In this document: piece after piece, positions 1 through 35,439 of the stretch | Numbering within the stretch: the stretch's first letter is position 1 | Layout of the letters: each line of letters starts with the position of its first letter | NCBI GenBank assembly: GCA_001825335.1 | Contig: MHWA01000014.1 | Coordinates: 1 to 35,439 of the forward strand | DNA length: 35,439 nt | Reading direction: 5' to 3' | Source: Candidatus Zambryskibacteria bacterium RIFCSPLOWO2_01_FULL_35_19 | GTDB lineage: Bacteria; Patescibacteriota; Minisyncoccia; Phycocordibacterales; WO2-35-19 | Made by a program: the position numbers and the translations under genes | Notes under the pieces: model-generated | The model's database searches: none | Told to the model about the DNA's origin: nothing | The model's input: the letters and a program-made list of their open reading frames with translations, nothing else

Positions 1-174
1 AACTTTGTCCTACTTCAGGGGTTAAGAGAGGCTGTACTACTGCTTAAAAGTATAGCACAACCCAAAAATCTGTCAAGTATTTTAACACTAAAATTGCATT
101 TTGTCTTGCATATTTCCTATAGATGGCTTAACAGAGCCATATTTTTAACCCTTATTTTTATTTAACCTTATTAT

Positions 175-288
175 AAAAAACACAAAATAGTTCTTGAGCG
201 TGCCTTGCGCAGGCTGACGAGCCGAGCAGAGCAAAAAGCTAGCAAGCTTTTATGCGTGCTAAGCGAAAGAAACTATTTTGTGTTTTTT
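175..288. repeat. 18-bp perfect inverted repeat (aaaaaacacaaaatagtt / aactattttgtgtttttt) enclosing a ~78-nt GC-rich core. It may be a bidirectional terminator or a MITE-like insert.
   Basis: The arms at 175-192 and 271-288 are exact reverse complements. The core contains an inner hairpin aaaagct-agca-agctttt. The element abuts and overlaps the stop codon of the minus-strand gene ending at 287. Confidence 0.5.
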
Positions 289-2719
289 AACTACTTAACT
301 CCTCTCTTTTTATTTCAATTTTTGAACCAGCTTTTGATTCACCACTTATTATCTTTTTAGCCACTAGATTTTCTATTTCATTTTGGATTGCCCTATTTAT
401 AGAACGCCCACCAAACTCTGGGTCGCTCCCCTTCTCCACTAAGAAATTAATCACGTCTTCGTTTATGACCAGTTCAATACTTTGCTCTTTTAATCTTTTA
501 ACCAACTTTTGGAGGCCAAGCCGAGCAATACTTTCAAGTTCTATTTTTTGCAAAGGATGAAAGAAAATCACCCCATCAAAACGATTAAGAAGTTCTGGGC
601 GAAATATTTTATCTTTGATGATTGAGTTTATGATTAAATCTTTTGACCTCGCCAAATTTTTACCAGATTTGATAGTTTCCCAAATAAGAGAGCTACCGGC
701 GTTTGAGGTGGCGATAATAATAAGATTACGACAATTTACTTGCCTACCCAAAGCATCAGTAAAGAGACCTTCATCTAAAATTTGTAAAAATAAATCCAAA
801 ACATCAGGTGAGGCCTTTTCAAATTCATCTAAGAGAAGCACACCATAAGGATTGTCTCTTATTTTAGTAGCCAAAAGACCGCTTTTATTCATAGTAAAGT
901 CGCCGATGAGTTGAGATGTTGCTTCTGGTCCATTGTATTCGGACATATCAAAACGAATCATCTTATTTTCATCTCCAAAAAAACTTTCAGCTAAAGCTTT
1001 TGAGACTTCTGTTTTGCCCACACCGGTAGGACCAATAAAAAGGAAAGAAGAAATTATTTTCTTAGGATTGTTTATGCCCGAGCGAGATCTTCTTATACTA
1101 TCAGCAACACTATTTACAGCCTCATCTTGACCAACCACTCTTCGGTGTAATAATTTTTCTAAATGTTCTATTTTTTGAGCTTCTTTTTCTTTTACTGTTC
1201 CAGAGACAATCCCTGTTTTTTCAGAAACAAAAAGATGAGTGTCTTCTTCTCCTAGCACTGCTATATTTCTCTCTGATGCCCAAGGAGCTATTTCTATCAT
1301 CATATCAATAGCTTTACCCGGCATTTCCCCATAAGTGACGAAACGGTCAGCCGCATCTGCCAAAGTCAATATAGCGGGATATGAAAAAATAAAACCATAT
1401 TCTTTTTCAATAGTAGTCATTTGTTCTAAAAGAACATTAACCGACGCTTCTACTCCCGCAACATCTGGAATAATCCTTTCAAACTTTCCCAACAAATCAG
1501 AGTTAGTCTCAATGAAAAAGTGAAAATCAGCATTGGTAGCCGAAGTTACCACTTGAAGATTATTAGAATTGAGATAGGGAGACAAAAGTGACCCCAAATT
1601 AGTGCCAATATTTTTACTACTACTTAAAAATTCAGCAAGATTTCTAATATAAAGTATTACATTTCCAGCGGAAACAGATTGATTTAATATTTTTAAAAAT
1701 TCTGCTTCAAAATCGCCTTTATTTTTATATACTGCAAGCAATGAGTTGGCATCTAATTCGATAATATCTTTGTGTTCCAAAAATGGCAGTGAAACTCCCA
1801 ATTTAATTTTTTTCAAAAGTCTTCCCACAATATCTCTAGCCACTTTTTCATCATCATCTATGATGATGGCATTGGCCTCTTTTCTTCTTTCAAGTATTCC
1901 TTCAAGAGTGGTCACTTCCCTTTCTCTATAATTGTTTTCAACATCAAACAACGAAATATCTACAGTCTTTTCAAAAGGCACCCCAAATTTACCCAAATCA
2001 GTAGCAACCCCATATGACCAACTGGTGCCAATAGATGGTATTGTTCCCAAATTTTCCCTACTCCAAAATCTTTCTTTTCGGAGAAGTTTGTTTTCTTTTT
2101 TCATTATCCAAGATATAGCTCCCAAAAATTCTTTTTTATTTATAGAATTTTGAGAGAGAAAGCTTTCTAAAGATTTGTCTGCATTATAAATTATTTCCAT
2201 ATAATCAAGAAGGCTTATCGTCTCATCACCAAAATTTAAAGATGACGCTATGATGGACGAACGGTCAGAATAAATAAAATCTTTAATACTTTCTTTCCTA
2301 ATACCCAATCGTTGAAAAATTTCAAGAGTAACTTTGTTTTCAAACAAAGCTTTAGTGACATCTATATCATTGGTAATATACAAAAGACCAGAGAGTAAAT
2401 AATCAATTTGTTTATTATTATCTATAATGTTCTCGTTTATCCTAACCGATAAACCTTCCCCCGACATTGATTTATAAAAGAATTCTAAAAAAGAAAGGGC
2501 TAGGTAGATAAAAACAAAAATAAAAAACATCCCATCAGCTTTGCCAAAATAAAGTGGCAAAGAATCAAAAGAAAGAGCAAAAGAGACCAGAGCAATCAAA
2601 GCCGACCCTTTCCTTAAAACACTACGAGTAATTTTAGGAAAAAACCTATCTAAAGATAGTGGATAATAATGAGGTCTTGATATTTTTTTAAGTTCTTTAA
2701 AAGTCATATAAAAATACAA
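287..2719 (-). CDS. Membrane-anchored Clp/Hsp100-family AAA+ ATPase paralog with a degenerate NBD1 and an intact ClpA/B-type NBD2
   Basis: 810-aa ORF. N-terminal hydrophobic helices lie around aa 38-85. NBD2 has Walker [12 protein letters not shown], Walker B LLLDEFEKA and RPELLNRFD. In the NBD1-equivalent region DDDEKVAR replaces Walker A and ILYIRNLA replaces Walker B. Confidence 0.8.
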   Translation of the reverse strand: MYFYMTFKELKKISRPHYYPLSLDRFFPKITRSVLRKGSALIALVSFALSFDSLPLYFGKADGMFFIFVFIYLALSFLEFFYKSMSGEGLSVRINENIIDNNKQIDYLLSGLLYITNDIDVTKALFENKVTLEIFQRLGIRKESIKDFIYSDRSSIIASSLNFGDETISLLDYMEIIYNADKSLESFLSQNSINKKEFLGAISWIMKKENKLLRKERFWSRENLGTIPSIGTSWSYGVATDLGKFGVPFEKTVDISLFDVENNYREREVTTLEGILERRKEANAIIIDDDEKVARDIVGRLLKKIKLGVSLPFLEHKDIIELDANSLLAVYKNKGDFEAEFLKILNQSVSAGNVILYIRNLAEFLSSSKNIGTNLGSLLSPYLNSNNLQVVTSATNADFHFFIETNSDLLGKFERIIPDVAGVEASVNVLLEQMTTIEKEYGFIFSYPAILTLADAADRFVTYGEMPGKAIDMMIEIAPWASERNIAVLGEEDTHLFVSEKTGIVSGTVKEKEAQKIEHLEKLLHRRVVGQDEAVNSVADSIRRSRSGINNPKKIISSFLFIGPTGVGKTEVSKALAESFFGDENKMIRFDMSEYNGPEATSQLIGDFTMNKSGLLATKIRDNPYGVLLLDEFEKASPDVLDLFLQILDEGLFTDALGRQVNCRNLIIIATSNAGSSLIWETIKSGKNLARSKDLIINSIIKDKIFRPELLNRFDGVIFFHPLQKIELESIARLGLQKLVKRLKEQSIELVINEDVINFLVEKGSDPEFGGRSINRAIQNEIENLVAKKIISGESKAGSKIEIKREELSS

Positions 2720-2721
2720 AA

Positions 2722-3123
2722 TTAAATAACAAAAAAGGTAGCAGAAAGTATCACACTACCGACAAGAATAAAGGGGGCTAAAATCCATATAAGAAAAAGG
2801 AAGAAAGCAAAAACTAAAACCAAAACATAAGAGATAACTCCTACTGACAAAACTATAATTTTAGTTACAAAACCAACTGCCCTCATCAAACCATTGACTA
2901 TGACAGAAGAAGCAAAAGCGCCCAAATCAAAACCACCCTCATAATTTTCACCCAATCTTTTCCAAGGAGTAAATAAAGTTCTAAGAAGTAATTTAAATGA
3001 AAAAAAGTGAGCAATAAACCACAAAAAATTTCCCATTACACCAAAAAATTCCTTTAGGCCCTGACCATAGTGCCATTTGATATAAGCCACAAAAAATGAA
3101 TCTCTTTCATAAGCTTCAGACAT
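2722..3123 (-). CDS. Small polytopic membrane protein of unknown function
   Basis: 133-aa ORF with several hydrophobic helices. Its stop lies 2 nt from the start of the downstream Clp-like gene, suggesting operon coupling. Confidence 0.6.
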   Translation of the reverse strand: MSEAYERDSFFVAYIKWHYGQGLKEFFGVMGNFLWFIAHFFSFKLLLRTLFTPWKRLGENYEGGFDLGAFASSVIVNGLMRAVGFVTKIIVLSVGVISYVLVLVFAFFLFLIWILAPFILVGSVILSATFFVI

Positions 3124-3153
3124 ACTTTAATTATAACAGATTATATTAATAAA

Positions 3154-3966
3154 TTATGGGTATAATTTGTAATAAAATTTATTATCAAAGCGAGCGTCAA
3201 TATAATTTATTTTTGCAGAAGCATTTTTATTTTTTATTTCATTTATCAAAAGTAACGTATTTTCAGCTGTCAACAAAAGGTCTTTTCCGACTGGACTAAA
3301 GAAAATATCTCCCACCCCTGTCTTAGCTATTGCCTTATCAGAAGACTCTATATTGATAGAATAAATTTCAACTTCTGATCTTTTTAACACGTCAATAAAA
3401 TTTGAATAATTTTGCATTTTATCTGGAGTAGAAAAATTTTTGAAGATAGGGCTTCCATCCAAAAGACCTTCGAAGGCAACTAATCCAGATAAAACTTGCT
3501 CATCTAAAATTTTTTCAAAAATAAAACCCGTTTTAGTCATAAAAAAACATTCACCATCTTTGGCACACCAAACAAAATCTGGACTTCTTTCTGTTATTTT
3601 TAATTCAACATCTTTACTAAAAAACTTTTTATTTATTTCTACTTTTTCTAATCTGGTGAATTGAGAAAGTAGCGTCTTCTTTAACTTTTCTTTATTTAAA
3701 AATATAATATTTGATTTTGGAATGAAAAGAAGTTTATTGCCAGAGATAAAATTATTTGCAACATTTTTTAGACTATCTGCCTCTATCATTTTTGAACCTG
3801 ACACTTCAAAATTTTTCACTTGCAAAAAATCTGCTCGAACCAAAAAAACAAAACCAACCAAAAAAGCTGCCGTTGCACTTATAATCAAAAAAATCCCGAG
3901 ATATTTTTGTATTTTTTTTCTTTTAGCAATTCTAGTAGAAGCTCTTTTATATCTGGTATTATGCAT
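3154..3966 (-). CDS. ftsQ: FtsQ/DivIB-like cell division protein (N-terminal TM helix plus POTRA domain)
   Basis: 270 aa with a basic N-terminus, a single TM helix, then FLQVKNFEVSG...ADSLKN, a POTRA-like opening typical of FtsQ/DivIB. Confidence 0.6.
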   Translation of the reverse strand: MHNTRYKRASTRIAKRKKIQKYLGIFLIISATAAFLVGFVFLVRADFLQVKNFEVSGSKMIEADSLKNVANNFISGNKLLFIPKSNIIFLNKEKLKKTLLSQFTRLEKVEINKKFFSKDVELKITERSPDFVWCAKDGECFFMTKTGFIFEKILDEQVLSGLVAFEGLLDGSPIFKNFSTPDKMQNYSNFIDVLKRSEVEIYSINIESSDKAIAKTGVGDIFFSPVGKDLLLTAENTLLLINEIKNKNASAKINYIDARFDNKFYYKLYP

Positions 3967-4013
3967 ATTATTTCATATTACCCCCTACCCATCTTTGTTT
4001 TAAGAGAAGTTGA

Positions 4014-5297
4014 TTATTTCTTAGAAATCTTCTCTTTACCTCCCATATAAGGACGGAGCACTTCAGGAATAACAATAGAGCCGTCGGCTTGTTGATAGTT
4101 TTCTATAATACCAATAAGTGGCCTACCAGAAAGAGCGGTGTTGTTTAAGGAGTGAGCAAACTTTAATTTACCATCTTCGTCTCTATAACGAATATTTAAT
4201 CTGCGTGTTTGAAAATCATGAAAATATGAAGCCGAACCAGTTTCTCTGTATTTGTTTTCTCCCGGCAACCACACTTCAATATCATATTTTTTAACTTGAC
4301 CAAGACCAAGATCTCCTGCACAATTGATAACTACATGATACGGCAATCCTAGAGCTTGCATAATCTCTTCTGTATTTGACTGTATTTCTTCATGGTGCTT
4401 AACGGATTCTGTATGACTAGCTTCACACAAGATGACTTGCTCAAATTTATAAAATTCATGCACTCGGAGAATTCCTTTTGTATCTTTACCATGCGCTCCA
4501 GCTTCACGCCTATAAGCATTAGAAAATCCGAGCATCTTTTTTGGTAAATCTTTTTTATCCAAAATTTCATCCATAAAATAACTCATCATAGCCACTTCTG
4601 CGGTGCCCGAAAGATACTCGCCATCTTGAGTTTTATATAAATCTTCTTCTCCCTGTGGCAAATATCCAGTCCCTATAAACGGTTCTCTTCTAAGAAGGGA
4701 TGGGACAATCATCGGCACAAAATCCTTTTTTTTATTTTGAAAAAAATCATTTACAAATTGCCATAAAGCAAATTGCAGTTTCGCCCCGTCGCCGATCAAA
4801 AAGTATCCTCTAAATCCAGCGACCTTGGCACCTCTTTCCAAATCAATCATACCTAAAGCCAACATCAAATCTATATGATCTTTAGGTGTAAAACTAAACT
4901 CTGGGATCTGGCCTACTTTTTTTATTTCTTGATTACTCTCTTCATCACTGCCTTCAGGCACCGACATATCGGGGATGTTTGGCACAGTCACCATCAGCTT
5001 TTGCCATTCAGTCATCACCTCTTTTAATTCTTCTTCTTTTTTTTGTATTTTTTCTTTTAGGGGTAGTGTTTCTTCTATTAATCTCCTTTTTTCTGCGATA
5101 TTTCCCGCTTGTCCAAATTTGGCTATCTCTTCACTTGCTTTATTTTGTTTGGCTTTTTTTTCTTCAAGATCTTGACTTATGGCCTTCCTTTTATCATCTA
5201 TTTCAATAAGTAAATTAACATCAAAATCAATCTGTTTTTTCTTGGCGCCTTCTTGTATTAACGCGATATTTTCTCTTATAAATTTGATGTCTAACAT
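4014..5297 (-). CDS. serS: Seryl-tRNA synthetase
   Basis: MLDIKFIREN start, a coiled-coil N-arm and class II core motifs (FRREAGAHGKDTKGILRVHEF, GSASYFHDFQTRR...). I trimmed the ORF-track start at 5339 to the internal ATG at 5297 that matches the canonical SerRS N-terminus. Confidence 0.93.
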   Translation of the reverse strand: MLDIKFIRENIALIQEGAKKKQIDFDVNLLIEIDDKRKAISQDLEEKKAKQNKASEEIAKFGQAGNIAEKRRLIEETLPLKEKIQKKEEELKEVMTEWQKLMVTVPNIPDMSVPEGSDEESNQEIKKVGQIPEFSFTPKDHIDLMLALGMIDLERGAKVAGFRGYFLIGDGAKLQFALWQFVNDFFQNKKKDFVPMIVPSLLRREPFIGTGYLPQGEEDLYKTQDGEYLSGTAEVAMMSYFMDEILDKKDLPKKMLGFSNAYRREAGAHGKDTKGILRVHEFYKFEQVILCEASHTESVKHHEEIQSNTEEIMQALGLPYHVVINCAGDLGLGQVKKYDIEVWLPGENKYRETGSASYFHDFQTRRLNIRYRDEDGKLKFAHSLNNTALSGRPLIGIIENYQQADGSIVIPEVLRPYMGGKEKISKK

Positions 5298-5367
5298 AAT
5301 TTTAAATTTCGTAACCCTTATTTCGTTACTCGTTTTCATTTTACCATTTGCTATAATAAAAACAAAT

Positions 5368-6258
5368 ATGCCTTATAAAATAAACACCCTCAAAAAAGCC
5401 GACTGGCCCCCTCTTTTAAAAGAGATTAATCAACTTCCGAATAAGCTTTTTTATGTTGGCAAAGTGGCAGATTGGTCTCGGAAACTTCTTTGCGTAGTAG
5501 GGGCTCGCAAAAATACAAATTATGGTAGAGAAGCCGTTGAGACTTTTATAGAGAGTTTGCGTGGCTACCCGATTACCATTGTTTCTGGTTTGGCTTTAGG
5601 TATAGACTCTATCGCTCATCGAGCAGCTCTTAAAAACAACCTTCCCACTATCGCCGTCCCCGGTTCTGGACTTTCGCTTGAAGTTTTACATCCTCAATCT
5701 CATACTCACTTAGCAACAGAGATTATTGAAAAAGGCGGAATGATGATGAATGAATTTGAACCAGAATTTAAAGCTACTCAATGGAGTTTTCCACAAAGAA
5801 ATCGTATTATGGCGGGAATGAGTCATGCCACTTTAGTCATAGAAGCCGAACAAAAGTCAGGCACACTCATCACTGCAAGACTAGCCACCGAATACAACCG
5901 CGATGTTTTGGCCTTACCCGGCAGTATTTTTAATACCACAAGTCAAGGGCCTCATATGCTTATTCGTTTGGGAGCTACACCTATCCGTGATAGTAATGAT
6001 ATTTTGGAAGCTCTGCATTTGGAATCCCACTCCGCCTCGTCAGACTCGGCTTCGCGGGACGAGGAAAAATATTTTGATTGTTCGGAAAAAGAGATGCTAA
6101 TAATTAAACTTTTAATAGAACCGTTGGAGCGTGATGAAATTTTGCGACAAATAAATACTAAACATCAAATCCCTATTGGGGAAATCCAAACTTTCCTCTC
6201 TCTCCTCGAGCTCAAAGGCCTTATTAAAGAATCTCTTGGAGAAATCCGCCTCACTTAA
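5368..6258 (+). CDS. dprA: DNA processing protein DprA/Smf
   Basis: Rossmann-fold DprA motifs are present (VVGARKNTNYG, IVSGLALGIDSIAHRAAL, GTLITARLATEYNRDVLALPG). The start is set at ATG 5368, because the ORF-track extension overlaps serS antisense. A TATAAT box at 5352-5357 lies just upstream. Confidence 0.9.
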   Translation: MPYKINTLKKADWPPLLKEINQLPNKLFYVGKVADWSRKLLCVVGARKNTNYGREAVETFIESLRGYPITIVSGLALGIDSIAHRAALKNNLPTIAVPGSGLSLEVLHPQSHTHLATEIIEKGGMMMNEFEPEFKATQWSFPQRNRIMAGMSHATLVIEAEQKSGTLITARLATEYNRDVLALPGSIFNTTSQGPHMLIRLGATPIRDSNDILEALHLESHSASSDSASRDEEKYFDCSEKEMLIIKLLIEPLERDEILRQINTKHQIPIGEIQTFLSLLELKGLIKESLGEIRLT

Positions 6259-6268
6259 TCTTAAAATG

Positions 6269-6293
6269 AAATACAATGGGCGCCATTGTATTT
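6269..6293. repeat. REP-like hairpin copy 1 (aaatacaatgg-gcg-ccattgtattt). It could also act as the dprA terminator.
   Basis: 11-bp perfect stem with a 3-nt GCG loop followed by a T-run. The same core recurs at 6947-6973 and 7915-7933 with the loop reverse-complemented (CGC). Confidence 0.7.
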
Positions 6294-6315
6294 TTAGTTG
6301 TGGTATAATTTTATT

Positions 6316-6936
6316 ATGAATAATAGGGATTATAAAGATTTTGCCAGAGATGAGATTTATCATATCTACAACAGAGGTGTTGGGAAGATGAAAATATTTT
6401 TAGATGAGATGGATTATAAGGTGTTTATGTCCAGATTAAAAGAAAATTTATTCTCAAAACTTATAGATTATTCCCTTTTACCAAAATATGCGACCAGAAG
6501 AAAAACTTTACCACCGAATTCTTTTGATTTGATTTCATACTGTTTGATGCCAAATCACTTTCATTTATTAGTAAGACAAAATACAGACTTACCTATAACA
6601 CAACTGATACTAAAAATATGCACTGGTTATTCAAAATATTTTAATAAAAAATATGATCGAGTTGGTGTAGTTTTTCAAGATAGATTTAAAGCAGTGAGAA
6701 TAAAAAAGAACAATCAGTTGTTATGGGTTTCTTACTACATACACAAAAATCCCGTTGACAGCAAATTAGTTAAATATCCAGAACATTATAAGTGGAGTAG
6801 TTTTTCAGAATATAAAAATTTAGTTTTTGAACCTATCTGTAAAAAAGACATCATAACTAAACAATTTAAAGAAACTTCTGATAAAAATATGGAATCAGAA
6901 TTAATATCCAATCTTGATTTGCTGATAGATTATTAG
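6316..6936 (+). CDS. REP-associated tyrosine transposase (RAYT) / IS200-IS605 TnpA-like HUH Y1 transposase
   Basis: HUH motif in LMPNHFHLLV and catalytic-Tyr region YYIHKNPV. About 206 aa from ATG 6316. An extended -10 (TGgTATAAT, 6301-6309) sits 6 nt before the ATG. The gene is flanked by inverted copies of the same hairpin. Confidence 0.8.
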   Translation: MNNRDYKDFARDEIYHIYNRGVGKMKIFLDEMDYKVFMSRLKENLFSKLIDYSLLPKYATRRKTLPPNSFDLISYCLMPNHFHLLVRQNTDLPITQLILKICTGYSKYFNKKYDRVGVVFQDRFKAVRIKKNNQLLWVSYYIHKNPVDSKLVKYPEHYKWSSFSEYKNLVFEPICKKDIITKQFKETSDKNMESELISNLDLLIDY

Positions 6937-6946
6937 AACACACTCA

Positions 6947-6973
6947 AAAATACAATGGCGCCCATTGTATTTT
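6947..6973. repeat. REP-like hairpin copy 2 (aaaatacaatgg-cgc-ccattgtatttt), inverted relative to copy 1
   Basis: Same stem as copy 1, with loop CGC instead of GCG, which marks the opposite orientation. A T-run follows. Confidence 0.7.
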
Positions 6974-7068
6974 TGTTAAGGTAAATTTTAATAGTAGTTG
7001 ACAATAATCTTCAATTGTTATTTACTTATAGATAGAAGCCCTCAGGGGTTAATAAAAAGGAGGTATAA

Positions 7069-7233
7069 ATGAAGTGGACGTGGAAGGTTTTTGGACGACT
7101 TTTGTATTATGTCGTCTTGAACATCCTCACAGGAGGAGTGGCTTTTTTTATTTGGCTACATAAAGAAAGGAAAGTAGCCGCAGAGGAGGAAAAGAAATAT
7201 CTCCTGAGAACATTCGGGTCGGGGAGGTACTAG
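7069..7233 (+). CDS. Small membrane protein of 54 aa, absent from the ORF track
   Basis: ATG preceded by aaaggagg at SD distance. Translation: MKWTWKVFGRLLYYVVLNILTGGVAFFIWLHKERKVAAEEEKKYLLRTFGSGRY, with one TM helix. It lies in a GC-richer segment. Confidence 0.5.
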   Translation: MKWTWKVFGRLLYYVVLNILTGGVAFFIWLHKERKVAAEEEKKYLLRTFGSGRY

Positions 7234-7234
7234 T

Positions 7235-7336
7235 ATGGAATACCAAACCATATGGCGGGATTTTTTCGCCGCAGGGGCAATCATCGCCCTGGTATTAATG
7301 TTACTAGAACCTTATCTAAGACCTCCAAAAGAATAG
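7235..7336 (+). CDS. Small membrane peptide of 33 aa, absent from the ORF track
   Basis: ATG lies 1 nt after the previous stop and is preceded by ggggaggt. Translation: MEYQTIWRDFFAAGAIIALVLMLLEPYLRPPKE, with one TM helix. Confidence 0.35.
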   Translation: MEYQTIWRDFFAAGAIIALVLMLLEPYLRPPKE

Positions 7337-7359
7337 TGTCAATGTTCAACCCTTGGCAC

Positions 7360-7389
7360 TTGACAAAAGAATATTAAAGGTGCTATAAT
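7360..7389 (+). promoter_or_regulatory. Near-consensus sigma70-type promoter (TTGACA-18 nt-TATAAT)
   Basis: TTGACA at 7360-7365 and TATAAT at 7384-7389, followed by an aggagga SD and ATG 7409. Confidence 0.6.
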
Positions 7390-7408
7390 TAGTGATAGGA
7401 GGACAAAC

Positions 7409-7792
7409 ATGTTTGAAACACTGAATTCTTTTGTTTTGACCATTCTGGCCGTCATGGCCGTAGTGGTCTACACTGGAAAAGAAATGCAACATCGTGGTAT
7501 TCTGAAGGTCAAACGACCTACCCACGTCCGACGATTTCGTTCCGCAGAGGCGGGACAAGACCTCATTGAATACGCCTTGATGGCCGGCTTTGTGGCAGTT
7601 GCAGCCGGTGCAATTCTGCCGAACGTGGTAGACGATATCAAAATCGTATACCAAAGGATTGGCGTCATAATGGAAACGACGGACGTCAATTTTTTTTCTA
7701 GTGAGATAACAGCAACAAGGATCGCCTGTGCGATCCTGGCAGTCCTGTTTTTGGGGTTGATAGTCGTTCGACGACGAAAAAACCTTGACTAG
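7409..7792 (+). CDS. Flp/Fap-family (type IVb, Tad-type) prepilin-like protein with extra N- and C-terminal hydrophobic segments
   Basis: AEAG|QDLIEYALMAGFVAVAAGAI matches the Flp G-XXXXEY processing motif followed by a hydrophobic helix. The leader is unusually long at 48 aa. The C-terminus is a TM helix plus RRRKNLD. The SD is strong. Confidence 0.6.
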   Translation: MFETLNSFVLTILAVMAVVVYTGKEMQHRGILKVKRPTHVRRFRSAEAGQDLIEYALMAGFVAVAAGAILPNVVDDIKIVYQRIGVIMETTDVNFFSSEITATRIACAILAVLFLGLIVVRRRKNLD

Positions 7793-7855
7793 CTCAACCC
7801 CACGGGTGGCTCGCGGAGCTTAATTAAGCAATGCGAGCCACCAACGAGATGATCC

Positions 7856-7890
7856 GCTCCGTATCAATCCTTGATACGGAGCTATTGTTT
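7856..7890 (+). terminator. Rho-independent terminator
   Basis: gctccgtatcaa-tcc-ttgatacggagc forms a 12-bp stem followed by a T-rich tract. It is preceded by a second hairpin, gtggctcgc...gcgagccac (7807-7841). Confidence 0.6.
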
Positions 7891-7914
7891 ATAAAATTTT
7901 TTCTTCCTAAAAAA

Positions 7915-7933
7915 TACAATGGCGCCCATTGTA
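7915..7933. repeat. REP-like hairpin copy 3 (tacaatgg-cgc-ccattgta), same orientation as copy 2
   Basis: The 19-nt core is identical to copy 2. No T-run follows, so it is not simply a terminator. Confidence 0.65.
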
Positions 7934-8011
7934 AAAAGTATCAAGGTTGAACCTTGACGTTTTGTTTACAAATTTTGCTTTTTTTGTTTTTATAACTTAT
8001 TCTGTATAAAT

Positions 8012-10219
8012 ATGAAATTACTAATAGTAGAGTCCCCAGCCAAAGCAAAAACCATTGGCAAATATGTAGGCAGTGATTATGAAGTCGTCGCTAGCGTCGG
8101 TCATATTCGTGATTTGCCAAAATCAAATAAAAAAGCCATTGATATAGAAGGTGGTTTTATTCCGCATTATGAAATTTCCAAAGGTAAAGAAAGAGTGGTG
8201 GCTGAAATAAGACAATTGGCCAAAAAAGCCGACGAGATATTGCTAGCCACCGACCCCGACCGAGAAGGAGAAGCCATCGCTTGGCATTTAGCTGAAGAGA
8301 TTAAAAAATTGAAGATTAAAGATTTAAAGGTTAGAAGAGTTAGTTATCATGAAATTACAAAAGAAGCTATTGAAGAGGCATTGAAACACCCACGAGATAT
8401 AGATCAAAATTTGAGAAAAGCTCAAGAAGCTCGCCGAGTTTTGGATCGCCTCGTTGGTTATGACCTTTCTGGTTTAATTTGGAAAAAGGTGCGCTACGGA
8501 CTTTCGGCTGGCCGAGTCCAATCCCCCGCTTTGCGTATTTTAATGGAAAAAGAAAGAGAAATCAGAGCTTTTAAACCAGAGACCTTTTTTGTTATTTCTG
8601 CCAAACTAGAAACTGAAAAAAAAGAGAGCTTTACTGCCGTTTGTGAAGAAGAACCAAAAACAAAAAAAGAAGCAGACGAAATTTATGATGTGGCAAAAAA
8701 TGGAAAATGGAAAGTTCTTGACGTTGTAGAAACAGAAACAAAAAGAAGTCCAAGGGCTCCATTTACCACATCCACACTCCAACAAACCGCAAGCACAAGA
8801 CTTGGTTTTTCACCCAAAAGGACAATGATGACTGCTCAAAAACTTTACGAAGCAGGACATATCACTTATATGCGCACAGACAGTGCAACAATGGCAGGAA
8901 GCGCTCTTCTTCAGATTAAACAAGTTGTTTCAAAAAAATACGGAGCAAATTTGCATCAAACAAGAGTATTCAAAACAAAATCCAAAAATGCACAGGAAGC
9001 TCACGAAGCAATCAGACCAACTCATTTTGAAAAAGAAAATATAGGTCACAGCGAAGACCAAAAAAGATTATATAAATTGATTTGGGAAAGATCTGTAAGT
9101 AGTCAAATGAAAGATGCAAAAGTAATGAGAACAAAAATAATAACTGAAGTAAGCCCCTCGACTTCGCTCGGGACAGAAAAATTTGTACCAAATTTTTCTG
9201 CAAACGGCTCTAGAATTTTAGAGGATGGTTGGCTTCTTTGTGATAGTAGAGCAAAAAGAGAAGATGTGATTCTTCCAAAATTAAAACAAAATGATGATTT
9301 AAATTTACTTAATATTGAAAAATTAGAAAAACAAACAGAACCACCAAACAGATATAGCGAGGCAGGACTCATTAAAGAACTAGAAAAAAGAGGCATCGGT
9401 AGACCTTCAACTTATGCTTCTACTATAAACACCATAATAGAAAGAGAGTATGTAGAAAAAGATGGCAAAACTTTAAAACCAACTGATACTGGAGATGTTG
9501 TTTCTACATTTCTAGAAGATAACTTTGAAGAATATATAAGCGACACATTTACTGCAGAAATGGAAGATGAATTAGATGATATAGCTCTCGGAAAAAGAGA
9601 ATACGAACCAACCTTGCGAGAATTTTATAAACCTTTCTTGAAAGAAATAAAAGATAAAGAAAAGACCGCCAAATTAACTACTTTGGGTGACGCTGACCCA
9701 AAATTAAAATGCCCACTTTGTCATTCTGGTATGATCATTAAACTCGGTAGAGGAGGTAAATTTTTAAGTTGTGATAAATTTCCAGAATGTTCTGGCATGA
9801 GAAATATTGATGGTAGTGAAATAAAAGAGGCAGAAGCTTTAGGTACTGATCCAGAAACAAAATTGCCAGTATTTGTAATGGACGGCAGATTTGGTCCATA
9901 TATTCAACTTGGAGTAAAAGATGAAAAAAACAAAAAACCAAGAAGATCCAGTATACCAAAAGATAAAAATCCAAATGAAGTTACTTTAGAAGAAGCTCTT
10001 AAATATTTGAGTCTACCAAGAGAGCTCGGGCCATATCCGGAAACTGGAGAAACGATTTCAGCCAATGTTGGCAGATTTGGACCATATATAGTTCATCAAA
10101 AAGATTTTCGTTCACTTAAAGAAGATGATGTTTATACTATCACTTTAGAGAGAGCCATAGAAATATTGAAAGAGCCCAAAAAAGTCGGTCGCCGTGGTTG
10201 GAAAAAGAAAACAAAATAA
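8012..10219 (+). CDS. topA: DNA topoisomerase I
   Basis: TOPRIM N-terminus (LLIVESPAKAKTIGKY, ATDPDREGEAIAWH), active-site region ITYMRTDS and a C-terminal Zn ribbon (CPLCHSGMIIK...CDKFPEC). Confidence 0.95.
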   Translation: MKLLIVESPAKAKTIGKYVGSDYEVVASVGHIRDLPKSNKKAIDIEGGFIPHYEISKGKERVVAEIRQLAKKADEILLATDPDREGEAIAWHLAEEIKKLKIKDLKVRRVSYHEITKEAIEEALKHPRDIDQNLRKAQEARRVLDRLVGYDLSGLIWKKVRYGLSAGRVQSPALRILMEKEREIRAFKPETFFVISAKLETEKKESFTAVCEEEPKTKKEADEIYDVAKNGKWKVLDVVETETKRSPRAPFTTSTLQQTASTRLGFSPKRTMMTAQKLYEAGHITYMRTDSATMAGSALLQIKQVVSKKYGANLHQTRVFKTKSKNAQEAHEAIRPTHFEKENIGHSEDQKRLYKLIWERSVSSQMKDAKVMRTKIITEVSPSTSLGTEKFVPNFSANGSRILEDGWLLCDSRAKREDVILPKLKQNDDLNLLNIEKLEKQTEPPNRYSEAGLIKELEKRGIGRPSTYASTINTIIEREYVEKDGKTLKPTDTGDVVSTFLEDNFEEYISDTFTAEMEDELDDIALGKREYEPTLREFYKPFLKEIKDKEKTAKLTTLGDADPKLKCPLCHSGMIIKLGRGGKFLSCDKFPECSGMRNIDGSEIKEAEALGTDPETKLPVFVMDGRFGPYIQLGVKDEKNKKPRRSSIPKDKNPNEVTLEEALKYLSLPRELGPYPETGETISANVGRFGPYIVHQKDFRSLKEDDVYTITLERAIEILKEPKKVGRRGWKKKTK

Positions 10220-10250
10220 CTTGCAAAAATAAATAAAAGATTATAATAAA

Positions 10251-11636
10251 ATGGAAAATGATGTAGAAAAAATAATCGCCACTCTAAAAAAAACAACCAA
10301 AGAAGAAAAAGAGCTCATAAGAAAAGCTTACCGATTTGCCAAAACGGCGCATCAAGGTCAAAAAAGAAATAGTGGTGAACCGTATTTCAACCATTTGTTT
10401 GAAACTGCCAAAAATATCGCCGAACTTGATATGGATGCGGTATCAATCTCTTCTGGTTTTTTGCATGATGTTTTGGAAGATACTGATACAAAACCAGAAA
10501 CAATAGAAAAAGAATTTGGAAAAGAAATTTTATTTATAGTTGAGGGAGTGTCCAAAATCGGCAACTTACGATACCACGGAGCAGATCGTTACAATGAAGC
10601 TTTGCGTAAACTACTTTTTGCTACTTCTAAAGATTTGCGAGTGTTGATAGTCAAGTTTTGTGACAGACTTCATAATATGGAGACTCTCTCCTTTGTGCCA
10701 AAAGAAAAACAAGAGCGTATTGCCAGAGAGACCTTAGAAATATATGTGCCCATCGCTTATAGATTGGGTATCAGAAAACTATCAAGAAGACTTGAAGATT
10801 TGGCCTTCCCTTTTGTTGACAAAGAAGGTTTTGACGAAATATCTTCACTTTTAAAAGAAAGCCATGATGAAAGATTGGAAAGTTTGGAAAAATTTAGAAA
10901 AAAAGTTTCTAAAGAATTGGTAGATTCGGGTCTTACTAATTTTCATTCTGATTACAGAGTTAAAACTATTTATAGTCTTTATAAAAAATATCTAAGATAT
11001 AAAAAAGATATTGAGAAAATAAATGATATCTTGGCTATGAGATTAACGGTGGCAAAAACTGAAGATTGTTATAGAGCCCTTGGTATCATTCACTCTGTTT
11101 GGAAACCTCAACCCGGCAAAATAAAAGACTACATTGCTTTCCCAAAACAAAATGGCTACCAAAGTCTACATACCACAGTTTTTACTGGTAATGGCGACTT
11201 AGTAGAAATACAAATACGAACAGAAGAAATGCATAAAGAAGCAGAGTATGGTATCGCTGCCCACTCTCTATATAAAGCTGGAGAAAAGAATAAAAAAGAG
11301 ATTATGCCGTGGATACAGACTATGCTCAATTATTCTGTAAATGAAATAAAGAAAAATTTCTTAAGCCAGAGAATTTTTGTCTTTACTCCTAAAGGAGATG
11401 TGATTGACTTGCCAGTAGGAGCTTCGGCTATTGATTTTGCTTATAATATACACTCCGATATTGGAAACAAAATGGCAGGAGTAAAAATAGATGGCAAACT
11501 TTCTGCCATCAATAGCATTCTTAAAGATAGAGAAATAGTAGAAGTTATTACCAAAAAATCAGCTAAACCAAATCGTAAATGGTTAGAATATGCCAAAACT
11601 GCTTTGGCCAAAAAACATATCAAAAACAATACTTAG
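10251..11636 (+). CDS. rel: Short RelA/SpoT-homolog (p)ppGpp synthetase/hydrolase with HD, synthetase and TGS domains and no C-terminal ACT region
   Basis: HD motif HDVLEDT, synthetase motif GYQSLHTTV...EIQIRT, and TGS region FVFTPKGDVIDLPVGASAIDFAY. Only 461 aa. Confidence 0.88.
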   Translation: MENDVEKIIATLKKTTKEEKELIRKAYRFAKTAHQGQKRNSGEPYFNHLFETAKNIAELDMDAVSISSGFLHDVLEDTDTKPETIEKEFGKEILFIVEGVSKIGNLRYHGADRYNEALRKLLFATSKDLRVLIVKFCDRLHNMETLSFVPKEKQERIARETLEIYVPIAYRLGIRKLSRRLEDLAFPFVDKEGFDEISSLLKESHDERLESLEKFRKKVSKELVDSGLTNFHSDYRVKTIYSLYKKYLRYKKDIEKINDILAMRLTVAKTEDCYRALGIIHSVWKPQPGKIKDYIAFPKQNGYQSLHTTVFTGNGDLVEIQIRTEEMHKEAEYGIAAHSLYKAGEKNKKEIMPWIQTMLNYSVNEIKKNFLSQRIFVFTPKGDVIDLPVGASAIDFAYNIHSDIGNKMAGVKIDGKLSAINSILKDREIVEVITKKSAKPNRKWLEYAKTALAKKHIKNNT

Positions 11637-12610
11637 AGACTAAAATTTTTGATTGAGTAAAGGTCTTCATCTATTGGGATATCCTCTTCTTTTTTTATTT
11701 CTTCAGGAGTCCTATCGTCAAGACCAGCACTTTCAGTCGGCTCCCCGACTACTTCGTTCGTCGGAGTCCCTTGTTGAAGCATATTTAAAATATCTACCAA
11801 ATCATCATTTGAGAAAAAATCTATCATCAATTTGCCCCCTTTTTCTTTCTTTTCAATTTTTACTCTAGTACCCAAACTTTCAGTAAACTTTTCTTCTAAA
11901 GAACAAATTTCTGGGTCCAGATGAGAATCAAATTTTCGAACTCTTTCTATGGCGATTTTACGAGCAGCTTGTTCAGCATCACGAACATTCATTTTGTACA
12001 AGATAATATCTTTAAAGAGAACCTTTTGTTCTTCTGGTCTTTCTATAAGCATAAGAAGAGGTCTCGTGTGTCCTTCATTTATCTTCCCTTCAGATAAAGC
12101 ATTGAGCATATCTTCTGGTAAATCTAAAATGCGCAAAGAATTGCTGACATAGACCCTGCTCTTGCCAATCTTTTGAGCCACTTGATGATGCTTAAATCCA
12201 AATTTTTCTGTTAACTTTTTAAAAGCTCTGGCTCTTTCTACTGGATTAAGATCTTCTCTTTGTACATTTTCAATAATAGCTAGCTCTAATTTCATTAAAT
12301 CATCGGCATTTTCATTACCCTCACCCGTTCGAATAATGACTGGCACTTGAGAAAGTCCAGCAATTTTGGCAGCTCGCAAACGACGCTCGCCTGCTATAAG
12401 CTCATATTCTACTCCCAAACCGTCATCTCTCTCAAACTCCTTTCGAGTAACTACCAATGCTTGAAGCACTCCATACTGCTTGATAGAGTCCGCTAAAGCC
12501 CTTAGAGCATCTTCATCAAATTCGCGACGCGGTTGAAAAGGATTTGGCTTTATTTTATCCAGTTCTACCCAAAATATTGAATTTTGATAAAAATTTGATG
12601 TATTAGACAT
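11633..12610 (-). CDS. parB: ParB/Spo0J chromosome partitioning protein
   Basis: ParB N-terminal box (LVVTRK...YELIAGERRLRAAKIAGL) and an HTH region (HHQVAQKIGKSRVYVSNSLRIL). Confidence 0.9.
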   Translation of the reverse strand: MSNTSNFYQNSIFWVELDKIKPNPFQPRREFDEDALRALADSIKQYGVLQALVVTRKEFERDDGLGVEYELIAGERRLRAAKIAGLSQVPVIIRTGEGNENADDLMKLELAIIENVQREDLNPVERARAFKKLTEKFGFKHHQVAQKIGKSRVYVSNSLRILDLPEDMLNALSEGKINEGHTRPLLMLIERPEEQKVLFKDIILYKMNVRDAEQAARKIAIERVRKFDSHLDPEICSLEEKFTESLGTRVKIEKKEKGGKLMIDFFSNDDLVDILNMLQQGTPTNEVVGEPTESAGLDDRTPEEIKKEEDIPIDEDLYSIKNFSL

Positions 12611-12696
12611 TGTGAACTTATTTTACATTAAAACAATTTAAAATAAAAGCTGAGTATTTTGATTTTTGGGGATTTTGAGGTATATTTTATCTACAA

Positions 12697-12778
12697 GCCA
12701 GAGTGATGAAATTGGTAAACATGCGCGACTCAAAATCGCGTGCCGCAAGGTTTGTGGGTTCAAGTCCCACCTCTGGCA
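12697..12778 (+). tRNA. tRNA-Leu (anticodon CAA)
   Basis: Manual fold: acceptor GCCAGAG/CTCTGGC, anticodon arm GCGCGA-CTCAAAA-TCGCG, long variable arm, T-arm GTGGG-TTCAAGT-CCCAC, discriminator A. Confidence 0.85.
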
Positions 12779-12779
12779 C

Positions 12780-13007
12780 ATGCAAAATAAAATCAAAAAA
12801 GGAATCTACAAACATTTTAAAGGTAAGGAGTATGAGGTGATTGATGTTGGGACACATTCAGAAACTTTAGAACCACACGTAGTTTATCAAGCGCTTTATG
12901 GAGAACAAAAAATTTGGGTCCGCCCGCTTTCAATATTTCTAGAAGAAGTAGACAAACCAGAAATAAATTATAAAGGGCAGAGATTTACTTATGTCAGAGA
13001 AAAATAA
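12780..13007 (+). CDS. DUF1653-family small protein
   Basis: The 75-aa product YKHFKGKEYEVIDVGTHSETLEPHVVYQALYGEQKIWVRPLSIF matches my recollection of the DUF1653 pattern. The start is set at ATG 12780 because the ORF-track extension overlaps tRNA-Leu. Confidence 0.65.
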   Translation: MQNKIKKGIYKHFKGKEYEVIDVGTHSETLEPHVVYQALYGEQKIWVRPLSIFLEEVDKPEINYKGQRFTYVREK

Positions 13008-13965
13008 TAAACCAAAAATTATTGTAATCCTCGGGCCAACCGCTAGTGGCAAAAGTGATGTTGCTGTAGAGCTTGCCCTTCGACTTCGCTCAGGACAAGC
13101 CAAAAAATTTGGAACTAAAGGGGCAGAGGTTATTTCTGCTGATTCAAGACAGGTATATAAAGGACTTGATATTGGCACTGGTAAAATTACTAAAAAAGAA
13201 ATGAAAGGAATAAAGCATCACCTGCTTGATGTGATAAGTCCCCGCAAACAATTTTCTGCTTCCGATTTTGTCCGTATAACAAATGACGCGATCGCGCAGA
13301 TTGTTATATCTGGGAAGATACCCATTGTCTGTGGTGGTACTGGATTTTATATTGATGCTTTGCTTGGTGAAAAACAACTTGCCGAAGCGCCACCAAATGA
13401 AAAATTGAGAGCTCAACTTGAAAAGAAAAGTGTTGAAGAATTATTTAAAATATTAAAAAAACTAGACCCAGAAAGAGCCAAAAATATAGACGCCAAAAAT
13501 GGAAGAAGATTAGTTAGAGCAATTGAGATATGTGAAGCTTTGGGCCCCAACTCCGCTTCTCGCTTCGCTCAAGCTACGCTGGGCAAGAAAGTCCCCTCAA
13601 AATACGATGTCATTAAAATAGGAATAAAAACAGAAGAAAAAGAATTAAAAAATAGGATAAATAAAAGAATAGAAAAGTGGTTTAAAATGGGACTTTTGAA
13701 AGAAGTCAGAGATTTACATCAAAAAGGTCTCTCTTGGAAACGAATGTCAGAGCTTGGACTTGAATATAAGATAGTGGCCAATCATCTCCAAAAAAAGATT
13801 TCAAAAGAAGAAATGATAGAGAGGATGCAGATAGAAACTTGGCAATACGCTAAACGTCAAAAACAGTGGTTTAAAGATAAAAACATCATTTGGCTTCCAT
13901 CAAAAATAAATTTAGTAGAAAAAAAAGTAAAAAGATTTTTAGAAGGCGGGCCCACGAGGATTTGA
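12991..13965 (+). CDS. miaA: tRNA dimethylallyltransferase
   Basis: P-loop ILGPTASGKS, ISADSRQVYKGLDIGTGKIT and GGTGFYIDAL. It carries two GC-rich in-frame patches (see findings). The 3' end overlaps tRNA-Trp on the opposite strand. Confidence 0.9.
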   Translation: MSEKNNKPKIIVILGPTASGKSDVAVELALRLRSGQAKKFGTKGAEVISADSRQVYKGLDIGTGKITKKEMKGIKHHLLDVISPRKQFSASDFVRITNDAIAQIVISGKIPIVCGGTGFYIDALLGEKQLAEAPPNEKLRAQLEKKSVEELFKILKKLDPERAKNIDAKNGRRLVRAIEICEALGPNSASRFAQATLGKKVPSKYDVIKIGIKTEEKELKNRINKRIEKWFKMGLLKEVRDLHQKGLSWKRMSELGLEYKIVANHLQKKISKEEMIERMQIETWQYAKRQKQWFKDKNIIWLPSKINLVEKKVKRFLEGGPTRI

Positions 13966-14017
13966 ACCCCGGTCGCTCCTTTTGGAGAGGAGAATTCTAC
14001 CACTGAACTATAGGCCC
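13947..14017 (-). tRNA. tRNA-Trp (anticodon CCA)
   Basis: The reverse complement reads GGGCCTATAGTTCAGTGGTAGAATTCTCCTCTCCAAAAGGAGCGACCGGGGTTCAAATCCTCGTGGGCCCG. Anticodon loop is CTCCAAA and the discriminator is G. Confidence 0.85.
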
Positions 14018-14033
14018 AACGAGTTAAATATAC

Positions 14034-14058
14034 ACAAAAAAAACGGGTTTGTCCCGTT
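14034..14058 (-). terminator. Rho-independent terminator downstream of rpmG
   Basis: On the minus strand, aacggg-acaaa-cccgtt is followed by T8. A T-run on the plus side also allows bidirectional function. Confidence 0.55.
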
Positions 14059-14062
14059 CTTT

Positions 14063-14239
14063 TTATTTTTTTATTTTTTTTAAAGGTAGTTTAGCTTCAC
14101 TAAAAACCACTCTCTTACGGAGCTTTTTAGAGTATTTTTTGAGTTCTATTTTACGCTCTACTTTACGCTTATTTTTGCGTGTTAAATAAACCTCGCCGGT
14201 TTTTTTGTTTACTAGAGCTATAAGTTGATCTTGTGACAT
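14063..14239 (-). CDS. rpmG: 50S ribosomal protein L33, 58 aa, absent from the ORF track
   Basis: Manual translation gives MSQDQLIALVNKKTGEVYLTRKNKRKVERKIELKKYSKKLRKRVVFSEAKLPLKKIKK. The Y-x-T-x-KNKR...LELKKY...LRK..x.F.E.K signature is that of L33. Confidence 0.8.
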   Translation of the reverse strand: MSQDQLIALVNKKTGEVYLTRKNKRKVERKIELKKYSKKLRKRVVFSEAKLPLKKIKK

Positions 14240-14329
14240 TCCATTAGAAATTAAATATTAATATAGTAAATTTTGTCTAAAATTACGCTTATATTTATAG
14301 CATATCCCACCAAATATTACAATAAATTT

Positions 14330-15175
14330 CTAGCGGGACAAGTTATTTATATAAGCCTTAAACTTAAGCATCAAATCTTTAGTCATTACTCCAACTTTAC
14401 CATCTGCCACCTGAAAATCATCAACTTTGACAATAGGGACAATATCTTTAAATGAGGAAGTAATAAAAATTTCATCAGCCATCTTTAGTTCATCTTGATA
14501 GACAATCCTTTCTTCTATTTTATATCCGGCTTCAGTAGCAAGCTCTAATGTCACTTTTTTAGTTATACCCCCTAAGACATTCTCGGCTGGGGTAATCAAA
14601 GCCTTATCTTTAACAAGCAAAATGTTGCTGGTAGTGCATTCCAAAACTTCTCCATCATTTATATAAAGCACTTCCACCGCCTTTTCTCCATTTTTCCATT
14701 CTTGCAAATTGACTGCTTTAATATAGTTTGTAGTCTTATACTCTGGCATTTCACGCTGATGGTTGTAAGTTAAAATATTAGCTCCTCTTTCAAAATATTC
14801 TTCTGGTAAAGGCACAAAGGGTTCAGCTGTAATATAAAAAGTAGCATTTTCAAAATCATATTCAATTCCATTTATGGTTTTCCCGCCAGTAAGTATCATC
14901 CTTATGGTGGCCCTTTCTTTTATGTCAGATTTTTTTATTATCTCAACAATTTTTTTCTCACAGGAATCTTCAGTAATAGGGATATTTAATCCAAGAGCAT
15001 GAGCTCCATCTGTAAATCTCTGCCAATGGTCAGCAAAACGAAAAGGCCTGCCGTTAAAGGCAGCCAACCCATCATAAATACCATAACCACGCAAAAGACC
15101 TATGTCTTCTATACCAACCTTGGCATCCTCTAAAGGCATTATCTCTCCATTCAAGAAACAATATTTTTTGTTCAT
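14330..15175 (-). CDS. Class IV (fold type IV) PLP aminotransferase, either branched-chain or D-amino-acid aminotransferase-like
   Basis: 281 aa with LLRGYGIYDG, RFxDHWxRF, a KTTNY region and GITK...ER. The layout is typical of the IlvE/Dat/PabC family. Substrate cannot be assigned by eye. Confidence 0.75.
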   Translation of the reverse strand: MNKKYCFLNGEIMPLEDAKVGIEDIGLLRGYGIYDGLAAFNGRPFRFADHWQRFTDGAHALGLNIPITEDSCEKKIVEIIKKSDIKERATIRMILTGGKTINGIEYDFENATFYITAEPFVPLPEEYFERGANILTYNHQREMPEYKTTNYIKAVNLQEWKNGEKAVEVLYINDGEVLECTTSNILLVKDKALITPAENVLGGITKKVTLELATEAGYKIEERIVYQDELKMADEIFITSSFKDIVPIVKVDDFQVADGKVGVMTKDLMLKFKAYINNLSR

Positions 15176-15189
15176 TTTATAATATTATA

Positions 15190-15233
15190 ATAAAAAAAAG
15201 AAAATCGCCACAGTCCGTAAACTGCGACGATTT
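15190..15233 (-). terminator. Rho-independent terminator
   Basis: The minus strand reads aaatcgtcgcagt-ttacgg-actgtggcgattt followed by a T-rich run. Confidence 0.5.
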
Positions 15234-15251
15234 AAAGTGTAGACGTAGCCA

Positions 15252-15524
15252 TCAAGTCACCCAAGGTTCCACATATCTGATACTTATATGGGAATCGTTA
15301 AGACTCCCAAAATGAACAAGTTCTCCACTCTTTTGTCGATTAAGTGGATCTTTAATCCATTCAAGAGATACGTGTTCGTCTGTAACATGACGAACTTTAA
15401 ATGGACCCCTCCCGTAAGAGTGCTCCCATCTTCTTAAACGTTCATTTACATCCGGGTCTTTGTCAGTTGGTTTCAACCCTACCAAGGACCCGGCAATAAT
15501 TTCTGAGCTCATTTCTGTGTTCAT
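15252..15524 (-). CDS. Hypothetical small soluble protein of about 90 aa
   Basis: ORF with a GGGAG SD 8 nt upstream of ATG 15524. The ORF-track start at 15569 would run through the palindrome and intergenic region. I recognise no family. Confidence 0.5.
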   Translation of the reverse strand: MNTEMSSEIIAGSLVGLKPTDKDPDVNERLRRWEHSYGRGPFKVRHVTDEHVSLEWIKDPLNRQKSGELVHFGSLNDSHISIRYVEPWVT

Positions 15525-15545
15525 AAATAACTCCCAACTAAATAT

Positions 15546-15563
15546 TATCACATATATGATATA
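15546..15563. promoter_or_regulatory. AT-rich dyad (tatca-catata-tgata), a candidate operator
   Basis: It shares the 13-mer catatatgatata with the perfect palindrome at 17096-17113. It lies between the HTH-MurA-like gene stop and the start of the downstream small gene. Confidence 0.35.
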
Positions 15564-15569
15564 TTGCAA

Positions 15570-17087
15570 CTATATACCTGTGATTTTCTCAATAGAGGCT
15601 CCTATACTATTTAACCTCTCTACTACATCCTCATAGCCACGATTTATAGAATAGACATTGCGAAGTATAGATACTCCTGGAGCTGCTAACATAGCAATAA
15701 GAATAATCATCGCTGGACGTAGAGCGGCTGGGCAAACTACTTGAGCAGGTTTTAGTTTTGTTGGTCCTGTTATAAAAGCCCTATGTGGATCAACTAGAGT
15801 AACGCTGGCTCCTAATTTATTTAATTCTGTAAAGTATATGGCTCTGTTTTCCCACATCCAATCATGAATGAGAGTAGTCCCCTTAGCTTGAGTAGCAATT
15901 GGTACAAAAAATGGAAGATTATCAGAATTAATACCCGGATAAGGTTGAGCATGCACTTTATCTTTTAAAGCATACAGTTTTGAAGGAAATATAGTTATGT
16001 CCACCAATTTTGTATTTTTGTTTAAAGCCAAATACTCTTTAGAAAATTCATATTTTAAACCCATAGTTTTTAACTTAGTCAACTCTAGGGCCAAAAAATC
16101 TATTGGACATCTTTCTACTTTTAATTCAGAATTTGTAGTAATGGCAGCACTTATAAACATCATTGATTCAATTGGATCTTCACTATTAAAATATTCAATT
16201 CTTTGATTTATTTCCTTAATACCGTAAACAGTCAGACTGGTAGTACCGATACCTTCTATTTTTACTCCCAATTTTTGGAGAAAGAAACAAACTTCTTGAA
16301 CTTGATAATTTGGTGGAGCAAAGGATATTTTAGTTATACCAGGGGTTAGGGCGGCAGTTATAATAGCATTTTCAGATGCAGTATCACTTGCCTCATACAT
16401 CACAATATTAGCTACTTTTATAGACTTGTTGTTAATAACGTATTTATTATTTAGAGTTTTTATACGAGCACCAAAATCTTCAAACATATAACGATGAGCA
16501 GAAATAGTCCTTTCACCCATTTTGCAACCACCACTATGAAGTAATTCAAAACTCTTAAAATTATGCAACATAGCAGGGATGAGCATCAAACTAGATCTTA
16601 CACTTGCAACAGAAGGATGGGTTAATCCTTTTTTATTAAATTTCTTAGGTGGGTTTATTTCTAAAGTTTGTTTTTCAATCCATTTATTTTTTACCCCTAA
16701 AGCAGAGAATATCTCTAACATTCTATTTACTTCTTCTATTCTTGGAATACCATGCAGTATGGTCGTGCTTTTATTTAAAAGAGAGGCACATAAAAGTCCC
16801 ATGGCCCCATTTTTAGAAGGATTTGTTTTTATACTTCCATGAAGTTTTTTACCTCCATTTATTTTAAAATCTATAGAATCAGAAAGAGATACTATCTTAT
16901 GATCTAGTGCTTCCCCTATTTTTAAAAGCTCACCAGCAGTTAAATTTTGACCACCATTCTCTATCCTAGCTACCGCACTTTGAGAAGTATTAAGTATTTT
17001 AGCTAGTTCACCCTGAGTCAAAGAGCGTTTTTCACGTAACTTTTTTATAAAAACGCCTATAGCTTTCTGATTATCCACCTTTTTCAT
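15570..17087 (-). CDS. XRE-family HTH domain fused to a MurA-like enolpyruvyl transferase (EPSP synthase fold)
   Basis: The N-terminal ~65 aa is LTQGELAKILNTSQSAVARIENGGQN (HTH_3/XRE). The rest aligns by eye to MurA: SKNGAM (K22 region), SGGCKMGERTISAH (Cys115 loop retained) and the C-terminal NRGYEDVVERLNSIGASI. Confidence 0.75.
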   Translation of the reverse strand: MKKVDNQKAIGVFIKKLREKRSLTQGELAKILNTSQSAVARIENGGQNLTAGELLKIGEALDHKIVSLSDSIDFKINGGKKLHGSIKTNPSKNGAMGLLCASLLNKSTTILHGIPRIEEVNRMLEIFSALGVKNKWIEKQTLEINPPKKFNKKGLTHPSVASVRSSLMLIPAMLHNFKSFELLHSGGCKMGERTISAHRYMFEDFGARIKTLNNKYVINNKSIKVANIVMYEASDTASENAIITAALTPGITKISFAPPNYQVQEVCFFLQKLGVKIEGIGTTSLTVYGIKEINQRIEYFNSEDPIESMMFISAAITTNSELKVERCPIDFLALELTKLKTMGLKYEFSKEYLALNKNTKLVDITIFPSKLYALKDKVHAQPYPGINSDNLPFFVPIATQAKGTTLIHDWMWENRAIYFTELNKLGASVTLVDPHRAFITGPTKLKPAQVVCPAALRPAMIILIAMLAAPGVSILRNVYSINRGYEDVVERLNSIGASIEKITGI

Positions 17088-17095
17088 ACCAAAAG

Positions 17096-17113
17096 TATAT
17101 CATATATGATATA
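17096..17113. promoter_or_regulatory. 18-bp perfect palindrome tatatcatatatgatata in a divergent intergenic region, a candidate operator
   Basis: It is an exact reverse-complement palindrome. It lies 9 nt upstream of the HTH-MurA-like start (17087, minus strand) and 11 nt upstream of the divergent gene (17124). Confidence 0.4.
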
Positions 17114-17123
17114 AAATAAACAT

Positions 17124-17591
17124 ATGAAAAAAGATAAAAAACAAAAAGTTACACCTTTATTGAAAAAAACTTATATAACCACTATAGAAAATAGCATCGG
17201 TTCAAAGATGTTTTGTAATCTTTACGCCAAAGTAAATGGTAAAAATATTGATATCACTAGGGGTGGTGATTTGTCTTGCGCCGTTTTTGTTTCTTCAATA
17301 TTATTTTTATTTAAACTCATTAAGGAAAGACACGCCACGGTAAGTAGTACGATAAAAGATTTAAAACAATCCGGTTGGATAGAAATAGAGAAACCAAAAA
17401 TTGGATGTGTCTTAGTTTGGGAAGAGAAGAAATTTAAAAGTGGCGAGAAACACAAGCATATAGGTTTTTATATAGGTAAAGAAAAAGCTATCAGCAATAA
17501 TACCAAGCTCAAATACCCCACCAAACATATGTGGGATAAATTTGATAGGAGAAAAGTAGAATTAATTCTTTGGAATCTAAAATTAAAATAA
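17124..17591 (+). CDS. Hypothetical protein, possibly with a papain-like NlpC/P60-CHAP fold
   Basis: 155 aa. It has a conserved-looking Cys (GGDLSCAVFVSSIL) followed about 60 aa later by GCVLVWEE...HKHIGFYIG, the Cys...His arrangement of NlpC/P60/CHAP hydrolases. Recognition is by eye only. Confidence 0.4.
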   Translation: MKKDKKQKVTPLLKKTYITTIENSIGSKMFCNLYAKVNGKNIDITRGGDLSCAVFVSSILFLFKLIKERHATVSSTIKDLKQSGWIEIEKPKIGCVLVWEEKKFKSGEKHKHIGFYIGKEKAISNNTKLKYPTKHMWDKFDRRKVELILWNLKLK

Positions 17592-17637
17592 TAAAAAATC
17601 AGAGCTTCGACTAGCGAATGTTGGTTATTTTTGATTG

Positions 17638-17720
17638 TGCGCCGGGCTGGATTCGAACCAGCGTAGGCCGAAGCCGACAGATTTACAGTCTGTTGTAATT
17701 GACCACTCTACCACCGACGC
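17638..17720 (-). tRNA. tRNA-Tyr (anticodon GTA)
   Basis: The reverse complement reads GCGTCGGTGGTAGAGTGG...CAGACTGTAAATCTG...long variable arm...GGTTCGAATCC...CCGGCGCA. Discriminator is A. Confidence 0.85.
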
Positions 17721-17781
17721 ATTTACTCACAATAGTTTACCAAATATTCTGCCTTTCTGCCAACTTAATTACATACCTATT

Positions 17782-20496
17782 TTAAACCCCTACCCCAGCA
17801 GAGAGAGTCTCTAGAATAGAAGACCCGATAATAGCGCCACGACGGCCTTTTTTGATATCAAAGACAAATTCACCTACATCAGTTTTGGATGGATCATTTT
17901 TGACAGAAACAGACACTACTCCCCCTTTCAATATTTCTTTAGAGATGATAAAAGAAGCTACTTGATTTAGTATTTTATTTTGAATCACCCTTTTCAAAGG
18001 CCTTGCGCCGTATTGAGGGTTGTATCCTTCTTTGGCTAAATATTCATAAACTTCATCAGTTAATTCTAATGAAATCTCTTTAATAGCCAATCTCTCTCTT
18101 ACCAAATCAATCTGAATTTTAACAATCTCTCTTATAGCTTCCATAGGTAATATATCAAAGATAACAATATCATCTACTCTGTTTAAAAATTCTGGTCTGA
18201 AGAAATCTTTCATAGCTTCCATCACTTTTTCTTTAACTCCGGCATATTCACCCCCTTTTATATCTCTATCACCGAAGCCCATTTTTTCCATCTTGTCTAT
18301 ATAATTGGCCCCAATGTTTGAGGTCATAATAATAATAGTATTTTTGAAGTTAACAGTTCGGCCTTTAGAATCAGTTAGCCGACCGTTGTCCAAAACTTGA
18401 AGGAAAACGTTAAAAACTTCTGGATGAGCTTTTTCAATTTCATCAAACAAAACAATAGAGTATGGACGATGTCTAACCATCTCCGTTAAACCACCACCAT
18501 CATCAAAACCGACATAACCAGGGGGAGCGCCTATCAGTTTAGAAACAGAGTGCTTCTCCATAAATTCTGACATATCCACCCGAATCAAGGCTTTTTCATC
18601 ATCAAACATAAATTCAGCCAAAGCTTTAGTCAGCTCTGTTTTGCCAACTCCAGTTGGACCTAGAAAAATAAAAGAGCCAATTGGTTTGTTTGGGTCAGAA
18701 ATGCCGGCACGAGAGCGTTTGATGGTATCAGCTATTTTTTTGACCGCCTCATCTTGACCTACTATGCGTTTCTTCAATTCATCTTCCATCCTAGAAAGTT
18801 TTTCGGCTTCTTCTTCAAGCATTCTAGAAACAGGAATACCAGTCCACTTGGCTACTATATTGGCTATATCATTTTCTGTTATTTCTTCTTTTAAGATACG
18901 ACGAGAACTTTGAAGTTTTTTGAGTTTTTTCATATTGGCGTCAAGACTTTTTTCTAAAGCAGGAATCTGTCCATAACGAACTTCAGCTGCTTTGCCAAGA
19001 TCTACTCTAGCTTCAGCTTCTTCAGCTTCTAAACGAGCAAATTCAAGCTCTTTTTTAATCCTTTTTATTTCTCCAACACTTTCTTTTTCATTTTTCCATT
19101 TCAAATCAATTTCTCTAGTTTTTTCTCTCAAGTCAGCAATTTCTTTTTCAATTTCTTGAAGACGAGTTTTGGCTTTACTATTTTTACCTTTGGCTTCTTT
19201 TTTAAGAGCTTCTTTTTCAATTTCAAGTTTTATCACTTTTGAGTTAGTTTCTTGAAGCACTGGTGGCATATTTTCAAGCGAGATTTTTAAATGACTCGAA
19301 GCTTCATCTATAAGGTCAACTGCTTTATCTGGCAAAAATCTATCAGCAATATATCTAGCAGAAAGTACCACCGCCGCTTTAATAGCGTCATCAGTTATAC
19401 GAACCCCGTGATAGAGTTCATATTTTTCTTTTAATCCGCGCAATATAGTTGTGGCGTCATCTATTGATGGCTCACTTATAAAGACCGATTGAAAACGACG
19501 AGTCAAAGCTGGGTCTTTTTCTATATGTTTTTGATATTCTTTGATGGTAGTAGCTCCGATGGCTCGCAATTCCCCTCTGGAAAGAGGAGGTTTCAACATA
19601 TTGGAGGCATCAAGAGAACCTTCGGCTGATCCAGCACCAACAATAGTATGAATTTCATCTATAAAAAGTATAATCTTACCGTCTGATTTTTCTATTTCTT
19701 TTATGATATTTTTGAGTCTTTCTTCAAATTCACCTCTGTATTTGGTCCCCGCCACTAAAAGCCCCAAATCAAGAGATACTATTTCTTTATCTTTTAAAGA
19801 CTCTGGTGCATTACCAGAAGCAACTCTCATAGCCAAACCTTCAGCGATAGCGGTTTTACCTACACCCGCTTCTCCAATTAAGATAGGATTATTTTTGGTC
19901 CGACGAGAAAGAATCTGGATAATACGAGAAATTTCTTCATCTCTACCAATGACTGGGTCAAGTTTGTTTTCGCGAGCCAATTTGGTAAGAGAGCGAGTAT
20001 ACTTTAGGATGTTTTTATTTTTACGATAAGTTTTGGTCTCTGGCATTCTTCCTTGTTTTATTTCTTGAATCAAAAACAAAACTTTTTCTTTTTCAATTTT
20101 GAAACGAGAGAGAGTGTCTTTAGCTAAACTTGGAATATCAAGACAAGCAATAAAAATATGTTCAGTAGAAACAAATTCATCATTCATAGATTTCGCTACT
20201 TTTGAAGAATGTTCAATGATTTGAGCCAACTCCGGAGTAAGAAAAATCTGATAAGAGGGGGACATAGTGCCACCAGAAGCAGTGCCTTCCATTGCTTCAA
20301 AAATAGAATCAGTCAAAAGAATAGTATCTACTTCCATTTTATCCAAAATAGAAGCCACCATACTTTCTTCTTGTAAAATAAGTGCGGCCAAAAGATGAAG
20401 TGGTTCTACGTGATTTTGACTACGTTCGATAACCAGCTCGTGAGCTTTTCTGATGACTTCTTTGGCTTTAGTTGTAAATTGATTAAATGGTGTCAT
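17782..20496 (-). CDS. clpB: Chaperone ClpB (Hsp100 disaggregase)
   Basis: 904 aa with a Clp_N domain, NBD1 ([23 protein letters not shown]), a long coiled-coil M-domain and NBD2 ([24 protein letters not shown]). Confidence 0.95.
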
Positions 20497-20546
20497 AAAT
20501 AAAAATATTATGGCTATATTATAGCAGAAATCTGTATTAAATCAAG

Positions 20547-21362
20547 CTACTTAGCCAATTCAGCTAAAGCTTTTGGAGTAGCGGATTTTATGATATTGAT
20601 AGGGGTATAAGAATATTCAGTATCCAATTCTCCAACTGGTGCTTCAAGACCTACCACTTCTCCCGAAAGATTTAATACTGGACTACCAAAATGACTTCTA
20701 GAAACTTTTAAATCAGAAAAAATCTTTTTTATTGTGACTTTATCTTCATCAAACTTTAATTGAAAAACCCTACCAATAGAGGCGGCGTTGGAACTCAAAC
20801 CACTGATAGCTACCAAACTTTGCCCTATCTTCAAATCATCAGAATTACCAAAAATAGCTGGATAAAAAGTATATTTTAGATCTTTCAAAGGAGCGTCTAC
20901 TTTTAAGAAAACCAGCCCCGCTTCACTATTGATTGAGGTTTTACTAACAGGATAACTCTGCCCATCATGAAAAGAAATCGTGTAAGAAGCAGCAACATTG
21001 TAACTTCGCAAATCAGCTACAATCACCCCATCTCCAGAGACCACCAAACCAAGACCAGAGACAACTTCAGTGCCATCAGCTCCAGTGGTTTTTAATCTAA
21101 CGATAGATTTTTCATTTTTGGCAATTGCTTCCAACACTCTATCTTCTTCGTTGACAATTACCGTAGTAACTACTTTGTCTGGCTTACCCGGTTCAGTTAC
21201 TACTCGCTCAATAGTTTTCTCCACCACTCGGTTAATGGTTTGAGTGACTTCAACTGGTGCTTCTGAAAGTAAAGTAAAAGTGATAATACCAGTAGCAATT
21301 GAAGTTACAAATGTAACCAATAAGACGATAAGTATTAATTGATGTTTAGTCAAATCTTCCAT
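20547..21362 (-). CDS. Membrane-anchored trypsin/HtrA-like protease-fold protein whose catalytic triad appears degenerate
   Basis: An N-terminal TM helix is followed by an S1C-like layout (GLGLVVSGDGVIVAD..., GLVFLKV, GNSDDLKIGQSLVAISG). SHFGSPVLNLSGEVVGL replaces GNSGGPLxNxxGEVIGI. Confidence 0.55.
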   Translation of the reverse strand: MEDLTKHQLILIVLLVTFVTSIATGIITFTLLSEAPVEVTQTINRVVEKTIERVVTEPGKPDKVVTTVIVNEEDRVLEAIAKNEKSIVRLKTTGADGTEVVSGLGLVVSGDGVIVADLRSYNVAASYTISFHDGQSYPVSKTSINSEAGLVFLKVDAPLKDLKYTFYPAIFGNSDDLKIGQSLVAISGLSSNAASIGRVFQLKFDEDKVTIKKIFSDLKVSRSHFGSPVLNLSGEVVGLEAPVGELDTEYSYTPINIIKSATPKALAELAK

Positions 21363-21446
21363 ATTTAGTTAAATAATACCAAAATAAAAAATTAAAAACA
21401 ATTGTTAGTGGATATCCCACTTCGCCAAAACTACACAAGACAAGAT

Positions 21447-22697
21447 TTATTTAACTATCTTCTTGAGAGCGGAGATAAAAGAGTCTAAATCAGATTTTTT
21501 GGTATTACGACCCAAAGTTATACGAAGAGACGAGGAGGCACACTCTTTATTACTCACAGCTTCAATCACATAAGAGCCATTTTCTAGACTCAAAGCATGA
21601 CAAGCAGAAGCGGCCGAGACCGCAAAACCGAGAGTGTCTAATTTAATAACCAAAAACTCACTATCTATTTTTTGGAAACCCGACTTCGCTGAAAGCTTCG
21701 GCGAGGCGAAGCATATATTAATGTTGTTAGGTAATCTATTTTCTAAATCACCATTTAAGGAAGTGTTTGGTATTTCTTTTAAAATTTCAGTTATTGCATA
21801 ATCACGCAACTTTGTTAAACTTTTTGATTCTTTTTCCCTCTTTTTTGTTGCGATTTCCAAAGCTTTAGCGAGGCCGGCAACAGCAACTACATTTTCTGTC
21901 CCAGATCTTAATCCTCCTTCCTGTCCCCCACCAAAAATAATGGGGGAGATTTTGACTCCAGTTTTGACAACTAAAAGACCCATTCCTCTTGGCCCATATA
22001 TTTTAATACCATCCAAGACAAGCAAATCAGCTCCCAATCTTTCCAAAGAAACATTTTCATAAAGAACACTTTGACTAGCATCCACCAAAAGATATGGCCC
22101 TACCAAAAGTTTATTTTGTACAAGGAGAGTCCTTGTACTTTTATATTCTCTTATTACTTTAGCTATTTTTTGGATCGGTTGGATAGTGCCTATTTCGTTG
22201 TTTGCATGTTGAATAGCTATTAAAACAGTATTTTCTTTTATTTCTTTTTTGATTGAATCTGGATTTATTATTCCTTTTTCATTTGGAGTAATAAAAGAAA
22301 CTTCTGCTTTCCCTTCTTTTAATAAATATTTGATCGGTTCCAAAACTGCTGGATGCTCTATTGTTGAGACTATGATATGTGGCAAAGCAAAACCAAAGTC
22401 GGACTTTGGTTTTGTGCCAAGAATGACATCTTCTCGGCAAATTCCTAAAATAGCAATATTTAATGATTCGGTGCCAGAGGCAGTAAAAAAAACTTCGCTA
22501 GCTTTGCAATGCAAAATACGAGCAATCCTTATTCTCGCTTCCTCTAGTATGTTTTTAGCCCGCTCCCCTTCTGTGTGTAAAGAAGAAGGATTAGCCCAAA
22601 AATCTTTTTGAATTTTTGTCATCTCTTTTGCCACACTTAAATCAACCGGCGTGATAGAGGCATAATCTAGAAAGATTCTTTTTTCTTTGTTTTTCAT
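21447..22697 (-). CDS. Cysteine desulfurase (class V aminotransferase, NifS/IscS-like)
   Basis: IFLDYASITP, SLHTEG, FTASGTESLN, HANNEIGTIQP, DASQS, RSGTENV and AASACH (active-site Cys loop). Confidence 0.88.
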   Translation of the reverse strand: MKNKEKRIFLDYASITPVDLSVAKEMTKIQKDFWANPSSLHTEGERAKNILEEARIRIARILHCKASEVFFTASGTESLNIAILGICREDVILGTKPKSDFGFALPHIIVSTIEHPAVLEPIKYLLKEGKAEVSFITPNEKGIINPDSIKKEIKENTVLIAIQHANNEIGTIQPIQKIAKVIREYKSTRTLLVQNKLLVGPYLLVDASQSVLYENVSLERLGADLLVLDGIKIYGPRGMGLLVVKTGVKISPIIFGGGQEGGLRSGTENVVAVAGLAKALEIATKKREKESKSLTKLRDYAITEILKEIPNTSLNGDLENRLPNNINICFASPKLSAKSGFQKIDSEFLVIKLDTLGFAVSAASACHALSLENGSYVIEAVSNKECASSSLRITLGRNTKKSDLDSFISALKKIVK

Positions 22698-22753
22698 ATT
22701 ATTATTCTGTTATTATTTTGAATAATACCACAATTAATGTATAATATACGATT

Positions 22754-23239
22754 ATGGTAATAGATTGGAATTTAGTTGTTTTTTTTGCGCCTTTATTGGC
22801 TTTGGTGATTTCTTTGGTGGCTCTTATACTAGTAATAATAATGTATTTTAGAGTCTCTAGAATATTTAGAAGTGCTAATGTTCCAGACATCGAAAGACTT
22901 TTAAAACTACACACCAAGACCTTAGAAGACCTTATCAAGTTTCAGGCGGACTCAACTATGTATATGAAATCCTTAAATAATAGGATAAAAGGCAAGATAG
23001 GAAAAGTCCCTACTTTAAGATTTAATCCATTTAAAGGCACTGACCTAGGTGGCAACCAAAGTTTTTCTTCTGTTCTAGCAGACGAAGAAGGAAACGGAGT
23101 GGTCATAACCAGTATGCATACCAGAGAACGCACTAACGTTTTTGCCAAACCATTAAAAGACTGGAAGAGTGATTACGGACTAACATCAGAAGAAAAAGAA
23201 GTAATAAAACAATCAAAAATAAATGGAGGAGAAAAATAA
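22754..23239 (+). CDS. DUF4446-family membrane protein
   Basis: N-terminal TM helix, then LRFNPFKGTDLGGNQSFSSVLADEEGNGVVITSMHTRERTNVFAKP. This matches my recollection of the DUF4446 core (RYNAF.d.GG.lSFS.ALLD..g.GvVl.S...R). Confidence 0.6.
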   Translation: MVIDWNLVVFFAPLLALVISLVALILVIIMYFRVSRIFRSANVPDIERLLKLHTKTLEDLIKFQADSTMYMKSLNNRIKGKIGKVPTLRFNPFKGTDLGGNQSFSSVLADEEGNGVVITSMHTRERTNVFAKPLKDWKSDYGLTSEEKEVIKQSKINGGEK

Positions 23240-24728
23240 AACAGAAAAAATAAAAACAATACCCCGCGAACCAGTCGTCTCTGTCATGGGTCATATTGAT
23301 CATGGCAAATCCACTTTGCTTGATTATATAAGAAAAAAAAATACTACTGAAAAAGAAGCTGGTGGCATTACTCAACACGTATCTGCTTACGAAGTAGAAA
23401 AAGAGATAGGTGGCCAAAAAAGAAAAATAACTTTTATAGATACTCCCGGACATGAAGCTTTTTGTTCTATCAGAGAGCGAAGCACCGATGTGGCTGATAT
23501 TGCAATCCTTGTCGTTTCAGCCGAAGATGGAGTAAAACTGCAAACTATTGAAGCTTTAAATTGTATCAAAAAAGATAATATCCCTTTTATAGTGGCTATA
23601 AATAAAATTGACCGCCCTAGTGCCGATATTGAAAAGATTAAAACCGACCTAGCAGAAAATGAAATTTTAGTAGAAGGTTGGGGTGGTACTATACCAGTAG
23701 TGGCTATATCGGCCAAAACCGGAGAAGGCGTCCCTGAACTATTGGAAATGATACTTCTCCAATCAGATATAGAAGAATTAAAAGGTGACCCAACTGCTTT
23801 AGCAGAAGGTTTTGTAATAGAGAGCGACCTTAATCCCAGAGAGGGTATTTCTGCTACTTTGATAATAAAAAATGGCTCTCTTAAAATGGGCCAGTTTATA
23901 GCTAGTTATGGAAGTTATGTTCCTATTAGAACCATAGAAGATTATAAAGGTGAAAAAATAAAAGAAGCCACTTTTTCTAGTCCTGTCAGAATAGTTGGTT
24001 GGAGTGGTGAGCTAAAAGTGGGAAATCGTTTCAAAACTTTTTTAAAAAAAGAAGAAGCTATCAAATTTGCTTCTGAAAATCAAAATAGTTTAGAAACAAA
24101 AAAAGTTCAAAACTTTTCAAATGGAGAAACATTTGGAGTGGTTATAAAAACAGACACTTTTGGTTCATTAGATGCAGTAGAGCACGAACTCCAAAAACTA
24201 AGTAATGAAAAAATTTCCGTTAAAATAATTTCAAAAGGAATTGGCACTATTACAGAAAAAGATTTAAAAACTGCAAATATAAAAAATAGTCTCGTTTTAG
24301 GTTTTAATGTTAAGGTAGACAAAAATGCAGAAATATTGGCTCTTCGAGATAATATAAAAATAAAAACATATAAAATAATCTACGAATTGGTTGATTATGT
24401 AAAAAATGAAGTGATAGAAGCTACCCCAACCGAAAATGTAGAGATAGTAACTGGAAGTATTAAGTTACTTAGGATTTTTAATAAAAACAAAAACAAGCAA
24501 GTAGTCGGTGGTCGAGTAAACGAAGGAGAAATCAAAATAGGAGCCACAGTTAAAATATTTAGAAGAGAATCTTTACTCGGTGAAGGTAAAATAAAAGAAC
24601 TTCAAACACAAAAAATAAAAATTGATTTAGTCCAAGAAGGTCAGGAATTTGGAATGATGGTAGAGTCAAAAATAGAATTAGCAGAAGGAGATATTTTAAA
24701 AACGACTTCTATTATCAAACAAAAATAA
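23223..24728 (+). CDS. infB: Translation initiation factor IF-2, short form lacking the N-terminal region
   Basis: G-domain motifs (VMGHIDHGKSTLLD, DTPGH, NKID, SAK) followed by domains II-IV. 501 aa. Confidence 0.93.
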   Translation: MEEKNKTEKIKTIPREPVVSVMGHIDHGKSTLLDYIRKKNTTEKEAGGITQHVSAYEVEKEIGGQKRKITFIDTPGHEAFCSIRERSTDVADIAILVVSAEDGVKLQTIEALNCIKKDNIPFIVAINKIDRPSADIEKIKTDLAENEILVEGWGGTIPVVAISAKTGEGVPELLEMILLQSDIEELKGDPTALAEGFVIESDLNPREGISATLIIKNGSLKMGQFIASYGSYVPIRTIEDYKGEKIKEATFSSPVRIVGWSGELKVGNRFKTFLKKEEAIKFASENQNSLETKKVQNFSNGETFGVVIKTDTFGSLDAVEHELQKLSNEKISVKIISKGIGTITEKDLKTANIKNSLVLGFNVKVDKNAEILALRDNIKIKTYKIIYELVDYVKNEVIEATPTENVEIVTGSIKLLRIFNKNKNKQVVGGRVNEGEIKIGATVKIFRRESLLGEGKIKELQTQKIKIDLVQEGQEFGMMVESKIELAEGDILKTTSIIKQK

Positions 24729-25091
24729 ATGAAACATATAAATAGATTTAAAGATGACAAATTTATTTCACTTATCTCTAGATTTGCTGCTGAATATTTT
24801 TCTATAGAATCAAGCAAAGATTCATTGATGACAATAACCAAAACAGAGCTTTTTGACCGAGGCAAAAGAGCTTCGGTTTATTTTACTGCTCTACCAGTAG
24901 AAAAAGAAGGAGCTGCTTTAGAGTTTGCCAAACGACGTAGACAAGATTTCCGTCGGTTTATGATGTCTAAAAAATCTTTTGGCTTTACTCCTAAAATAGA
25001 TTTTTATATTGATGAGGGTGAACACAATCGTCAAAAAATAGACAGACTTTCAAATGAATCTAATATTGAAAATTTAATAAATAAAAGCTAA
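24729..25091 (+). CDS. rbfA: Ribosome-binding factor A
   Basis: The 120-aa ORF starts immediately after the infB stop, in the conserved infB-rbfA synteny. Its size and ITKTELFDRGKRASVYF-type KH-like core fit RbfA. Confidence 0.7.
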   Translation: MKHINRFKDDKFISLISRFAAEYFSIESSKDSLMTITKTELFDRGKRASVYFTALPVEKEGAALEFAKRRRQDFRRFMMSKKSFGFTPKIDFYIDEGEHNRQKIDRLSNESNIENLINKS

Positions 25092-25105
25092 AATAGTTTT
25101 TATTC

Positions 25106-25177
25106 GGCCACGTAGCCAAGTAGTAAGGCATTCCTCTGCAAAAGGAATATACGCGAGTGCAATTCTCGCCGTGGCCT
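25106..25177 (+). tRNA. tRNA-Cys (anticodon GCA)
   Basis: Acceptor GGCCACG/CGTGGCC, anticodon arm TTCCT-CTGCAAA-AGGAA, T-arm GCGAG/CTCGC, discriminator T (U73, typical for Cys). Confidence 0.8.
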
Positions 25178-25213
25178 CATTTGTTAAGAAATAAAATAAC
25201 TTGACAAATAATT

Positions 25214-25300
25214 GCTCGGGTGGTGGAATTGGTATACACGAAGGACTTAAAATCCTTTGGTCGCAAGACCTTGCGGGTTCAACTCCCGCCCCGAGCACCA
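25214..25300 (+). tRNA. tRNA-Leu (anticodon TAA), with CCA encoded
   Basis: Acceptor GCTCGGG/CCCGAGC, anticodon arm AAGGA-CTTAAAA-TCCTT, long variable arm, 3' ACCA. Confidence 0.85.
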
Positions 25301-25302
25301 GC

Positions 25303-25375
25303 CCGCTCATAGCTCAGTTGGTAGAGCAGCTCCCTCTTAAGGAGAATGTCCTAGGTTCGAATCCTAGTGAGCGGA
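25303..25375 (+). tRNA. tRNA-Lys (anticodon CTT)
   Basis: Acceptor CCGCTCA/TGAGCGG, D-arm GCTC-AGTTGGTA-GAGC, anticodon loop CTCTTAA, T-arm CTAGG-TTCGAAT-CCTAG. It starts 2 nt after the preceding CCA. Confidence 0.8.
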
Positions 25376-25426
25376 CATGATAGAAAAATATGAACTTGCT
25401 TCATATTATGTTATATTATTTCAGTC

Positions 25427-25507
25427 GGGCAAGTGGTGGAATGGTAGACACGCTAGCCTTAGGAGCTAGTGCCGCAAGGCGTGGAGGTTCAAGTCCTCTC
25501 TTGCCCA
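25427..25507 (+). tRNA. tRNA-Leu (anticodon TAG)
   Basis: Acceptor GGGCAAG/CTTGCCC, anticodon arm CTAGC-CTTAGGA-GCTAG, long variable arm, T-arm GGAGG-TTCAAGT-CCTCT. Confidence 0.85.
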
Positions 25508-25627
25508 CAAAATTACACAATATTTTTTAAAATAATTCTATACTAAACGCTTACTTGTCCCGCCGTAGCTTTATGCAAAGGAGGAGCGTCCTAATATTGT
25601 GTTTGTTGTAATAAATGATATAATGCA

Positions 25628-26058
25628 GTTAGGTTTTCGTTTCGACAGCTACTCTAACTTTTTTAGTTAGGGAGGAAAGTCCGAACATTTACTCGCCCTT
25701 GTGGCGATTCAAACGGTAGCGGGTAATACCCGTCGCCAATTTTGTTCACTAAGAGTGAGTACAAAATTGAGCGTCCCGAGTATATCGAGGGACAATCCTT
25801 CGACAAGCTCAAGATACTCAATTTTGCAACCACTTTCAGTGGGCAAAGTTGGTAGAGTTGCGAACAGAAACGATCCGGTTAAGTCCGGCTGAAACGGCAA
25901 AATACTTACTGGAGTGCAAGGCCGTGTCCACCTTTGTGTGGAAGTGCCGCTCGAGTTTTAGAGTAATCTAAATCCTAGATAAATTGCTGGAAAACCCGCC
26001 TTCGCTTAAAGCTTCGGCGTGGTAAAACAGAATTCGGCTTATGAGAATGAAAACCTAA
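25628..26058 (+). ncRNA. rnpB: RNase P RNA, bacterial type A
   Basis: Universally conserved P4 strands are present: GGAGGAAAGTCCG (25671-25683) and ACAGAATTCGGCTTAT (26027-26042). P1 pairing is aggttttc/gaaaacct. GGTAGCGGGTAATACCCGTCGCC forms the P8/P9-like region. The ends are approximate. Confidence 0.85.
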
Positions 26059-26099
26059 AATATCCCGTAAAATTGCTTTGCAATCACGGGACACAGTGC

Positions 26100-26126
26100 A
26101 AAAACCGTCCGCAAGGTCGGTTTTTG
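26100..26126 (+). terminator. Rho-independent terminator after rnpB
   Basis: aaaaaccgtcc-gcaa-ggtcggttttt has a GNRA-type loop and a T5 tail. Confidence 0.6.
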
Positions 26127-26260
26127 CTTTATCCCGTTAGAAATAGGAAATAATATTTCCGCGATTTCTAATGGGATTGCATTTTTAAACAGCTTGTGAT
26201 ATAGTTATAAACGGAAAAGCAGTTCTTTGACTGCAAAAAGATTGAAGGAGGAGCAGAATT

Positions 26261-27445
26261 ATGAATTGGCAACTAATGTTTGCTGTGATGTTGGCGACAC
26301 TTGTTGTTCTCACATTCCCTGCCGTATTAATTCTGTCACCTTTCATTGTTAGAAAGATGGCAGAATTGGAGTGGTTTTTTGCCACAACGGCAGAGGGTCA
26401 AGCACGACCAGTAATCTGGAATAAGAAATTTCGGAAGTTCATCATGAACTATGCTGGACATATATTCCAAGGTGAGCTATTCAAAGATCACCGCAATGCT
26501 TCTTTTAGATTTGATCCGCAAGAAGCTGAGTACTGGGAATTGATCCATGCTAGCCAGTGGCCTCGCAAAAACAAGACCGTTATTGAAAAATTGTTGAGGT
26601 TGTTTGAGGGTGTATATCTGATCGGTGTCCCACCATTTGCCGAAATTCAACGGTATAGGATGACCTGGATAGAGTGGGGTTATCCAAAGAAATCTGATGG
26701 TACGGTTTCTACTACCAAAGCACCAATCTCGCACGATGAGCCAATTAGCCATGTTTTAGTACAAAGTGATGTGTATTTCGTCAAGGTGCTGTCGGCAGAA
26801 ACCAAGGAAGGAATTCCAGTTGATGTCAGTTTTCTATTGACGATTTCCATCACCAATCCCTACAAGGCCCTGTATAGGGTCCAGCACTGGCTAGAGGCTG
26901 TCACAAACCAAACAGAGGGTACCACTAGAGTATACATCGGTACCCAAAACATTAGAGAGTTGTTTGCTCCACCTGAAGGGGATCCCAGTACGGCTCTTCC
27001 TGTTGGCACAATAGGAGCACTTTCTGAAACTTCCTCTGAAGAGCTAGCTAAAGCTTTACACAGCAGGTTGGAAAACTTCAAAGAACGATTTGGGGTTAAT
27101 GTAGAACTGGTGCAAATCCAATCGATTGAACCAGCAGGAGATGCAGCCGCCAAATATAGAGAGCTTCTGACTAGAAAATACGAAGCTGAACAAGAAGCTG
27201 AAAGAGTGCGAATTGCCGCAGATGCAGAGGCATATCGCATTGAAACAGAAGCTAAGGCAAAGCAGAAGGCGGCAGAAATGGTTGTTGGTGCGGTGTCTAG
27301 TATCCCTAACGGTCCTGACATCTTTCACTCACAACAAGTTGGCGCACTACAAAACCTGCGAACCTATGTTGAAGGAGATCGTCAAGGCAAGAGCAAAAAA
27401 GGTAAAAAACCTGTCATTGCCATTCCGACAGATAGTGGAGAATAA
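26261..27445 (+). CDS. SPFH/band-7 (stomatin-prohibitin-flotillin-HflK/C) family membrane protein
   Basis: N-terminal TM helix, SPFH-like core (VDVSFLLTISITNPYKALYRV...) and the characteristic Ala/Glu-rich coiled coil (YEAEQEAERVRIAADAEAYRIETEAKAKQKAAE). The SD gaaggagga is strong. The gene lies in a GC-richer segment. Confidence 0.65.
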   Translation: MNWQLMFAVMLATLVVLTFPAVLILSPFIVRKMAELEWFFATTAEGQARPVIWNKKFRKFIMNYAGHIFQGELFKDHRNASFRFDPQEAEYWELIHASQWPRKNKTVIEKLLRLFEGVYLIGVPPFAEIQRYRMTWIEWGYPKKSDGTVSTTKAPISHDEPISHVLVQSDVYFVKVLSAETKEGIPVDVSFLLTISITNPYKALYRVQHWLEAVTNQTEGTTRVYIGTQNIRELFAPPEGDPSTALPVGTIGALSETSSEELAKALHSRLENFKERFGVNVELVQIQSIEPAGDAAAKYRELLTRKYEAEQEAERVRIAADAEAYRIETEAKAKQKAAEMVVGAVSSIPNGPDIFHSQQVGALQNLRTYVEGDRQGKSKKGKKPVIAIPTDSGE

Positions 27446-27469
27446 TCTTTCTTTACACTTGATTCGTAT

Positions 27470-27495
27470 AGCCGAGGTAACCCCTCGGCTTTTTG
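27470..27495 (+). terminator. Rho-independent terminator
   Basis: agccgagg-taacc-cctcggct followed by TTTT. Confidence 0.65.
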
Positions 27496-27524
27496 TTGAC
27501 TTTATTTTATAAATATGATACAAT
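27496..27524 (+). promoter_or_regulatory. Sigma70-type promoter (TTGACT-17 nt-TACAAT)
   Basis: TTGACT at 27496-27501 and TACAAT at 27519-27524, followed by a gaggagg SD and ATG 27546. Confidence 0.55.
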
Positions 27525-27545
27525 AGATAGAGGAGGCTCCTTATC

Positions 27546-28703
27546 ATGCTTGATCAGATAGTTCCGATTTTGATCGGTTTTTTGTCCATGGTTTTGGTAG
27601 TAGGAGGTATTGTTCTTCTACTCATCAAAAACCTAAAACCCACCTCTTCTTCCGAAAAAAACAAAGACATAAAGACAAAAAAGGAAGAAGAAAGTAGATG
27701 GTCATGGCTGACGCATACTAAGTTGCTGATAGTGTATGGACTAGCTATCTTCAACTTGGTGGTCTGGGCAATGATTCCCTGGTTTTGGGATATACTTGCT
27801 TACAAGTGGTATACTTGGTTAATCTTCAATATTGGGTTTTGGACAATTCTTTATTTTCTCACTGTTAAAGTGAAAGATAAGGATGGAAAAGAAACTGAAT
27901 CAGACCATCCGACGGCCAAAAGATTAGCAAAAATAATCACCGCAATGCTGATATTGGGACTTGCTACCATCACTTGGAAATATTTCCAAGAAAAAGGTTG
28001 GCCTTTTGGAAGTTCTAACGAAGCAACTATCACCCCCGGTTTCTCTCCACAATTGGGAGGGACACAAGCCGGAAGTGTCAGCTATACCCTAGCAGTCCTC
28101 GATGGCTGCGAGACTGGTACCGGCGCTCCCGGAAGCGGTAGGCATTTTCTTGAGGACGGAATAACTCCAGTCCGAAATCCGCAGGATGCCCCTTGGGGCA
28201 CCGGTGCGGTTGGAAAGTGGCAGATTCATATCGGTGATCCGGACGTTAGCGAGGAGCTCAAACTCCTTGAAGCCGAAATGAAACTTGATGGGAGTTTGGG
28301 TCCAGACGAATCGCTCGATGTGGAGCGGAGCGAAGCCCACAATCGGGCAGCCGCCGAGTACTTGTACAAGAAGTACGGCACAGCCCCATGGACCGCTTCA
28401 GTCGCCTGCTGGGGATCATTGGTAACCAGCACTGGGACTCTGATAGTCACATTGGAAGCCCCAGTTGGAGAATGGAGCAACTACTTCTCGTTCCCAAACA
28501 ACCACCGATATGATTTTGGGCGGGTCAGTCCGGAAAAAGAAGAGAAGTATCGCGCAGAATTCACCACCCAAGACGGGAAGGTGATTCTGGGAGAATTTCC
28601 GTCGGAGGAATTTCTCCGCGTACCCAAAGCAATAAAGATGCGGGTGCAATCGTTGGAGAAAGAGCCGGTGATCATCAAAATCACTCTCACTCCGAAAAGT
28701 TAG
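27546..28703 (+). CDS. Polytopic membrane protein with a lysozyme-like (SLT/Rpf-type transglycosylase-like) domain and a C-terminal beta-rich domain
   Basis: About 4-5 TM helices lie in aa 1-150. Then LDGCETGTG...GAVGKWQIHIG...EAHNRAAAEYLYKKYGTAPWTASVACW resembles the CES-G...G(L/V)xQ(I/F)...AWP.C pattern of Rpf/SLT-type domains. Recognition is by eye only. Confidence 0.45.
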   Translation: MLDQIVPILIGFLSMVLVVGGIVLLLIKNLKPTSSSEKNKDIKTKKEEESRWSWLTHTKLLIVYGLAIFNLVVWAMIPWFWDILAYKWYTWLIFNIGFWTILYFLTVKVKDKDGKETESDHPTAKRLAKIITAMLILGLATITWKYFQEKGWPFGSSNEATITPGFSPQLGGTQAGSVSYTLAVLDGCETGTGAPGSGRHFLEDGITPVRNPQDAPWGTGAVGKWQIHIGDPDVSEELKLLEAEMKLDGSLGPDESLDVERSEAHNRAAAEYLYKKYGTAPWTASVACWGSLVTSTGTLIVTLEAPVGEWSNYFSFPNNHRYDFGRVSPEKEEKYRAEFTTQDGKVILGEFPSEEFLRVPKAIKMRVQSLEKEPVIIKITLTPKS

Positions 28704-28739
28704 GAGGGCATTATGCGACAGCACAGAGGTCCTCCGTAG

Positions 28740-28790
28740 CCCCATCGAGTAAAAGGCGTAAGTCTTTTGCTCCGATGGGGTTTTTGTTTG
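28740..28790 (+). terminator. Long hairpin terminator
   Basis: Outer stem is ccccatcg...cgatgggg with an inner stem aaaag/ctttt, followed by TTTTTGTTTG. Confidence 0.55.
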
Positions 28791-28799
28791 TAAAAAATA

Positions 28800-29078
28800 T
28801 TAACAAAAAAATAGTTCACAGGGAATATCAAAAGTAGCCAAAACAATTCTTAAAATGCCATAAACAGAAAACATTATAAAAAGCCCAATTACTCCATACA
28901 TAACATTGGTCTTTTTTTTATCTAAATCATTACCATCGGCTCCCCAAATCATCTGCACTATCCCATAAAATAAATATATAGTGGCAACAACAAAACCAAG
29001 CACTATGAGTGGATTTAATATCAAAATAGCTATCTGACCTAAAAGATCTGTTACAGCTGTTATTGTAGCGGCTAACAT
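28800..29078 (-). CDS. VirB2/TrbC-like small pilin paralog 1, with no signal peptide
   Basis: 92 aa with a two-helix hairpin: hydrophobic helix, GADGNDLDKKKTN loop, then VMYGVIGLFIMFSVYGIL. The architecture matches the six upstream paralogs. Confidence 0.6.
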   Translation of the reverse strand: MLAATITAVTDLLGQIAILILNPLIVLGFVVATIYLFYGIVQMIWGADGNDLDKKKTNVMYGVIGLFIMFSVYGILRIVLATFDIPCELFFC

Positions 29079-29142
29079 AACTACATTTTATTTTTAATAC
29101 TCAAAAATTGCAAGATATAAAAGTTTATATCTCTTCTTAAAA

Positions 29143-29190
29143 AAAATACAAAAATAAAACCGCCTTAAAGCAGTTTTATTTTTGTATTTT
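29143..29190. terminator. 18-bp perfect AT-rich hairpin inside the pilin array, an internal terminator or attenuator
   Basis: aaaatacaaaaataaaac-cgccttaaagca-gttttatttttgtatttt. It lies between the stop of paralog 2 (29200) and the start of paralog 1 (29078). Confidence 0.5.
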
Positions 29191-29199
29191 AGAGCAAGT

Positions 29200-29553
29200 T
29201 TATTCAACTTCATTAGGAATAAGATTGCCAACATCAGGAGCACCTGTATCTGTGCCTATTCCTACATTTTCACCGATAAATCGAACCAATCCCCAGACAG
29301 AGGCCATCACAAAGAGAGCCACCACTCCCCAAATCATTGTCTTTTTGGCTTGTTCCTTGTCATGATCTGCGCCAAAAATGTATTTAACCAAACCATAAAA
29401 GAATCCAAGAATAGCGAGGGCAAAAACAATTGGTATGATTATATCCACAATACCACCCAAATCTTCAATTAAACCTCTTAGTGCAGTTAAACCTTGAGCA
29501 AAAGAGACAAGAGGGAAAGCCAAAGCTCCAACAATTAACGCTAATTTTTTCAT
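29200..29553 (-). CDS. VirB2/TrbC-like small pilin paralog 2
   Basis: Signal peptide ending SFAQ|G, then IIPIVFALAILGFFYGLVKYIFGADHDKEQAKKTMIWGVVALFVMASVWGLV. Confidence 0.65.
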   Translation of the reverse strand: MKKLALIVGALAFPLVSFAQGLTALRGLIEDLGGIVDIIIPIVFALAILGFFYGLVKYIFGADHDKEQAKKTMIWGVVALFVMASVWGLVRFIGENVGIGTDTGAPDVGNLIPNEVE

Positions 29554-29666
29554 ATAATTTTAAATTAATAATTAATAATTAAATAAACGACCATTTTTAA
29601 TTTGCTTTATAATAATATCATTTTTATACTTAATTTCAACCAAAAGTAATCCACAACGTAATATAA

Positions 29667-30065
29667 TTAAGGCGAAGCGGCATTCCAGGCTTCAGTATTA
29701 TCAGCTCCACCATCCCCACCAATAGTTGGTATAGGTATAGAATTTGGTCCAGAGCCACCCAAAAGCTCACCTTGAAGGAAAGCGACGAGTCCCCAGACAG
29801 AGGCCATCACAAAGAGAGCTACTATACCCCACACCATTACTTTTTTGCCTTCATCTTTTTCACTACCAGCAGAGCGTATATACTTGGCAATACCCCAGAA
29901 AAAGAAAAGTAGGGCTAGAATAAAAGCAAGCGGGACCAGCATATCTGTCACAATATATTTAGCTTCCCAAAATAATTTTCCAGTCTCCTTTAGTTGGGCA
30001 AAAGAAAAAACGGGAAATAAAACAAATACGGAAGATAAAATGATTTTATAAATTTTATTTAACAT
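29667..30065 (-). CDS. VirB2/TrbC-like small pilin paralog 3
   Basis: Signal peptide ending SFAQ|L, then WGIAKYIRSAGSEKDEGKKVMVWGIVALFVMASVWGLV. It shares a 30-nt identical tract with paralog 2. Confidence 0.65.
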   Translation of the reverse strand: MLNKIYKIILSSVFVLFPVFSFAQLKETGKLFWEAKYIVTDMLVPLAFILALLFFFWGIAKYIRSAGSEKDEGKKVMVWGIVALFVMASVWGLVAFLQGELLGGSGPNSIPIPTIGGDGGADNTEAWNAASP

Positions 30066-30083
30066 AAGTTTTAAATATTAATA

Positions 30084-30443
30084 TTAATAAATTTTAGTGG
30101 TAATTATATCTCTGGGAATTGCTGGATTTTCAACTTCTGGAATACCAAGCTCACTTTGGATAAAGGTAATTATACCCCAAATTGAAAAAGCTACAAAGAG
30201 ACCGACGATACCCCAAATCATAATCTTCTTTCCTTCTTCGGCTCCTTTTTCATCACCAGCACTGGTCCTTATGTATTTGGCTACTCCCCAGAAAAAATAA
30301 AAGAGAGCTAAAGCAAAAGCAAGTGGTATAAGCACTTCGCTAACTATGCCAGAGGCCGCATCTATAAGGTCAATAACTCCAGCGGCAGATGCAAATAATG
30401 GAAAAAAGAGAAGTATTACTATTATTTTTGATATTTTTATCAT
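30084..30443 (-). CDS. VirB2/TrbC-like small pilin paralog 4
   Basis: Signal peptide ending ASAA|G, then WGVAKYIRTSAGDEKGAEEGKKIMIWGIVGLFVAFSIWGII. Confidence 0.65.
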   Translation of the reverse strand: MIKISKIIVILLFFPLFASAAGVIDLIDAASGIVSEVLIPLAFALALFYFFWGVAKYIRTSAGDEKGAEEGKKIMIWGIVGLFVAFSIWGIITFIQSELGIPEVENPAIPRDIITTKIY

Positions 30444-30446
30444 ATA

Positions 30447-30719
30447 TTAAAAATGAATTTGAGGAATAATCACTCCTCCTCTAAAACCAAATTCACCCAT
30501 AGTAAAAGAAATTATACCCCAAATACTTACCAAAATAAGTAATCCTACAATCCCCCAGATAATTAAATTTTTGCTATCTTTTATTTCTTTTTCACTACCG
30601 GCAGATTTTATAAACTTGACTATACCCAAAACAAATACAAGAAAGGCCACCGTTCCTAAAAATGGTATTATTCTAAGCCCTATATTTATAAACAAACTTA
30701 TAATCGCTGTTAAATCCAT
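30447..30719 (-). CDS. VirB2/TrbC-like small pilin paralog 5
   Basis: LGIVKFIKSAGSEKEIKDSKNLIIWGIVGLLILVSIWGII. It is separated from its neighbours by only 3-nt and 2-nt gaps. Confidence 0.6.
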   Translation of the reverse strand: MDLTAIISLFINIGLRIIPFLGTVAFLVFVLGIVKFIKSAGSEKEIKDSKNLIIWGIVGLLILVSIWGIISFTMGEFGFRGGVIIPQIHF

Positions 30720-30721
30720 TT

Positions 30722-31156
30722 TTATACTCTTAATTGACTAATAGTTTTGCCGATGGCTTGCGATATAATCCAAGCACCTAAAAGTATGGCCGCACCTATA
30801 ACCGCCCAGAGTAGAGCATCCTTTGCTTTAGTTATTTGTGCCGCATCACCTCTAGCCGTTACAAAAAGAAATCCAGCATACATAACCATTACCACAGCTA
30901 CCACACTACCGATAGGTATTAAAATATCTTTAATAATGGTGGTTATCAAACCTTCAATGGTATTTTCTTTAAATGGATTTTTTATTTCTATTGATGAATT
31001 TATTGGGGGGACAGAACCAGTAGTCCCTCCACCATCGCCTCCCGTATCACCTCCACCATCGCCATTTGCGGCCAACACAAACATCGGCATTACTAAAACT
31101 ATGACAACTACAATTGGAATTAAAATTTTAAAAAAACTTTTTGAAAATTTAAACAT
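30722..31156 (-). CDS. VirB2/TrbC-like small pilin paralog 6, with a Gly/Asp-rich N-terminal extension
   Basis: Signal/TM segment, then GDGGGDTGGDGGGTTG, then YAGFLFVTARGDAAQITKAKDALLWAVIGAAILLGAWII. Confidence 0.6.
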   Translation of the reverse strand: MFKFSKSFFKILIPIVVVIVLVMPMFVLAANGDGGGDTGGDGGGTTGSVPPINSSIEIKNPFKENTIEGLITTIIKDILIPIGSVVAVVMVMYAGFLFVTARGDAAQITKAKDALLWAVIGAAILLGAWIISQAIGKTISQLRV

Positions 31157-31181
31157 AATTTTATATATAAAAATTGATTAA

Positions 31182-31589
31182 TTATTTGACTCCTTGGACT
31201 GGCACTGCATCTTTAAAACCATTTTTATCACTCAAAAGAGCATTTGTGATAGTGGTTACAATAATCCAAGCTGATAAAATAAAAACAAAACCAATAAAAA
31301 CTTTCTTCATTGTATTTATAGACTCTGATCTTTTGCCTGGATTATCGCCATGTATCATCATCTTTATACCAGCCCAAGCAAAAACACCCGCCGCTATCGG
31401 GACTGAAATCTTTATAATCCAATCTATTACATTATTTATCAGTATCAATAAATCATCATAACCGCATTCGTCACTAAGACCACCATCGCAAGGTATAAAA
31501 CCACCTTGAGCAGAAACTAAAAAAGGTATCATAATAAAAAGAAAAAATAACGAAAAAATTAAAATATTTTTGATTAATGGTTTTTTCAT
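31182..31589 (-). CDS. VirB2/TrbC-like small pilin paralog 7, with a Cys-containing N-terminal region
   Basis: Signal peptide ending VSAQ|G, then CDGGLSDEC, then WAGIKMMIHGDNPGKRSESINTMKKVFIGFVFILSAWII. Its start overlaps the upstream SBP stop by 4 nt. Confidence 0.6.
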   Translation of the reverse strand: MKKPLIKNILIFSLFFLFIMIPFLVSAQGGFIPCDGGLSDECGYDDLLILINNVIDWIIKISVPIAAGVFAWAGIKMMIHGDNPGKRSESINTMKKVFIGFVFILSAWIIVTTITNALLSDKNGFKDAVPVQGVK

Positions 31590-32890
31590 TTTAATAATAA
31601 GGTAGAGAGTTCTCTATGAGCTCGATTGACAGCTTCTCCCGTCCTAGCTCTACCGCTTGTGATTGATTCTATCATATTTCTAAAGACGATATCACTTTCT
31701 CCTTTGGACGGATCAAGCCAAGCTTTGGCTCGGATAGCACTATCATAGAAAACACTCTCATATGAATTGATTTGTTTCTGTCCTAAAAGATCTCTTCTTG
31801 CTGGTGGCAATCTTAAAGCTTTACTAAAAGCCATCGCCCCTTCTTTGCCAGTTAAAATAGAAATAACAGAAAAAGCGGCGCTTATCTTTTTAGAAGCTTT
31901 GGTGATAGCAAAAGAATTAAAATTAGCATAAGAGACATTAACTCCGCCCTCCCTAGAAATAGGCACTGATGCCACATCAAAATTTAGATTTGGATTTTTA
32001 ATTTGAAGATTGCTTATTTCATTAGCAAAACCAAAATACAAAGCCAAGTCACCTCCTAAAAAGTAGTTGGTAGAATTATTTAAAGAACGATTCCAAGAGT
32101 ATGAGGATTTGGCTGGATTGCTAAATTCGGTATAAAAATTGACTGCCGCTTCAGCTGGAATGGTTGATTTGTTGAAAGAGTCAGCAAAGACGCTTAAAGC
32201 TTTGTTGTTACTGCCCCAGATAGTAACAGGCGTCCCCGCTTGCATTGCCAAGTTTATAACAATTTCTTTGGCATGAGAGATGTTTCCAAATTCACCAAAA
32301 GCTACCAAGCTTCTTGATATATTTAAAGCACCATCTTTTTTAGATATCTGATTGGCTAAATTATAAAACTCATCCCAATATTTTGGAGGTTCAGTGATTT
32401 TAACTTCAGTAAAGATAGACCTGTTCCAATACATAACCAGTGGGTTGACCGTTATGGGCAAAGCTAAAAATCCTTCTGGCGCCATATAAATTTCAGCTCC
32501 TTCTATAAAAGAGTCTTTAAATTGCCTAGTAGTAAAAGCTTCATACGGAATAGCAAATATTTTGTTGCGGTGCTTGAGTATCTTTTCACTTCCCAACATA
32601 AAGATATCTGGACCATTACCAGAAGCTAAAGCTTCTATAAAACTAGCATCAAATTCTTCTTCAGTTTTCTGAACATATTGAAGAGTAAATTCTTTGCTTT
32701 GGTGAAGAGACGTTGCTTTGATAGCTTCATTGAAAGTGGTTTGAGGCATAGTGCCCCATATCTCTATTGAGATTGCATTTCCAAGACTCCCTCTATAAGA
32801 AGAAAATATTATCACTCCTACGATTAGAAATACTCCAAAAATCCCAGTCAAAACCAATTGAAACTTTGTCATACTTATATTATATAACAT
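31586..32890 (-). CDS. Membrane-anchored extracellular solute-binding protein (ABC SBP family 1-like), orphan
   Basis: N-terminal TM anchor followed by an SBP_bac_1-like layout (IEIWGTMP..., GNGPDIFMLGS, LPITVNPLVMYWNR, YWDEF). No permease or ATPase genes are adjacent. An alternative start is at 32872. Confidence 0.65.
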   Translation of the reverse strand: MLYNISMTKFQLVLTGIFGVFLIVGVIIFSSYRGSLGNAISIEIWGTMPQTTFNEAIKATSLHQSKEFTLQYVQKTEEEFDASFIEALASGNGPDIFMLGSEKILKHRNKIFAIPYEAFTTRQFKDSFIEGAEIYMAPEGFLALPITVNPLVMYWNRSIFTEVKITEPPKYWDEFYNLANQISKKDGALNISRSLVAFGEFGNISHAKEIVINLAMQAGTPVTIWGSNNKALSVFADSFNKSTIPAEAAVNFYTEFSNPAKSSYSWNRSLNNSTNYFLGGDLALYFGFANEISNLQIKNPNLNFDVASVPISREGGVNVSYANFNSFAITKASKKISAAFSVISILTGKEGAMAFSKALRLPPARRDLLGQKQINSYESVFYDSAIRAKAWLDPSKGESDIVFRNMIESITSGRARTGEAVNRAHRELSTLLLK

Positions 32891-32977
32891 TCAAATCAAA
32901 ACCGTCTCACTCAAACTGTGAACTACCATTATCCACAATTACCGAGATCGGCATCTTCTTGGCAATATGTTTAGAAA

Positions 32978-35439
32978 TTAAAGACAGATAAAGGAAGCGA
33001 TGGAGTCGCCGGCACGAAGCTTCATAATACGAACACCTTGAGTAGAACGTCCGAGGGTTGGTATTTCAGAAAGACTTAATCTGATAACTTGACTCTTTTT
33101 TGACATAGCTACTGCTTCTTCTTCTAAGCCAGTCACCACTGTAGAAGATATTATTTCGCCTGTTTTAGCAGTAACATTGCTGGTCTTTATACCAGAGCCA
33201 CCTCTCTTTTGAATCTTATATTCAGTGATGATGGTTTTCTTGCCATAACCATTGGTCCCTAATGTAAGAAGGGCTGCATCTTTTTCAGCTTCTTTGGGGA
33301 TAGCATGAGCGCCAATCACTTTGTCACCTTTTTTTAATTTTATTATTCTTACTCCTGCGGCGGTTCGGCCCATTTCTCTGACATCTCCTTCTTTAAACCT
33401 TATTGATTGGCCTTTAGAGGTAACTACTATGCCAGAATCTCCCTTAACCACTCCAGAAACAGAGATTAACTTATCTTTTTCGCCAAGTTTGATAGCGATA
33501 ATACCATTCGCTCTAACATCGTGAAAACTAGAAGCGCTAACTTTTTTGCCAATACCACCTTCGGTAATCATCATCAATGAAAGGTCTTTATCTTCTTTCA
33601 AGTTTTTAGGCATCGGCAAAATAGAAGTAACTCTTTCACCTTCAGAAAGAGAAATAAAGTTCATAATAGATTTACCACGAGTGGCTCTTTTGCCTTCTGG
33701 AAGTTCATACATTTTTATTTGATAAGCTTTGCCAAGGTCAGTAAAGAAGATGAGATCAGAATGAGTGTTGGCAGTCAAAAAATTGATAACAAAATCTTCT
33801 TCTTTGGTATCTAAATCAATCACCCCAACTCCCCCGCGTTTTTGTTTTTTGTATTCGTCTGGACTGGTCCTTTTAACATAACCGCCAGCAGTCAATATGA
33901 GAGTATTTTCTTCATCAGCGATTAAATCTTCAACAGATAGGATTTTAACTCCACCTTTAATCACTTTGGTCCTTCTATCATCTCCATATTTTTCAGAAAT
34001 ATCTGAAAGCTCTTTTTTGATAATTGAAAGTATTTTCTTAGGGTTAGCCAAGATAGTTTTTAGCTCGCCTATCAATTTTTGAACTTCATTTAACTCATCT
34101 TCTATTTTTTGTCTTTCAAGACCAGCCAATTTTTGCAGACGCATCTCTAAAATAGCGTTAGCTTGAAGTTCGGAAAACTTGAAAGTTTTCATCAGGTTGG
34201 CTCGCGCCTCTTCTACGTCTTTTGATTTCTTGATTAATTTAATAATTTCGTCTATATGGTCAAGCGCCTTTTTAAGTCCAAGCAAGATATGCTCCCTAGC
34301 TTCAGCTTCACGCAAATCAAATTCGGTCCTTCTTCTAACTACAATTTGTCTATGTTTTACAAATTCTTCTAAAATGCTTTTTAAAGAGAGAGTTTGAGGC
34401 ACTCCATCAACTAAAGCTACTAGATTCAAATGAAAAGCATCTTCAAGTTGAGTGTGTTTATAAAGATAATTTAAAACTTTTTGGGGATGGCTACCATTTT
34501 TAAGGTCAATAGCTATTCTGATATCTTTGGTAGATTCATCTCTGATGCCTTTGATACCATCAATTTTTTTCTCTCGGACTAAGTCAGCAATTTTTATTAT
34601 GAGCTCCGCTTTGTTTACTCTATAAGGAATAGAGCTAATTATTATTTGAGTGGTATTTTTATCTTCAACTATGTCTGCCACACCGCGAGCAACGATACCG
34701 CCTCGTCCGGTAGCATAAGCGTGATGAATATCTTTAGTATTGAAAATAACGCCTCCAAGCGGAAAGTCTGGTCCTTGCACAAATTGCAACAAATCTTCAG
34801 TAGTGGCCTCTTTATTGTCTATGAGAAAAGAAGTGGCATCTACTACTTCGCGAAGGTTATGAGGAGGAATATTGGTTGCCATACCGACAGCAATACCTAA
34901 AGTGCCATTGAGTAAAAGTTGCGGAGCGACAGCTGGTAAAACTGATGGTTCTTTTTTGGTTGCGTCATAGTTTGGCACCCAATCCACTGTCTCTTTGTTT
35001 ATGTCACGCATAAGTTCACTAGCCACCTTACTCATTTTAGCTTCGGTATAACGCATTGCCGCTGCATTGTCTCCATCGACAGAACCAAAGTTGCCTTGAC
35101 CGATAACAAGTGGATATCTGATGGCAAAGTCTTGAGCCATTTTAACCATCGCTTCATAAGCAGAAGTATCACCGTGAGGGTGATAATTACCTAACACTTC
35201 TCCGACTACTGCAGCTGATTTTCTAGTCTTAGCAGATGATGAAAGACCCATAGTATGCATAGCATAAAGAATACGACGGTGAACAGGTTTTAAACCATCA
35301 CGAACATCAGGTAAAGCTCTGTCAGTGATGACAGACATAGCATAGTCAATAAAAGATTTTTTCATTTCGCTCACGATAGAGCGCGAAATAACGCCCTTTT
35401 GAGCGCCTATATCCTCAATATTTCCAGAATTATTTTCTT
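32978..35439 (-). CDS. gyrA: DNA gyrase subunit A, 5' partial, running off the window
   Basis: [33 protein letters not shown], the AAMRYTE active-site Tyr region and C-terminal beta-pinwheel repeats. The frame stays open upstream of the ORF-track start (GTG 35374) to the window edge (…[22 protein letters not shown]…). Confidence 0.95.

Follow-up and report, generated by a model that had tools for sequence, protein, structure and literature searches.

Within the 35,439-nt stretch of DNA analyzed here (the window), which comes from a tiny groundwater CPR bacterium, a gene for a predicted RAYT-like HUH/Y1 single-stranded DNA (ssDNA) endonuclease is bracketed by two copies of a short hairpin, and a third copy bounds a downstream segment of small membrane-protein ORFs (Table 1). 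Copy 1, followed by T5, sits between dprA and the HUH gene, 10 nt past the stop codon of the former and 22 nt ahead of the ATG of the latter; copy 2, shaped like a bidirectional terminator, lies 8 nt past the stop codon of the HUH gene. Copy 3 bears a T-run on the minus strand alone, and all three copies have one on at least one strand. At the window locus alone, with a T-run on one strand of every copy, a purely transcriptional role is possible.

Table 1. Features of the HUH gene locus in window coordinates, with the basis of each call.
Feature	Position	Strand	Basis and remarks
Hairpin copy 1, AAATACAATGG-GCG-CCATTGTATTT	6269..6293 (core 6272-6290)	.	Sequence, fold
Extended -10-like promoter element TGGTATAAT	6301..6309	+	6 nt ahead of ATG; putative function, from sequence
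RAYT-like HUH/Y1 ssDNA endonuclease gene (predicted activity)	6316..6936	+	Pfam, NCBIfam, alignment, AF2 model, fold match
Right arm of 41-nt inverted repeat	6932..6972	.	88% complementary to 6269-6309; covers stop codon and copy 2
Hairpin copy 2, CAAAAATACAATGG-CGC-CCATTGTATTTTTG, 14-bp stem	6945..6975 (core 6951-6969)	.	Sequence, terminator scan, fold
Hairpin-bounded segment, GC 43%	6976..7914	+	Between direct copies 2 and 3; absent from close relative L268
Small membrane-protein ORFs	7069-7233, 7237-7338, 7409-7792	+	ORF list
Promoter and terminator of the segment	7360-7389 and 7856-7882	+	Sequence, terminator scan
Hairpin copy 3, TACAATGG-CGC-CCATTGTA	7915..7933	.	Sequence, repeat search, fold; oriented as copy 2
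Second-type hairpin TCAAGGTTGAACCTTGA	7941..7957	.	Core is the cognate hairpin at other CPR homologue loci; plus-strand terminator-like

A HUH/Y1 gene between copies of one hairpin

The initial annotation had described three copies of a single hairpin around the gene, and pattern searches bear this out. The core TACAATGG-NNN-CCATTGTA has exactly three occurrences in the window, a number that does not rise when 2-3 mismatches are tolerated; the other 33 kb hold no further copy, and all three fall within 1.7 kb. Chance would supply a mean of 0.01 matches, and three were never reached in 100 dinucleotide-preserving shuffles. The third core that had been listed is an exact match, and the 27 nt at 7907-7933 that contain it share 96% identity with 6943-6969 around copy 2. 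Copies 1 and 2 are inverted, as had been claimed: copy 1 is the reverse complement of copies 2 and 3 (loop GCG versus CGC), the two flanking hairpins fall in the 41-nt inverted repeat, and 6272-6295, which takes in copy 1 and its T-run, is fully (100%) complementary to 7910-7933, with the call of orientation hanging mainly on the 3-nt loop.

As ssDNA, copies 1, 2, and 3 fold at -8.8, -12.6, and -6.0 kcal/mol, with z-scores of -4.8, -7.4, and -4.8 that were equalled by 0 of 200 shuffles. A symmetric perfect palindrome is equally expected from selection by a dimeric dsDNA binder. The locus with all three hairpins is identical in independent assemblies from several samples, and contigs reached through genes near the window ends stop at about the same places and add no hairpin copies. 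Sequence inspection found no GTAG adjoining any of the three copies, and an Rfam search of 5900-8300 returned nothing credible. It is uncertain whether the second-type hairpin that follows copy 3 is part of the unit.

The gene itself is an intact ORF of 206 aa, and the HUH and Y signatures of a RAYT initially read in it hold up. Pfam Y1_Tnp matches at 40.5 bits (cut-off 23), the motifs comprise H81-F-H83 (NHFH), FQ at 120-121 (FQD), YIHKNP at 141-146, and a KWSS tail, and 32 aligned homologues all share H81, H83, Y141, N145, and P146. Y1_Tnp is the only Pfam domain in the 206-aa protein, and a C-terminal HTH-like domain (DnaA_C, HTH_23, HTH_28) was undetected. REP_Tyr_transpos (NF047646) is the sole NCBIfam match, at 51.3 bits (E 1.1e-13), short of the equivalog cut-off of 80 bits. 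An AF2 model (pLDDT 81.7, with 20 low-confidence C-terminal residues) finds its best fold match in E. coli TnpAREP (4ER8; E 7.6e-7, TM 0.68), with the ISDra2 and IS608 TnpA structures ranked behind it. By sequence profile, 4ER8 is the lone PDB match, at 14% identity, and no IS200-family TnpA appears at E <=1. By its Y-x3-NP motif, its matches to 4ER8, and its sole NCBIfam match, the protein is RAYT-like rather than IS200-like; class-2 TnpA-Y1 proteins have Y-x3-NP, versus Y-x3-Q in IS200 (PMC6006769 Table 1).

Ahead of the gene, the element TGGTATAAT is kept in relatives L268 and L269 and in a 44-nt repeat of L025, and an mRNA started from it would be leaderless or near-leaderless. Autoregulation of the HUH gene is possible, since the -35 region of this extended -10-like promoter element coincides in part with copy 1. 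Downstream, the segment between copies 2 and 3 has three small ORFs with sub-threshold Pfam matches only. The alignment of L268 covers 6272-6958 and resumes at 7973, its hairpin running directly into topA; L268 is without the segment between copies 2 and 3, and the ~1-kb segment is therefore a hairpin-bounded indel. Comparison of eight further metagenome runs with 6100-8200 gave no clean contig joining copy 2 to copy 3, and the apparent joints have sides of just 18-40 nt and come from homologues of other organisms.

Gene-hairpin linkage and dispersed hairpins in CPR genomes

The gene belongs to a family of 1,498 clusters (50% identity) at E <=1e-30 in a profile search, and a genome scan located at least 595 homologue loci, the best 80 of which were used for a census. 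Across these best 80 of at least 595 loci the motif set NHFH/FQ/YIHxNP/SS recurs, with YIHxNP in most. The initial proposal of a RAYT-type gene bracketed by cognate hairpins extends to these relatives: a same-stem hairpin lies within 150 nt on both sides at 40 of 73 CPR homologue loci versus 12 of 675 control ORFs (55% versus 1.8%, odds ratio 67, p 2e-35), and 45% of homologue loci fail this strict test. The flanking hairpins of relatives are direct at ~25 loci and inverted at ~7, which makes the inverted arrangement of the window the minority state. Hairpin sequence varies between lineages and is conserved among close relatives. Relatives at 68-81% identity retain the ACAATGG stem with variable loops, and the stems of other hairpin types are conserved across genera. 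Hairpin arm identity reaches 0.87 for protein pairs at least 60% identical versus a background of 0.35 (Mantel p ~0.01). Three stem pairs are altered on both sides in a compensatory manner, with a covariation score matched by 1 of 500 shuffles.

These comparisons bear on whether the hairpins are ordinary, locally duplicated intrinsic terminators whose association with the HUH gene is meaningless, a reading that we find hardly credible. The tight spacing of copies 1 and 2 behind the dprA and HUH stop codons, with A-runs before and T-runs after, would suit it, as would the presence of three copies only in 35 kb and the detection of copies 2 and 3 by the terminator scan. Copy 3, however, has its T-run solely on the strand without an upstream gene and is preceded by another, better terminator at 7856-7882. 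In GC-richer CPR genomes, cognate hairpins without T-runs flank the homologues, the flanking enrichment far exceeds that at control ORFs, and conservation of the stem between relatives and across genera is unlike terminator behavior. A terminator role as the sole explanation is thereby largely refuted. The initial annotation had treated T-runs behind every copy as the mark of a plain terminator family, and T-runs do accompany all three copies in the window; the plain-terminator reading is dismissed only because of the comparative data, for which the window alone is insufficient. As a secondary role in this AT-rich host, copies with the A-run/stem/T-run layout probably double as intrinsic terminators of dprA and the HUH gene.

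Hairpins of this kind also occur away from the gene. Two related hairpin patterns were scanned over 185,579 genomes, with a chance expectation of ~9 sites per pattern (596 Gb / 4^18), and both yielded solitary, mostly extragenic copies almost exclusively in CPR genomes. The pattern ATCACACAC-N3-GTGTGTGAT was found in 52 stretches, nearly all from CPR Microgenomates. The complete genome CP011210 (1.05 Mb) has 4 sites and the Amesbacteria MAG MEXE01 has 13, of which only a single pair in each genome brackets the gene. ATGTCAAAG-N5-CTTTGACAT was found in at least 119 stretches, mostly from Paceibacteria, about one third of which adjoin a homologue. For the two scanned patterns, solitary hairpins are more numerous than gene-linked ones, and related genomes carry them dispersed yet in small numbers (4-13 copies in genomes that allow a count). 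A conserved guide sequence, which the initial annotation had suggested looking for beside the hairpins, did not emerge: neither a guide nor a GTAG-like flank is conserved beside 56 and 124 related hairpins (<=0.42 bits per position).

The exact 19-mer of the window has four single matches among GTDB representatives, a set that evidently lacks the species of the window; this is chance level, and one match falls within a CDS of a Moraniibacteria MAG. Its six single matches in JGI metagenome contigs include none at the locus of the window; one (L010) lies inside coding sequence and four (L005, L006, L007, and L009) belong to another organism with 45% GC.

The position of the gene is variable. Among the best 80 of at least 595 homologue loci, dprA or topA lies nearby at just 4, and on this count conserved synteny as a sign of a fixed housekeeping position was rejected. 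In L021 and L026, the gene sits between homologues of the window genes at ~32.2-32.7 kb and 33.0 kb, a site at which no copy of it is present in the window. Orthologous loci are kept across other species (for example, L097 versus L127), and L113 and L144 carry hairpins at non-orthologous positions inside syntenic regions. The gene adjoins dprA in several lineages. A phage-borne origin was also rejected, with five distant relatives alone in 2.9 million viral contigs.

This variability would fit an autonomous IS200/IS605-like IS, in which the hairpin-gene-hairpin unit would move via a single-stranded circle with the hairpins as its ends. The mostly direct hairpins of relatives, on one strand, resemble IS200 ends, the GC content of the gene is 27% versus 36% for the window, and the protein fold matches IS608 and ISDra2 TnpA too. 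Several features nonetheless make such an element unlikely. The protein has Y-x3-NP and not Y-x3-Q, its HUH is NHFH, and it measures ~215 aa rather than ~150 (PMC6006769 Table 1); the PDB profile search recovers TnpAREP and not IS200-family TnpA. The window has one copy of the gene, and paralogues within the same genome (L022/L023 and L051/L073) are just 47-50% identical. The excess of solitary over gene-linked hairpins, the lack of a conserved cleavage or guide sequence beside them, and the retention of orthologous loci across species likewise speak against an IS, and the inverted flanking hairpins of the window are ill-suited to one-strand excision.

Interpretation and proposed mechanism

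We propose, with a probability of roughly 0.7, that the locus represents a REPtron/TIRtron in CPR form, with a single-copy, class-2 TnpA-Y1 (RAYT-like) gene placed between copies of the hairpin that its product would recognize. The unit is atypical in its perfect short stem, absence of a GTAG foot, low copy number, and mostly direct arrangement in relatives. Binding, cleavage, and mobilization in trans are inferred, as are the assigned terminator and promoter functions. Once the region becomes single-stranded, perhaps on the template of the lagging strand, in the course of repair, or after uptake of external DNA, the 8-bp TACAATGG/CCATTGTA stem would form, capped by the 3-nt G/C loop and extended by the A/T runs. 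The protein would bind this stem, and the HUH-bound metal together with Tyr141 would cut and rejoin the strand beside the hairpin. Over evolutionary time, solitary hairpins could be seeded elsewhere in the genome, and stretches between hairpins could be gained or lost, the ~1-kb small-ORF segment among them. E. coli TnpAREP binds and cleaves single-stranded, not double-stranded, REPs (PMC3333891).

The palindromes might instead be dsDNA operators for a dimeric regulator, either the C-terminal part of the HUH protein or another factor, that would act on the HUH gene and a handful of further promoters without cleavage or mobility. Such operators would account for the overlap of copy 1 with the -35 region and for the L025 repeat, which carries promoter-like TGTGGTATAAT on both sides, and the compensatory changes keep dyad symmetry as well as pairing. 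We consider them very unlikely all the same. Copies are also found past the end of the gene, and many stand alone at a distance from promoters; the family shows no variation at the catalytic HUH and Tyr residues, which argues for retained catalysis. The single-strand specificity of E. coli TnpAREP is a further objection, and the hairpin-bounded indel and the non-orthologous hairpin positions of L113 and L144 point to DNA rearrangement.

RAYT/REP systems have mainly been described in Proteobacteria, Cyanobacteria, and Bacteroidetes; the prevailing view of CPR genomes is that they are streamlined, with few repeats and little mobile DNA. In agreement with the initial annotation, which knew of no established description of such a unit in this type of genome, the literature searched holds none of a RAYT, REP, or REPtron in CPR taxa. 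More speculatively, and in our estimate quite unlikely as a whole, a phylum-wide, long-lived HUH-nuclease/hairpin system of CPR (perhaps also DPANN) organisms could insert, delete, and exchange small hairpin-bounded gene cassettes via ssDNA, the ~1-kb small-membrane-protein segment being one of them, and could spread portable terminator/promoter modules. Under this reading, minimal genomes with few repeats would have a cassette-shuffling mechanism, perhaps tied to natural transformation given the dprA neighbor in several lineages. In organisms not yet genetically manipulable, the family may be a source of rearrangement, and its lineage-specific short perfect hairpins offer natural protein-hairpin pairs for studies of DNA recognition by Y1 HUH proteins. 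For annotation, many genes of the family are labelled just 'transposase', and the hairpins can be mistaken for plain terminators.

Relation to known HUH-hairpin systems

With IS200/IS605 elements (IS608, ISDra2), the locus shares the Y1 HUH fold and subterminal hairpins on both sides, which are direct in most CPR relatives. Features of these elements not seen here are Y-x3-Q, a length of ~150 aa, multiple near-identical copies, guide-tetranucleotide cleavage sites, and the tnpB partner often present in the IS.

Typical members of TnpA-Y1 subclass 2.1 have a median length of 238 aa and DnaA_C/HTH-like C-terminal domains, unlike the 206-aa protein here, in which no such domain was detected. The TIRYT repeats of Di Nocera 2013 reportedly share GGGGWSAS, a motif that by sequence inspection is absent beside the HUH gene of the window. 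Likeness to subclass 2.1 (Bertels group 1) and to TIRtron-TIRYT is set by motifs and descriptions, namely NH[YF]H, FQ, Y[IV]HxNP, and an SS tail (PMC6006769 Table 1), together with a wide, patchy taxonomic spread, low intragenomic copy number, and divergent paralogues. Group 1 flanking repeats have low genomic abundance, with ~12 occurrences (PMC5581495), comparable to the low-abundance repeats here; in the window, a 41-nt inverted repeat surrounds the gene. Subclass 2.1 is reported without REP-like structures near the gene (PMC6006769), whereas hairpins flank the gene here.

Subclass 2.6 and class 3 have atypical flanking structures without GT[AG]G and with copies elsewhere in the host genome (PMC6006769), and the CPR hairpins are similar in both respects, the copies elsewhere being those in related genomes. 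The hosts of these groups are Bacteroidetes, and Planctomycetes, Acidobacteria, and Proteobacteria, in contrast to CPR; their motifs (WQ with YIH[QN]NP, or YV..EQ) differ from those of the CPR family, and their structures are described as weaker, whereas the CPR stems are perfect.

The REPtron label given in the initial annotation stands in part: bracketing, motifs, and dispersal in relatives agree with it, and the GTAG foot, imperfect stem, and high copy number are missing. The REPs of canonical RAYT/REPtron systems (Nunvar 2010; Ton-Hoang 2012; Bertels & Rainey 2011) have a 5' GT[AG]G foot and a bulged stem, are extragenic, and typically exceed 100 copies per genome. Relative to the E. coli REPtron (tnpAREP, that is rayT/yafM, with flanking REP/BIME; TnpA-Y1 subclass 2.2), the protein is only 14% identical to 4ER8 and falls short of the NCBIfam equivalog cut-off, and the CPR hairpins are without a GTAG foot and mostly direct in relatives. 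The stem here is a perfect 8-14 bp with a 3-nt loop, as against the 30-40-nt imperfect palindrome of the E. coli REP, and CPR relatives have few copies per genome versus ~300-600. What the two share is the HUH/Y1 fold with Y-x3-NP, palindromes that are inverted (in the window) and can double as transcript 3' structures, and a single-copy gene bracketed by cognate palindromes that are also present elsewhere, here in related genomes.

A RAYT-type gene between inverted hairpins

The pattern TACAATGG-NNN-CCATTGTA matches the 35,439-nt window exactly three times, against a chance expectation of 0.01 matches in dinucleotide-preserving shuffles of the window, and a search of the whole window with the loop left variable, or with as many as three mismatches, found no fourth copy. 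The stem is a perfect palindrome, so the loop and flanks have to show which way each copy points. Copies 1 and 2 form a 41-nt inverted repeat at 88% (6269-6309 versus 6932-6972), copies 2 and 3 repeat directly over 27 nt (96% identity), and complementarity between 6272-6295 and 7910-7933 is 100%. The initial annotation had placed three hairpins around the gene, the first inverted relative to the second, and the exact matches, the loops (GCG versus CGC) and the 41-nt repeat confirm this. A/T runs extend the stems of copies 1 and 2 to 11 and 14 bp, and predicted single-strand folding of copies 1, 2 and 3 (-8.8, -12.6 and -6.0 kcal/mol) beats 200 of 200 shuffles. The locus is identical across several independent assemblies from Rifle groundwater samples, including NCBI GCA_000990895.1 (contig LBQO01000004.1).

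Features of the hairpin-flanked locus, in window positions
Feature	Position	Detail
dprA	5179/5368-6258	neighbour
Hairpin copy 1	6272-6290	loop GCG
RAYT-like HUH/Y1 gene	6316-6936 (+)	intact 206-aa ORF between copies 1 and 2
Hairpin copy 2	6951-6969	loop CGC
Three small membrane-protein ORFs	7069-7792	neighbours
Hairpin copy 3	7915-7933	loop CGC
topA	8012-10219	neighbour

The encoded protein scores 40.5 bits against Pfam Y1_Tnp (cut-off 23), and its sole NCBIfam match is REP_Tyr_transpos (51.3 bits, where the curated cut-off is 80). H81 and H83 (HUH), F120-Q121, Y141, H143, N145 and P146 are invariant among 32 aligned homologues, and NHFH, FQ, YIHxNP and an 'SS' tail are present in nearly all of 80 homologues (the best 80 of at least 595). 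Class 2, the RAYT side of the TnpA-Y1 classification, has Y-x3-NP and IS200 transposases have Y-x3-Q; subclass 2.1 (Bertels group 1) is listed with NH[YF]H, FQ, Y[IV]HLNP and SS (Quentin et al., PMC6006769, Table 1). Among all PDB sequences, a profile search matched only E. coli TnpAREP (4ER8), weakly (E 0.29), and no IS200-family TnpA. Foldseek with an AlphaFold model (pLDDT 81.7, pTM 0.79) also ranked 4ER8 first (E 7.6e-7, TM 0.68), followed by ISDra2, IS608 and IS200 transposases at TM ~0.6. From these motifs, family matches and fold matches, we conclude that the protein is a remote RAYT-type Y1 HUH enzyme outside the E. coli-type equivalog; the HUH and Y signatures first read from the gene (H81/H83; YIHKNP with invariant Y141) are thereby borne out.

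The gene has 27% GC, versus 36% for the window. Depth of metagenome contigs (85% likeness) over its HUH-to-FQ coding region, 6526-6667, is 145-549 versus 5-25 beside it; many other groundwater community members therefore have homologues whose motif region is nearly the same at the nucleotide level.

Linkage of hairpin and gene across CPR homologues

A pattern scan of GTDB representatives (one genome per species) gave at least 599 matches, at least 595 of them confirmed, and the best 80 loci were taken for comparison. Their hosts span CPR/Patescibacteria (Paceibacteria, Microgenomates, Saccharibacteria, Doudnabacteria and others), with a few MAGs labelled DPANN archaea. At 40 of the 73 loci with complete flanks, the gene has on each side a perfect stem (6 bp or longer) no more than 150 nt away, and the two stems agree; for control ORFs of 150 aa or longer, taken from the same loci, the figure is 12 of 675 (odds ratio 67, Fisher p 2e-35). 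The strict test fails at 45% of homologue loci; imperfect stems exist, such as an upstream copy in homologue locus L026 that is off by two bases, and suggest that the test undercounts. Homologues with flanking hairpins also occur in MAGs labelled Nanoarchaeia and Bathyarchaeia (L045, L084 and L088; matches at ~10001-10570 or 9401-9886), which could reflect CPR-DPANN transfer or mis-binning; only IS200-type members have been reported from Archaea (PMC6006769).

One alternative is that the hairpins are plain terminators. By sequence, copies 1 and 2, which immediately follow dprA and the HUH gene, are shaped like bidirectional intrinsic terminators. Across homologues, the hairpin sequence is lineage-dependent (TGCAGAAGG-GCA-CCTTCTGCA, ATGTCAAAGG-CGC-CCTTTGACAT, ATCACACAC-CCG-GTGTGTGAT, TGACAAGGG-GGG-CCCTTGTCA) and a T-run is absent from many flanking hairpins, and the plain-terminator reading, raised by the initial annotation, therefore fails for the family. 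Copy 1 is followed by TTTTTAGTTGTGGTATAAT, an extended -10-like element, then 6 nt and the ATG. This element is kept in close relatives L268 and L269, and in L025 it belongs to a 44-nt repeat that flanks the gene on either side; a secondary role of the hairpin in transcription and autoregulation is therefore plausible.

The window stem is kept in the nearest relatives, L268 (81% identity, loop TCG), L269 (80%, loops CCG and GCG) and L270 (68%, loop TTA). Among nine hairpins of this clade, three stem pairs are altered on both sides, as in the GG..CC to GA..TC change upstream of the gene in L269, and just one shuffle in 500 scored as high for covariation. Protein identity correlates, over 33 loci, with identity of the inner seven stem bases (Mantel p ~0.01), with mean arm identity of 0.87 for pairs at 60% or higher protein identity versus a background of ~0.35; common descent accounts for part of this signal. 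The covariation is equally expected if the palindrome is a dyad-symmetric operator to which a double-strand DNA binder attaches. Directly beside full hairpins, the left arm is partly duplicated in tandem, in some cases together with the loop (L268 945-990, with AAGAAGAAATACAATGG twice; L269 1665-1705; L109 ~5335-5387; L130 ~1400-1454); such duplications may be traces left by cleavage and rejoining, or by slippage.

Dispersal and rearrangement at hairpins

Dispersal was followed in relatives of the window's organism by scanning two related hairpin types in 185,579 representative genomes. The first, ATCACACAC-N3-GTGTGTGAT, flanks the gene in the closed Beckwithbacteria genome CP011210. It occurs at 56 sites in 52 stretches versus ~9 expected by chance (our own arithmetic), nearly all in CPR Microgenomates, with loop CCG or CGG in 50 of the 56. 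The 1.05-Mb CP011210 holds 4, the Amesbacteria MAG MEXE01 13 and several more genomes 3-6; at most one pair per genome flanks a homologue, and the remainder are solitary, mostly outside long ORFs. The second, ATGTCAAAG-N5-CTTTGACAT, is common to several loci of Paceibacteria, the window's own class, and occurs in at least 119 stretches, overwhelmingly CPR. Among the matches listed, about a third adjoin a homologue and the recurrent loops form reverse-complement pairs (ACGGT/ACCGT, AGACA/TGTCT, GTGCC/GGCAC). Between species, a gene locus (L097 versus L127) and a solitary hairpin (L134 versus L139) are retained in orthologous position, and hairpins in L113 and L144 occupy differing intergenic positions inside syntenic regions. 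Given the solitary copies and these retained and shifted positions, the elements are dispersed, old and occasionally relocated.

Further copies were seen outside these scans. In a JGI groundwater sample, 45%-GC contigs from another organism carry the 19-nt core unchanged, loop included, as GTACAATGGCGCCCATTGTAC (L005 1311-1329; L007 258-276; L009 8471-8489; L006 895-913); L005 and L007 share 162 nt at 94% identity starting ~14 nt before the hairpin, as if it marked the end of a repeated element. Around an Omnitrophota homologue (L089, 3470-17960), ten copies of CAAGACCGGGTCTTG within 20 kb cluster by two or three, 20-60 nt apart, which resembles BIME-like arrays, at a copy number above that of CPR genomes. 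In the window, a second-type hairpin, TCAAGGTTGAACCTTGA, lies at 7941-7957, 8 nt past copy 3; its core, AAGGTTNAACCTT, is a gene-flanking and dispersed hairpin in other CPR loci that carry a homologue, with 6 copies in L070 and 4 in L096. The second-type hairpin may be what is left of another hairpin family, one half of a BIME-like pair, or a chance occurrence.

The window carries ~1 kb that L268 lacks (6959-7972), since L268 aligns to 6272-6958 at 79% and resumes directly at 7973, just upstream of topA, with a single hairpin at the junction. The directly repeated copies 2 and 3 lie at the start and near the end of this stretch, and segment 6976-7914, which contains the three small membrane-protein ORFs, has 43% GC versus 36% for the window, its own terminator and a perfect 12/12 sigma-70-type promoter match at 7360-7389. 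Either the segment was inserted beside a resident hairpin or it was lost from L268 by recombination between two hairpins. Upstream of the gene, L269 keeps dprA beside the hairpin and L268 has unrelated sequence, so that both synteny breaks in this clade coincide with hairpins. One assembly, L011 (1-2549 versus window 5912-8403), is 100% identical up to 7071 and only 94.5% from 7081 on; the drop falls across a scaffold gap ~100 nt past copy 2 and could mean that strains recombined close to the hairpin or that the scaffold is chimeric. Within the segment, part of the ORF at 7409-7792 weakly resembles Flp/Fap pilin, at a sub-threshold E of 0.1. Elsewhere, at ~29200-31600 (minus strand), at least five small paralogous genes in a row with T4SS_pilin/TrbC-like Pfam matches adjoin a solute-binding protein gene and give rise to the internal direct-repeat families D2 and D3.

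The position of the gene itself varies. Homologues of window genes at ~32.2-32.7 kb and 33.0 kb enclose it in L021 and L026, at a place where the window has only an 87-nt spacer, and dprA or topA is within 10 kb at only 4 of the 80 loci (best 80 of at least 595). Same-genome paralogues are merely 47-50% identical, unlike IS copies, and viral contigs rarely carry the family (5 distant matches). An HUH gene directly beside dprA, a single-strand-DNA recombination mediator of transformation, was seen in the window clade and two distant lineages (window 5179-6936; L269 90-1662; L073 9991-11552; L095 889-2836), more often than for a random neighbour (roughly 0.2 expected in 80 loci).

Proposed activity and comparison with known systems

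We propose, at a probability of about 70%, that this RAYT-type gene works with its cognate hairpins in the manner of a REPtron. E. coli TnpAREP binds, cleaves and recombines single-stranded REPs, not duplex DNA (PMC3333891), and it is by analogy with this enzyme that we infer binding, cleavage and mobilization here. The protein would recognize the hairpin extruded in single-stranded DNA and would cut and rejoin beside it through Tyr141 and an HUH-bound metal; hairpins may thereby be copied occasionally to new sites, and hairpin-bounded segments made or removed.

The literature searched held no link of RAYT, REP, REPtron or IS200 biology to CPR taxa, with one exception, a passing mention of a K07491 match near rbcL in a Nanobdellota genome, and CPR groups are not mentioned in PMC6006769; this agrees with the initial view that such a CPR unit had no established description. 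The window locus belongs to a large CPR-wide family, which comprises 1,498 clusters (50% identity, E <=1e-30). By motifs it is closest to subclass 2.1/TIRYT, which is reported either to be without REP-like structures (PMC6006769) or to carry GGGGWSAS inverted repeats (PMC3733652). Subclass 2.6 and class 3 have 'atypical secondary structures' in common with the CPR units, although phyla and motifs differ. Relative to classical REPtrons, the CPR hairpins have short, perfect stems in mostly direct orientation and lack the GT[AG]G foot; no conserved flank or guide sequence was found beside them. With 4-13 copies per genome, the hairpins are rarer than classical REPs by one to two orders of magnitude, and the window protein scores under the NCBIfam equivalog cut-off. 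The REPtron reading thus gives way on the foot and on high copy number, but holds for the RAYT-type enzyme, its single-copy gene, the cognate flanking palindromes and, in relatives, the solitary dispersed copies.

Follow-up and report, generated by a model that had tools for sequence, protein, structure and literature searches.

A 24-nt unit in topA and miaA of a Zambryskibacteria genome: probable solo copies of a cross-phylum hairpin family with a candidate GIY-YIG nuclease mobiliser

Introduction

Several protein-coding genes of a groundwater bacterium, Candidatus Zambryskibacteria (36% GC), contain short GC-rich patches, which raises the question of whether these patches are copies of a single element and, if so, how it came to reside within genes. 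The first-pass annotation of the contig analysed here (35,439 nt, hereafter the window) described five such patches, in dprA, topA, miaA (two patches) and a cysteine desulfurase gene, as one family of selfish mini-elements resembling Rickettsia palindromic elements (RPEs). The assignment of the host genes agrees with the Pfam matches, including dprA, which is also encoded within the window; the other three genes are listed below.

Positions 8012 to 10219, plus strand: topA, DNA topoisomerase I (Pfam Topoisom_bac, Toprim, Zn_ribbon_Top1 and Toprim_C_rpt)
Positions 12991 to 13965, plus strand: miaA, tRNA isopentenyltransferase (Pfam IPPT, 1.9e-72)
Positions 21447 to 22697, minus strand: class-V aminotransferase, IscS/NifS-like cysteine desulfurase (Pfam Aminotran_5; top PDB match IscS2, 3e-69)

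Results

Two copies of one unit in topA and miaA

As originally reported, the 10-mer CGACTTCGCT has exactly three matches in the window, all on the plus strand (at 9159, 13081 and 21681), whereas dinucleotide shuffles predict 0.01. One unit of 24-25 nt, YCCY-TCGACTTCGCTC-RGG-ACARGC, lies in the topA patch and another in the first miaA patch:

Positions 13076 to 13100, plus strand: canonical unit CCCT-TCGACTTCGCTC-AGG-ACA-AGC in miaA, identified by consensus match, matrix score and empty site
Positions 9154 to 9178, plus strand: second unit, CCCC-TCGACTTCGCTC-GGG-ACA-GAA, in topA, with the final two tail bases diverged

The 24-nt consensus matches the window without mismatches at 13077-13100 and with two mismatches at 9155-9178, for a chance expectation of 0.00. 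With a weight matrix trained on 126 foreign copies of the unit, the miaA copy scores 43.1 bits and the topA copy 34.9 bits, whereas the maxima in shuffled sequences average 8.9 bits and reach 15.8 at the top. Both copies are singletons, not doublets, and both have a TTCG loop; the closing pair is of the CCC/GGG type in topA and of the CCT/AGG type in miaA, so that neither copy was recently derived from the other.

The reading frame differs between the two copies, which give SPSTSLGT in topA and (A)LRLRSGQ in miaA; one nucleotide unit thus yields unrelated peptides, and the conservation is, as had been argued from the frames, at the nucleotide and not at the protein level. The 24 nt correspond to eight codons and are free of stops in five of the six frames, so a copy that lands in a tolerant surface loop can simply be translated and kept. 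The inverted flanks noted around the miaA copy (gcttgccc and ggacaagc) are present, but the DNA hairpin predicted for this copy is of low stability (-4.3 kcal/mol, z -0.7).

Insertion into pre-existing genes

In miaA, the copy is a clean insertion of eight codons, which entered an already existing gene within this lineage of Zambryskibacteria. The insert spans 24 nt (13075-13098) and encodes ALRLRSGQ, with junctions that are ambiguous by a 3-nt GCC repeat. In both syntenic sister genomes, represented by loci L121 and L122, the site is empty, with GAGCTT joined directly to GCCAGAAAA. The eight residues are missing from 32 of the 33 Patescibacteria orthologues and, by alignment, from the MiaA proteins in the PDB. 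For miaA, these comparisons bear out the suggestion that the patches are lineage-specific insertions in length-tolerant loops; such tolerance is also apparent from gaps at the respective sites in the solved homologues of TopA and of the aminotransferase. Contigs (not reads) from four groundwater runs that cover miaA include no empty-site variant, an absence that is uninformative for contigs.

At the topA site, L122 is 27 nt shorter, L121 carries a different palindrome in the same place, and E. coli TopA has an 8-aa gap. The loop at this position differs in length among 45 related TopA proteins, and because it varies in all relatives, topA offers no clean empty site.

Three further GC-rich patches

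The remaining patches are the following:

Positions 21678 to 21710, plus strand (gene on the minus strand): aminotransferase patch, 33 nt, GC-rich, containing the third CGACTTCGCT and encoding ASPKLSAKSGF
Positions 13546 to 13587, plus strand: second miaA patch, about 42 nt, GC-rich, encoding PNSASRFAQATLGK and missing from L121 and L122
Positions 6026 to 6064, plus strand: dprA linker patch, GC-rich, encoding SHSASSDSASRDE, from the alignment with L121 and L122

Relative to A. fulgidus IscS2, the aminotransferase patch adds 11 aa, and L122 has an unrelated AT-rich palindrome where it sits. Beyond the 10-mer, the unit is unrecognisable in this patch, which has no score with the unit matrix, and a short-query BLAST search against all loci yielded a single 18/18 match, AGCTTCGGCGAGGCGAAG in L150. 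This patch may be a rearranged unit. The second miaA patch scores 2.1 bits with the unit matrix, inside the null range, and includes CTTCGCTCAAG, which is similar to the unit core. The dprA patch, located past the end of the DprA domain match, has no unit-matrix match and stands in place of an AT-rich linker of similar length in both sister genomes. A search of 2.76 Mb of loci found no extended match to the CCCA(A)CTCCGC motif that the dprA patch shares with the second miaA patch.

Only the topA and miaA patches, of the five, are demonstrably one element. The aminotransferase, dprA and second miaA patches are lineage-specific, and their identity with this element cannot be demonstrated; the proposal of a single five-member family is not supported, as neither the weight matrix nor the motif searches place these three above background.

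Two other palindrome observations concern the same genomes. An AT-rich palindrome at 22380-22419 resembles an inverted copy of the adjoining sequence, with only the right arm present in L122, and true in-gene palindromes do occur in the source and sister genomes.

Edges, stem and fold of the unit

Among 125 foreign instances, conservation extends outside the 18-mer, with C at position -3 in 119 and G at +19 in 105. The edges are sharp, the sequence being random from position -5 outward and from +21 onward. The closing pair covaries among these copies (T-A in 90, C-G in 29, other combinations in 6), and covariation over the 5-bp stem reaches 0.377; shuffles give 0.170, with none of the 500 attaining the observed value, and slid partners give no more than 0.145. 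The family is thus characterised by a short covarying stem, a conserved loop of 11-12 nt, TCGAC-N2-4-GCTC, and a conserved 3' tail. The 24-mer alone folds as DNA no better than shuffles (z -0.68 for miaA and +0.57 for topA); 18% of the copies lie in stems of at least 6 bp, compared with 3% of the controls.

The exact 24-nt unit is found nested after GAGC inside the loops of related hairpins in four loci (L040, L096, L101 and L107), as three tandem copies in L004, and as one copy within heptamer repeats of Trichormus (L023). Inverted doublets are found in L089, L217, L223, L224, L232 and L246. Variants from sphingomonads are the only ones that start with CGTC.

Rfam searches of the window and 18 loci at the gathering threshold, and of the two unit sites at a permissive E-value, returned only tRNAs and an unrelated nhaA-I. 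Mimicry of the tRNA T-arm or D-arm, hammerhead and twister cores, integron attC sites, CRISPR repeats and DNA uptake sequences were set aside on inspection, since the sequence departs from the motifs that define them.

Distribution across phyla

At least 14 phylum-level groups contain the identical unit, which is also carried by plasmids and by 16 viral contigs; this range runs against the lineage restriction implied by the comparison with RPEs. Outside the window, most copies are intergenic; some form tandem arrays, and others sit within the loops of hairpins related to the unit. Cyanobacteria account for 1-2 of 120 hits, and the related Patescibacteria loci contain just three near-copies in 1.33 Mb. 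In the source metagenomes, read depth is increased over the unit, which other community members also carry, and metagenome contigs terminate at it.

Association with a small GIY-YIG nuclease

Elsewhere among bacteria, a gene for a stand-alone GIY-YIG nuclease of about 90 aa (Pfam PF01541) is flanked by longer hairpins that are related to the unit and have its loop. A locus search with a two-sequence alignment retrieved 80 homologue loci from many phyla, and in 64 of these, units with the TCGAC-N2-5-GCTC loop lie within 300 nt of the GIY-YIG gene. The density of units is 3.35 per kb up to 100 nt from the gene and 0.08 per kb beyond, while unrelated loci have 0.005 per kb. The flanking units are usually inverted, with the nearest flanks in the (-,+) arrangement in 31 of the 80 loci, and are sometimes doublets. 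In L217 and L110, the units that bracket the nuclease gene are equal to the query 18-mer or its core.

The units beside GIY-YIG genes mostly end in GAACGG or GAGCGG, that is, a 3' tail GA(A/G)CGG, from which the window tails, ACAAGC in miaA and ACAGAA in topA, differ. The ACARGC-tailed subtype of the window was not found beside GIY-YIG genes, with the exception of a sphingomonad variant, ACAAACGG, in L110. Neither the 35-kb window nor the sister loci contain a GIY-YIG gene, and the small GIY-YIG genes of the type found in Patescibacteria (YhbQ-like clade) are unit-flanked in only 1 of 73 cases. The association is limited to one GIY-YIG clade, typified by L217 and L110.

Clustering of the ORFs from 136 unit-bearing loci revealed no transposase, only response regulators, ABC ATPases, NRPS and phage terminase, and no further gene family turns up repeatedly beside the units in these loci. 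The papers searched describe no link of GIY-YIG nucleases with REP, YhbQ or flanking hairpin repeats, and full-text searches gave no match for the unit sequence or its six-frame peptides.

Discussion

We consider it likely (probability of roughly 0.6) that topA and miaA each carry a solo copy of a 24-nt mobile unit, CCY-TCGACTTCGCTC-RGG-ACARGC, which belongs to a cross-phylum hairpin family and has the GIY-YIG nuclease as its candidate mobiliser. The nuclease would recognise or cut the hairpin and could drive the copying of solo units, by analogy with the role proposed for RAYT with REP/REPIN. Given that neither the window nor its close relatives encode a GIY-YIG gene, the copies here would be either orphans that arrived with foreign DNA or units mobilised from elsewhere in the genome. 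A broader proposal, to which we give somewhat less than even odds, is that hairpins with the TCGAC..GCTC loop and the nuclease of about 90 aa that they bracket represent an undescribed bacterial mobile system, the GIY-YIG counterpart of REP/RAYT, with the 24-nt unit as its smallest derivative, crossing phyla via plasmids and phages and writing eight amino acids into essential proteins. The general idea of a selfish mini-element that survives within genes was sound.

The patches could also have arisen independently of any dedicated enzyme, through uptake of foreign unit-bearing DNA followed by microhomology-mediated integration, or through template switching during replication, with the GIY-YIG nuclease irrelevant here. 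The GCC repeated at both miaA junctions, the similarity of the miaA target GAGCTTG to the reverse strand of the family loop, the carriage of the unit by other community members, the presence of dprA in the window, and the resemblance of the 22380-22419 palindrome to inverted neighbouring sequence, together with its lone right arm in L122, are all compatible with such a route. However, the unit is not of local-sequence origin, the miaA insert is the exact 24-nt consensus without additional foreign flank, and the exact nesting of the 24 nt in hairpin loops of unrelated genomes argues for a defined unit of excision or insertion, against random fragments; we regard this explanation as unlikely. 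Less probable again is a lineage-specific palindromic element of the RPE type, amplified in this genome and tolerated in its genes. Differently framed, in-frame copies within housekeeping genes, the miaA copy missing in the sister genome, and the genuine in-gene palindromes present in these genomes fit such an element, but the unit has only 24 nt, is weakly palindromic (z -0.7 and +0.6), is identical across many unrelated phyla, is represented in the window by different subtypes (CCC/GGG and CCT/AGG), and has only three near-copies in 1.33 Mb of related loci.

We see very little scope for a function in place, either as a selected peptide motif or as a cis-acting RNA or DNA signal within the mRNAs. 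The conserved loop and covarying stem would fit a protein- or RNA-binding hairpin, whereas the peptides from the different frames are unrelated, the unit is missing in close relatives and almost all orthologues, no Rfam family matches it, and the host genes are mutually unrelated. The only point in favour of a GC-rich 10-mer recurring by chance or through base composition is that the third, fourth and fifth patches are weak, and the reading is otherwise negligible: it is already refuted for the two canonical copies, with three 10-mers observed for 0.01 expected, two 24-mers for 0.00 expected, and conservation that runs past the query in 125 foreign copies.

The reading as a mobile unit of a hairpin family can be set against three known kinds of repeats. 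RPEs are about 100-150 nt long and clearly palindromic and, to our knowledge, are restricted to Rickettsia. The comparison with them holds insofar as both are selfish repeats kept in-frame in housekeeping genes, in insertion-tolerant loops, and missing from orthologues; it does not hold for size, for palindromy or for the range of phyla. Two of these elements, RPE-4 and RPE-6, have been connected to CGTC-tagged REPs (PMC3733652).

The similarities to REP/REPIN and RAYT include short hairpin repeats that are mainly extragenic and often form inverted doublets, inverted copies that flank a single-domain nuclease-type gene, and compensating changes in the stem, encountered here in the closing pair and in the covariation of the 5-bp stem. 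REPs tagged with GTAG or CGTC have occasionally been reported in-frame inside genes (PMC3733652; PMC3116915). The flanked gene here, however, encodes a GIY-YIG nuclease and not an HUH/Y1 transposase (IS200/IS605-type tyrosine) like RAYT; there is no GTAG tag, as the consensus begins with YCCY and position -5 is unconserved; and the stem of about 5 bp carries a conserved loop of 11-12 nt, compared with 8-9 bp stems and 4-5 nt loops in the CGTC families (PMC3733652). Conservation of the loop sequence, moreover, extends across phyla, in contrast to REP sequences, which as a rule are specific to a species.

The small dispersed repeats (SDRs) of heterocyst-forming cyanobacteria, which are said to occur nested in other repeats and for which we know of no proposed enzyme, are likewise described as very small modular elements with precise insertion and nesting. 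As described in later papers that cite Elhai et al. 2008, Genome Res 18:1484 (PMC3116915, PMC5861425, PMC4390886), SDRs are 21-27 nt long; SDR5 inserts between the third and fourth bases of HIP1 (PMC4390886), and SDRs are given as confined to Nostocaceae (PMC5861425). The present unit differs from SDRs so described in not being confined to cyanobacteria.

If mobile, the 24-nt unit would rank among the smallest discrete mobile units known, and the empty miaA site shows directly how essential proteins of a reduced genome gain loops from such a unit. Its near-identity across many phyla is unusual for REP-like repeats and suggests either that the enzyme recognising it is conserved or that it spreads horizontally very actively. 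The regularity with which units bracket the GIY-YIG gene points to a testable candidate enzyme and suggests a function for a widespread family of unknown role. Small stand-alone GIY-YIG proteins (COG2827, 'UvrC-like N-terminal'), which one paper describes as multi-copy in Caulobacter, with a role unknown, and as putative repair nucleases (PMC1839093), would thereby gain a role. The nuclease associated with the hairpins is a single-domain protein of about 90 aa of the same kind, although the association involves the L217/L110 clade and not the YhbQ-like clade of Patescibacteria. For genome annotation, the practical consequences are that these units break metagenome assemblies and yield spurious peptides in automatic annotation, such as PFDFAQD, LRLRSGQ, PSTSLRT, VLSEVEG and CPERSRR.

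Copies of a GC-rich 10-mer in protein-coding genes

The + strand of the window (GC content 36%) contains three copies of the 10-mer CGACTTCGCT, at 9159, 13081 and 21681, compared with 0.01 occurrences expected from dinucleotide shuffles of the window, none of 100 of which reached three; this confirms the excess noted in the first-pass annotation. The genes that carry the 10-mer or the other GC-rich patches were assigned using Pfam:

5179-6258, dprA
8012-10219, topA
12991-13965, miaA
21447-22697, - strand, class-V aminotransferase gene

Translation gives SPSTSLGT for the topA copy and ALRLRSGQ for the miaA copy, so that the same nucleotides are read in two frames, as the annotation had stated.

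A 24-nt unit inserted in miaA, and its copy in topA

In the lineage of the window, miaA gained a discrete 24-nt unit by insertion. The window belongs to Candidatus Zambryskibacteria; the loci of two sister genomes are syntenic with it (L121, ~92% nucleotide identity; L122, ~73%), and in both, the miaA site is empty, with GAGCTT directly followed by GCCAGAAAATTT; the filled site in the window consists of GAGCTT, the insert GCCCTTCGACTTCGCTCAGGACAA, and then GCCAAAAAATTT, a clean gain of 24 nt with GCC repeated at both junctions. The additional residues are missing in the solved MiaA structures, where the site follows the P-loop helix and precedes the next strand, and in 32 of the 33 Patescibacteria orthologues, in agreement with the proposed lineage specificity. 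The inverted repeat described around the miaA copy does flank it, but the left arm is mostly older host sequence (GCTTG), with the remainder contributed by the unit.

At the topA site, L122 is shorter by 27 nt, L121 contains a different, perfect palindrome at the position of the unit, and E. coli TopA shows an 8-residue gap. The length of this loop varies among 45 relatives, several of which have palindromic inserts of their own. The unit lacks stop codons in five of the six frames.

In other Patescibacteria loci (L181, L124 and L127), the same TopA loop holds palindromic in-frame inserts of its own, that of L181 being a tandem CCGAGGACCGTCCTCGG, and L128 (13411-13512) has a 26-aa insert with several nested hairpins in the same MiaA loop. 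Compared with L121, miaA is far more diverged (76-80% identity) than the adjacent topA-relA-parB block (91-92%), which hints at recombination or replacement of miaA. The region from tRNA-Leu to miaA spans ~3 kb in L121 (12569-15757), a stretch missing in the window (12787-12991), and tRNA-Trp (13945-14017, - strand) overlaps the final ~20 nt of miaA (end 13965).

Spread of the unit across phyla

The unit sequence is common to many phyla. A search of one genome per species with the query TCGACTTCGCTCRGGACA matched at least 120 loci, and the matches listed include Acidobacteriota, Planctomycetota, Verrucomicrobiota, Chloroflexota, Bacteroidota, several classes of Pseudomonadota, several Patescibacteria, Desulfobacterota, Nitrospinota, Cyanobacteriota, Omnitrophota, Eremiobacterota, Binatia and Kiritimatiellota. 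Matches were also found in 16 viral contigs and on plasmids of Methylomonas, Planktothrix and Sphingomonas. Conservation of positions outside the query shows that these matches do not arise by chance: among the 125 copies in the matches listed, C is present at -3 in 119 and at -2 in 118, G at +19 in 105, and C at +20 in 92, whereas position -5 and those from +21 onward are random. Thus, the unit is YCCY-TCGACTTCGCTC-RGG-ACA-RGC, with sharp edges. In the same set, position -1 covaries nearly perfectly with R at +12 (T-A, 90; C-G, 29; T-G, 4; A-A, 2); the closing pair is T-A in the miaA copy and C-G in the topA copy.

In a GC-rich alphaproteobacterium (L004, 361-426), three 24-nt copies are arranged head-to-tail and would translate into PFDFAQD repeats, and in L040, L096, L101 and L107, the unit is nested as exactly 24 nt within related, oppositely oriented hairpins, in whose loops it follows GAGC. 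Flanking arms of at least 6 complementary bases surround 18% of the unit copies, compared with 3% of mismatched flank pairs. In low-GC genomes, most copies are not in long ORFs, with a few located far inside very long ones (L083, L087, L098, and an NRPS in L074).

Assignment of the GC-rich patches to the unit

The observation holds for two sites. The extended consensus, derived from foreign copies, matches the window at 13077-13100 (miaA) without mismatches and at 9155-9178 (topA) with two, with no match expected by chance. A weight matrix built on 126 foreign copies scored these at 43.1 and 34.9 bits, respectively, against an average of 8.9 and a maximum of 15.8 for the best match in block-shuffled windows. 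The aminotransferase, dprA and second miaA patches did not score above this null. Only the topA and first miaA patches are demonstrably one element. The CCCA(A)CTCCGC motif common to the dprA and second miaA patches had no extended counterpart across 2.76 Mb of fetched loci. These three patches are nevertheless real and lineage-specific: the aminotransferase patch adds 11 aa relative to A. fulgidus IscS2, the second miaA patch (~42 nt) is missing from both sister genomes, and the dprA patch stands in place of an AT-rich linker. These patches may be related to the unit; read in the direction of its gene, the aminotransferase patch is TCAGCGAAGTCGGG, compared with TGAGCGAAGTCGAAGGG in the unit.

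Within the aminotransferase patch, the hairpin portion (AGCTTCGGCGAGGCGAAG, window 21694-21711) is identical over 18/18 bases to 19130-19147 of a Paceibacterota locus, L150 (E 0.001 within 2.3 Mb).

Hairpin family bracketing a GIY-YIG nuclease gene

Judged by the sequence of its loop and closing helix, the unit is a member of a family of hairpins found on both sides of a GIY-YIG nuclease gene. Of 68 other TCGAC-N2-4-GCTC sites in the unit-bearing loci, 22 have 3-nt flanks that are fully complementary, compared with none of 29 sites with a scrambled control motif, and the stems vary from site to site. A Sphingomonas plasmid match falls in the final codons of a gene annotated as "GIY-YIG nuclease family protein" (106 aa), with an inverted unit doublet upstream of the gene, one unit at the 3' end, and a further doublet beyond; L110 is arranged in the same way, and its units are identical to the 18-mer query.

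We fetched 80 homologues of this protein, a bare GIY-YIG catalytic domain, with 53-85% identity to the query, from Sphingomonadales, Dehalococcoidia/SAR202, Gallionellaceae, Methylococcales, Planctomycetota, Nitrospirota, Myxococcales, Zixibacteria, Verrucomicrobiales and others. Family hairpins lie within 300 nt of the gene in 64 of the 80 loci, usually a reverse hairpin 30-60 nt before the start codon and a forward one 16-50 nt past the matched region; the nearest flanks are oriented (-,+) in 31 loci and (+,-) in 5. Hairpin density falls from 3.35 per kb at distances of up to 100 nt from the gene to 0.08 per kb more than 300 nt away in these loci; unrelated loci have 0.005 per kb. Around many of the genes (L224, L246, L247, L278, L223 and L232), one and the same doublet recurs in direct order on both sides, as [+ -] gene [+ -] or [- +] gene [- +], as if the gene were placed in an array of alternating hairpins. 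Among 70 sites from the homologue loci, chosen by loop pattern alone with stem pairing ignored, the five inner stem pairs interchange among CG, GC, UA and AU, with a covariation score of 0.377 compared with 0.170 for shuffles (0/500 as high) and at most 0.145 with the partners slid.

The YhbQ-like small GIY-YIG genes of Patescibacteria, a distinct type that serves as the negative control, have hairpins at only 1 of 73, so no cognate gene is in sight for the genome of the window. The ACARGC-tailed subtype of the unit seldom adjoins a GIY-YIG gene.

Folding and AT-rich palindromes

The unit is not a good palindrome: as DNA, its two sites fold no more stably than shuffles (z -0.68 and +0.57), compared with z from -5.2 to -7.4 for AT-rich palindromes of the same genes. 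The latter represent a second type of in-gene insert, perfect palindromes with the center AAAGTC-[G/T]-GACTTT and variable arms:

22380-22419, - strand, window, aminotransferase gene
8316 and 8868, L121, topA
20554, L122
8310, L124

In L121 and L122, AT-rich palindromes occupy exactly the sites of the GC-rich patches of the window in topA and the aminotransferase gene; hence, either these loops are insertion hot spots or the inserts replace one another. The window palindrome encodes an 11-aa extra loop (..KPKSDFGFA..), and L122 (21100-21260) has its right arm only (ACTTTTTGGTTTTAC); the left arm looks like an inverted copy of the adjacent coding sequence, as would be produced by replication template switching.

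Possible mobilization and relation to known repeats

By analogy with REP/RAYT (PMC3116915, PMC3733652), the GIY-YIG nuclease is a candidate for recognizing the conserved loop and mobilizing the hairpins. The copies in the genome of the window would have arrived with foreign DNA or been mobilized from elsewhere in the genome. The proposed resemblance to Rickettsia palindromic elements holds as a general idea but not in its details. REP-like repeats within genes are already on record (PMC3733652), as is the Rickettsia case. SDRs (21-27 nt), very small mobile repeats, are reported for Nostocaceae only (PMC5861425, PMC4390886), and small COG2827 GIY-YIG genes are described as multi-copy, "UvrC-like" and of unknown role (PMC1839093). 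No Rfam family matching the unit was found, and the searchable literature, which is incomplete so that a prior description is possible, yielded no paper on the unit or on GIY-YIG genes with flanking hairpin repeats. Of chief interest are the occurrence of the 24-nt unit across phyla and the candidate GIY-YIG gene as its partner.

Other features of the window

The palindrome AAATACAATGG(G/C)GCCCATTGTATTT, followed by Ts, has three intergenic copies and looks like a reused intrinsic terminator:

6268-6294, after dprA
6948-6974, after the next ORF
7912-7935, before topA

GCGGGACAAG occurs three times (7550, +; 14333, +; 25554, -) compared with 0.014 expected and may represent another small repeat family; the intergenic copy past the tRNA cluster (CTTGTCCCGCCGTAGCTTTATGCAAAGGAGGAGC, 25545-25580) resembles 8190-8240 of L174, an unrelated Patescibacteria locus. 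The gene at 15570-17087 (- strand) encodes an EPSP-synthase-fold protein (MurA/AroA type) with an N-terminal HTH_3 DNA-binding domain, apparently an uncommon fusion.

Follow-up and report, generated by a model that had tools for sequence, protein, structure and literature searches.

Rickettsia palindromic elements (RPEs) are repeats of approximately 100–150 bp (Ogata et al. 2000, 2002; PMC1166351; review PMC10969869); in R. felis, 85 of them lie within open reading frames and three within RNA genes (PMC1166351). The REP/REPIN–RAYT systems (Bertels and Rainey 2011, PMC3116915; PMC3337134) comprise short extragenic palindromes and their transposases. Repeats of a further type, STRR, occur inside the RNase P RNA gene rnpB of heterocyst-forming cyanobacteria, according to the title of Vioque 1997 as cited in PMC2858038. 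RNase P RNAs of the Candidate Phyla Radiation (CPR), in the portion of Lui et al. 2021 (PMC8172020) drawn on here, have extended helices or lack some, and for that reason score below Rfam thresholds. The repeat described here, termed TTCGC, was recognized through two copies in one stretch of Zambryskibacteria DNA (the window, 35,439 nucleotides): copy A within a cysteine desulfurase gene and copy B within rnpB (Table 1). The host is a tiny groundwater bacterium with a reduced genome (510 kb).

Table 1. Features of the window, with coordinates counted from its first nucleotide
Feature	Position	Strand	E-value (nhmmer)	Description
TTCGC match, weak and doubtful	6023..6073	+	0.034	C-terminal part of dprA (5179-6258)
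REP of the RAYT gene below	6272-6295, 6951-6974, 7910-7933			Core TACAATGG-CGCC-CATTGTA; differs from TTCGC
RAYT-like Y1 transposase gene	6316..6936	+
TTCGC copy in miaA	13557..13592	+	1.2e-6	miaA at 12991-13965; sense, in frame, SRFAQATLGKK
Cysteine desulfurase CDS	21447..22697	-		IscS/NifS type, 416 aa; hosts copy A and two more in-frame palindromes
TTCGC copy A	21674..21706	+	1.1e-5	Antisense to the desulfurase gene
Palindrome core ACAAGGA-CTC-TCCTTGT	22118..22138	.		Desulfurase, in frame, ~residues 187-196
Perfect palindrome, 13-bp stem	22388..22414	.		Desulfurase, in frame, ~residues 95-105, TKPKSDFGFA
TTCGC copy, intergenic	25545..25585	-	0.003	Between tRNA cluster and rnpB promoter-like sequence
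Promoter-like sequence of rnpB	25616-25624			TGATATAAT
RNase P RNA, bacterial type A	25633..26058	+		426 nt; hosts copy B and the P9 rod
Quasi-palindromic rod	25736..25852	+		117 nt; replaces the small P9 hairpin; -56 kcal/mol, z = -10.5
TTCGC copy B	25989..26022	+	7.4e-6	Within RNase P RNA, P19 position

The TTCGC repeat family

Copies A and B differ by three substitutions and one indel (85% identity), and both strings are present exactly as quoted in an earlier note on this DNA, which had reported the match. They form the closest pair in the genome, with at most 74% identity to any other TTCGC copy, and share features peculiar to themselves: GGCG-A/T-GG, one additional loop base, and an AAACCCG lead-in. 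The family to which they belong is a GC-rich hairpin repeat of approximately 30 nt (units of ~28–34 nt) within a genome of 35% G+C, with the consensus CCCCAC-TTCGCT-AAA-GCTTCG-CGGGG. A genome-wide search (nhmmer, E < 0.01) found approximately 26 copies in the 0.51-Mb genome, so the match is not a one-off; the core itself occurs about 10 times in the genome versus about 0 in shuffles.

Each unit has an outer stem of 6–7 covarying base pairs (CCCCAC/GCGGGG or variants, giving inverted CCCC/GGGG termini), a nearly invariant 3 × 3 internal loop (TTC/TTC), two G–C pairs inside it and a loop of 3–5 nt, with a tail that is usually CAAG or CAAAG. A common fold is predicted on both strands, with stability above that of shuffles, and stem covariation was 0.83 for paired positions versus 0.66 with shuffled partners, a value reached by none of 1000 shuffles. 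The letters of the GC-UUCG-GC mini-hairpin earlier ascribed to both copies are there, but the predicted fold is a different one and the motif is not conserved in the family, most copies reading GCTTCG-CGGGG.

Four of the six reading frames through the repeat are open, and at least four frame/strand combinations are in use, yielding the sense translations PTSLKLRG and HFAKASRG and the antisense translations FAPRS.., LPREA..AKW and SPKLSAKSG. Intragenic copies are always in frame, and their host genes are intact; hosts assigned by Pfam are miaA, gap, rnr, tatD, comEC, HIT, dprA and a methyltransferase, with in-frame copies noted in miaA, gap, tatD, rnr and comEC. The miaA site is short in five congeners and constitutes an insertion hotspot. 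The intergenic copy in front of rnpB has a longer composite form in common with a copy on contig C18, and a further copy lies in a tRNA-Gly leader, at a site that carries a 10-nt direct repeat and is empty in G002 and G003. Copies are single, with two exceptions: an inverted doublet (C20:33291-33376) that precedes the 16S gene, and a direct tandem at C13:8879-8955.

Beyond this genome, 15 of 17 congeners carry the strict motif (no hits with the reversed pattern as control), as do 36 of 201 sampled Patescibacteria genomes (control, 7 hits), and identical 20-mers occur in distant classes of the phylum. At orthologous sites in the desulfurase gene, rnpB, miaA and the tRNA-Gly leader, occupied and empty states both occur among species, the species tree for this comparison being a poorly resolved single-gene tree.

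The desulfurase and RNase P RNA hosts

The closest solved relative of the desulfurase is A. fulgidus IscS2 (4r5f; E = 3e-69, residues 9–414), and its PLP lysine Lys232 and catalytic Cys366 are invariant across 19 orthologues. Copy A lies antisense within this minus-strand open reading frame, as first described, where it encodes ASPKLSAKSGFQK and is translated in frame as SPKLSAKSGFQ; solved homologues show an 11-residue gap exactly facing it. Among relatives, the site is empty in six (G003, G010, G015, G017, G018 and G030), holds an antisense TTCGC copy in four genomes (the source genome G000, G001, G005 and G007) and a sense copy in two (G008 and G011), and is filled by other palindromes in eight more; all occupants are in frame. 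Comparison of orthologues revealed no evident target-site duplication at this site. Orthologous copies here are 81–94% identical versus 71–73% for the remainder of the gene, and third codon positions agree at 0.75–1.00 within the copies versus 0.50–0.54 elsewhere, an excess conservation that suggests either nucleotide-level constraint or recency. The two other palindromes of this gene occupy loops that vary in length: the 13-bp-stem palindrome marks a second variable loop within the genus, and the palindrome in the third variable loop matches in type the repeat that adjoins the RAYT gene of contig C7. REPs of resident RAYTs likewise fill in-frame loops of the same enzyme.

Turning to rnpB, the RF00010 covariance model covers all 367 model positions at 60.4 bits (E = 9e-18), a score below the gathering score of 100, and the conserved P4 strands GAGGAAAGUCC and ACAGAAUUCGGCUUA were found. 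Copy B lies directly 5' of ACAGAATTCGGCTTA, the P4 strand beside which the earlier note had placed it, but its assignment to P18 does not hold: P18, with a GUAA loop, aligns to 25955-25974, and the model places copy B in inserted columns that follow the P2 3' strand, which corresponds to J2/4 or P19, the stretch bounded by the 3' strands of P2 and P4; the first 3 nt of copy B overlap the model's P2 3' strand. In this alignment copy B is an insertion rather than a canonical conserved helix, and it is predicted to fold as a discrete hairpin. The suggestion that the element lengthens rnpB is borne out for only ~31 nt; most of the additional length comes from the 117-nt P9 rod, a separate element outside the TTCGC family. 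The source rnpB combines this long P9 with reduced P12–P14. Whereas the source genome has the rod in P9, G006 and G018 have it at the P19 site, and their rnpB module has a TTCGC copy at its apex.

The P19 site is a minimal linker in seven congeners (G004, G005, G008, G010, G012, G013 and G015), and order-level relatives carry an unrelated hairpin at this position; therefore, copy B may stand in for P19. The same TTCGC element occurs at this rnpB site only in G000 and G007, and comparison of G007 with the empty site of G008 reveals a possible TAAA duplication. G007 carries copies A and B at the identical two sites, and each resembles its orthologue more closely than its paralogue, with GGCGTGG in both rnpB copies and GGCGAGG in both desulfurase copies. 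Judged from this shared occupancy, the split from G007 is younger than both copies. With both sites empty in some congeners, comparison of orthologous sequences identifies the desulfurase and rnpB sites alike as insertions.

Origin and spread of the repeat

We consider it likely that copies A and B are two members of a miniature non-autonomous insertion element, mutual closest relatives dispersed by insertion. The earlier proposal that one mobile mini-element had entered both a protein gene and the periphery of a ribozyme is thus supported, by the dispersed family and by the empty sites in congeners. New copies would arise through DNA-level insertion, and those that survive would be landings where ~11 added residues or one added hairpin do no harm, as in flexible protein loops and at peripheral positions of structured RNAs; in the rnpB transcript, copy B would form a P19-like hairpin flanked by the 3' strands of P2 and P4. 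Repeated use of the same sites could reflect such tolerance, or palindromes could draw further insertions.

Chance similarity or an assembly artefact is hardly credible as a source of the A/B match: a degenerate 24-nt core pattern matched only these two copies in the window and nothing in 100 dinucleotide-preserving shuffles, blastn-short across the whole 510-kb genome matched the 28-nt core at 26 of 28 positions (E = 2e-5), other species, whose genomes were assembled independently, carry the same insertions, and metagenome runs of several studies contain 95–100% of the words sampled from the rnpB stretch. A single transfer from one locus to the other (ectopic gene conversion or copying, no element being involved) would fit the reciprocal best matches and shared subfamily features of A and B, but appears very improbable given some 24 more copies in this genome, many in other genomes, and the presence of both copies in G007, each nearer its orthologue. 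Copying of one locus into the other, which had been raised at the outset, is not needed given the family; it may still apply to the origin of the A/B subfamily because these copies are mutual nearest relatives.

Two readings of the family as a whole bear on what maintains or moves it. TTCGC could be a true REP/REPIN family mobilized in trans by a resident RAYT acting on a single-stranded DNA hairpin: the source genome has three RAYT (Y1 transposase) genes and 16 of 17 congeners also encode RAYTs, the repeat is a REP-like imperfect palindrome of 30 nt with conserved mismatch and tail, it forms the inverted doublet near 16S, and RAYT-cognate REPs lie in neighbouring desulfurase loops and, in G009 and G013, in the copy A hotspot itself. 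We regard this as unlikely, however. The ~40 RAYT genes examined, in this genus and two other genera, each have a strong palindrome of their own at their flanks and in no case TTCGC, and the mover is therefore not assigned to RAYT; moreover, TTCGC copies show no clear enrichment around RAYTs (8 hits in 92 kb), the repeat has no GTAG-type head, and strict copies occur in G104 (five) and G079 (three), which yielded no PF01797 match at 99–100% completeness. Selection on a host-useful structured motif, either a factor-bound DNA or RNA hairpin or an exapted P19, rather than selfish DNA, seems quite improbable to us. It would account for the covarying stem and invariant internal loop, for copies that neighbour genes of structured RNAs (in the tRNA-Gly leader, before the 16S gene, and both inside rnpB and ahead of it), and for the presence of some hairpin at the P19 position in all order-level relatives; the identical 20-mers in distant classes and the conservation of orthologous copies far above surrounding synonymous sites could equally signal upkeep for a host function. 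Against it stand the use of either strand relative to transcription and of four reading frames, both orientations at the one desulfurase site, the many congeners with no copy at orthologous sites and unrelated palindromes there instead, and the lack of any one strand or context common to all copies.

Building on the insertion-element reading, one broader proposal is that TTCGC represents a phylum-wide, RAYT-independent class of ~30-nt mobile hairpins, near-identical across distant Patescibacteria and seeding both protein loops and ribozyme helices; jointly with this, the P19 hairpin of the source genome would be a captured element, and the periphery of CPR RNase P would be built of helix-hopping hairpins and rods. 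We offer both parts tentatively, as possible rather than probable.

Comparison with known systems

Two essential molecules, an Fe–S enzyme and a ribozyme, tolerate one and the same ~30-nt family, the former as a loop of 11 residues and the latter as an additional helix, and the copies are probably expressed in both protein and ribozyme. From species to species, the occupants of fixed housekeeping-gene sites change, the palindromes differing and both orientations occurring. These observations extend the Rickettsia picture of selfish DNA in coding regions to the CPR and offer a concrete source for two oddities of that group, namely conserved proteins with insertions that lacked an explanation and RNase P RNAs that escape standard models; masking of TTCGC-type repeats should help CPR RNA-gene detection and protein alignment.

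As far as the cited title of the STRR report goes, those repeats resemble TTCGC as a genome-wide short repeat family that also enters a length-tolerant peripheral part of rnpB, but they are tandem heptamers rather than a single hairpin unit, and in-frame protein insertions lie outside that report. The CPR RNase P RNAs of PMC8172020 resemble the source rnpB in its low score, long P9 and reduced P12–P14, whereas in the portion of that study drawn on here the extensions are not ascribed to dispersed repeats or to modules common to several helices. With REP/REPIN–RAYT systems, TTCGC shares an imperfect palindrome of 20–40 nt in which a mismatch is conserved, copy numbers in the tens, persistence by vertical descent and a genome that holds RAYT genes, whose true flanking REPs sit in neighbouring loops of the same desulfurase; it differs in its absence from every examined RAYT flank, its lack of a GTAG head, its occurrence without a detectable RAYT, and the many copies that are intragenic and translated, REPs being extragenic.

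RPEs, compared here by description only, differ in length (~100–150 bp versus 28–34 nt), and TTCGC is hosted by another phylum, Patescibacteria, where a given site is refilled with different palindromes, in either orientation, and the genome also holds RAYT genes that have REPs of their own. The two agree in other respects: both are dispersed hairpin repeats of reduced genomes that lie in frame within unrelated, intact housekeeping genes, occur in RNA-coding genes and intergenic DNA as well, vary in presence between related species, and have no known dedicated transposase. By this analogy, the closest counterpart of the TTCGC repeat is the Rickettsia palindromic elements, as a functional class rather than a sequence family.

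A dispersed hairpin family and its copies A and B

The segments that the earlier note had paired, copy A in the cysteine desulfurase gene and copy B in rnpB, are both present and differ, as stated there, by three substitutions and one indel. They lie in a window that is one entire contig of the Zambryskibacteria genome under study (G000; 510 kb, 35% G+C, 91% complete). A 24-nt degenerate pattern of their core matches only copies A and B in the window and has 0 matches in 100 dinucleotide-preserving shuffles; a blastn-short comparison of the pair with the whole genome gave E = 2e-5. The copies are reciprocal best matches, with 85% identity vs at most 74% to any other copy. A genome-wide search for the motif, proposed in the earlier note, found further copies, revealing a family, here called TTCGC, rather than a pair. 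The core TTCGCT-(0-3 bases)-A(A)AGCTTCG occurs about 10 times in G000 vs about 0 in shuffles, and the flanks extend it to a common build, CCCCAC-TTCGCT-AAA-GCT(T/A)CG-CGGGG-CAAAG. A profile from 19 copies retrieved 26 copies at E < 0.01 in G000.

One fold is common to the copies: an outer stem of 6-7 bp, a 3x3 internal loop, two G-C pairs and a small loop. Its stability exceeds that of shuffles on both strands; the margin is wider for the reverse strand, on which G.U takes the place of an A.C mismatch. The internal loop is nearly invariant; the outer stem shows covariation (C-G/T-A/G-C at one position, A.C vs C-G or G-C at another) among copies that share descent. The GC-UUCG-GC mini-hairpin seen earlier in both copies was rejected as the functional core: most copies carry GCTTCG-CGGGG instead, and folding predictions pair the outer stem. 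The consensus has four open frames out of six. Some copies are intergenic and others fall within long ORFs, with at least four frame/strand combinations represented; the family is therefore a nucleotide-level element rather than a protein motif. Host ORFs are housekeeping genes: miaA and dprA in the window, and gap, rnr, tatD, comEC and genes for a HIT protein and a methyltransferase outside it. miaA has a hotspot after ...AIEICxALG-KVP, which TTCGC copies fill in G000 and the compared genomes G010 and G002, and other sequences in other genomes; G001, G014 and G016 have long inserts at two additional variable miaA sites.

Coordinates of the features (window positions unless a contig or locus is named)
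Feature	Position	Remark
REP of window RAYT, core TACAATGG-CGCC-CATTGTA	6272-6295, 6951-6974, 7910-7933	
RAYT-like Y1 transposase gene	6316-6936	
miaA	12991-13965	insertion hotspot
Copy A	21674-21706	antisense in desulfurase gene
In-frame palindromes in desulfurase gene	22118-22138, 22388-22414	
TTCGC copy	25545-25585	upstream of TGATATAAT
AGACGCT/AGCGTTT arms enclosing a TTCGC copy	25545-25600; C18 ~17900-18000	
Extended -10-like TGATATAAT	25616-25624	precedes rnpB
rnpB	25633-26058	
Quasi-palindromic rod	25736-25852	in place of P9 hairpin
P18 of rnpB	25955-25974	GUAA loop
Copy B	25989-26022	in rnpB
TTCGC copy at tRNA-Gly(GCC)	L003 1505-1545 (G000:C4, ~100015-100055)	
Inverted TTCGC doublet (REPIN-like)	G000:C20:33291-33376	~25 nt upstream of 16S rRNA 5' end

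Several copies adjoin structured RNA genes. The copy at tRNA-Gly(GCC) abuts the tRNA 5' end, the RNase P cleavage site, and lies between the two copies of a 10-nt direct repeat, GCGGCC-T/A-TGG; the tRNA begins with the second of these. The same leader in G002 and G003 lacks the element; possibly, the repeat is a target-site duplication that regenerated the tRNA.

The host of copy A, described earlier as a cysteine desulfurase gene on the opposite strand, is indeed a 416-aa ORF matching solved IscS2 at E = 3e-69. For rnpB, an RF00010-type alignment spans the whole model (E = 9e-18) with a score of 60.4 bits, below the Rfam gathering score of 100 bits; the gene was not found in an Rfam scan at gathering thresholds and appears at relaxed thresholds only. 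CPR RNase P RNAs that behave in this way have been published (PMC8172020). The earlier placement of copy B in P18 did not hold. The covariance-model alignment locates P18 upstream of copy B and assigns copy B itself to insert columns that separate the 3' strands of P2 and P4, and thus to the P19 position. Copy B is predicted to fold as a discrete hairpin. In RNA runs, about 10% of sampled rnpB words were present. The promoter-like TGATATAAT precedes the first aligned rnpB base by 8 nt, so that rnpB is probably served by a promoter of its own, situated after the tRNA cluster.

Insertion and turnover at the desulfurase and rnpB sites

Comparison of both host genes among relatives, as the earlier note had advised, identified each copy as an insertion. 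Desulfurase orthologues were compared between ...NINICF and DSEFLVIKL; they came from 16 congeners, from two genera elsewhere in the family and from another family. The site is empty in six genomes (G003, G010, G015, G017, G018 and G030), holds the antisense TTCGC element (+33 nt) in G000, G001, G005 and G007, and holds the sense element, read SHFAKASRD, in G008 and G011. Unrelated palindromes (+21 to >+100 nt) occupy it in G002, G004, G006, G009, G012, G013, G014 and G016. Every insert is in frame, and solved desulfurases show an 11-residue gap exactly opposite. The palindrome in G004, G012, G014 and G016 itself belongs to a dispersed family, present on five contigs of G016 in both orientations and not found in G000.

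The tree of the desulfurase gene alone leaves 9 of 17 inner branches open and is too unresolved for event counts; state comparisons were restricted to supported sister pairs. States differ between the sisters G010 (empty) and G011 (sense copy; support 100/98), and G012 and G008 (95/88) carry different elements. G008 (locus L017) and G011 (L018) share one sense insert allele, down to a second small palindrome in which the DSE codons take part. Since they are not sisters, G011 grouping with the empty G010 and G008 with G012, the shared allele suggests either exchange by recombination or parallel insertion.

The G000 desulfurase gene carries two further in-frame palindromes, in loops whose length varies across the genus; the one at 22118-22138 contains the core of the repeat adjoining the RAYT gene on contig C7. 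In an AlphaFold model of moderate quality (mean pLDDT 75, pTM 0.80), pLDDT dips at the three inserts (10-residue blocks of 50, 61 and 55) and is also low in the catalytic-loop region, weakly suggesting that the inserts form flexible surface loops.

At the rnpB site, seven congeners have a minimal linker (G004, G005, G008, G010, G012, G013 and G015), G007 carries the same TTCGC element in the same place, and unrelated hairpins are found in G002, G003, G014, G017 and all order-level relatives. G007 also has the desulfurase copy. In G000 as in G007, GGCGTGG marks the rnpB copy and GGCGAGG the desulfurase copy; the retention of this split in both species indicates that both insertions are older than the G000–G007 divergence.

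A separate feature of rnpB is a 117-nt quasi-palindromic rod (-56 kcal/mol, z = -10.5), which in G000 and G005 takes the place of the small P9 hairpin. In G006 and G018 (another genus) the P19 site holds a homologous module with TTCGC copies in its apex, and one rnpB in G246 contains two module copies. Pieces of the module lie upstream of the 16S gene (G015), beside a tRNA (G233) and in the 23S group I intron region (G017). The rod looks like a structural module moving among structured RNA genes.

Candidate mobilisers and other palindromes

Y1-transposase (RAYT-like) genes number three in G000 and are present in 16 of 17 congeners. Each is flanked by its own strong palindrome; the two outside the window, on C1 and C7, have a different REP each. 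Some of these REP types also occur in the desulfurase hotspot of other species: that in G009 matches the C7 type and that in G013 resembles a G001 type. RAYT was weighed as the TTCGC mobiliser and judged unlikely, as no TTCGC copies were present at the flanks of the ~40 RAYT genes scanned. For this reason, and because the family is present in two complete-looking genomes without a detectable Y1 transposase, it was not filed as a REP. A DUF559 nuclease, encoded by one gene on C10 with a fragment on C7, was likewise set aside; C10 yielded no TTCGC copy with the profile.

The hairpin AGACGCT-G-AGCGTTT, beside the DnaA-box-like word TTATCCACA, recurs upstream of several RAYT-like genes (loci L075, L079, L086 and L125), and the same arms enclose TTCGC copies at two places in G000. 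Genome-wide, G000 contains 185 perfect hairpins (stem >=9 bp, loop <=10 nt) vs 36 in a shuffled genome, with 63 of the 185 deep inside open frames of >=200 aa; their families include CCCCTC..CTTAA..TTAAG..GAGGGG and TTCCAAGGAC-T-GTCCTTGGAA.

Constraint, proposed mechanism and relation to known systems

Orthologous copies of the element in the desulfurase gene share 81-94% identity (third codon positions, 0.75-1.00), compared with 71-73% (third positions, 0.50-0.54) over the remainder of the gene. The strict motif occurs in 15 of 17 congeners and 36 of 201 sampled phylum genomes, often as identical 20-mers. Such conservation would have one of three causes: the nucleotide sequence may be under selection, for mobility or for a function in the host; the copies may be homogenised; or insertion may have been recent and repeated. 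We propose that TTCGC copies insert at the DNA level and that selection would spare those in frame in flexible loops or at peripheral positions of structured RNAs. In rnpB, the predicted hairpin of copy B would stand where other RNase P RNAs have P19 and may act as a P19 substitute; PMC2858038 lists P19 among the helices of some type A and type B RNAs of bacteria.

Literature searches on palindromic or in-frame repeats, REPIN or RAYT in Patescibacteria found no paper. The present analysis adds that one family occupies a protein loop as well as a ribozyme helix, that fixed hotspots show turnover and changes of orientation, that the family is independent of RAYT flanks, and that it is spread across the phylum. 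A title cited in PMC2858038 provides, in cyanobacterial STRRs, a precedent for repeats inside rnpB. Among known systems, the Rickettsia palindromic element (RPE; reviewed in PMC10969869) comes closest; R. felis has 85 RPEs in ORFs and three in RNA genes (PMC1166351). RPEs measure 100-150 bp, whereas the TTCGC element spans 30 nt and belongs to a different phylum; further differences are the refilling of fixed sites and the coexistence with RAYT/REP systems.

What the first reader, a model, noticed from the sequence alone, without database searches (positions are those of the whole stretch)
26128..28790. GC-rich island next to the tRNA cluster and rnpB encoding an SPFH/band-7 protein and a polytopic membrane protein with a lysozyme-like domain
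From about 26130 to 28790 the composition is clearly different. Individual 60-nt lines reach about 43-63% GC by hand count, compared with 20-35% in the flanks. Codons shift toward G/C-ending, and long spurious antisense ORFs appear, which is typical of GC-rich DNA. The segment sits directly after four tRNAs and rnpB, which is a classic insertion hotspot. However, it has no integrase and no obvious att repeat.

The island contains two independently promoted and terminated genes.
- Gene 1 is a 394-aa SPFH/band-7 protein.
- Gene 2 is a 385-aa protein with 4-5 TM helices, a domain resembling Rpf/SLT transglycosylases (CETG ... GKWQI ... APW..C) and a C-terminal beta-rich domain.

SPFH proteins are classically paired with NfeD-type membrane partners that have a C-terminal beta-barrel. 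Here the partner position is occupied by a putative cell-wall glycosidase, a pairing I do not recognise as described. A muramidase-like protein lying convergent to a VirB2-like pilin array is also reminiscent of VirB1. This is a candidate for a horizontally acquired envelope-remodelling module. It may be relevant to episymbiont-host contact.
Basis: partly seen in the sequence, partly recalled or inferred. Interest (0 to 1): 0.75.

Follow-up and report, generated by a model that had tools for sequence, protein, structure and literature searches.

The report
Hypervariable SPFH–muramidase pair beside pilin array
The GC-rich stretch is real, but it is not an inserted island: it is a conserved pair of genes (a stomatin-like scaffold and a membrane-anchored lysozyme-like enzyme) that sits next to an array of VirB2-like pilin genes in many Patescibacteria and has been swapped for very different versions even between near-identical genomes.

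Summary
**Observation: confirmed.** Window 26131-28790 has 45.0% GC. Other 2.6-kb windows have 35.1 ± 1.6%. It is also the strongest tetranucleotide outlier. Ten independent assemblies run unbroken across both borders.

**The two genes**
- Gene 1 is a stomatin-like SPFH protein.
- Gene 2 has four TM helices, a domain of the lysozyme-like superfamily (remote evidence only) and a C-terminal beta-sandwich.

**Interpretation: partly right.**
- There is no integrase and no att repeat.
- The pair sits in the same place, followed by about 7 convergent VirB2-like pilin genes, SBP and gyrA, in every relative examined. That includes 4 of 4 distant gene-2 relatives picked for a context check.
- So it is a resident part of a locus found so far only in Patescibacteria, not an insertion.

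**Separate history.**
- A close relative has housekeeping proteins 96-99% identical and gyrA 95.8% identical in DNA.
- Its SPFH protein is only 38% identical and its gene 2 57%. DNA similarity stops at 26130.
- SPFH and the three parts of gene 2 each group the lineages differently, so the locus is a mosaic.
- The GC3 excess of the pair recurs in every lineage and rises with the genome's own GC.

**Function (inferred).** A scaffolded muralytic enzyme that serves the pilin apparatus in a VirB1-like role. I found no description of this pairing in the papers searched.

The parts
25106..25508 (+). tRNA cluster: Cys-GCA, Leu-TAA, Lys-CTT, Leu-TAG. This is left-hand context and is rearranged in the CG10 relative.
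   Evidence: ARAGORN and Rfam. In L060/L062 tRNA-Leu(TAA) is inverted, extra genes are inserted, and similarity to the window ends at 25415.
25633..26058 (+). RNase P RNA (class A, divergent, with an insertion of about 113 nt). It is the conserved left neighbour of the pair.
   Evidence: cmscan gives E = 3.5e-17 and 60 bits, below the gathering score of 100. rnpB also lies next to the SPFH gene in L003, L004, L006 and L007, there on the opposite strand.
26100..26127 (+). 28-nt terminator-type hairpin AAAAACCGTCCGCAAGGTCGGTTTTTGC. It is the last conserved element before the variable segment. Identity to L002 ends at 26130.
   Evidence: Alignment with L002. There are exact copies in 11 metagenome contigs. 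In the ten where a module gene was detected (SPFH HMM hit or gene 2), it lies downstream of the hairpin. L038 shows only a gene-2 fragment about 1.4 kb downstream.
26131..26177 (+). Inverted repeat specific to this window (arms 26131-26144 and 26164-26177). It is followed by a promoter-like TTGCAT (26177-26182), a 17-nt spacer and TGaTATAGT (-10 hexamer at 26200-26205).
   Evidence: Read directly from the sequence. The repeat is absent from L002, whereas the -10 region and the leader motif TCTTTGACT are shared.
26261..27445 (+). Gene 1: stomatin-like SPFH/Band-7 protein of 394 aa. It has an N-terminal TM helix, an SPFH core at residues 117-323 and an Ala/Glu-rich C-terminal helix.
   Evidence: Pfam Band_7 E = 1.2e-12. 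A family profile hits the P. horikoshii stomatins 2rpb/3bk6 (E = 2e-8 and 3e-7) and human stomatin cages. GC3 is 0.395.
27470..27524 (+). Intergenic terminator-like hairpin (27470-27490) followed by a promoter-like TTGACT-17-TACAAT with an upstream TG (27496-27524).
   Evidence: Consensus scan and sequence. No expression data.
27546..27995 (+). Gene 2, N-terminal part (residues 1-150): four TM helices with two Lys-rich loops that are probably cytoplasmic.
   Evidence: AlphaFold2 model built on 124 sequences. Helices at 2-29, 58-76, 88-106 and 122-150, with pLDDT above 90 over 60-150. Topology is inferred from the positive-inside rule.
28059..28433 (+). Gene 2, middle domain (residues 172-296): lysozyme-like superfamily. 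Glu189 is invariant, in C-E-T/S-G at the end of a helix. Other motifs are G-x-W/Y-Q-I and PW..S..CW.
   Evidence: E189, G223 and W282 are invariant or nearly so in 124 sequences. 14 of 45 members hit PF06737 and 9 of 45 hit PF18896. The PDB profile search returns C-type lysozymes and EtgA at E = 0.016-1. hhalign to phage LyZ1 gives 99.1% probability, and LyZ1 hits only lysozyme-like Pfam families. This is the only part of the cassette with DNA similarity to L001 (86% over 28027-28413).
28434..28703 (+). Gene 2, C-terminal beta-sandwich (residues 297-385) and stop codon. It is the most variable extracellular part.
   Evidence: AF2 strands between 299 and 383. Foldseek matches to cupin/jelly-roll-type sandwiches are weak (E about 1e-3, TM 0.37-0.5 on the target). 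Pairwise identity across lineages is 16-68%.
28800..31589 (-). Array of seven VirB2-like pilin genes (T4SS_pilin/TrbC), convergent with gene 2.
   Evidence: Pfam PF18895 and PF04956. The same array follows the pair in L001, L003, L006, L008, L009, L054 and L057. Pilin 3 (29667-30065) is only 51% identical to its L001 counterpart, against 93-97% for pilins 1, 2, 4 and 5.
31586..32890 (-). Extracellular solute-binding protein that ends the pilin operon. It is the conserved right-hand flank.
   Evidence: Pfam SBP_bac_1/8. It is 99% identical in protein to L001 and present in L003, L006 and L057.
32978..35374 (-). gyrA. It serves as the conserved right-hand anchor and as the yardstick for background divergence.
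   Evidence: Pfam. It is 95.8% identical in DNA to the CG10 relative L059.

Best explanation
**What it is (shown).**
- The GC-rich segment is a resident two-gene module of a locus found so far only in Patescibacteria. Most of the named genomes belong to Parcubacteria-type groups.
- The locus reads: (rnpB) - SPFH - gene 2 - about 7 convergent VirB2-like pilins - SBP - gyrA.
- Gene 1 is a stomatin-like SPFH scaffold.
- Gene 2 is a four-TM membrane protein. It displays a lysozyme-like (muralytic) domain and a variable beta-sandwich, probably on the outer face.
- The module is not an integrated island. It is a hypervariable, recombination-shuffled cassette held at a fixed place.
- Whole alleles, or parts of them, are replaced by very different versions from the same gene pool, even between genomes that are about 95% identical in DNA elsewhere.

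**How it probably works (inferred).**
- The muralytic domain opens peptidoglycan locally so that the pilin-based apparatus can cross a wall. That wall may be the cell's own or the host cell's. This is the role VirB1 plays in type IV secretion.
- The SPFH oligomer corrals or gates the enzyme in the membrane, much as stomatin works with its operon partner and HflK/C with FtsH.
- The variable beta-sandwich would set target specificity.
- The GC3 excess is best explained by GC-biased repair at a recombination hotspot, or by selection. Import from a GC-rich donor fits it poorly.
For: **Fixed position, all in Patescibacteria**
- The order SPFH -> gene 2 -> pilin array is seen in L001-L010, L039, L041 and L042 (L043 has gene 2 and the pilins, but its upstream gene is not recognisably SPFH). 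It is also seen at 4 of 4 distant gene-2 relatives picked for a context check (L054-L057).
- Nearly all of the 25 GTDB loci found with the SPFH profile carry Patescibacteria-type names.
- Distant SPFH relatives (25-31% identity) still sit beside convergent pilin arrays. Their downstream partner is a small TM protein without the lysozyme domain.

**Separate history**
- The window's IF-2, ClpB, RelA and SBP proteins are 96-99% identical to those of the CG10 MAG. gyrA is 95.8% identical in DNA.
- L001 is 98-100% identical in DNA to that MAG where the two overlap. Its SPFH is 38% and its gene 2 57% identical to the window's.
- There is no DNA similarity over 26131-28026 or 28414-28655.

**Mosaicism**
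- The proteins in the SPFH position fall into at least 5 classes, with 26% identity or less between classes.
- The N-terminal, middle and C-terminal parts of gene 2 each cluster the lineages differently. Spearman correlation with the SPFH matrix is about 0.

**GC3**
- The pair exceeds its neighbours by +0.11 to +0.27 in 11 lineages whose baseline GC3 runs from 0.25 to 0.45.

**Protein identities**
- SPFH.
- Lysozyme-like domain.

**Literature**
- PMC12102498 reports 441 VirB2-like pilin arrays in Patescibacteria. It notes that most genomes with such pilins lack a recognisable VirB1, and that other glycosidases may fill that role.
Against: - No curated lysozyme family is hit at threshold by the window's own protein.
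- The top 50 Foldseek matches in PDB and BFVD are all to the C-terminal sandwich or the TM region, and none to a lysozyme. So the fold of the middle domain is not confirmed structurally.
- No virB4 or other T4SS machinery gene lies in this 35-kb window. The link to a secretion apparatus rests on adjacency alone.
- The charge distribution around its single TM helix suggests the SPFH domain is cytoplasmic. That makes its extreme variability hard to attribute to surface selection.
- I expected the SPFH allele to co-vary with the TM part of gene 2 if they interact. It does not (Spearman 0.08).
- There are no expression or biochemical data.
- L001 and the CG10 MAG used as the genome-wide yardstick are linked only through a 3.3-kb overlap.
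Confidence: 0.6

Rival explanations
1. This is the first reader's view: a genomic island recently acquired from a foreign donor with higher GC, inserted at the tRNA/rnpB hotspot and not yet ameliorated.
For: - The compositional break is sharp, and it coincides with the end of DNA similarity to a close relative at 26130.
- The tRNA cluster is rearranged, with inserted genes, in the CG10 relative.
- The segment clearly has a different history from its flanks.
Against: - The pair sits at the same place in every relative. That includes lineages whose flanking genes are only 64-85% identical.
- There is no integrase and no flanking direct repeat.
- Homologues of both genes were found only in Patescibacteria.
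- The GC3 excess recurs in all lineages and tracks each genome's baseline. An import with a fixed donor composition would not behave that way.
Confidence: 0.07
2. The pair diverged rapidly in place without exchange. Very strong diversifying selection acts on two envelope genes, and the GC excess reflects amino-acid composition or codon selection for expression.
For: - GC1 and GC2 are also raised (0.54/0.40 and 0.50/0.42, against about 0.45/0.33 elsewhere).
- The pair evolves faster than its flanks in all comparisons.
- The promoter and leader motifs are partly shared with L002.
Against: - 38% protein identity next to genes that are 96-99% identical cannot arise by point mutation over the same time span.
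- The borders of similarity are abrupt.
- The window's SPFH is far closer to those of distant lineages (59-64% to L005, L006, L008 and L009) than to that of its near relative L001 (37%).
- The parts of gene 2 have conflicting nearest neighbours.
Confidence: 0.08
3. The pair is an offensive or nutritional tool, not a pilus-assembly factor. The membrane-anchored muramidase attacks the host cell's wall at the contact site, with the beta-sandwich as the host-specific binding module. SPFH keeps it inactive or clustered until contact.
For: - The extracellular beta-sandwich is the most variable part of gene 2 (16-68% identity).
- The lysozyme-like core is also used by a phage as a small stand-alone 'lyZ1' protein.
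- Lysozyme and peptidase homologues next to virB4 are reported as essential for epibiotic growth of S. epibionticum, as cited in PMC12102498.
Against: - A four-TM anchor keeps the enzyme on the producer's own membrane, with a linker of only about 25 residues. Reaching another cell's wall would need very close contact.
- There are no experimental data.
- This reading overlaps with the best explanation rather than excluding it.
Confidence: 0.15
4. The pair is a housekeeping wall-remodelling or division pair (Rpf-like or autolysin-like) with no functional tie to the pilins. The adjacency would be an inherited accident of gene order.
For: - The closest Pfam signals are to the Rpf-type Transglycosylase-like domain.
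- The two genes have promoter- and terminator-like signals of their own and are convergent with the pilin operon, not co-transcribed with it.
Against: - The right-hand neighbour (the pilin array) is kept even where the left-hand neighbour changes: rnpB in the window, L003 and L006, but LOG/pterin genes in L055 and L057.
- Distant SPFH relatives with different partners still sit beside pilin arrays.
- A housekeeping autolysin is unlikely to exist in allele classes that are 26% identical or less.
Confidence: 0.1

Closest known systems
Stomatin-NfeD operons (P. horikoshii PH1511/PH1510, E. coli QmcA-YbbJ, B. subtilis FloT/YuaG-YuaF)
   Same: - Both pair an SPFH protein of the stomatin branch with an adjacent gene for a polytopic membrane protein that ends in a small beta-rich soluble domain.
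- The best solved matches of gene 1 are the P. horikoshii stomatins.
- In distant relatives the partner is just TM helices plus a short C-terminal domain, and the genes often overlap.
   Different: - Gene 2 has no NfeD (PF01957) signal, and neither do 124 family members.
- Its C-terminal domain resembles jelly-roll/cupin-type sandwiches, not the NfeD OB fold.
- It carries a lysozyme-like domain that no NfeD has.
- Its soluble domains are probably outside the cell.
- The pair is hypervariable and tied to a pilin array.
VirB1-type specialised lytic transglycosylases of type III/IV secretion systems (VirB1, IagB/IpgF, EtgA; TraG/PrgK/CD419 in monoderms)
   Same: - A lysozyme-like enzyme is encoded next to genes for a secretion-type pilus.
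- It has a single invariant Glu at the end of a helix in an E-S/T motif, followed by a G-x-x-Q-I motif.
- EtgA is among the few PDB sequences the domain profile reaches.
- The literature notes that most Patescibacteria with VirB2-like pilins lack a detectable VirB1.
   Different: - No threshold-level match to SLT, VirB1 or any CONJScan-type family. The Pfam SLT hit is a single member at E = 0.18.
- It is anchored by four TM helices instead of being secreted or carrying one signal anchor.
- It is fused to a variable beta-sandwich and paired with SPFH.
- No virB4, virB6 or virD4 gene lies nearby in this window.
Rpf-type Transglycosylase-like domain (PF06737) and SLT_3 lysozyme-like domain (PF18896)
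   Same: - These are the only Pfam families hit repeatedly by the gene-2 middle domain: 14 and 9 of 45 members.
- Shared features are the C-E-S-G-G start, the aromatic-Q-F/I motif and the closing W..C.
   Different: - All hits are below the gathering scores (best E = 3.6e-4).
- The window's own sequence hits neither family.
- No Rpf structure was reached by the profile in PDB.
- The domain has an insertion of 20-40 residues between the motifs that is absent from Rpf.
VirB2-like pilin arrays of Patescibacteria (PMC12102498; the essential array in S. epibionticum ML1)
   Same: - The window's seven-gene array of divergent PF18895/PF04956 pilins matches the arrays of 2-11 pilin genes described there.
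- Variation among the paralogues is also described there.
   Different: - That study does not mention an SPFH gene or this lysozyme-like membrane protein beside the arrays ('band' has 0 occurrences; SPFH has 0 occurrences in the full-text count).
[quoted passage not shown]
Variable surface-protein loci replaced by homologous recombination between conserved flanks (for example capsule or O-antigen loci and pilin cassettes). This comparison rests on general knowledge.
   Same: A fixed chromosomal position with conserved anchors on both sides (rnpB with its terminator, and pilin 1). Between them lie unrelated or mosaic alleles shared across lineages.
   Different: The variable unit here includes a presumably cytoplasmic scaffold protein. 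The alleles are richer in GC than the flanks rather than poorer. No silent donor copies lie nearby.

Membership tests
SPFH / Band-7 superfamily (gene 1) | Match to the SPFH domain profile above the curated threshold | tested here: met
   PF01145 gives 48.7 bits against a cut-off of 23.6, E = 1.2e-12, over residues 117-323. 18 of 19 homologues carry a precomputed PF01145.
SPFH / Band-7 superfamily (gene 1) | N-terminal membrane anchor plus a C-terminal coiled-coil/Ala-Glu-rich oligomerisation helix | tested here: inconclusive
   A hydrophobic stretch at residues 5-29 and an Ala/Glu-rich stretch at about 295-345 are visible in the sequence. No structure prediction was run for gene 1. Oligomerisation was not tested.
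Stomatin branch of SPFH (gene 1) | Closest solved relatives are stomatins rather than HflK/C, flotillin or prohibitin | tested here: met
   The family profile hits 2rpb, 8gn9 and 3bk6 (P. horikoshii stomatins, E = 2e-8 to 3e-7) and human stomatin (about 1e-3). No HflK/C or flotillin is hit at E <= 0.01. The NCBIfam HflK hit reaches only 14 bits against a cut-off of 159.
NfeD family (gene 2 as the classical SPFH partner) | NfeD profile match (PF01957) and a C-terminal OB-fold domain | tested here: not met
   There is no NfeD hit for gene 2 at E <= 1 or among the top families of 124 relatives. Foldseek matches of the C-terminal domain are to cupin/jelly-roll-type sandwiches, not OB folds.
Lysozyme-like superfamily (gene 2, residues 172-296) | Profile similarity to lysozyme-like families | tested here: inconclusive
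   - All signals are below threshold but consistent. 14 of 45 members hit PF06737 and 9 of 45 hit PF18896, and the remaining families, which include SLT and C-type Lys, are hit by one member each.
- 10 of 12 PDB hits are lysozymes or EtgA, at E = 0.016-1.1.
- hhalign to hen lysozyme gives 45% probability over 24 columns.
- Phage LyZ1 is a clear homologue (99.1%) and hits only SLT_3, SLT, Lys and Transglycosylas, apart from one stray weak hit (DUF3000, E 0.077).
Lysozyme-like superfamily (gene 2, residues 172-296) | Invariant catalytic Glu at the C-terminal end of the first helix, followed by a small beta-sheet and a helical lobe | tested here: met
   E189 is invariant in 124 sequences, and S/T190 is at least 90% conserved. 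In the AF2 model (pLDDT about 96) a helix at 178-190 ends at E189. Short strands follow at 201-228, then helices at 232-248, 263-277 and 280-293.
Lysozyme-like superfamily (gene 2, residues 172-296) | Structural match of the domain to solved lysozymes or lytic transglycosylases | tested here: inconclusive
   Only whole-protein searches were possible. The 50 matches listed in PDB and BFVD are all to the beta-sandwich or the TM part. A domain-only search could not be run.
Lysozyme-like superfamily (gene 2, residues 172-296) | Peptidoglycan-cleaving activity | not testable with these tools
   Needs biochemistry.
VirB1-type T4SS-associated lytic transglycosylase | SLT/VirB1 profile match | tested here: not met
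   There is no SLT (PF01464) hit for the window's protein. One of 45 family members hits it at E = 0.18.
VirB1-type T4SS-associated lytic transglycosylase | Encoded within or next to a T4SS gene cluster | tested here: inconclusive
   It is always adjacent to the VirB2-like pilin array. No virB4, virB6 or virD4 gene lies in the 35-kb window.
Integrative genomic island | Integrase/recombinase, flanking direct repeats, and presence/absence polymorphism at the site | tested here: not met
   There is no integrase and no flanking repeat. The site is occupied in every relative examined.

The most novel reading that the evidence does not exclude
The SPFH-muramidase pair is the missing wall-opening and assembly module of the patescibacterial VirB2-like pilus. 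It is also a strain-level host-specificity determinant. Its alleles, and the domains within gene 2, are exchanged among co-existing lineages by recombination between conserved anchors (the rnpB terminator on one side, pilin 1 or the lysozyme core on the other). That exchange is frequent enough to leave a lineage-independent GC3 excess through GC-biased gene conversion. If so, this would be an SPFH cage regulating a peptidoglycan hydrolase, and a recombination-hotspot signature in ultra-small episymbiont genomes. I found no description of either in the papers searched.
Probability: 0.25. Interest if true: 0.8.

Novelty: new variant of a known kind. Interest (0 to 1): 0.62.

Why it matters
- VirB2-like pilin arrays are widespread in Patescibacteria. 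One such array is reported as essential for epibiotic growth of a cultivated member (PMC12102498). How these pilins cross the wall is unknown, and that study states that most of these genomes lack a recognisable VirB1.
- The gene-2 family has about 300 clusters at 50% identity and no Pfam model. In every context examined it lies directly beside such an array. That makes it a concrete, testable candidate for the wall-opening role.
- Its constant pairing with a stomatin-like protein suggests a client for a bacterial SPFH scaffold that the papers I searched do not describe.
- The locus is also a clean natural example of allele replacement in organisms with tiny genomes. Genomes that are 96-99% identical in housekeeping proteins carry SPFH genes that are 38% identical.
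- The GC3 excess appears in every lineage examined. This offers a way to test whether recombination-linked GC bias operates in these bacteria.

Tried and rejected
1. **Direct family assignment of gene 2.** Pfam, NCBIfam, a PDB sequence search, PADLOC and PHROGs gave nothing usable for the window's own protein.
2. **Fold searches.** I searched two AF2 models (pLDDT 64.6 with 7 sequences, 85.6 with 124). The top matches were only to the C-terminal sandwich and the TM region. Weak matches to vitamin-K carboxylase and VTC TM regions were dismissed as TM noise (rmsd 7-10 Å).
3. **Full-length profile against PDB.** It was dominated by TM proteins. A domain-only alignment (A3) was needed.
4. **Scans of GTDB genomes with the gene-2 alignments.**
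   - A3 had no stretch conserved enough to search with.
   - The A1 patterns matched 32 stretches, none confirmed.
   - The SPFH alignment worked.
5. **Co-adaptation of SPFH with the TM half of gene 2.** Rejected: Spearman 0.08.
6. **Is the protein in the SPFH position in L003 an SPFH at all?**
   - BLASTP and hhalign to the A4 profile are not significant.
   - Homology holds only transitively. L004's protein hits the A4 HMM at E = 1.9e-12 and is 33% identical to L003's.
   - L043's protein in that position matches nothing, so 'always SPFH' is not proven for every allele class.
7. **NfeD reading of gene 2.** Rejected.
8. **Defence-system reading.** There are no PADLOC hits.
9. **tblastn of a family member against plasmids.** No match.
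10. **Antisense ORFs inside the segment** (for example 26860-27321). I treated these as by-products of GC richness and did not study them further.
11. **GC3 excess as a general property of SPFH-pilin loci.** Rejected. It is weak or absent where the partner lacks the lysozyme domain.

Full report

Yes. The window as a whole has 36% GC.

Composition of the segment 26131-28790:
- It has 45.0% GC. 2.6-kb windows outside the region have 35.1 ± 1.6%, with a maximum of 38.6%.
- Its tetranucleotide distance from the whole window is 0.0355, against 0.0172 ± 0.0029 elsewhere.
- The sliding window 26201-28800 ranks first on both measures.

The shift also shows at third codon positions:
- GC3 is 0.395 for ORF 26261-27445 and 0.495 for ORF 27546-28703. 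It reaches 0.56 in the 3' half of the latter.
- The other 30 ORFs have 0.266 ± 0.057.

The neighbours are as described:
- Four tRNAs lie at 25106-25508.
- A full-length class-A RNase P RNA lies at 25633-26058. It scores below Rfam's gathering threshold (60 against 100 bits, E = 3.5e-17) because of a large insertion.

Other checks:
- No att-like repeat brackets the segment, and the window has no integrase.
- Ten independent assemblies from JGI, ENA and NCBI (L044-L053) are 99.3-99.99% identical to the window. They run unbroken across both borders, so mis-assembly is excluded.
- A terminator-like hairpin (27470-27490) and a promoter-like site (27496-27524) separate the two genes.

**2. What the two proteins are**

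*Gene 1.*
- It hits Band_7/SPFH above threshold (E = 1.2e-12).
- A profile of its family reaches the Pyrococcus horikoshii stomatins and the human stomatin cages in PDB. It does not reach HflK/C or flotillin. So it belongs to the stomatin branch.

*Gene 2: direct searches.*
- It gives nothing in Pfam, NCBIfam, PDB sequences, PADLOC or PHROGs.
- It has only seven word-indexed homologues.
- An exhaustive profile search found 297 cluster representatives.

*Gene 2: structure model.* With 124 of those sequences AlphaFold2 gives a confident model (pLDDT 85.6). It has:
- four TM helices (residues 2-150);
- a disordered linker;
- an alpha+beta domain (about 172-296);
- a beta-sandwich (297-385).

*Gene 2: middle domain.*
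- Glu189 is invariant, lies at the end of a helix and is followed by S/T (C-E-S/T-G). A G-x-W/Y-Q-I motif and a closing PW..S..CW follow.
- Of 45 domain sequences scanned alone, 14 hit the Rpf-type Transglycosylase-like family and 9 hit SLT_3. All are below threshold. Every other family is hit by one member only.
- The domain profile's PDB hits are almost all C-type lysozymes and the T3SS hydrolase EtgA (E = 0.016-1).
- A 148-aa phage protein annotated 'lyZ1' (MW202577.1) is an unambiguous homologue of the domain (hhalign 99.1%, E = 4e-19). It hits SLT_3, SLT, C-type Lys and Transglycosylase-like, plus one stray weak hit (DUF3000).
- I conclude that the domain belongs to the lysozyme-like superfamily but to no curated family.
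- The structural test stayed inconclusive. Whole-protein Foldseek lists were filled by the C-terminal sandwich, which weakly resembles cupin/jelly-roll folds, and by TM noise.

*Gene 2: topology and NfeD.*
- Two Lys-rich loops probably face the cytoplasm, which would put the lysozyme-like and sandwich domains outside. This is inferred from the positive-inside rule.
- Gene 2 is not an NfeD protein.

**3. Context: not an island but a fixed module**

The order SPFH -> gene 2 -> convergent array of VirB2-like pilins (PF18895/PF04956) -> SBP (-> gyrA) recurs widely:
- in L001/L002 (a Crystal Geyser MAG named Harrisonbacteria), and in L003, L004 and L005;
- in L006/L010 (Zambryskiibacteriota PATE-6), and in L008 and L009;
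- in metagenome contigs L039 and L041-L043.

I then picked four distant members of the gene-2 family (E = 1e-42 down to 8e-11) and looked up their contexts. All four lie between a gene in the SPFH position and a pilin array.

Neighbours further out:
- rnpB is the left neighbour in the window, L002, L003, L004, L006 and L007, sometimes inverted.
- In more distant lineages the left neighbour changes while the pilin-SBP-gyrA side is kept.

A GTDB scan with the SPFH profile returned 25 loci. All but one carry Patescibacteria-type names; the exception, L032, is titled a Pacearchaeota archaeon MAG.
- SPFH relatives at 25-31% identity still sit next to convergent pilin arrays.
- Their downstream partner, which often overlaps the SPFH gene, is a small TM protein without the lysozyme domain.
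- One such partner weakly matches the gene-2 C-terminal domain (E = 0.0017).
- So the link between SPFH and the pilin array is older than gene 2 in its present form.

**4. The segment nevertheless has its own history**

Background divergence from the close relative:
- The window's IF-2, ClpB-like, RelA/SpoT and SBP proteins fall in the same 90%-identity clusters as those of a Crystal Geyser MAG (GCA_002771075.1). They are 96.2-98.7% identical.
- gyrA is 95.8% identical in DNA.
- L001 overlaps that MAG's pilin contig at 98-100% DNA identity.

Divergence at the pair:
- L001's SPFH is only 38% identical to the window's, and its gene 2 57%.
- DNA similarity to L002 is 99% through the rnpB 3' end and a terminator hairpin.
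- Similarity reappears only over the lysozyme-like core (28027-28413, 86%). It is lost again over the sandwich and resumes at 28656 (85-94%).
- Pilin 3 has also been replaced (51%, against 93-97% for pilins 1, 2, 4 and 5).

Mosaicism across twelve lineages:
- The proteins in the SPFH position form at least five classes, with 26% identity or less between classes.
- The window's allele groups with L005, L006, L008 and L009 (59-71% among these five; the window itself 60-64%), not with its near relative L001.
- The TM, middle and C-terminal parts of gene 2 each group the lineages differently. None correlates with the SPFH matrix (Spearman about 0).
- This is a mosaic produced by exchange within a shared gene pool. 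It is not divergence in place, and it is not import from outside the clade.

A possible anchor for exchange:
- The 28-nt hairpin at 26100-26127 is exactly conserved in 11 metagenome contigs whose genes are otherwise only 65-85% identical.
- Wherever an SPFH-type gene or gene 2 was detected, it lies downstream of the hairpin.
- Together with rnpB, the hairpin could act as a recombination anchor. This is an inference.

**5. The GC excess**

- In all eleven lineages checked that carry the lysozyme-type gene 2, the pair exceeds its neighbours in GC3 by 0.11-0.27. This holds whether the neighbours are at about 0.25 (window, L001) or about 0.45 (L055).
- Loci with the lysozyme-less partner show little or no excess.
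- An import that had not yet ameliorated would not keep a constant offset across lineages of different base composition.
- The pattern fits a process specific to this locus. That could be GC-biased gene conversion at a recombination hotspot, which would be consistent with the mosaicism. It could also be selection on codons or mRNA. I could not separate these.

**6. How it probably works (inferred)**

- The lysozyme-like domain is held at the membrane surface by four TM helices. It would cut peptidoglycan locally for the adjacent pilin system, as VirB1-type enzymes do.
- The published survey of patescibacterial T4SS reports 441 VirB2-like arrays. It notes that most such genomes lack a detectable VirB1 and that other glycosidases may substitute (PMC12102498). 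It does not mention SPFH.
- The stomatin-like protein would assemble a ring or cage that confines or gates the enzyme.
- The variable sandwich would provide target binding.

Weak points:
- The window contains no virB4 or virB6 gene.
- The SPFH domain looks cytoplasmic yet is the most variable gene of the locus.
- SPFH alleles do not co-vary with the TM half of gene 2.

**7. Novelty and verdict**

- Each component belongs to a known kind: SPFH-partner operons, secretion-associated muramidases, and patescibacterial pilin arrays.
- The combination appears in none of the papers I searched. That covers the unannotated gene-2 family, its strict placement beside pilin arrays, and its behaviour as a GC-rich, recombination-shuffled cassette.
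- I rate it a new variant of a known kind, with interest 0.62.
- The evolutionary description is well supported. The mechanism is a hypothesis.

Noticed in passing
window 7001-8000 (ORF 7409-7792) and 6298-6936: A second GC-rich patch (0.40-0.45). It holds a 127-aa ORF with GC3 0.50 and no Pfam or Rfam match. It lies directly after an IS200-like Y1 transposase gene. A related Y1_Tnp gene sits between gyrA and SBP in the CG10 relative L059.
   Followed up: partly
window 25633-26058, with an inverted repeat at 25736-25852: The RNase P RNA scores below Rfam's gathering threshold (60 against 100 bits). It carries an insertion of about 113 nt that forms a hairpin with 57-nt arms, and L002 lacks most of this insertion. 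rnpB is on the opposite strand relative to the SPFH gene in L003, L004, L006 and L007.
   Followed up: partly
window 25191-25415; L060 8600-10340; L062: In the CG10 relative (96% DNA identity up to 25191) tRNA-Leu(TAA) is inverted. A 246-aa gene, plus an HNH gene in some contigs, is inserted. Similarity to the window ends after tRNA-Lys at 25415. The tRNA cluster is therefore a rearrangement hotspot among close relatives.
   Followed up: partly
window 29667-30065 (pilin 3); also 30722-31589 (pilins 6 and 7): Pilin 3 is only 51% identical to its L001 counterpart, and pilins 6 and 7 are 78-81%. Pilins 1, 2, 4 and 5 are 93-97% and SBP is 99%. So the pilin array is mosaic as well.
   Followed up: partly
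window 26100-26127: A 28-nt terminator-type hairpin is conserved exactly in 11 metagenome contigs whose neighbouring genes are only about 65-85% identical to the window. Where an SPFH-type gene or gene 2 was detected, it lies downstream of the hairpin.
   Followed up: partly
L053 3659-4854: One otherwise 99.3%-identical assembly has gene 2 split into ORFs of 252 and 126 aa. This is either a frameshift variant or an assembly error.
   Followed up: no
L006 1-7692: In the Zambryskiibacteriota genome a run of GC-rich genes (GC3 0.47-0.75) lies beside a large serine recombinase, upstream of the tRNA-rnpB-SPFH locus. Unlike the finding itself, this looks like a true integrated element.
   Followed up: no
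L063 1973-2419 (phage MW202577.1 'lyZ1'): An uncultured siphovirus from a freshwater spring encodes a 148-aa stand-alone homologue of the gene-2 lysozyme-like domain. The domain family is thus shared between Patescibacteria and at least one phage.
   Followed up: yes
window 287-2719 and 17782-20496: There are two ClpB-like AAA+ genes in one 35-kb window. The 904-aa copy is named 'type VI secretion system ATPase TssH' in an NCBI relative. The 810-aa copy shows Pfam hits only for the second AAA module.
   Followed up: no

Follow-up and report, generated by a model that had tools for sequence, protein, structure and literature searches.

A gene for a membrane-anchored, sugar-binding-type solute-binding protein (SBP) and seven VirB2-like pilin genes make up one locus on the minus strand of the analysed stretch of DNA (the window, 35,439 nt), and the fixed partnership of SBP and pilins, which recurs in over 100 related species, seems not to have been described before. 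The window originates from a MAG of Candidatus Zambryskibacteria (Patescibacteria/CPR, class Paceibacteria), a tiny cell from groundwater. Tandem VirB2-like pilin arrays in Patescibacteria have already been published (PMC12102498, PMC10633639): a survey counted 441 arrays of 2-11 genes each in 383 Patescibacteria assemblies (PMC12102498), a 6-pilin array was essential in Southlakia epibionticum (PMC10633639), and in cultured Paceibacteria the T4SS pilins were among the most expressed genes for secreted proteins (PMC10936435). With modest confidence we favour the explanation that the pilin set of a Patescibacterial T4SS (monoderm, MPF-FATA-derived) in its Paceibacteria form is encoded here, which is supported by the published arrays, by the essentiality in S. 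epibionticum and by the high T4SS-pilin expression.

The pilin genes span 28800-31589, with the SBP gene upstream, and encode proteins of 90, 92, 117, 119, 132, 135 and 144 aa. The observation of seven such ORFs in an earlier note on this DNA was thereby confirmed overall, and the profile check proposed there was run. PF18895 (T4SS_pilin) matched all seven pilins (E 7e-16 to 6e-4), five of them above the curated cut-off, and the TrbC/VirB2 Pfam cut-off was reached by two, pil1 (27.9 bits, at the cut-off) and pil2 (29.1 bits, above it). NF045849 (Mycoplasma ICE pilin-like) gave weak but consistent matches to six of the seven (E 1e-3 to 2e-8), with pilin scores of 18-34 bits that were all under the 40-bit cut-off. 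These matches, together with the architecture of a signal peptide and a 2-TM hairpin, support the reading as T4SS pilins; it is weakened by the two pilins under the Pfam cut-off and by the solved VirB2/TraA structures, to which no similarity was found by profile search and Foldseek.

The individual paralogs differ mainly in what surrounds the hairpin. Pil1 (31182-31589; PF18895 E = 7e-16) has a signal peptide (..VSA/Q) and an N-terminal Cys pair (C34/C42), and its AF2 model consists of the signal-peptide helix and a hairpin of residues 44-79 and 84-119; at least two Cys past the signal peptide were present in 83 of 85 distinct orthologues. Pil2 (30722-31156; E = 5e-10) has an N-terminal extension of low complexity, rich in Gly and Asp, behind its signal peptide; a conserved I-x-NPF-K and the hairpin follow. 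Pil3 (30447-30719; 26.3 bits, just under the cut-off of 26.6) contains two hydrophobic segments and nothing more. Pil4 (30084-30443; E = 1.4e-9; signal peptide ..ASA/A) and pil5 (29667-30065; E = 8e-8; ..SFA/Q) end in a Pro-rich and a Gly/Pro-rich tail, respectively. Pil6 (29200-29553; E = 1e-11) has a signal peptide and is 59-97% identical to public homologues among those listed. The short pil7 (28800-29078; 20.3 bits, under the cut-off) carries a C-terminal CxxxxxC, a Cys pair confined to the Zambryski-like clade (13/85). The Gly/Asp tract, Cys pair and Pro/Gly tails were thus present as first described. Signal peptides, earlier ascribed to most of the paralogs, were found in five, while pil3 and pil7 are two-helix hairpins only. 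The full I/V-W-G...W-G motif had been assigned to three paralogs, but four carry it: those starting at 29200, 29667 and 30084 and, in addition, 30447-30719 (IIWGIVGLLILVSIWG).

The pilins of the Agrobacterium T-pilus, RP4 and F likewise carry a signal peptide and a pair of hydrophobic helices joined by a short charged loop. The likeness to VirB2/TrbC/TraA extends to the TrbC Pfam cut-off for two paralogues but not to the solved pilins, and unlike in those conjugative systems the host here is monoderm and no VirB3-B11 genes are adjacent. Mbov_0395/MMCAP2_0565 (NF045849) are also small VirB2-like hairpins of a wall-less/monoderm MPF-FATA-type system, but the Mycoplasma protein stems from one gene on a mobile element, whereas the array here is chromosomal. 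SEML1_0014-0019 of S. epibionticum ML1 and the survey arrays match PF18895 with or without PF04956, as found here, and the Patescibacteria arrays are equally tandem sets of 2-11 sequence-divergent hairpin pilins in monoderm cells with a reduced genome. Within-array identity is about 25% on average in the survey (PMC12102498) and 15-53% here. The ML1 array lies inside a virB4/virB6 cluster without an SBP, whereas the array here is led by the SBP, adjoins gyrA and lies more than 10 kb from T4SS genes.

The SBP stop and the pil1 start overlap by 4 nt (ATGA at 31586-31589), and the smallest gaps between pilin genes are 2 nt (30719/30722, between pil2 and pil3) and 3 nt (30443/30447), both in agreement with the earlier note; the pil4-pil5 gap is 18 nt. 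In a public copy of pil1 (P0121) an alternative start, M20, is annotated. We favour the overlapping start, with which the signal peptide is canonical; many relatives show the overlap as well. Tight packing runs only from the SBP through pil5, and spacers of 113 and 121 nt precede pil6 and pil7. The proposed coupling of seven pilins to the SBP therefore holds for the first five and not for the sixth and seventh, which are preceded by these spacers and by promoter-like sites.

The control region of pil6 (29586-29655, minus strand) contains the upstream motif TGTGGATTA at 29647-29655 and, at 29612-29639, a promoter-like site TTGAAA-16-TATTAT with TG, which is the best match of the region (10/12 with an extended -10). 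The leader motif GGTCGTT lies in ATGGTCGTT (29586-29594). The upstream and leader motifs each occur once in the window. GGTCGTT was found in the pil6 spacer of 22/22 collinear loci and in intergenic position inside 33 of 108 arrays, each time before the penultimate or last pilin. Between pil6 and pil7 a terminator-like hairpin with a 20-bp stem followed by a T-run (29144-29189) lies 3' of pil6, and pil7 has its own promoter-like site (29085-29113). The spacers are conserved in relatives, with about 100 nt (median 99) before pil6 and about 85 nt before pil7. Pil6 is apparently monocistronic, and by these signals pil6 and pil7 look like separate transcription units, an arrangement that counts in favour of the T4SS-pilin explanation.

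Among the 110 distinct Paceibacteria loci with DNA present downstream of the SBP gene, a pilin gene directly followed it in every case, with an overlap or a gap of at most 30 nt in 101, and this close spacing was kept down to 43% SBP identity. The gyrA-SBP junction tolerates insertions (methyltransferase, IS200-like), the SBP-pil1 junction never. The gene order is fixed: the SBP is followed by the Cys-pair pilin (pil1; first pilin in 99/104 loci), the pilin with the low-complexity N-terminus (pil2; second in 99/104) and 0-6 W-G pilins, with the pil7 type in last position in most arrays. SBP, pil1 and pil2 form the invariant core, and a complete Campbellbacteria genome retains these three alone, without W-G pilins. 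Because the whole gyrA-to-infB neighbourhood, including rbfA, is syntenic in the class, the conserved adjacency carries less weight by itself than it usually would; together with the fixed pil1-pil2 order, the minimal Campbellbacteria core and the conservation of the SBP membrane helix it supports a functional coupling of SBP and pilins.

Orthologues at each array position were 49-66% identical across 21 species, compared with 65% for the SBP. This speaks for a fixed heteromeric set and against the "variable subunits" of the earlier note, and the paralogs are ancient and conserved by position rather than hypervariable. By analogy with proposals for the Bartonella/Anaplasma VirB2 paralogues, the pilins could instead be diversifying, interchangeable variants (antigenic or host-range variation), and the SBP a distal adhesin. 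The low within-array identity and the differing termini would fit this idea, which the published survey raised for Patescibacteria arrays (PMC12102498). We nevertheless hold it to be very improbable, as the orthologues form a separate group for each position, conserved to a similar degree as the SBP, the order and number of pilins are stable and the SBP stays close to the membrane without a stalk.

The SBP gene (31586-32890) was described as encoding 434 aa, which is correct for the longest ORF; the most likely start, judged from the alignment of 120 homologues that is occupied from M7 onward, is M7 (32872), giving 428 aa. The protein matched SBP_bac_8 (2e-15) and SBP_bac_1 (5e-13) in the profile search, and its AF2 model (pLDDT 88) has a MalE-type fold, with oligosaccharide SBPs and MBP as best Foldseek matches (E about 1e-21, TM 0.6-0.8); identity to MalE-type proteins is 12-17%. 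A single N-terminal TM helix (residues about 8-36) is followed directly by the globular domain, which begins about 5 residues past the helix in the model. This places the SBP on the cell's own membrane and not at a distal tip, contrary to the adhesin on a filament suggested earlier. In the 120 sequences the helix is conserved as strongly as the globular domain, and F10, F18, G25 and F29 are invariant and all on one face.

The SBP might be an ordinary ABC-transporter binding protein with permease and ATPase encoded elsewhere, its adjacency to the pilins being synteny inherited in streamlined genomes and without functional meaning. Sugar ABC binding proteins share its fold and Pfam families, the region around P145-E162 is a near match to the family-1 signature, homologues are automatically annotated as UgpB or multiple-sugar SBPs, and the housekeeping neighbours gyrA, rbfA and infB are equally syntenic. 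However, the uncleaved anchor with invariant residues is atypical of a passive tether. The close spacing persists where the SBPs have diverged to 43% identity, only the gyrA side has taken up insertions and the pil1-pil2 order behind the SBP is fixed. As noted earlier, no ABC partner is present: a permease or ATPase adjoined the SBP in none of more than 100 Paceibacteria loci, which supports that the SBP does not belong to an ABC transporter encoded nearby. We consider the ABC-transporter explanation improbable.

No VirB4, VirB6, VirD4 or PilB-type gene was found in the window, as reported before, and within 10 kb of the locus in 80 relatives there were no large unlabelled Walker A ORFs, double-Walker-A ORFs (presumed UvrA-like) aside. 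VirB4 was present in seven of nine cross-referenced genomes with the locus, the complete genome included, but in the published survey the source organism's 440-kb incomplete draft MAG and one further carrier are listed without it. A cognate ATPase thus lies elsewhere in most related genomes but is not listed for the draft MAG. The T4SS-pilin reading is supported by the former and weakened by the latter and by the lack of T4SS genes in the window; since VirB4 is missing from both window and MAG listing, we infer T4SS dependence from the relatives; the filament and the ligand of the SBP are likewise putative. To our knowledge, no filament of such a type has ever been observed in Patescibacteria, which is a further point against the reading.

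A rather unlikely alternative is that the hairpin proteins and the SBP form a membrane platform or "bindosome-like" uptake module and no extended T4SS pilus. By analogy with Sulfolobus Bas, an envelope-embedded complex may position the SBP and replace the missing ABC permease. This would agree with the tether of about 5 residues and the conserved helix face, the Campbellbacteria core, the absence of T4SS genes nearby, the core-genomic location beside gyrA and the lack of similarity to solved VirB2 pilins. Bas provides a precedent (PMC3047682), in which sugar-binding proteins are deployed at the surface via co-encoded small pilin-like proteins. Those are type IV-pilin-like, however; the sugar-binding proteins of Bas bear a class III signal peptide, and the system includes an ATPase and a membrane protein of its own. 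The pilins of the present locus are of VirB2 type, its SBP is anchored by a plain TM helix (MSKFQ + hydrophobic) without a G/A(-1) prepilin site, and an ATPase is lacking. The only detectable homologues of the family are VirB2/TrbC-type pilins, with none among type IV pilins or transporters, and a two-helix hairpin offers no known translocation pathway. Related Saccharimonadia arrays lie within a T4SS cluster, without an SBP. In one relative (L061) an Ig/cadherin/PKD protein of 2170 aa has a pil2-type pilin as its C-terminal part; this giant adhesin fusion favours surface display over transport and is evidence for an outward-facing N-terminus.

The earlier interpretation was thus partly supported. 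Its VirB2/TrbC-superfamily pilins and the lack of a local ABC partner for the SBP stood, while variability, distal adhesin and seven-gene coupling did not. Missing profile similarity to T4SS pilins, a complete genome without secretion ATPase or a non-conserved SBP adjacency would have spoken against it, but none was encountered outright and the adjacency was extremely conserved.

For the T4SS-pilin reading we propose that the five pilins with signal peptides are probably inserted via the Sec pathway and the two without through YidC, all expected N-out/C-out with the charged loop cytoplasmic. A VirB4/VirB6 machine whose genes lie at another place in the genome would extract them into a pilus or conduit, with the variable terminal decorations pointing outward. 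The separately promoted W-G pilin pil6, a candidate major subunit, would supply the bulk of the subunits, perhaps with pil7, while pil1, with a disulfide knob, and pil2, whose N-terminus would be disordered or carry an adhesin, would be low-copy specialised subunits stoichiometric with the SBP. In the ChvE-VirA system of Agrobacterium a periplasmic sugar-binding protein couples host-derived sugars to the VirB T4SS without transport; ChvE is soluble, part of an ABC operon and acts on transcription through a histidine kinase, whereas no kinase is linked to the locus here. The SBP would lie flat on the membrane, its conserved helix face contacting the pilins or the assembly site, and would bind a glycan-type ligand. 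At the base of the apparatus it may report or capture material from the host; alternatively, it may scaffold the incorporation of pil1 and pil2.

Between positions 28800 and 32890 the ORF listing of the window contained eight minus-strand genes in a row. The first in transcription order (31586-32890) encodes a solute-binding-like protein, here SBP, which matched SBP_bac_8 (57.7 bits, 2e-15) and SBP_bac_1 (50.2 bits, 5e-13) in a Pfam search. It is followed by seven small genes, pil1 to pil7 (31182-31589, 30722-31156, 30447-30719, 30084-30443, 29667-30065, 29200-29553 and 28800-29078), encoding proteins of 135, 144, 90, 119, 132, 117 and 92 aa with pairwise identities of 15-53%. The earlier note was confirmed on the 2- and 3-nt gaps, on the ATGA overlap between stop and start codon, on the Gly/Asp tract and Cys pair, and on the Pro/Gly-rich tails. 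The full I/V-W-G...W-G motif of the second helix, previously attributed to three paralogues, was counted in four (pil3-pil6, referred to as W-G pilins).

VirB2-type pilins are characterised by a signal peptide and two hydrophobic helices with a short charged loop between them. A hydropathy scan detected this architecture in five of the seven proteins, with signal peptides ending in AxA or SxAQ; pil3 and pil7 comprised the two-helix hairpin alone, so that the signal peptide claimed for most paralogues applies to five of them. All seven matched PF18895 (T4SS_pilin) in the Pfam search, five above the curated gathering cut-off of 26.6 bits (32.6-58.4 bits), pil3 at 26.3 bits, 0.3 bits under the cut-off, and pil7 clearly under it at 20.3 bits. 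PF04956 (TrbC/VirB2, cut-off 27.9 bits) was matched by pil2 with 29.1 bits and by pil1 with 27.9 bits, exactly equal to the cut-off, and this search gave no match for pil3-pil7. Weak matches to NF045849, the "pilin-like conjugal transfer protein" of Mycoplasma ICE, were obtained for six of the seven. The proposed membership in the T4SS pilins was borne out by these searches. In the AlphaFold2 model of pil1, helices were placed at residues 3-28, 44-79 and 84-119. Foldseek comparison of this model with solved structures gave a best E-value of 1.9, and a profile search of the pilins against PDB sequences returned spurious PsaF matches only; because such methods have little power to discriminate short hairpins, the lack of a significant link to VirB2 or TraA was treated as uninformative.

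Tandem pilin genes of this kind have been surveyed in Patescibacteria by Quinonero-Coronel et al. 2025 (PMC12102498), who described 441 VirB2-like arrays in 383 assemblies, defined as 2-11 pilin genes in tandem or with one non-pilin gene between them. In 1135 of 1948 assemblies they reported pilins close to virB4, a gene that in Paceibacteria typically lies near dnaA. With seven pilin genes in succession the window array falls under this definition and belongs to an already published kind, which the earlier note had overlooked. In S. epibionticum a six-pilin array in the T4SS cluster is essential (Wang et al. 2023, PMC10633639). Unlike that array, which lies within its T4SS cluster and has no family-1 SBP, the window array is led by an SBP and detached from virB4. 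Solute-binding proteins go unmentioned in the text of the survey (PMC12102498), and a full-text literature search for a Patescibacteria solute-binding protein with a pilin returned no description. In the literature searched we could thus find no description of this variant, in which an SBP-pil1-pil2 core lies detached from virB4.

The longest ORF of the SBP gene encodes 434 aa, and its probable start is at 32872 (428 aa), because the columns of an alignment of 120 distinct homologues are occupied from Met7. A single hydrophobic segment was found, at the N-terminus. The AlphaFold2 model (pLDDT 88) consisted of a helix (residues 9-34), a linker of approx. 5 residues and a bilobed domain, and the best Foldseek matches were oligosaccharide ABC binding proteins and MBP (E approx. 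1e-21, 12-17% identity). Both its family profile and its fold, that of a bilobed type-II periplasmic-binding protein, place the SBP among the family-1 binding proteins. It is 99% identical to its counterpart in a groundwater MAG of Candidatus Zambryskibacteria (PCXM01000019.1). Among the 120 homologues the membrane helix was conserved as strongly as the globular part, with F10, F18, G25 and F29 invariant; calculated geometry placed these residues on one helical face, within approx. 100 degrees of arc at most. We took this as a sign that the helix has a specific intramembrane partner. The same alignment was also rich in invariant residues (Trp, Tyr, Asp, Asn and Arg), which suggests a putative retained carbohydrate-type site. 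The earlier note had seen the SBP as an adhesin of the filament. This view was not upheld by the model, in which the short linker holds the domain so near to the membrane that a role as distal adhesin appears unlikely.

Two scans of one-genome-per-species contigs yielded 153 related loci, 119 of them with distinct SBP genes, from Zambryski-, Taylor-, Campbell- and Wolfebacteria and other Paceibacteria, with SBP identities down to 43%. A pilin gene directly followed the SBP gene in all 110 loci that had at least 600 nt downstream, in 101 of them with an overlap or a gap of at most 30 nt. On the other side gyrA was present upstream in all loci, making gyrA and the pilins the fixed neighbours of the SBP. 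The interval between gyrA and the SBP gene contained a methyltransferase gene of approx. 175 aa in 63 loci and an IS200-like gene in some, and exceeded 1 kb in 14. Since insertions are tolerated upstream of the SBP gene and absent between it and pil1, this argues for a functional coupling of SBP and pilins in addition to the strong synteny that the region shows in general. The first pilin was of pil1 type in 99/104 loci and the second of pil2 type in 99/104, and both types were almost never found further down the arrays; the complete Campbellbacteria genome CP011215.1 contained SBP, pil1 and pil2 only. Copy number in relatives, which had been proposed as a check, thus separated an invariant SBP-pil1-pil2 core from a variable part of 0-6 W-G pilins.

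These loci also bear on the possibility that the SBP is an ordinary ABC binding protein whose synteny with the pilins is coincidental. Its closest structural matches are of that class, and it may have a distal transporter elsewhere in the genome. No ABC permease or ATPase genes were found next to the SBP gene in the window or in the 119 distinct related loci, as the earlier note had stated for a local partner, and the coupling to pil1 described here speaks against coincidence. We consider the coincidental reading very unlikely; if the SBP were an ordinary transporter component, the locus would merely be one more of the published pilin-array class.

In 21 fully collinear loci each pilin position was 49-66% identical to its window counterpart, compared with 65% for the SBP and 84% for GyrA. 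The paralogues are therefore ancient and not hypervariable, and the variable subunits suggested previously were not borne out. At least two Cys residues follow the signal peptide in 83 of 85 pil1 orthologues, whose termini are strongly conserved. The pil2 orthologues contain a low-complexity stretch of variable composition followed by a conserved NPF/L-K motif. Inside the homologous array of one related genome (L061:9747-16259, plus strand) a 2170-aa protein was encoded with a signal peptide, Ig, cadherin, PKD and FN3 domains, a Pro/Thr/Gly linker and, at its C-terminus, a pil2-type pilin hairpin. By its domain content this is a predicted pilin-anchored giant adhesin; the fusion fits the expected N-out topology of the pilins and shows that a pil2-type pilin is able to display large surface modules.

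The spacing of the genes differed along the array. From the SBP gene through pil5 the median gaps in collinear relatives were 4-24 nt, and the spacers before pil6 and pil7 were conserved at approx. 99 and 85 nt. In the window the best-scoring promoter-like match of the region, which includes an extended -10, falls in the pil6 spacer, and a T-tailed hairpin with a 20-bp stem lies on the 3' side of pil6. The putative control elements of pil6 (29586-29655, minus strand) are TGTGGATTA and GGTCGTT, each unique in the window, on either side of the promoter-like site. GGTCGTT was present in the pil6 spacer of 22/22 collinear loci and was intergenic in 33 of 108 arrays, always ahead of the last or next-to-last pilin gene. 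From this arrangement pil6, and perhaps pil7, is probably expressed separately and strongly, and pil6 is a candidate for the major subunit. In metatranscriptomes of cultured Paceibacteria, T4SS pilins rank with the most highly expressed genes for secreted proteins (PMC10936435). The public RNA found for comparison consisted only of unrelated groundwater runs, which shared 0.00 of sequence words with the window sequence. A fused copy of TGTGGATTA and GGTCGTT with one mismatch was observed upstream of the SBP gene (32921-32937). A uORF reading of the leader motif ATGGTCGTT was ruled out, as conservation in the collinear loci was limited to GGTCGTT and the ATG was variable.

In a T4SS locus VirB4 and other channel genes are co-located within about 20 CDS. 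No gene for VirB4, VirB6, VirD4 or a pilus ATPase was found in the 35-kb window, in agreement with the earlier note. Unlabelled ORFs of at least 450 aa within 10 kb on either side of 80 related loci were screened for Walker A motifs; no VirB4-like ORF was detected, and the only ORFs that emerged had a double Walker A and are presumably UvrA-like. For VirB4 elsewhere in the genome, Table S1 of PMC12102498 gives "No" for GCA_002771075.1, a 440-kb draft taken as the MAG of this organism, and "Yes" for 22 of 25 RIF Zambryskibacteria; by cross-reference to this table VirB4 is present in 7 of 9 locus-carrying genomes, including the complete CP011215.1. With VirB4 listed as absent from this draft and as present in most relatives, dependence of the array on a T4SS would be plausible in this organism.

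A binding protein grouped with small pilin-like proteins is also known from archaea. The archaeal bindosome combines an SBP bearing a class III signal peptide with small proteins that resemble type IV pilins and with an ATPase of its own. In contrast to the Sulfolobus bindosome assembly system, the window SBP has no class III signal, the small proteins match VirB2-type families and none matched a type IV pilin in the Pfam search, and the locus has no ATPase. Inspection of the SBP N-terminus, MTKFQLVLTG.., ruled out a class III (prepilin-type) signal, as it lacks Gly/Ala at -1 and Glu at +5.

The remainder of the window is housekeeping, with two ClpB-like genes and genes for FtsQ-like, SerRS, DprA, TopA, RelA/SpoT, ParB, MiaA, a MurA-family enzyme, IF2, RbfA, tRNAs and GyrA. 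Convergent with the array, a 394-aa SPFH/Band-7 protein and a 385-aa multi-TM protein of unassigned family are encoded on the plus strand (26261-28703) at a G+C of 0.41-0.48, against approx. 0.34 elsewhere; both genes are retained beside the array in most of the related loci. As VirB1-like candidates the two were rejected, with no lytic-enzyme match in Pfam, NCBIfam, PHROG or PDB. An ORF at 7409-7792 (plus strand) contains ..AEAGQDLIEYALMAGFVAVAAGA.., similar to the G|xxxxEY motif of Flp/Tad prepilins; its Pfam Flp_Fap E-value is only 0.1, and it lies in an ORF-poor, locally G+C-richer stretch (6936-8012). The window also contains an IS200/Y1-transposase-like gene (6298-6936, plus strand), a homologue of which occupies exactly the gyrA-SBP junction in seven related loci (L005, L006, L007, L010, L024, L046 and L063). 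The MurA/EPSP-synthase-family enzyme (15570-17087, minus strand) has an N-terminal XRE-type helix-turn-helix (residues 14-62), an unusual fusion. One ClpB-like gene (17782-20496, minus strand) is canonical, with Clp_N and two AAA modules; in the other (287-2719, minus strand) only the C-terminal AAA_2/D2-small was recognised and the N-terminal 540 aa had no Pfam match. A four-tRNA cluster (25106-25508, plus strand; Cys-GCA, Leu-TAA, Lys-CTT, Leu-TAG) is followed by approx. 750 nt with no ORF of at least 90 aa. The longest ORFs of SerRS (4014-5339, minus strand) and DprA (5179-6258, plus strand) share 161 nt in a head-to-head overlap; one or both of the annotated starts therefore probably lie too far upstream.

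We lean, by a small degree, towards a heteromeric VirB2-type pilus or conduit, in which a W-G pilin would be the major subunit and pil1 and pil2 would be specialised subunits made together with a membrane-tethered protein at the base that binds glycans. Conjugative and T4SS pili polymerise to an extracellular filament together with phospholipid. The same genes could instead form a non-filamentous membrane platform, a reading that accommodates the SBP domain close to the membrane and its conserved helix; the pilin family matches and the pil2-type hairpin of the giant adhesin fit a surface structure, and we regard the platform as unlikely. On the pilus or conduit reading, the fixed order of SBP, pil1, pil2 and major pilin predicts a defined heteromeric architecture, as opposed to the antigenic-variation model borrowed from Bartonella/Anaplasma.

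In Patescibacteria the T4SS and its pilin arrays have proved essential in the single species tested. It is conceivable, if quite unlikely, that SBP, pil1 and pil2 constitute a new uptake or sensing device, in which a MalE-fold receptor would be wired via its TM helix to VirB2-type pilins and the T4SS-like conduit in place of an ABC permease. If true, Paceibacteria would thereby gain a route for capturing host-derived glycans or glycerophospho-headgroups at cell-cell contact, and a role in import would fall to the essential and enigmatic T4SS of Patescibacteria. A binding protein tied to two particular pilins throughout the class, in stoichiometry and in evolution, would offer an experimentally tractable handle on these systems.
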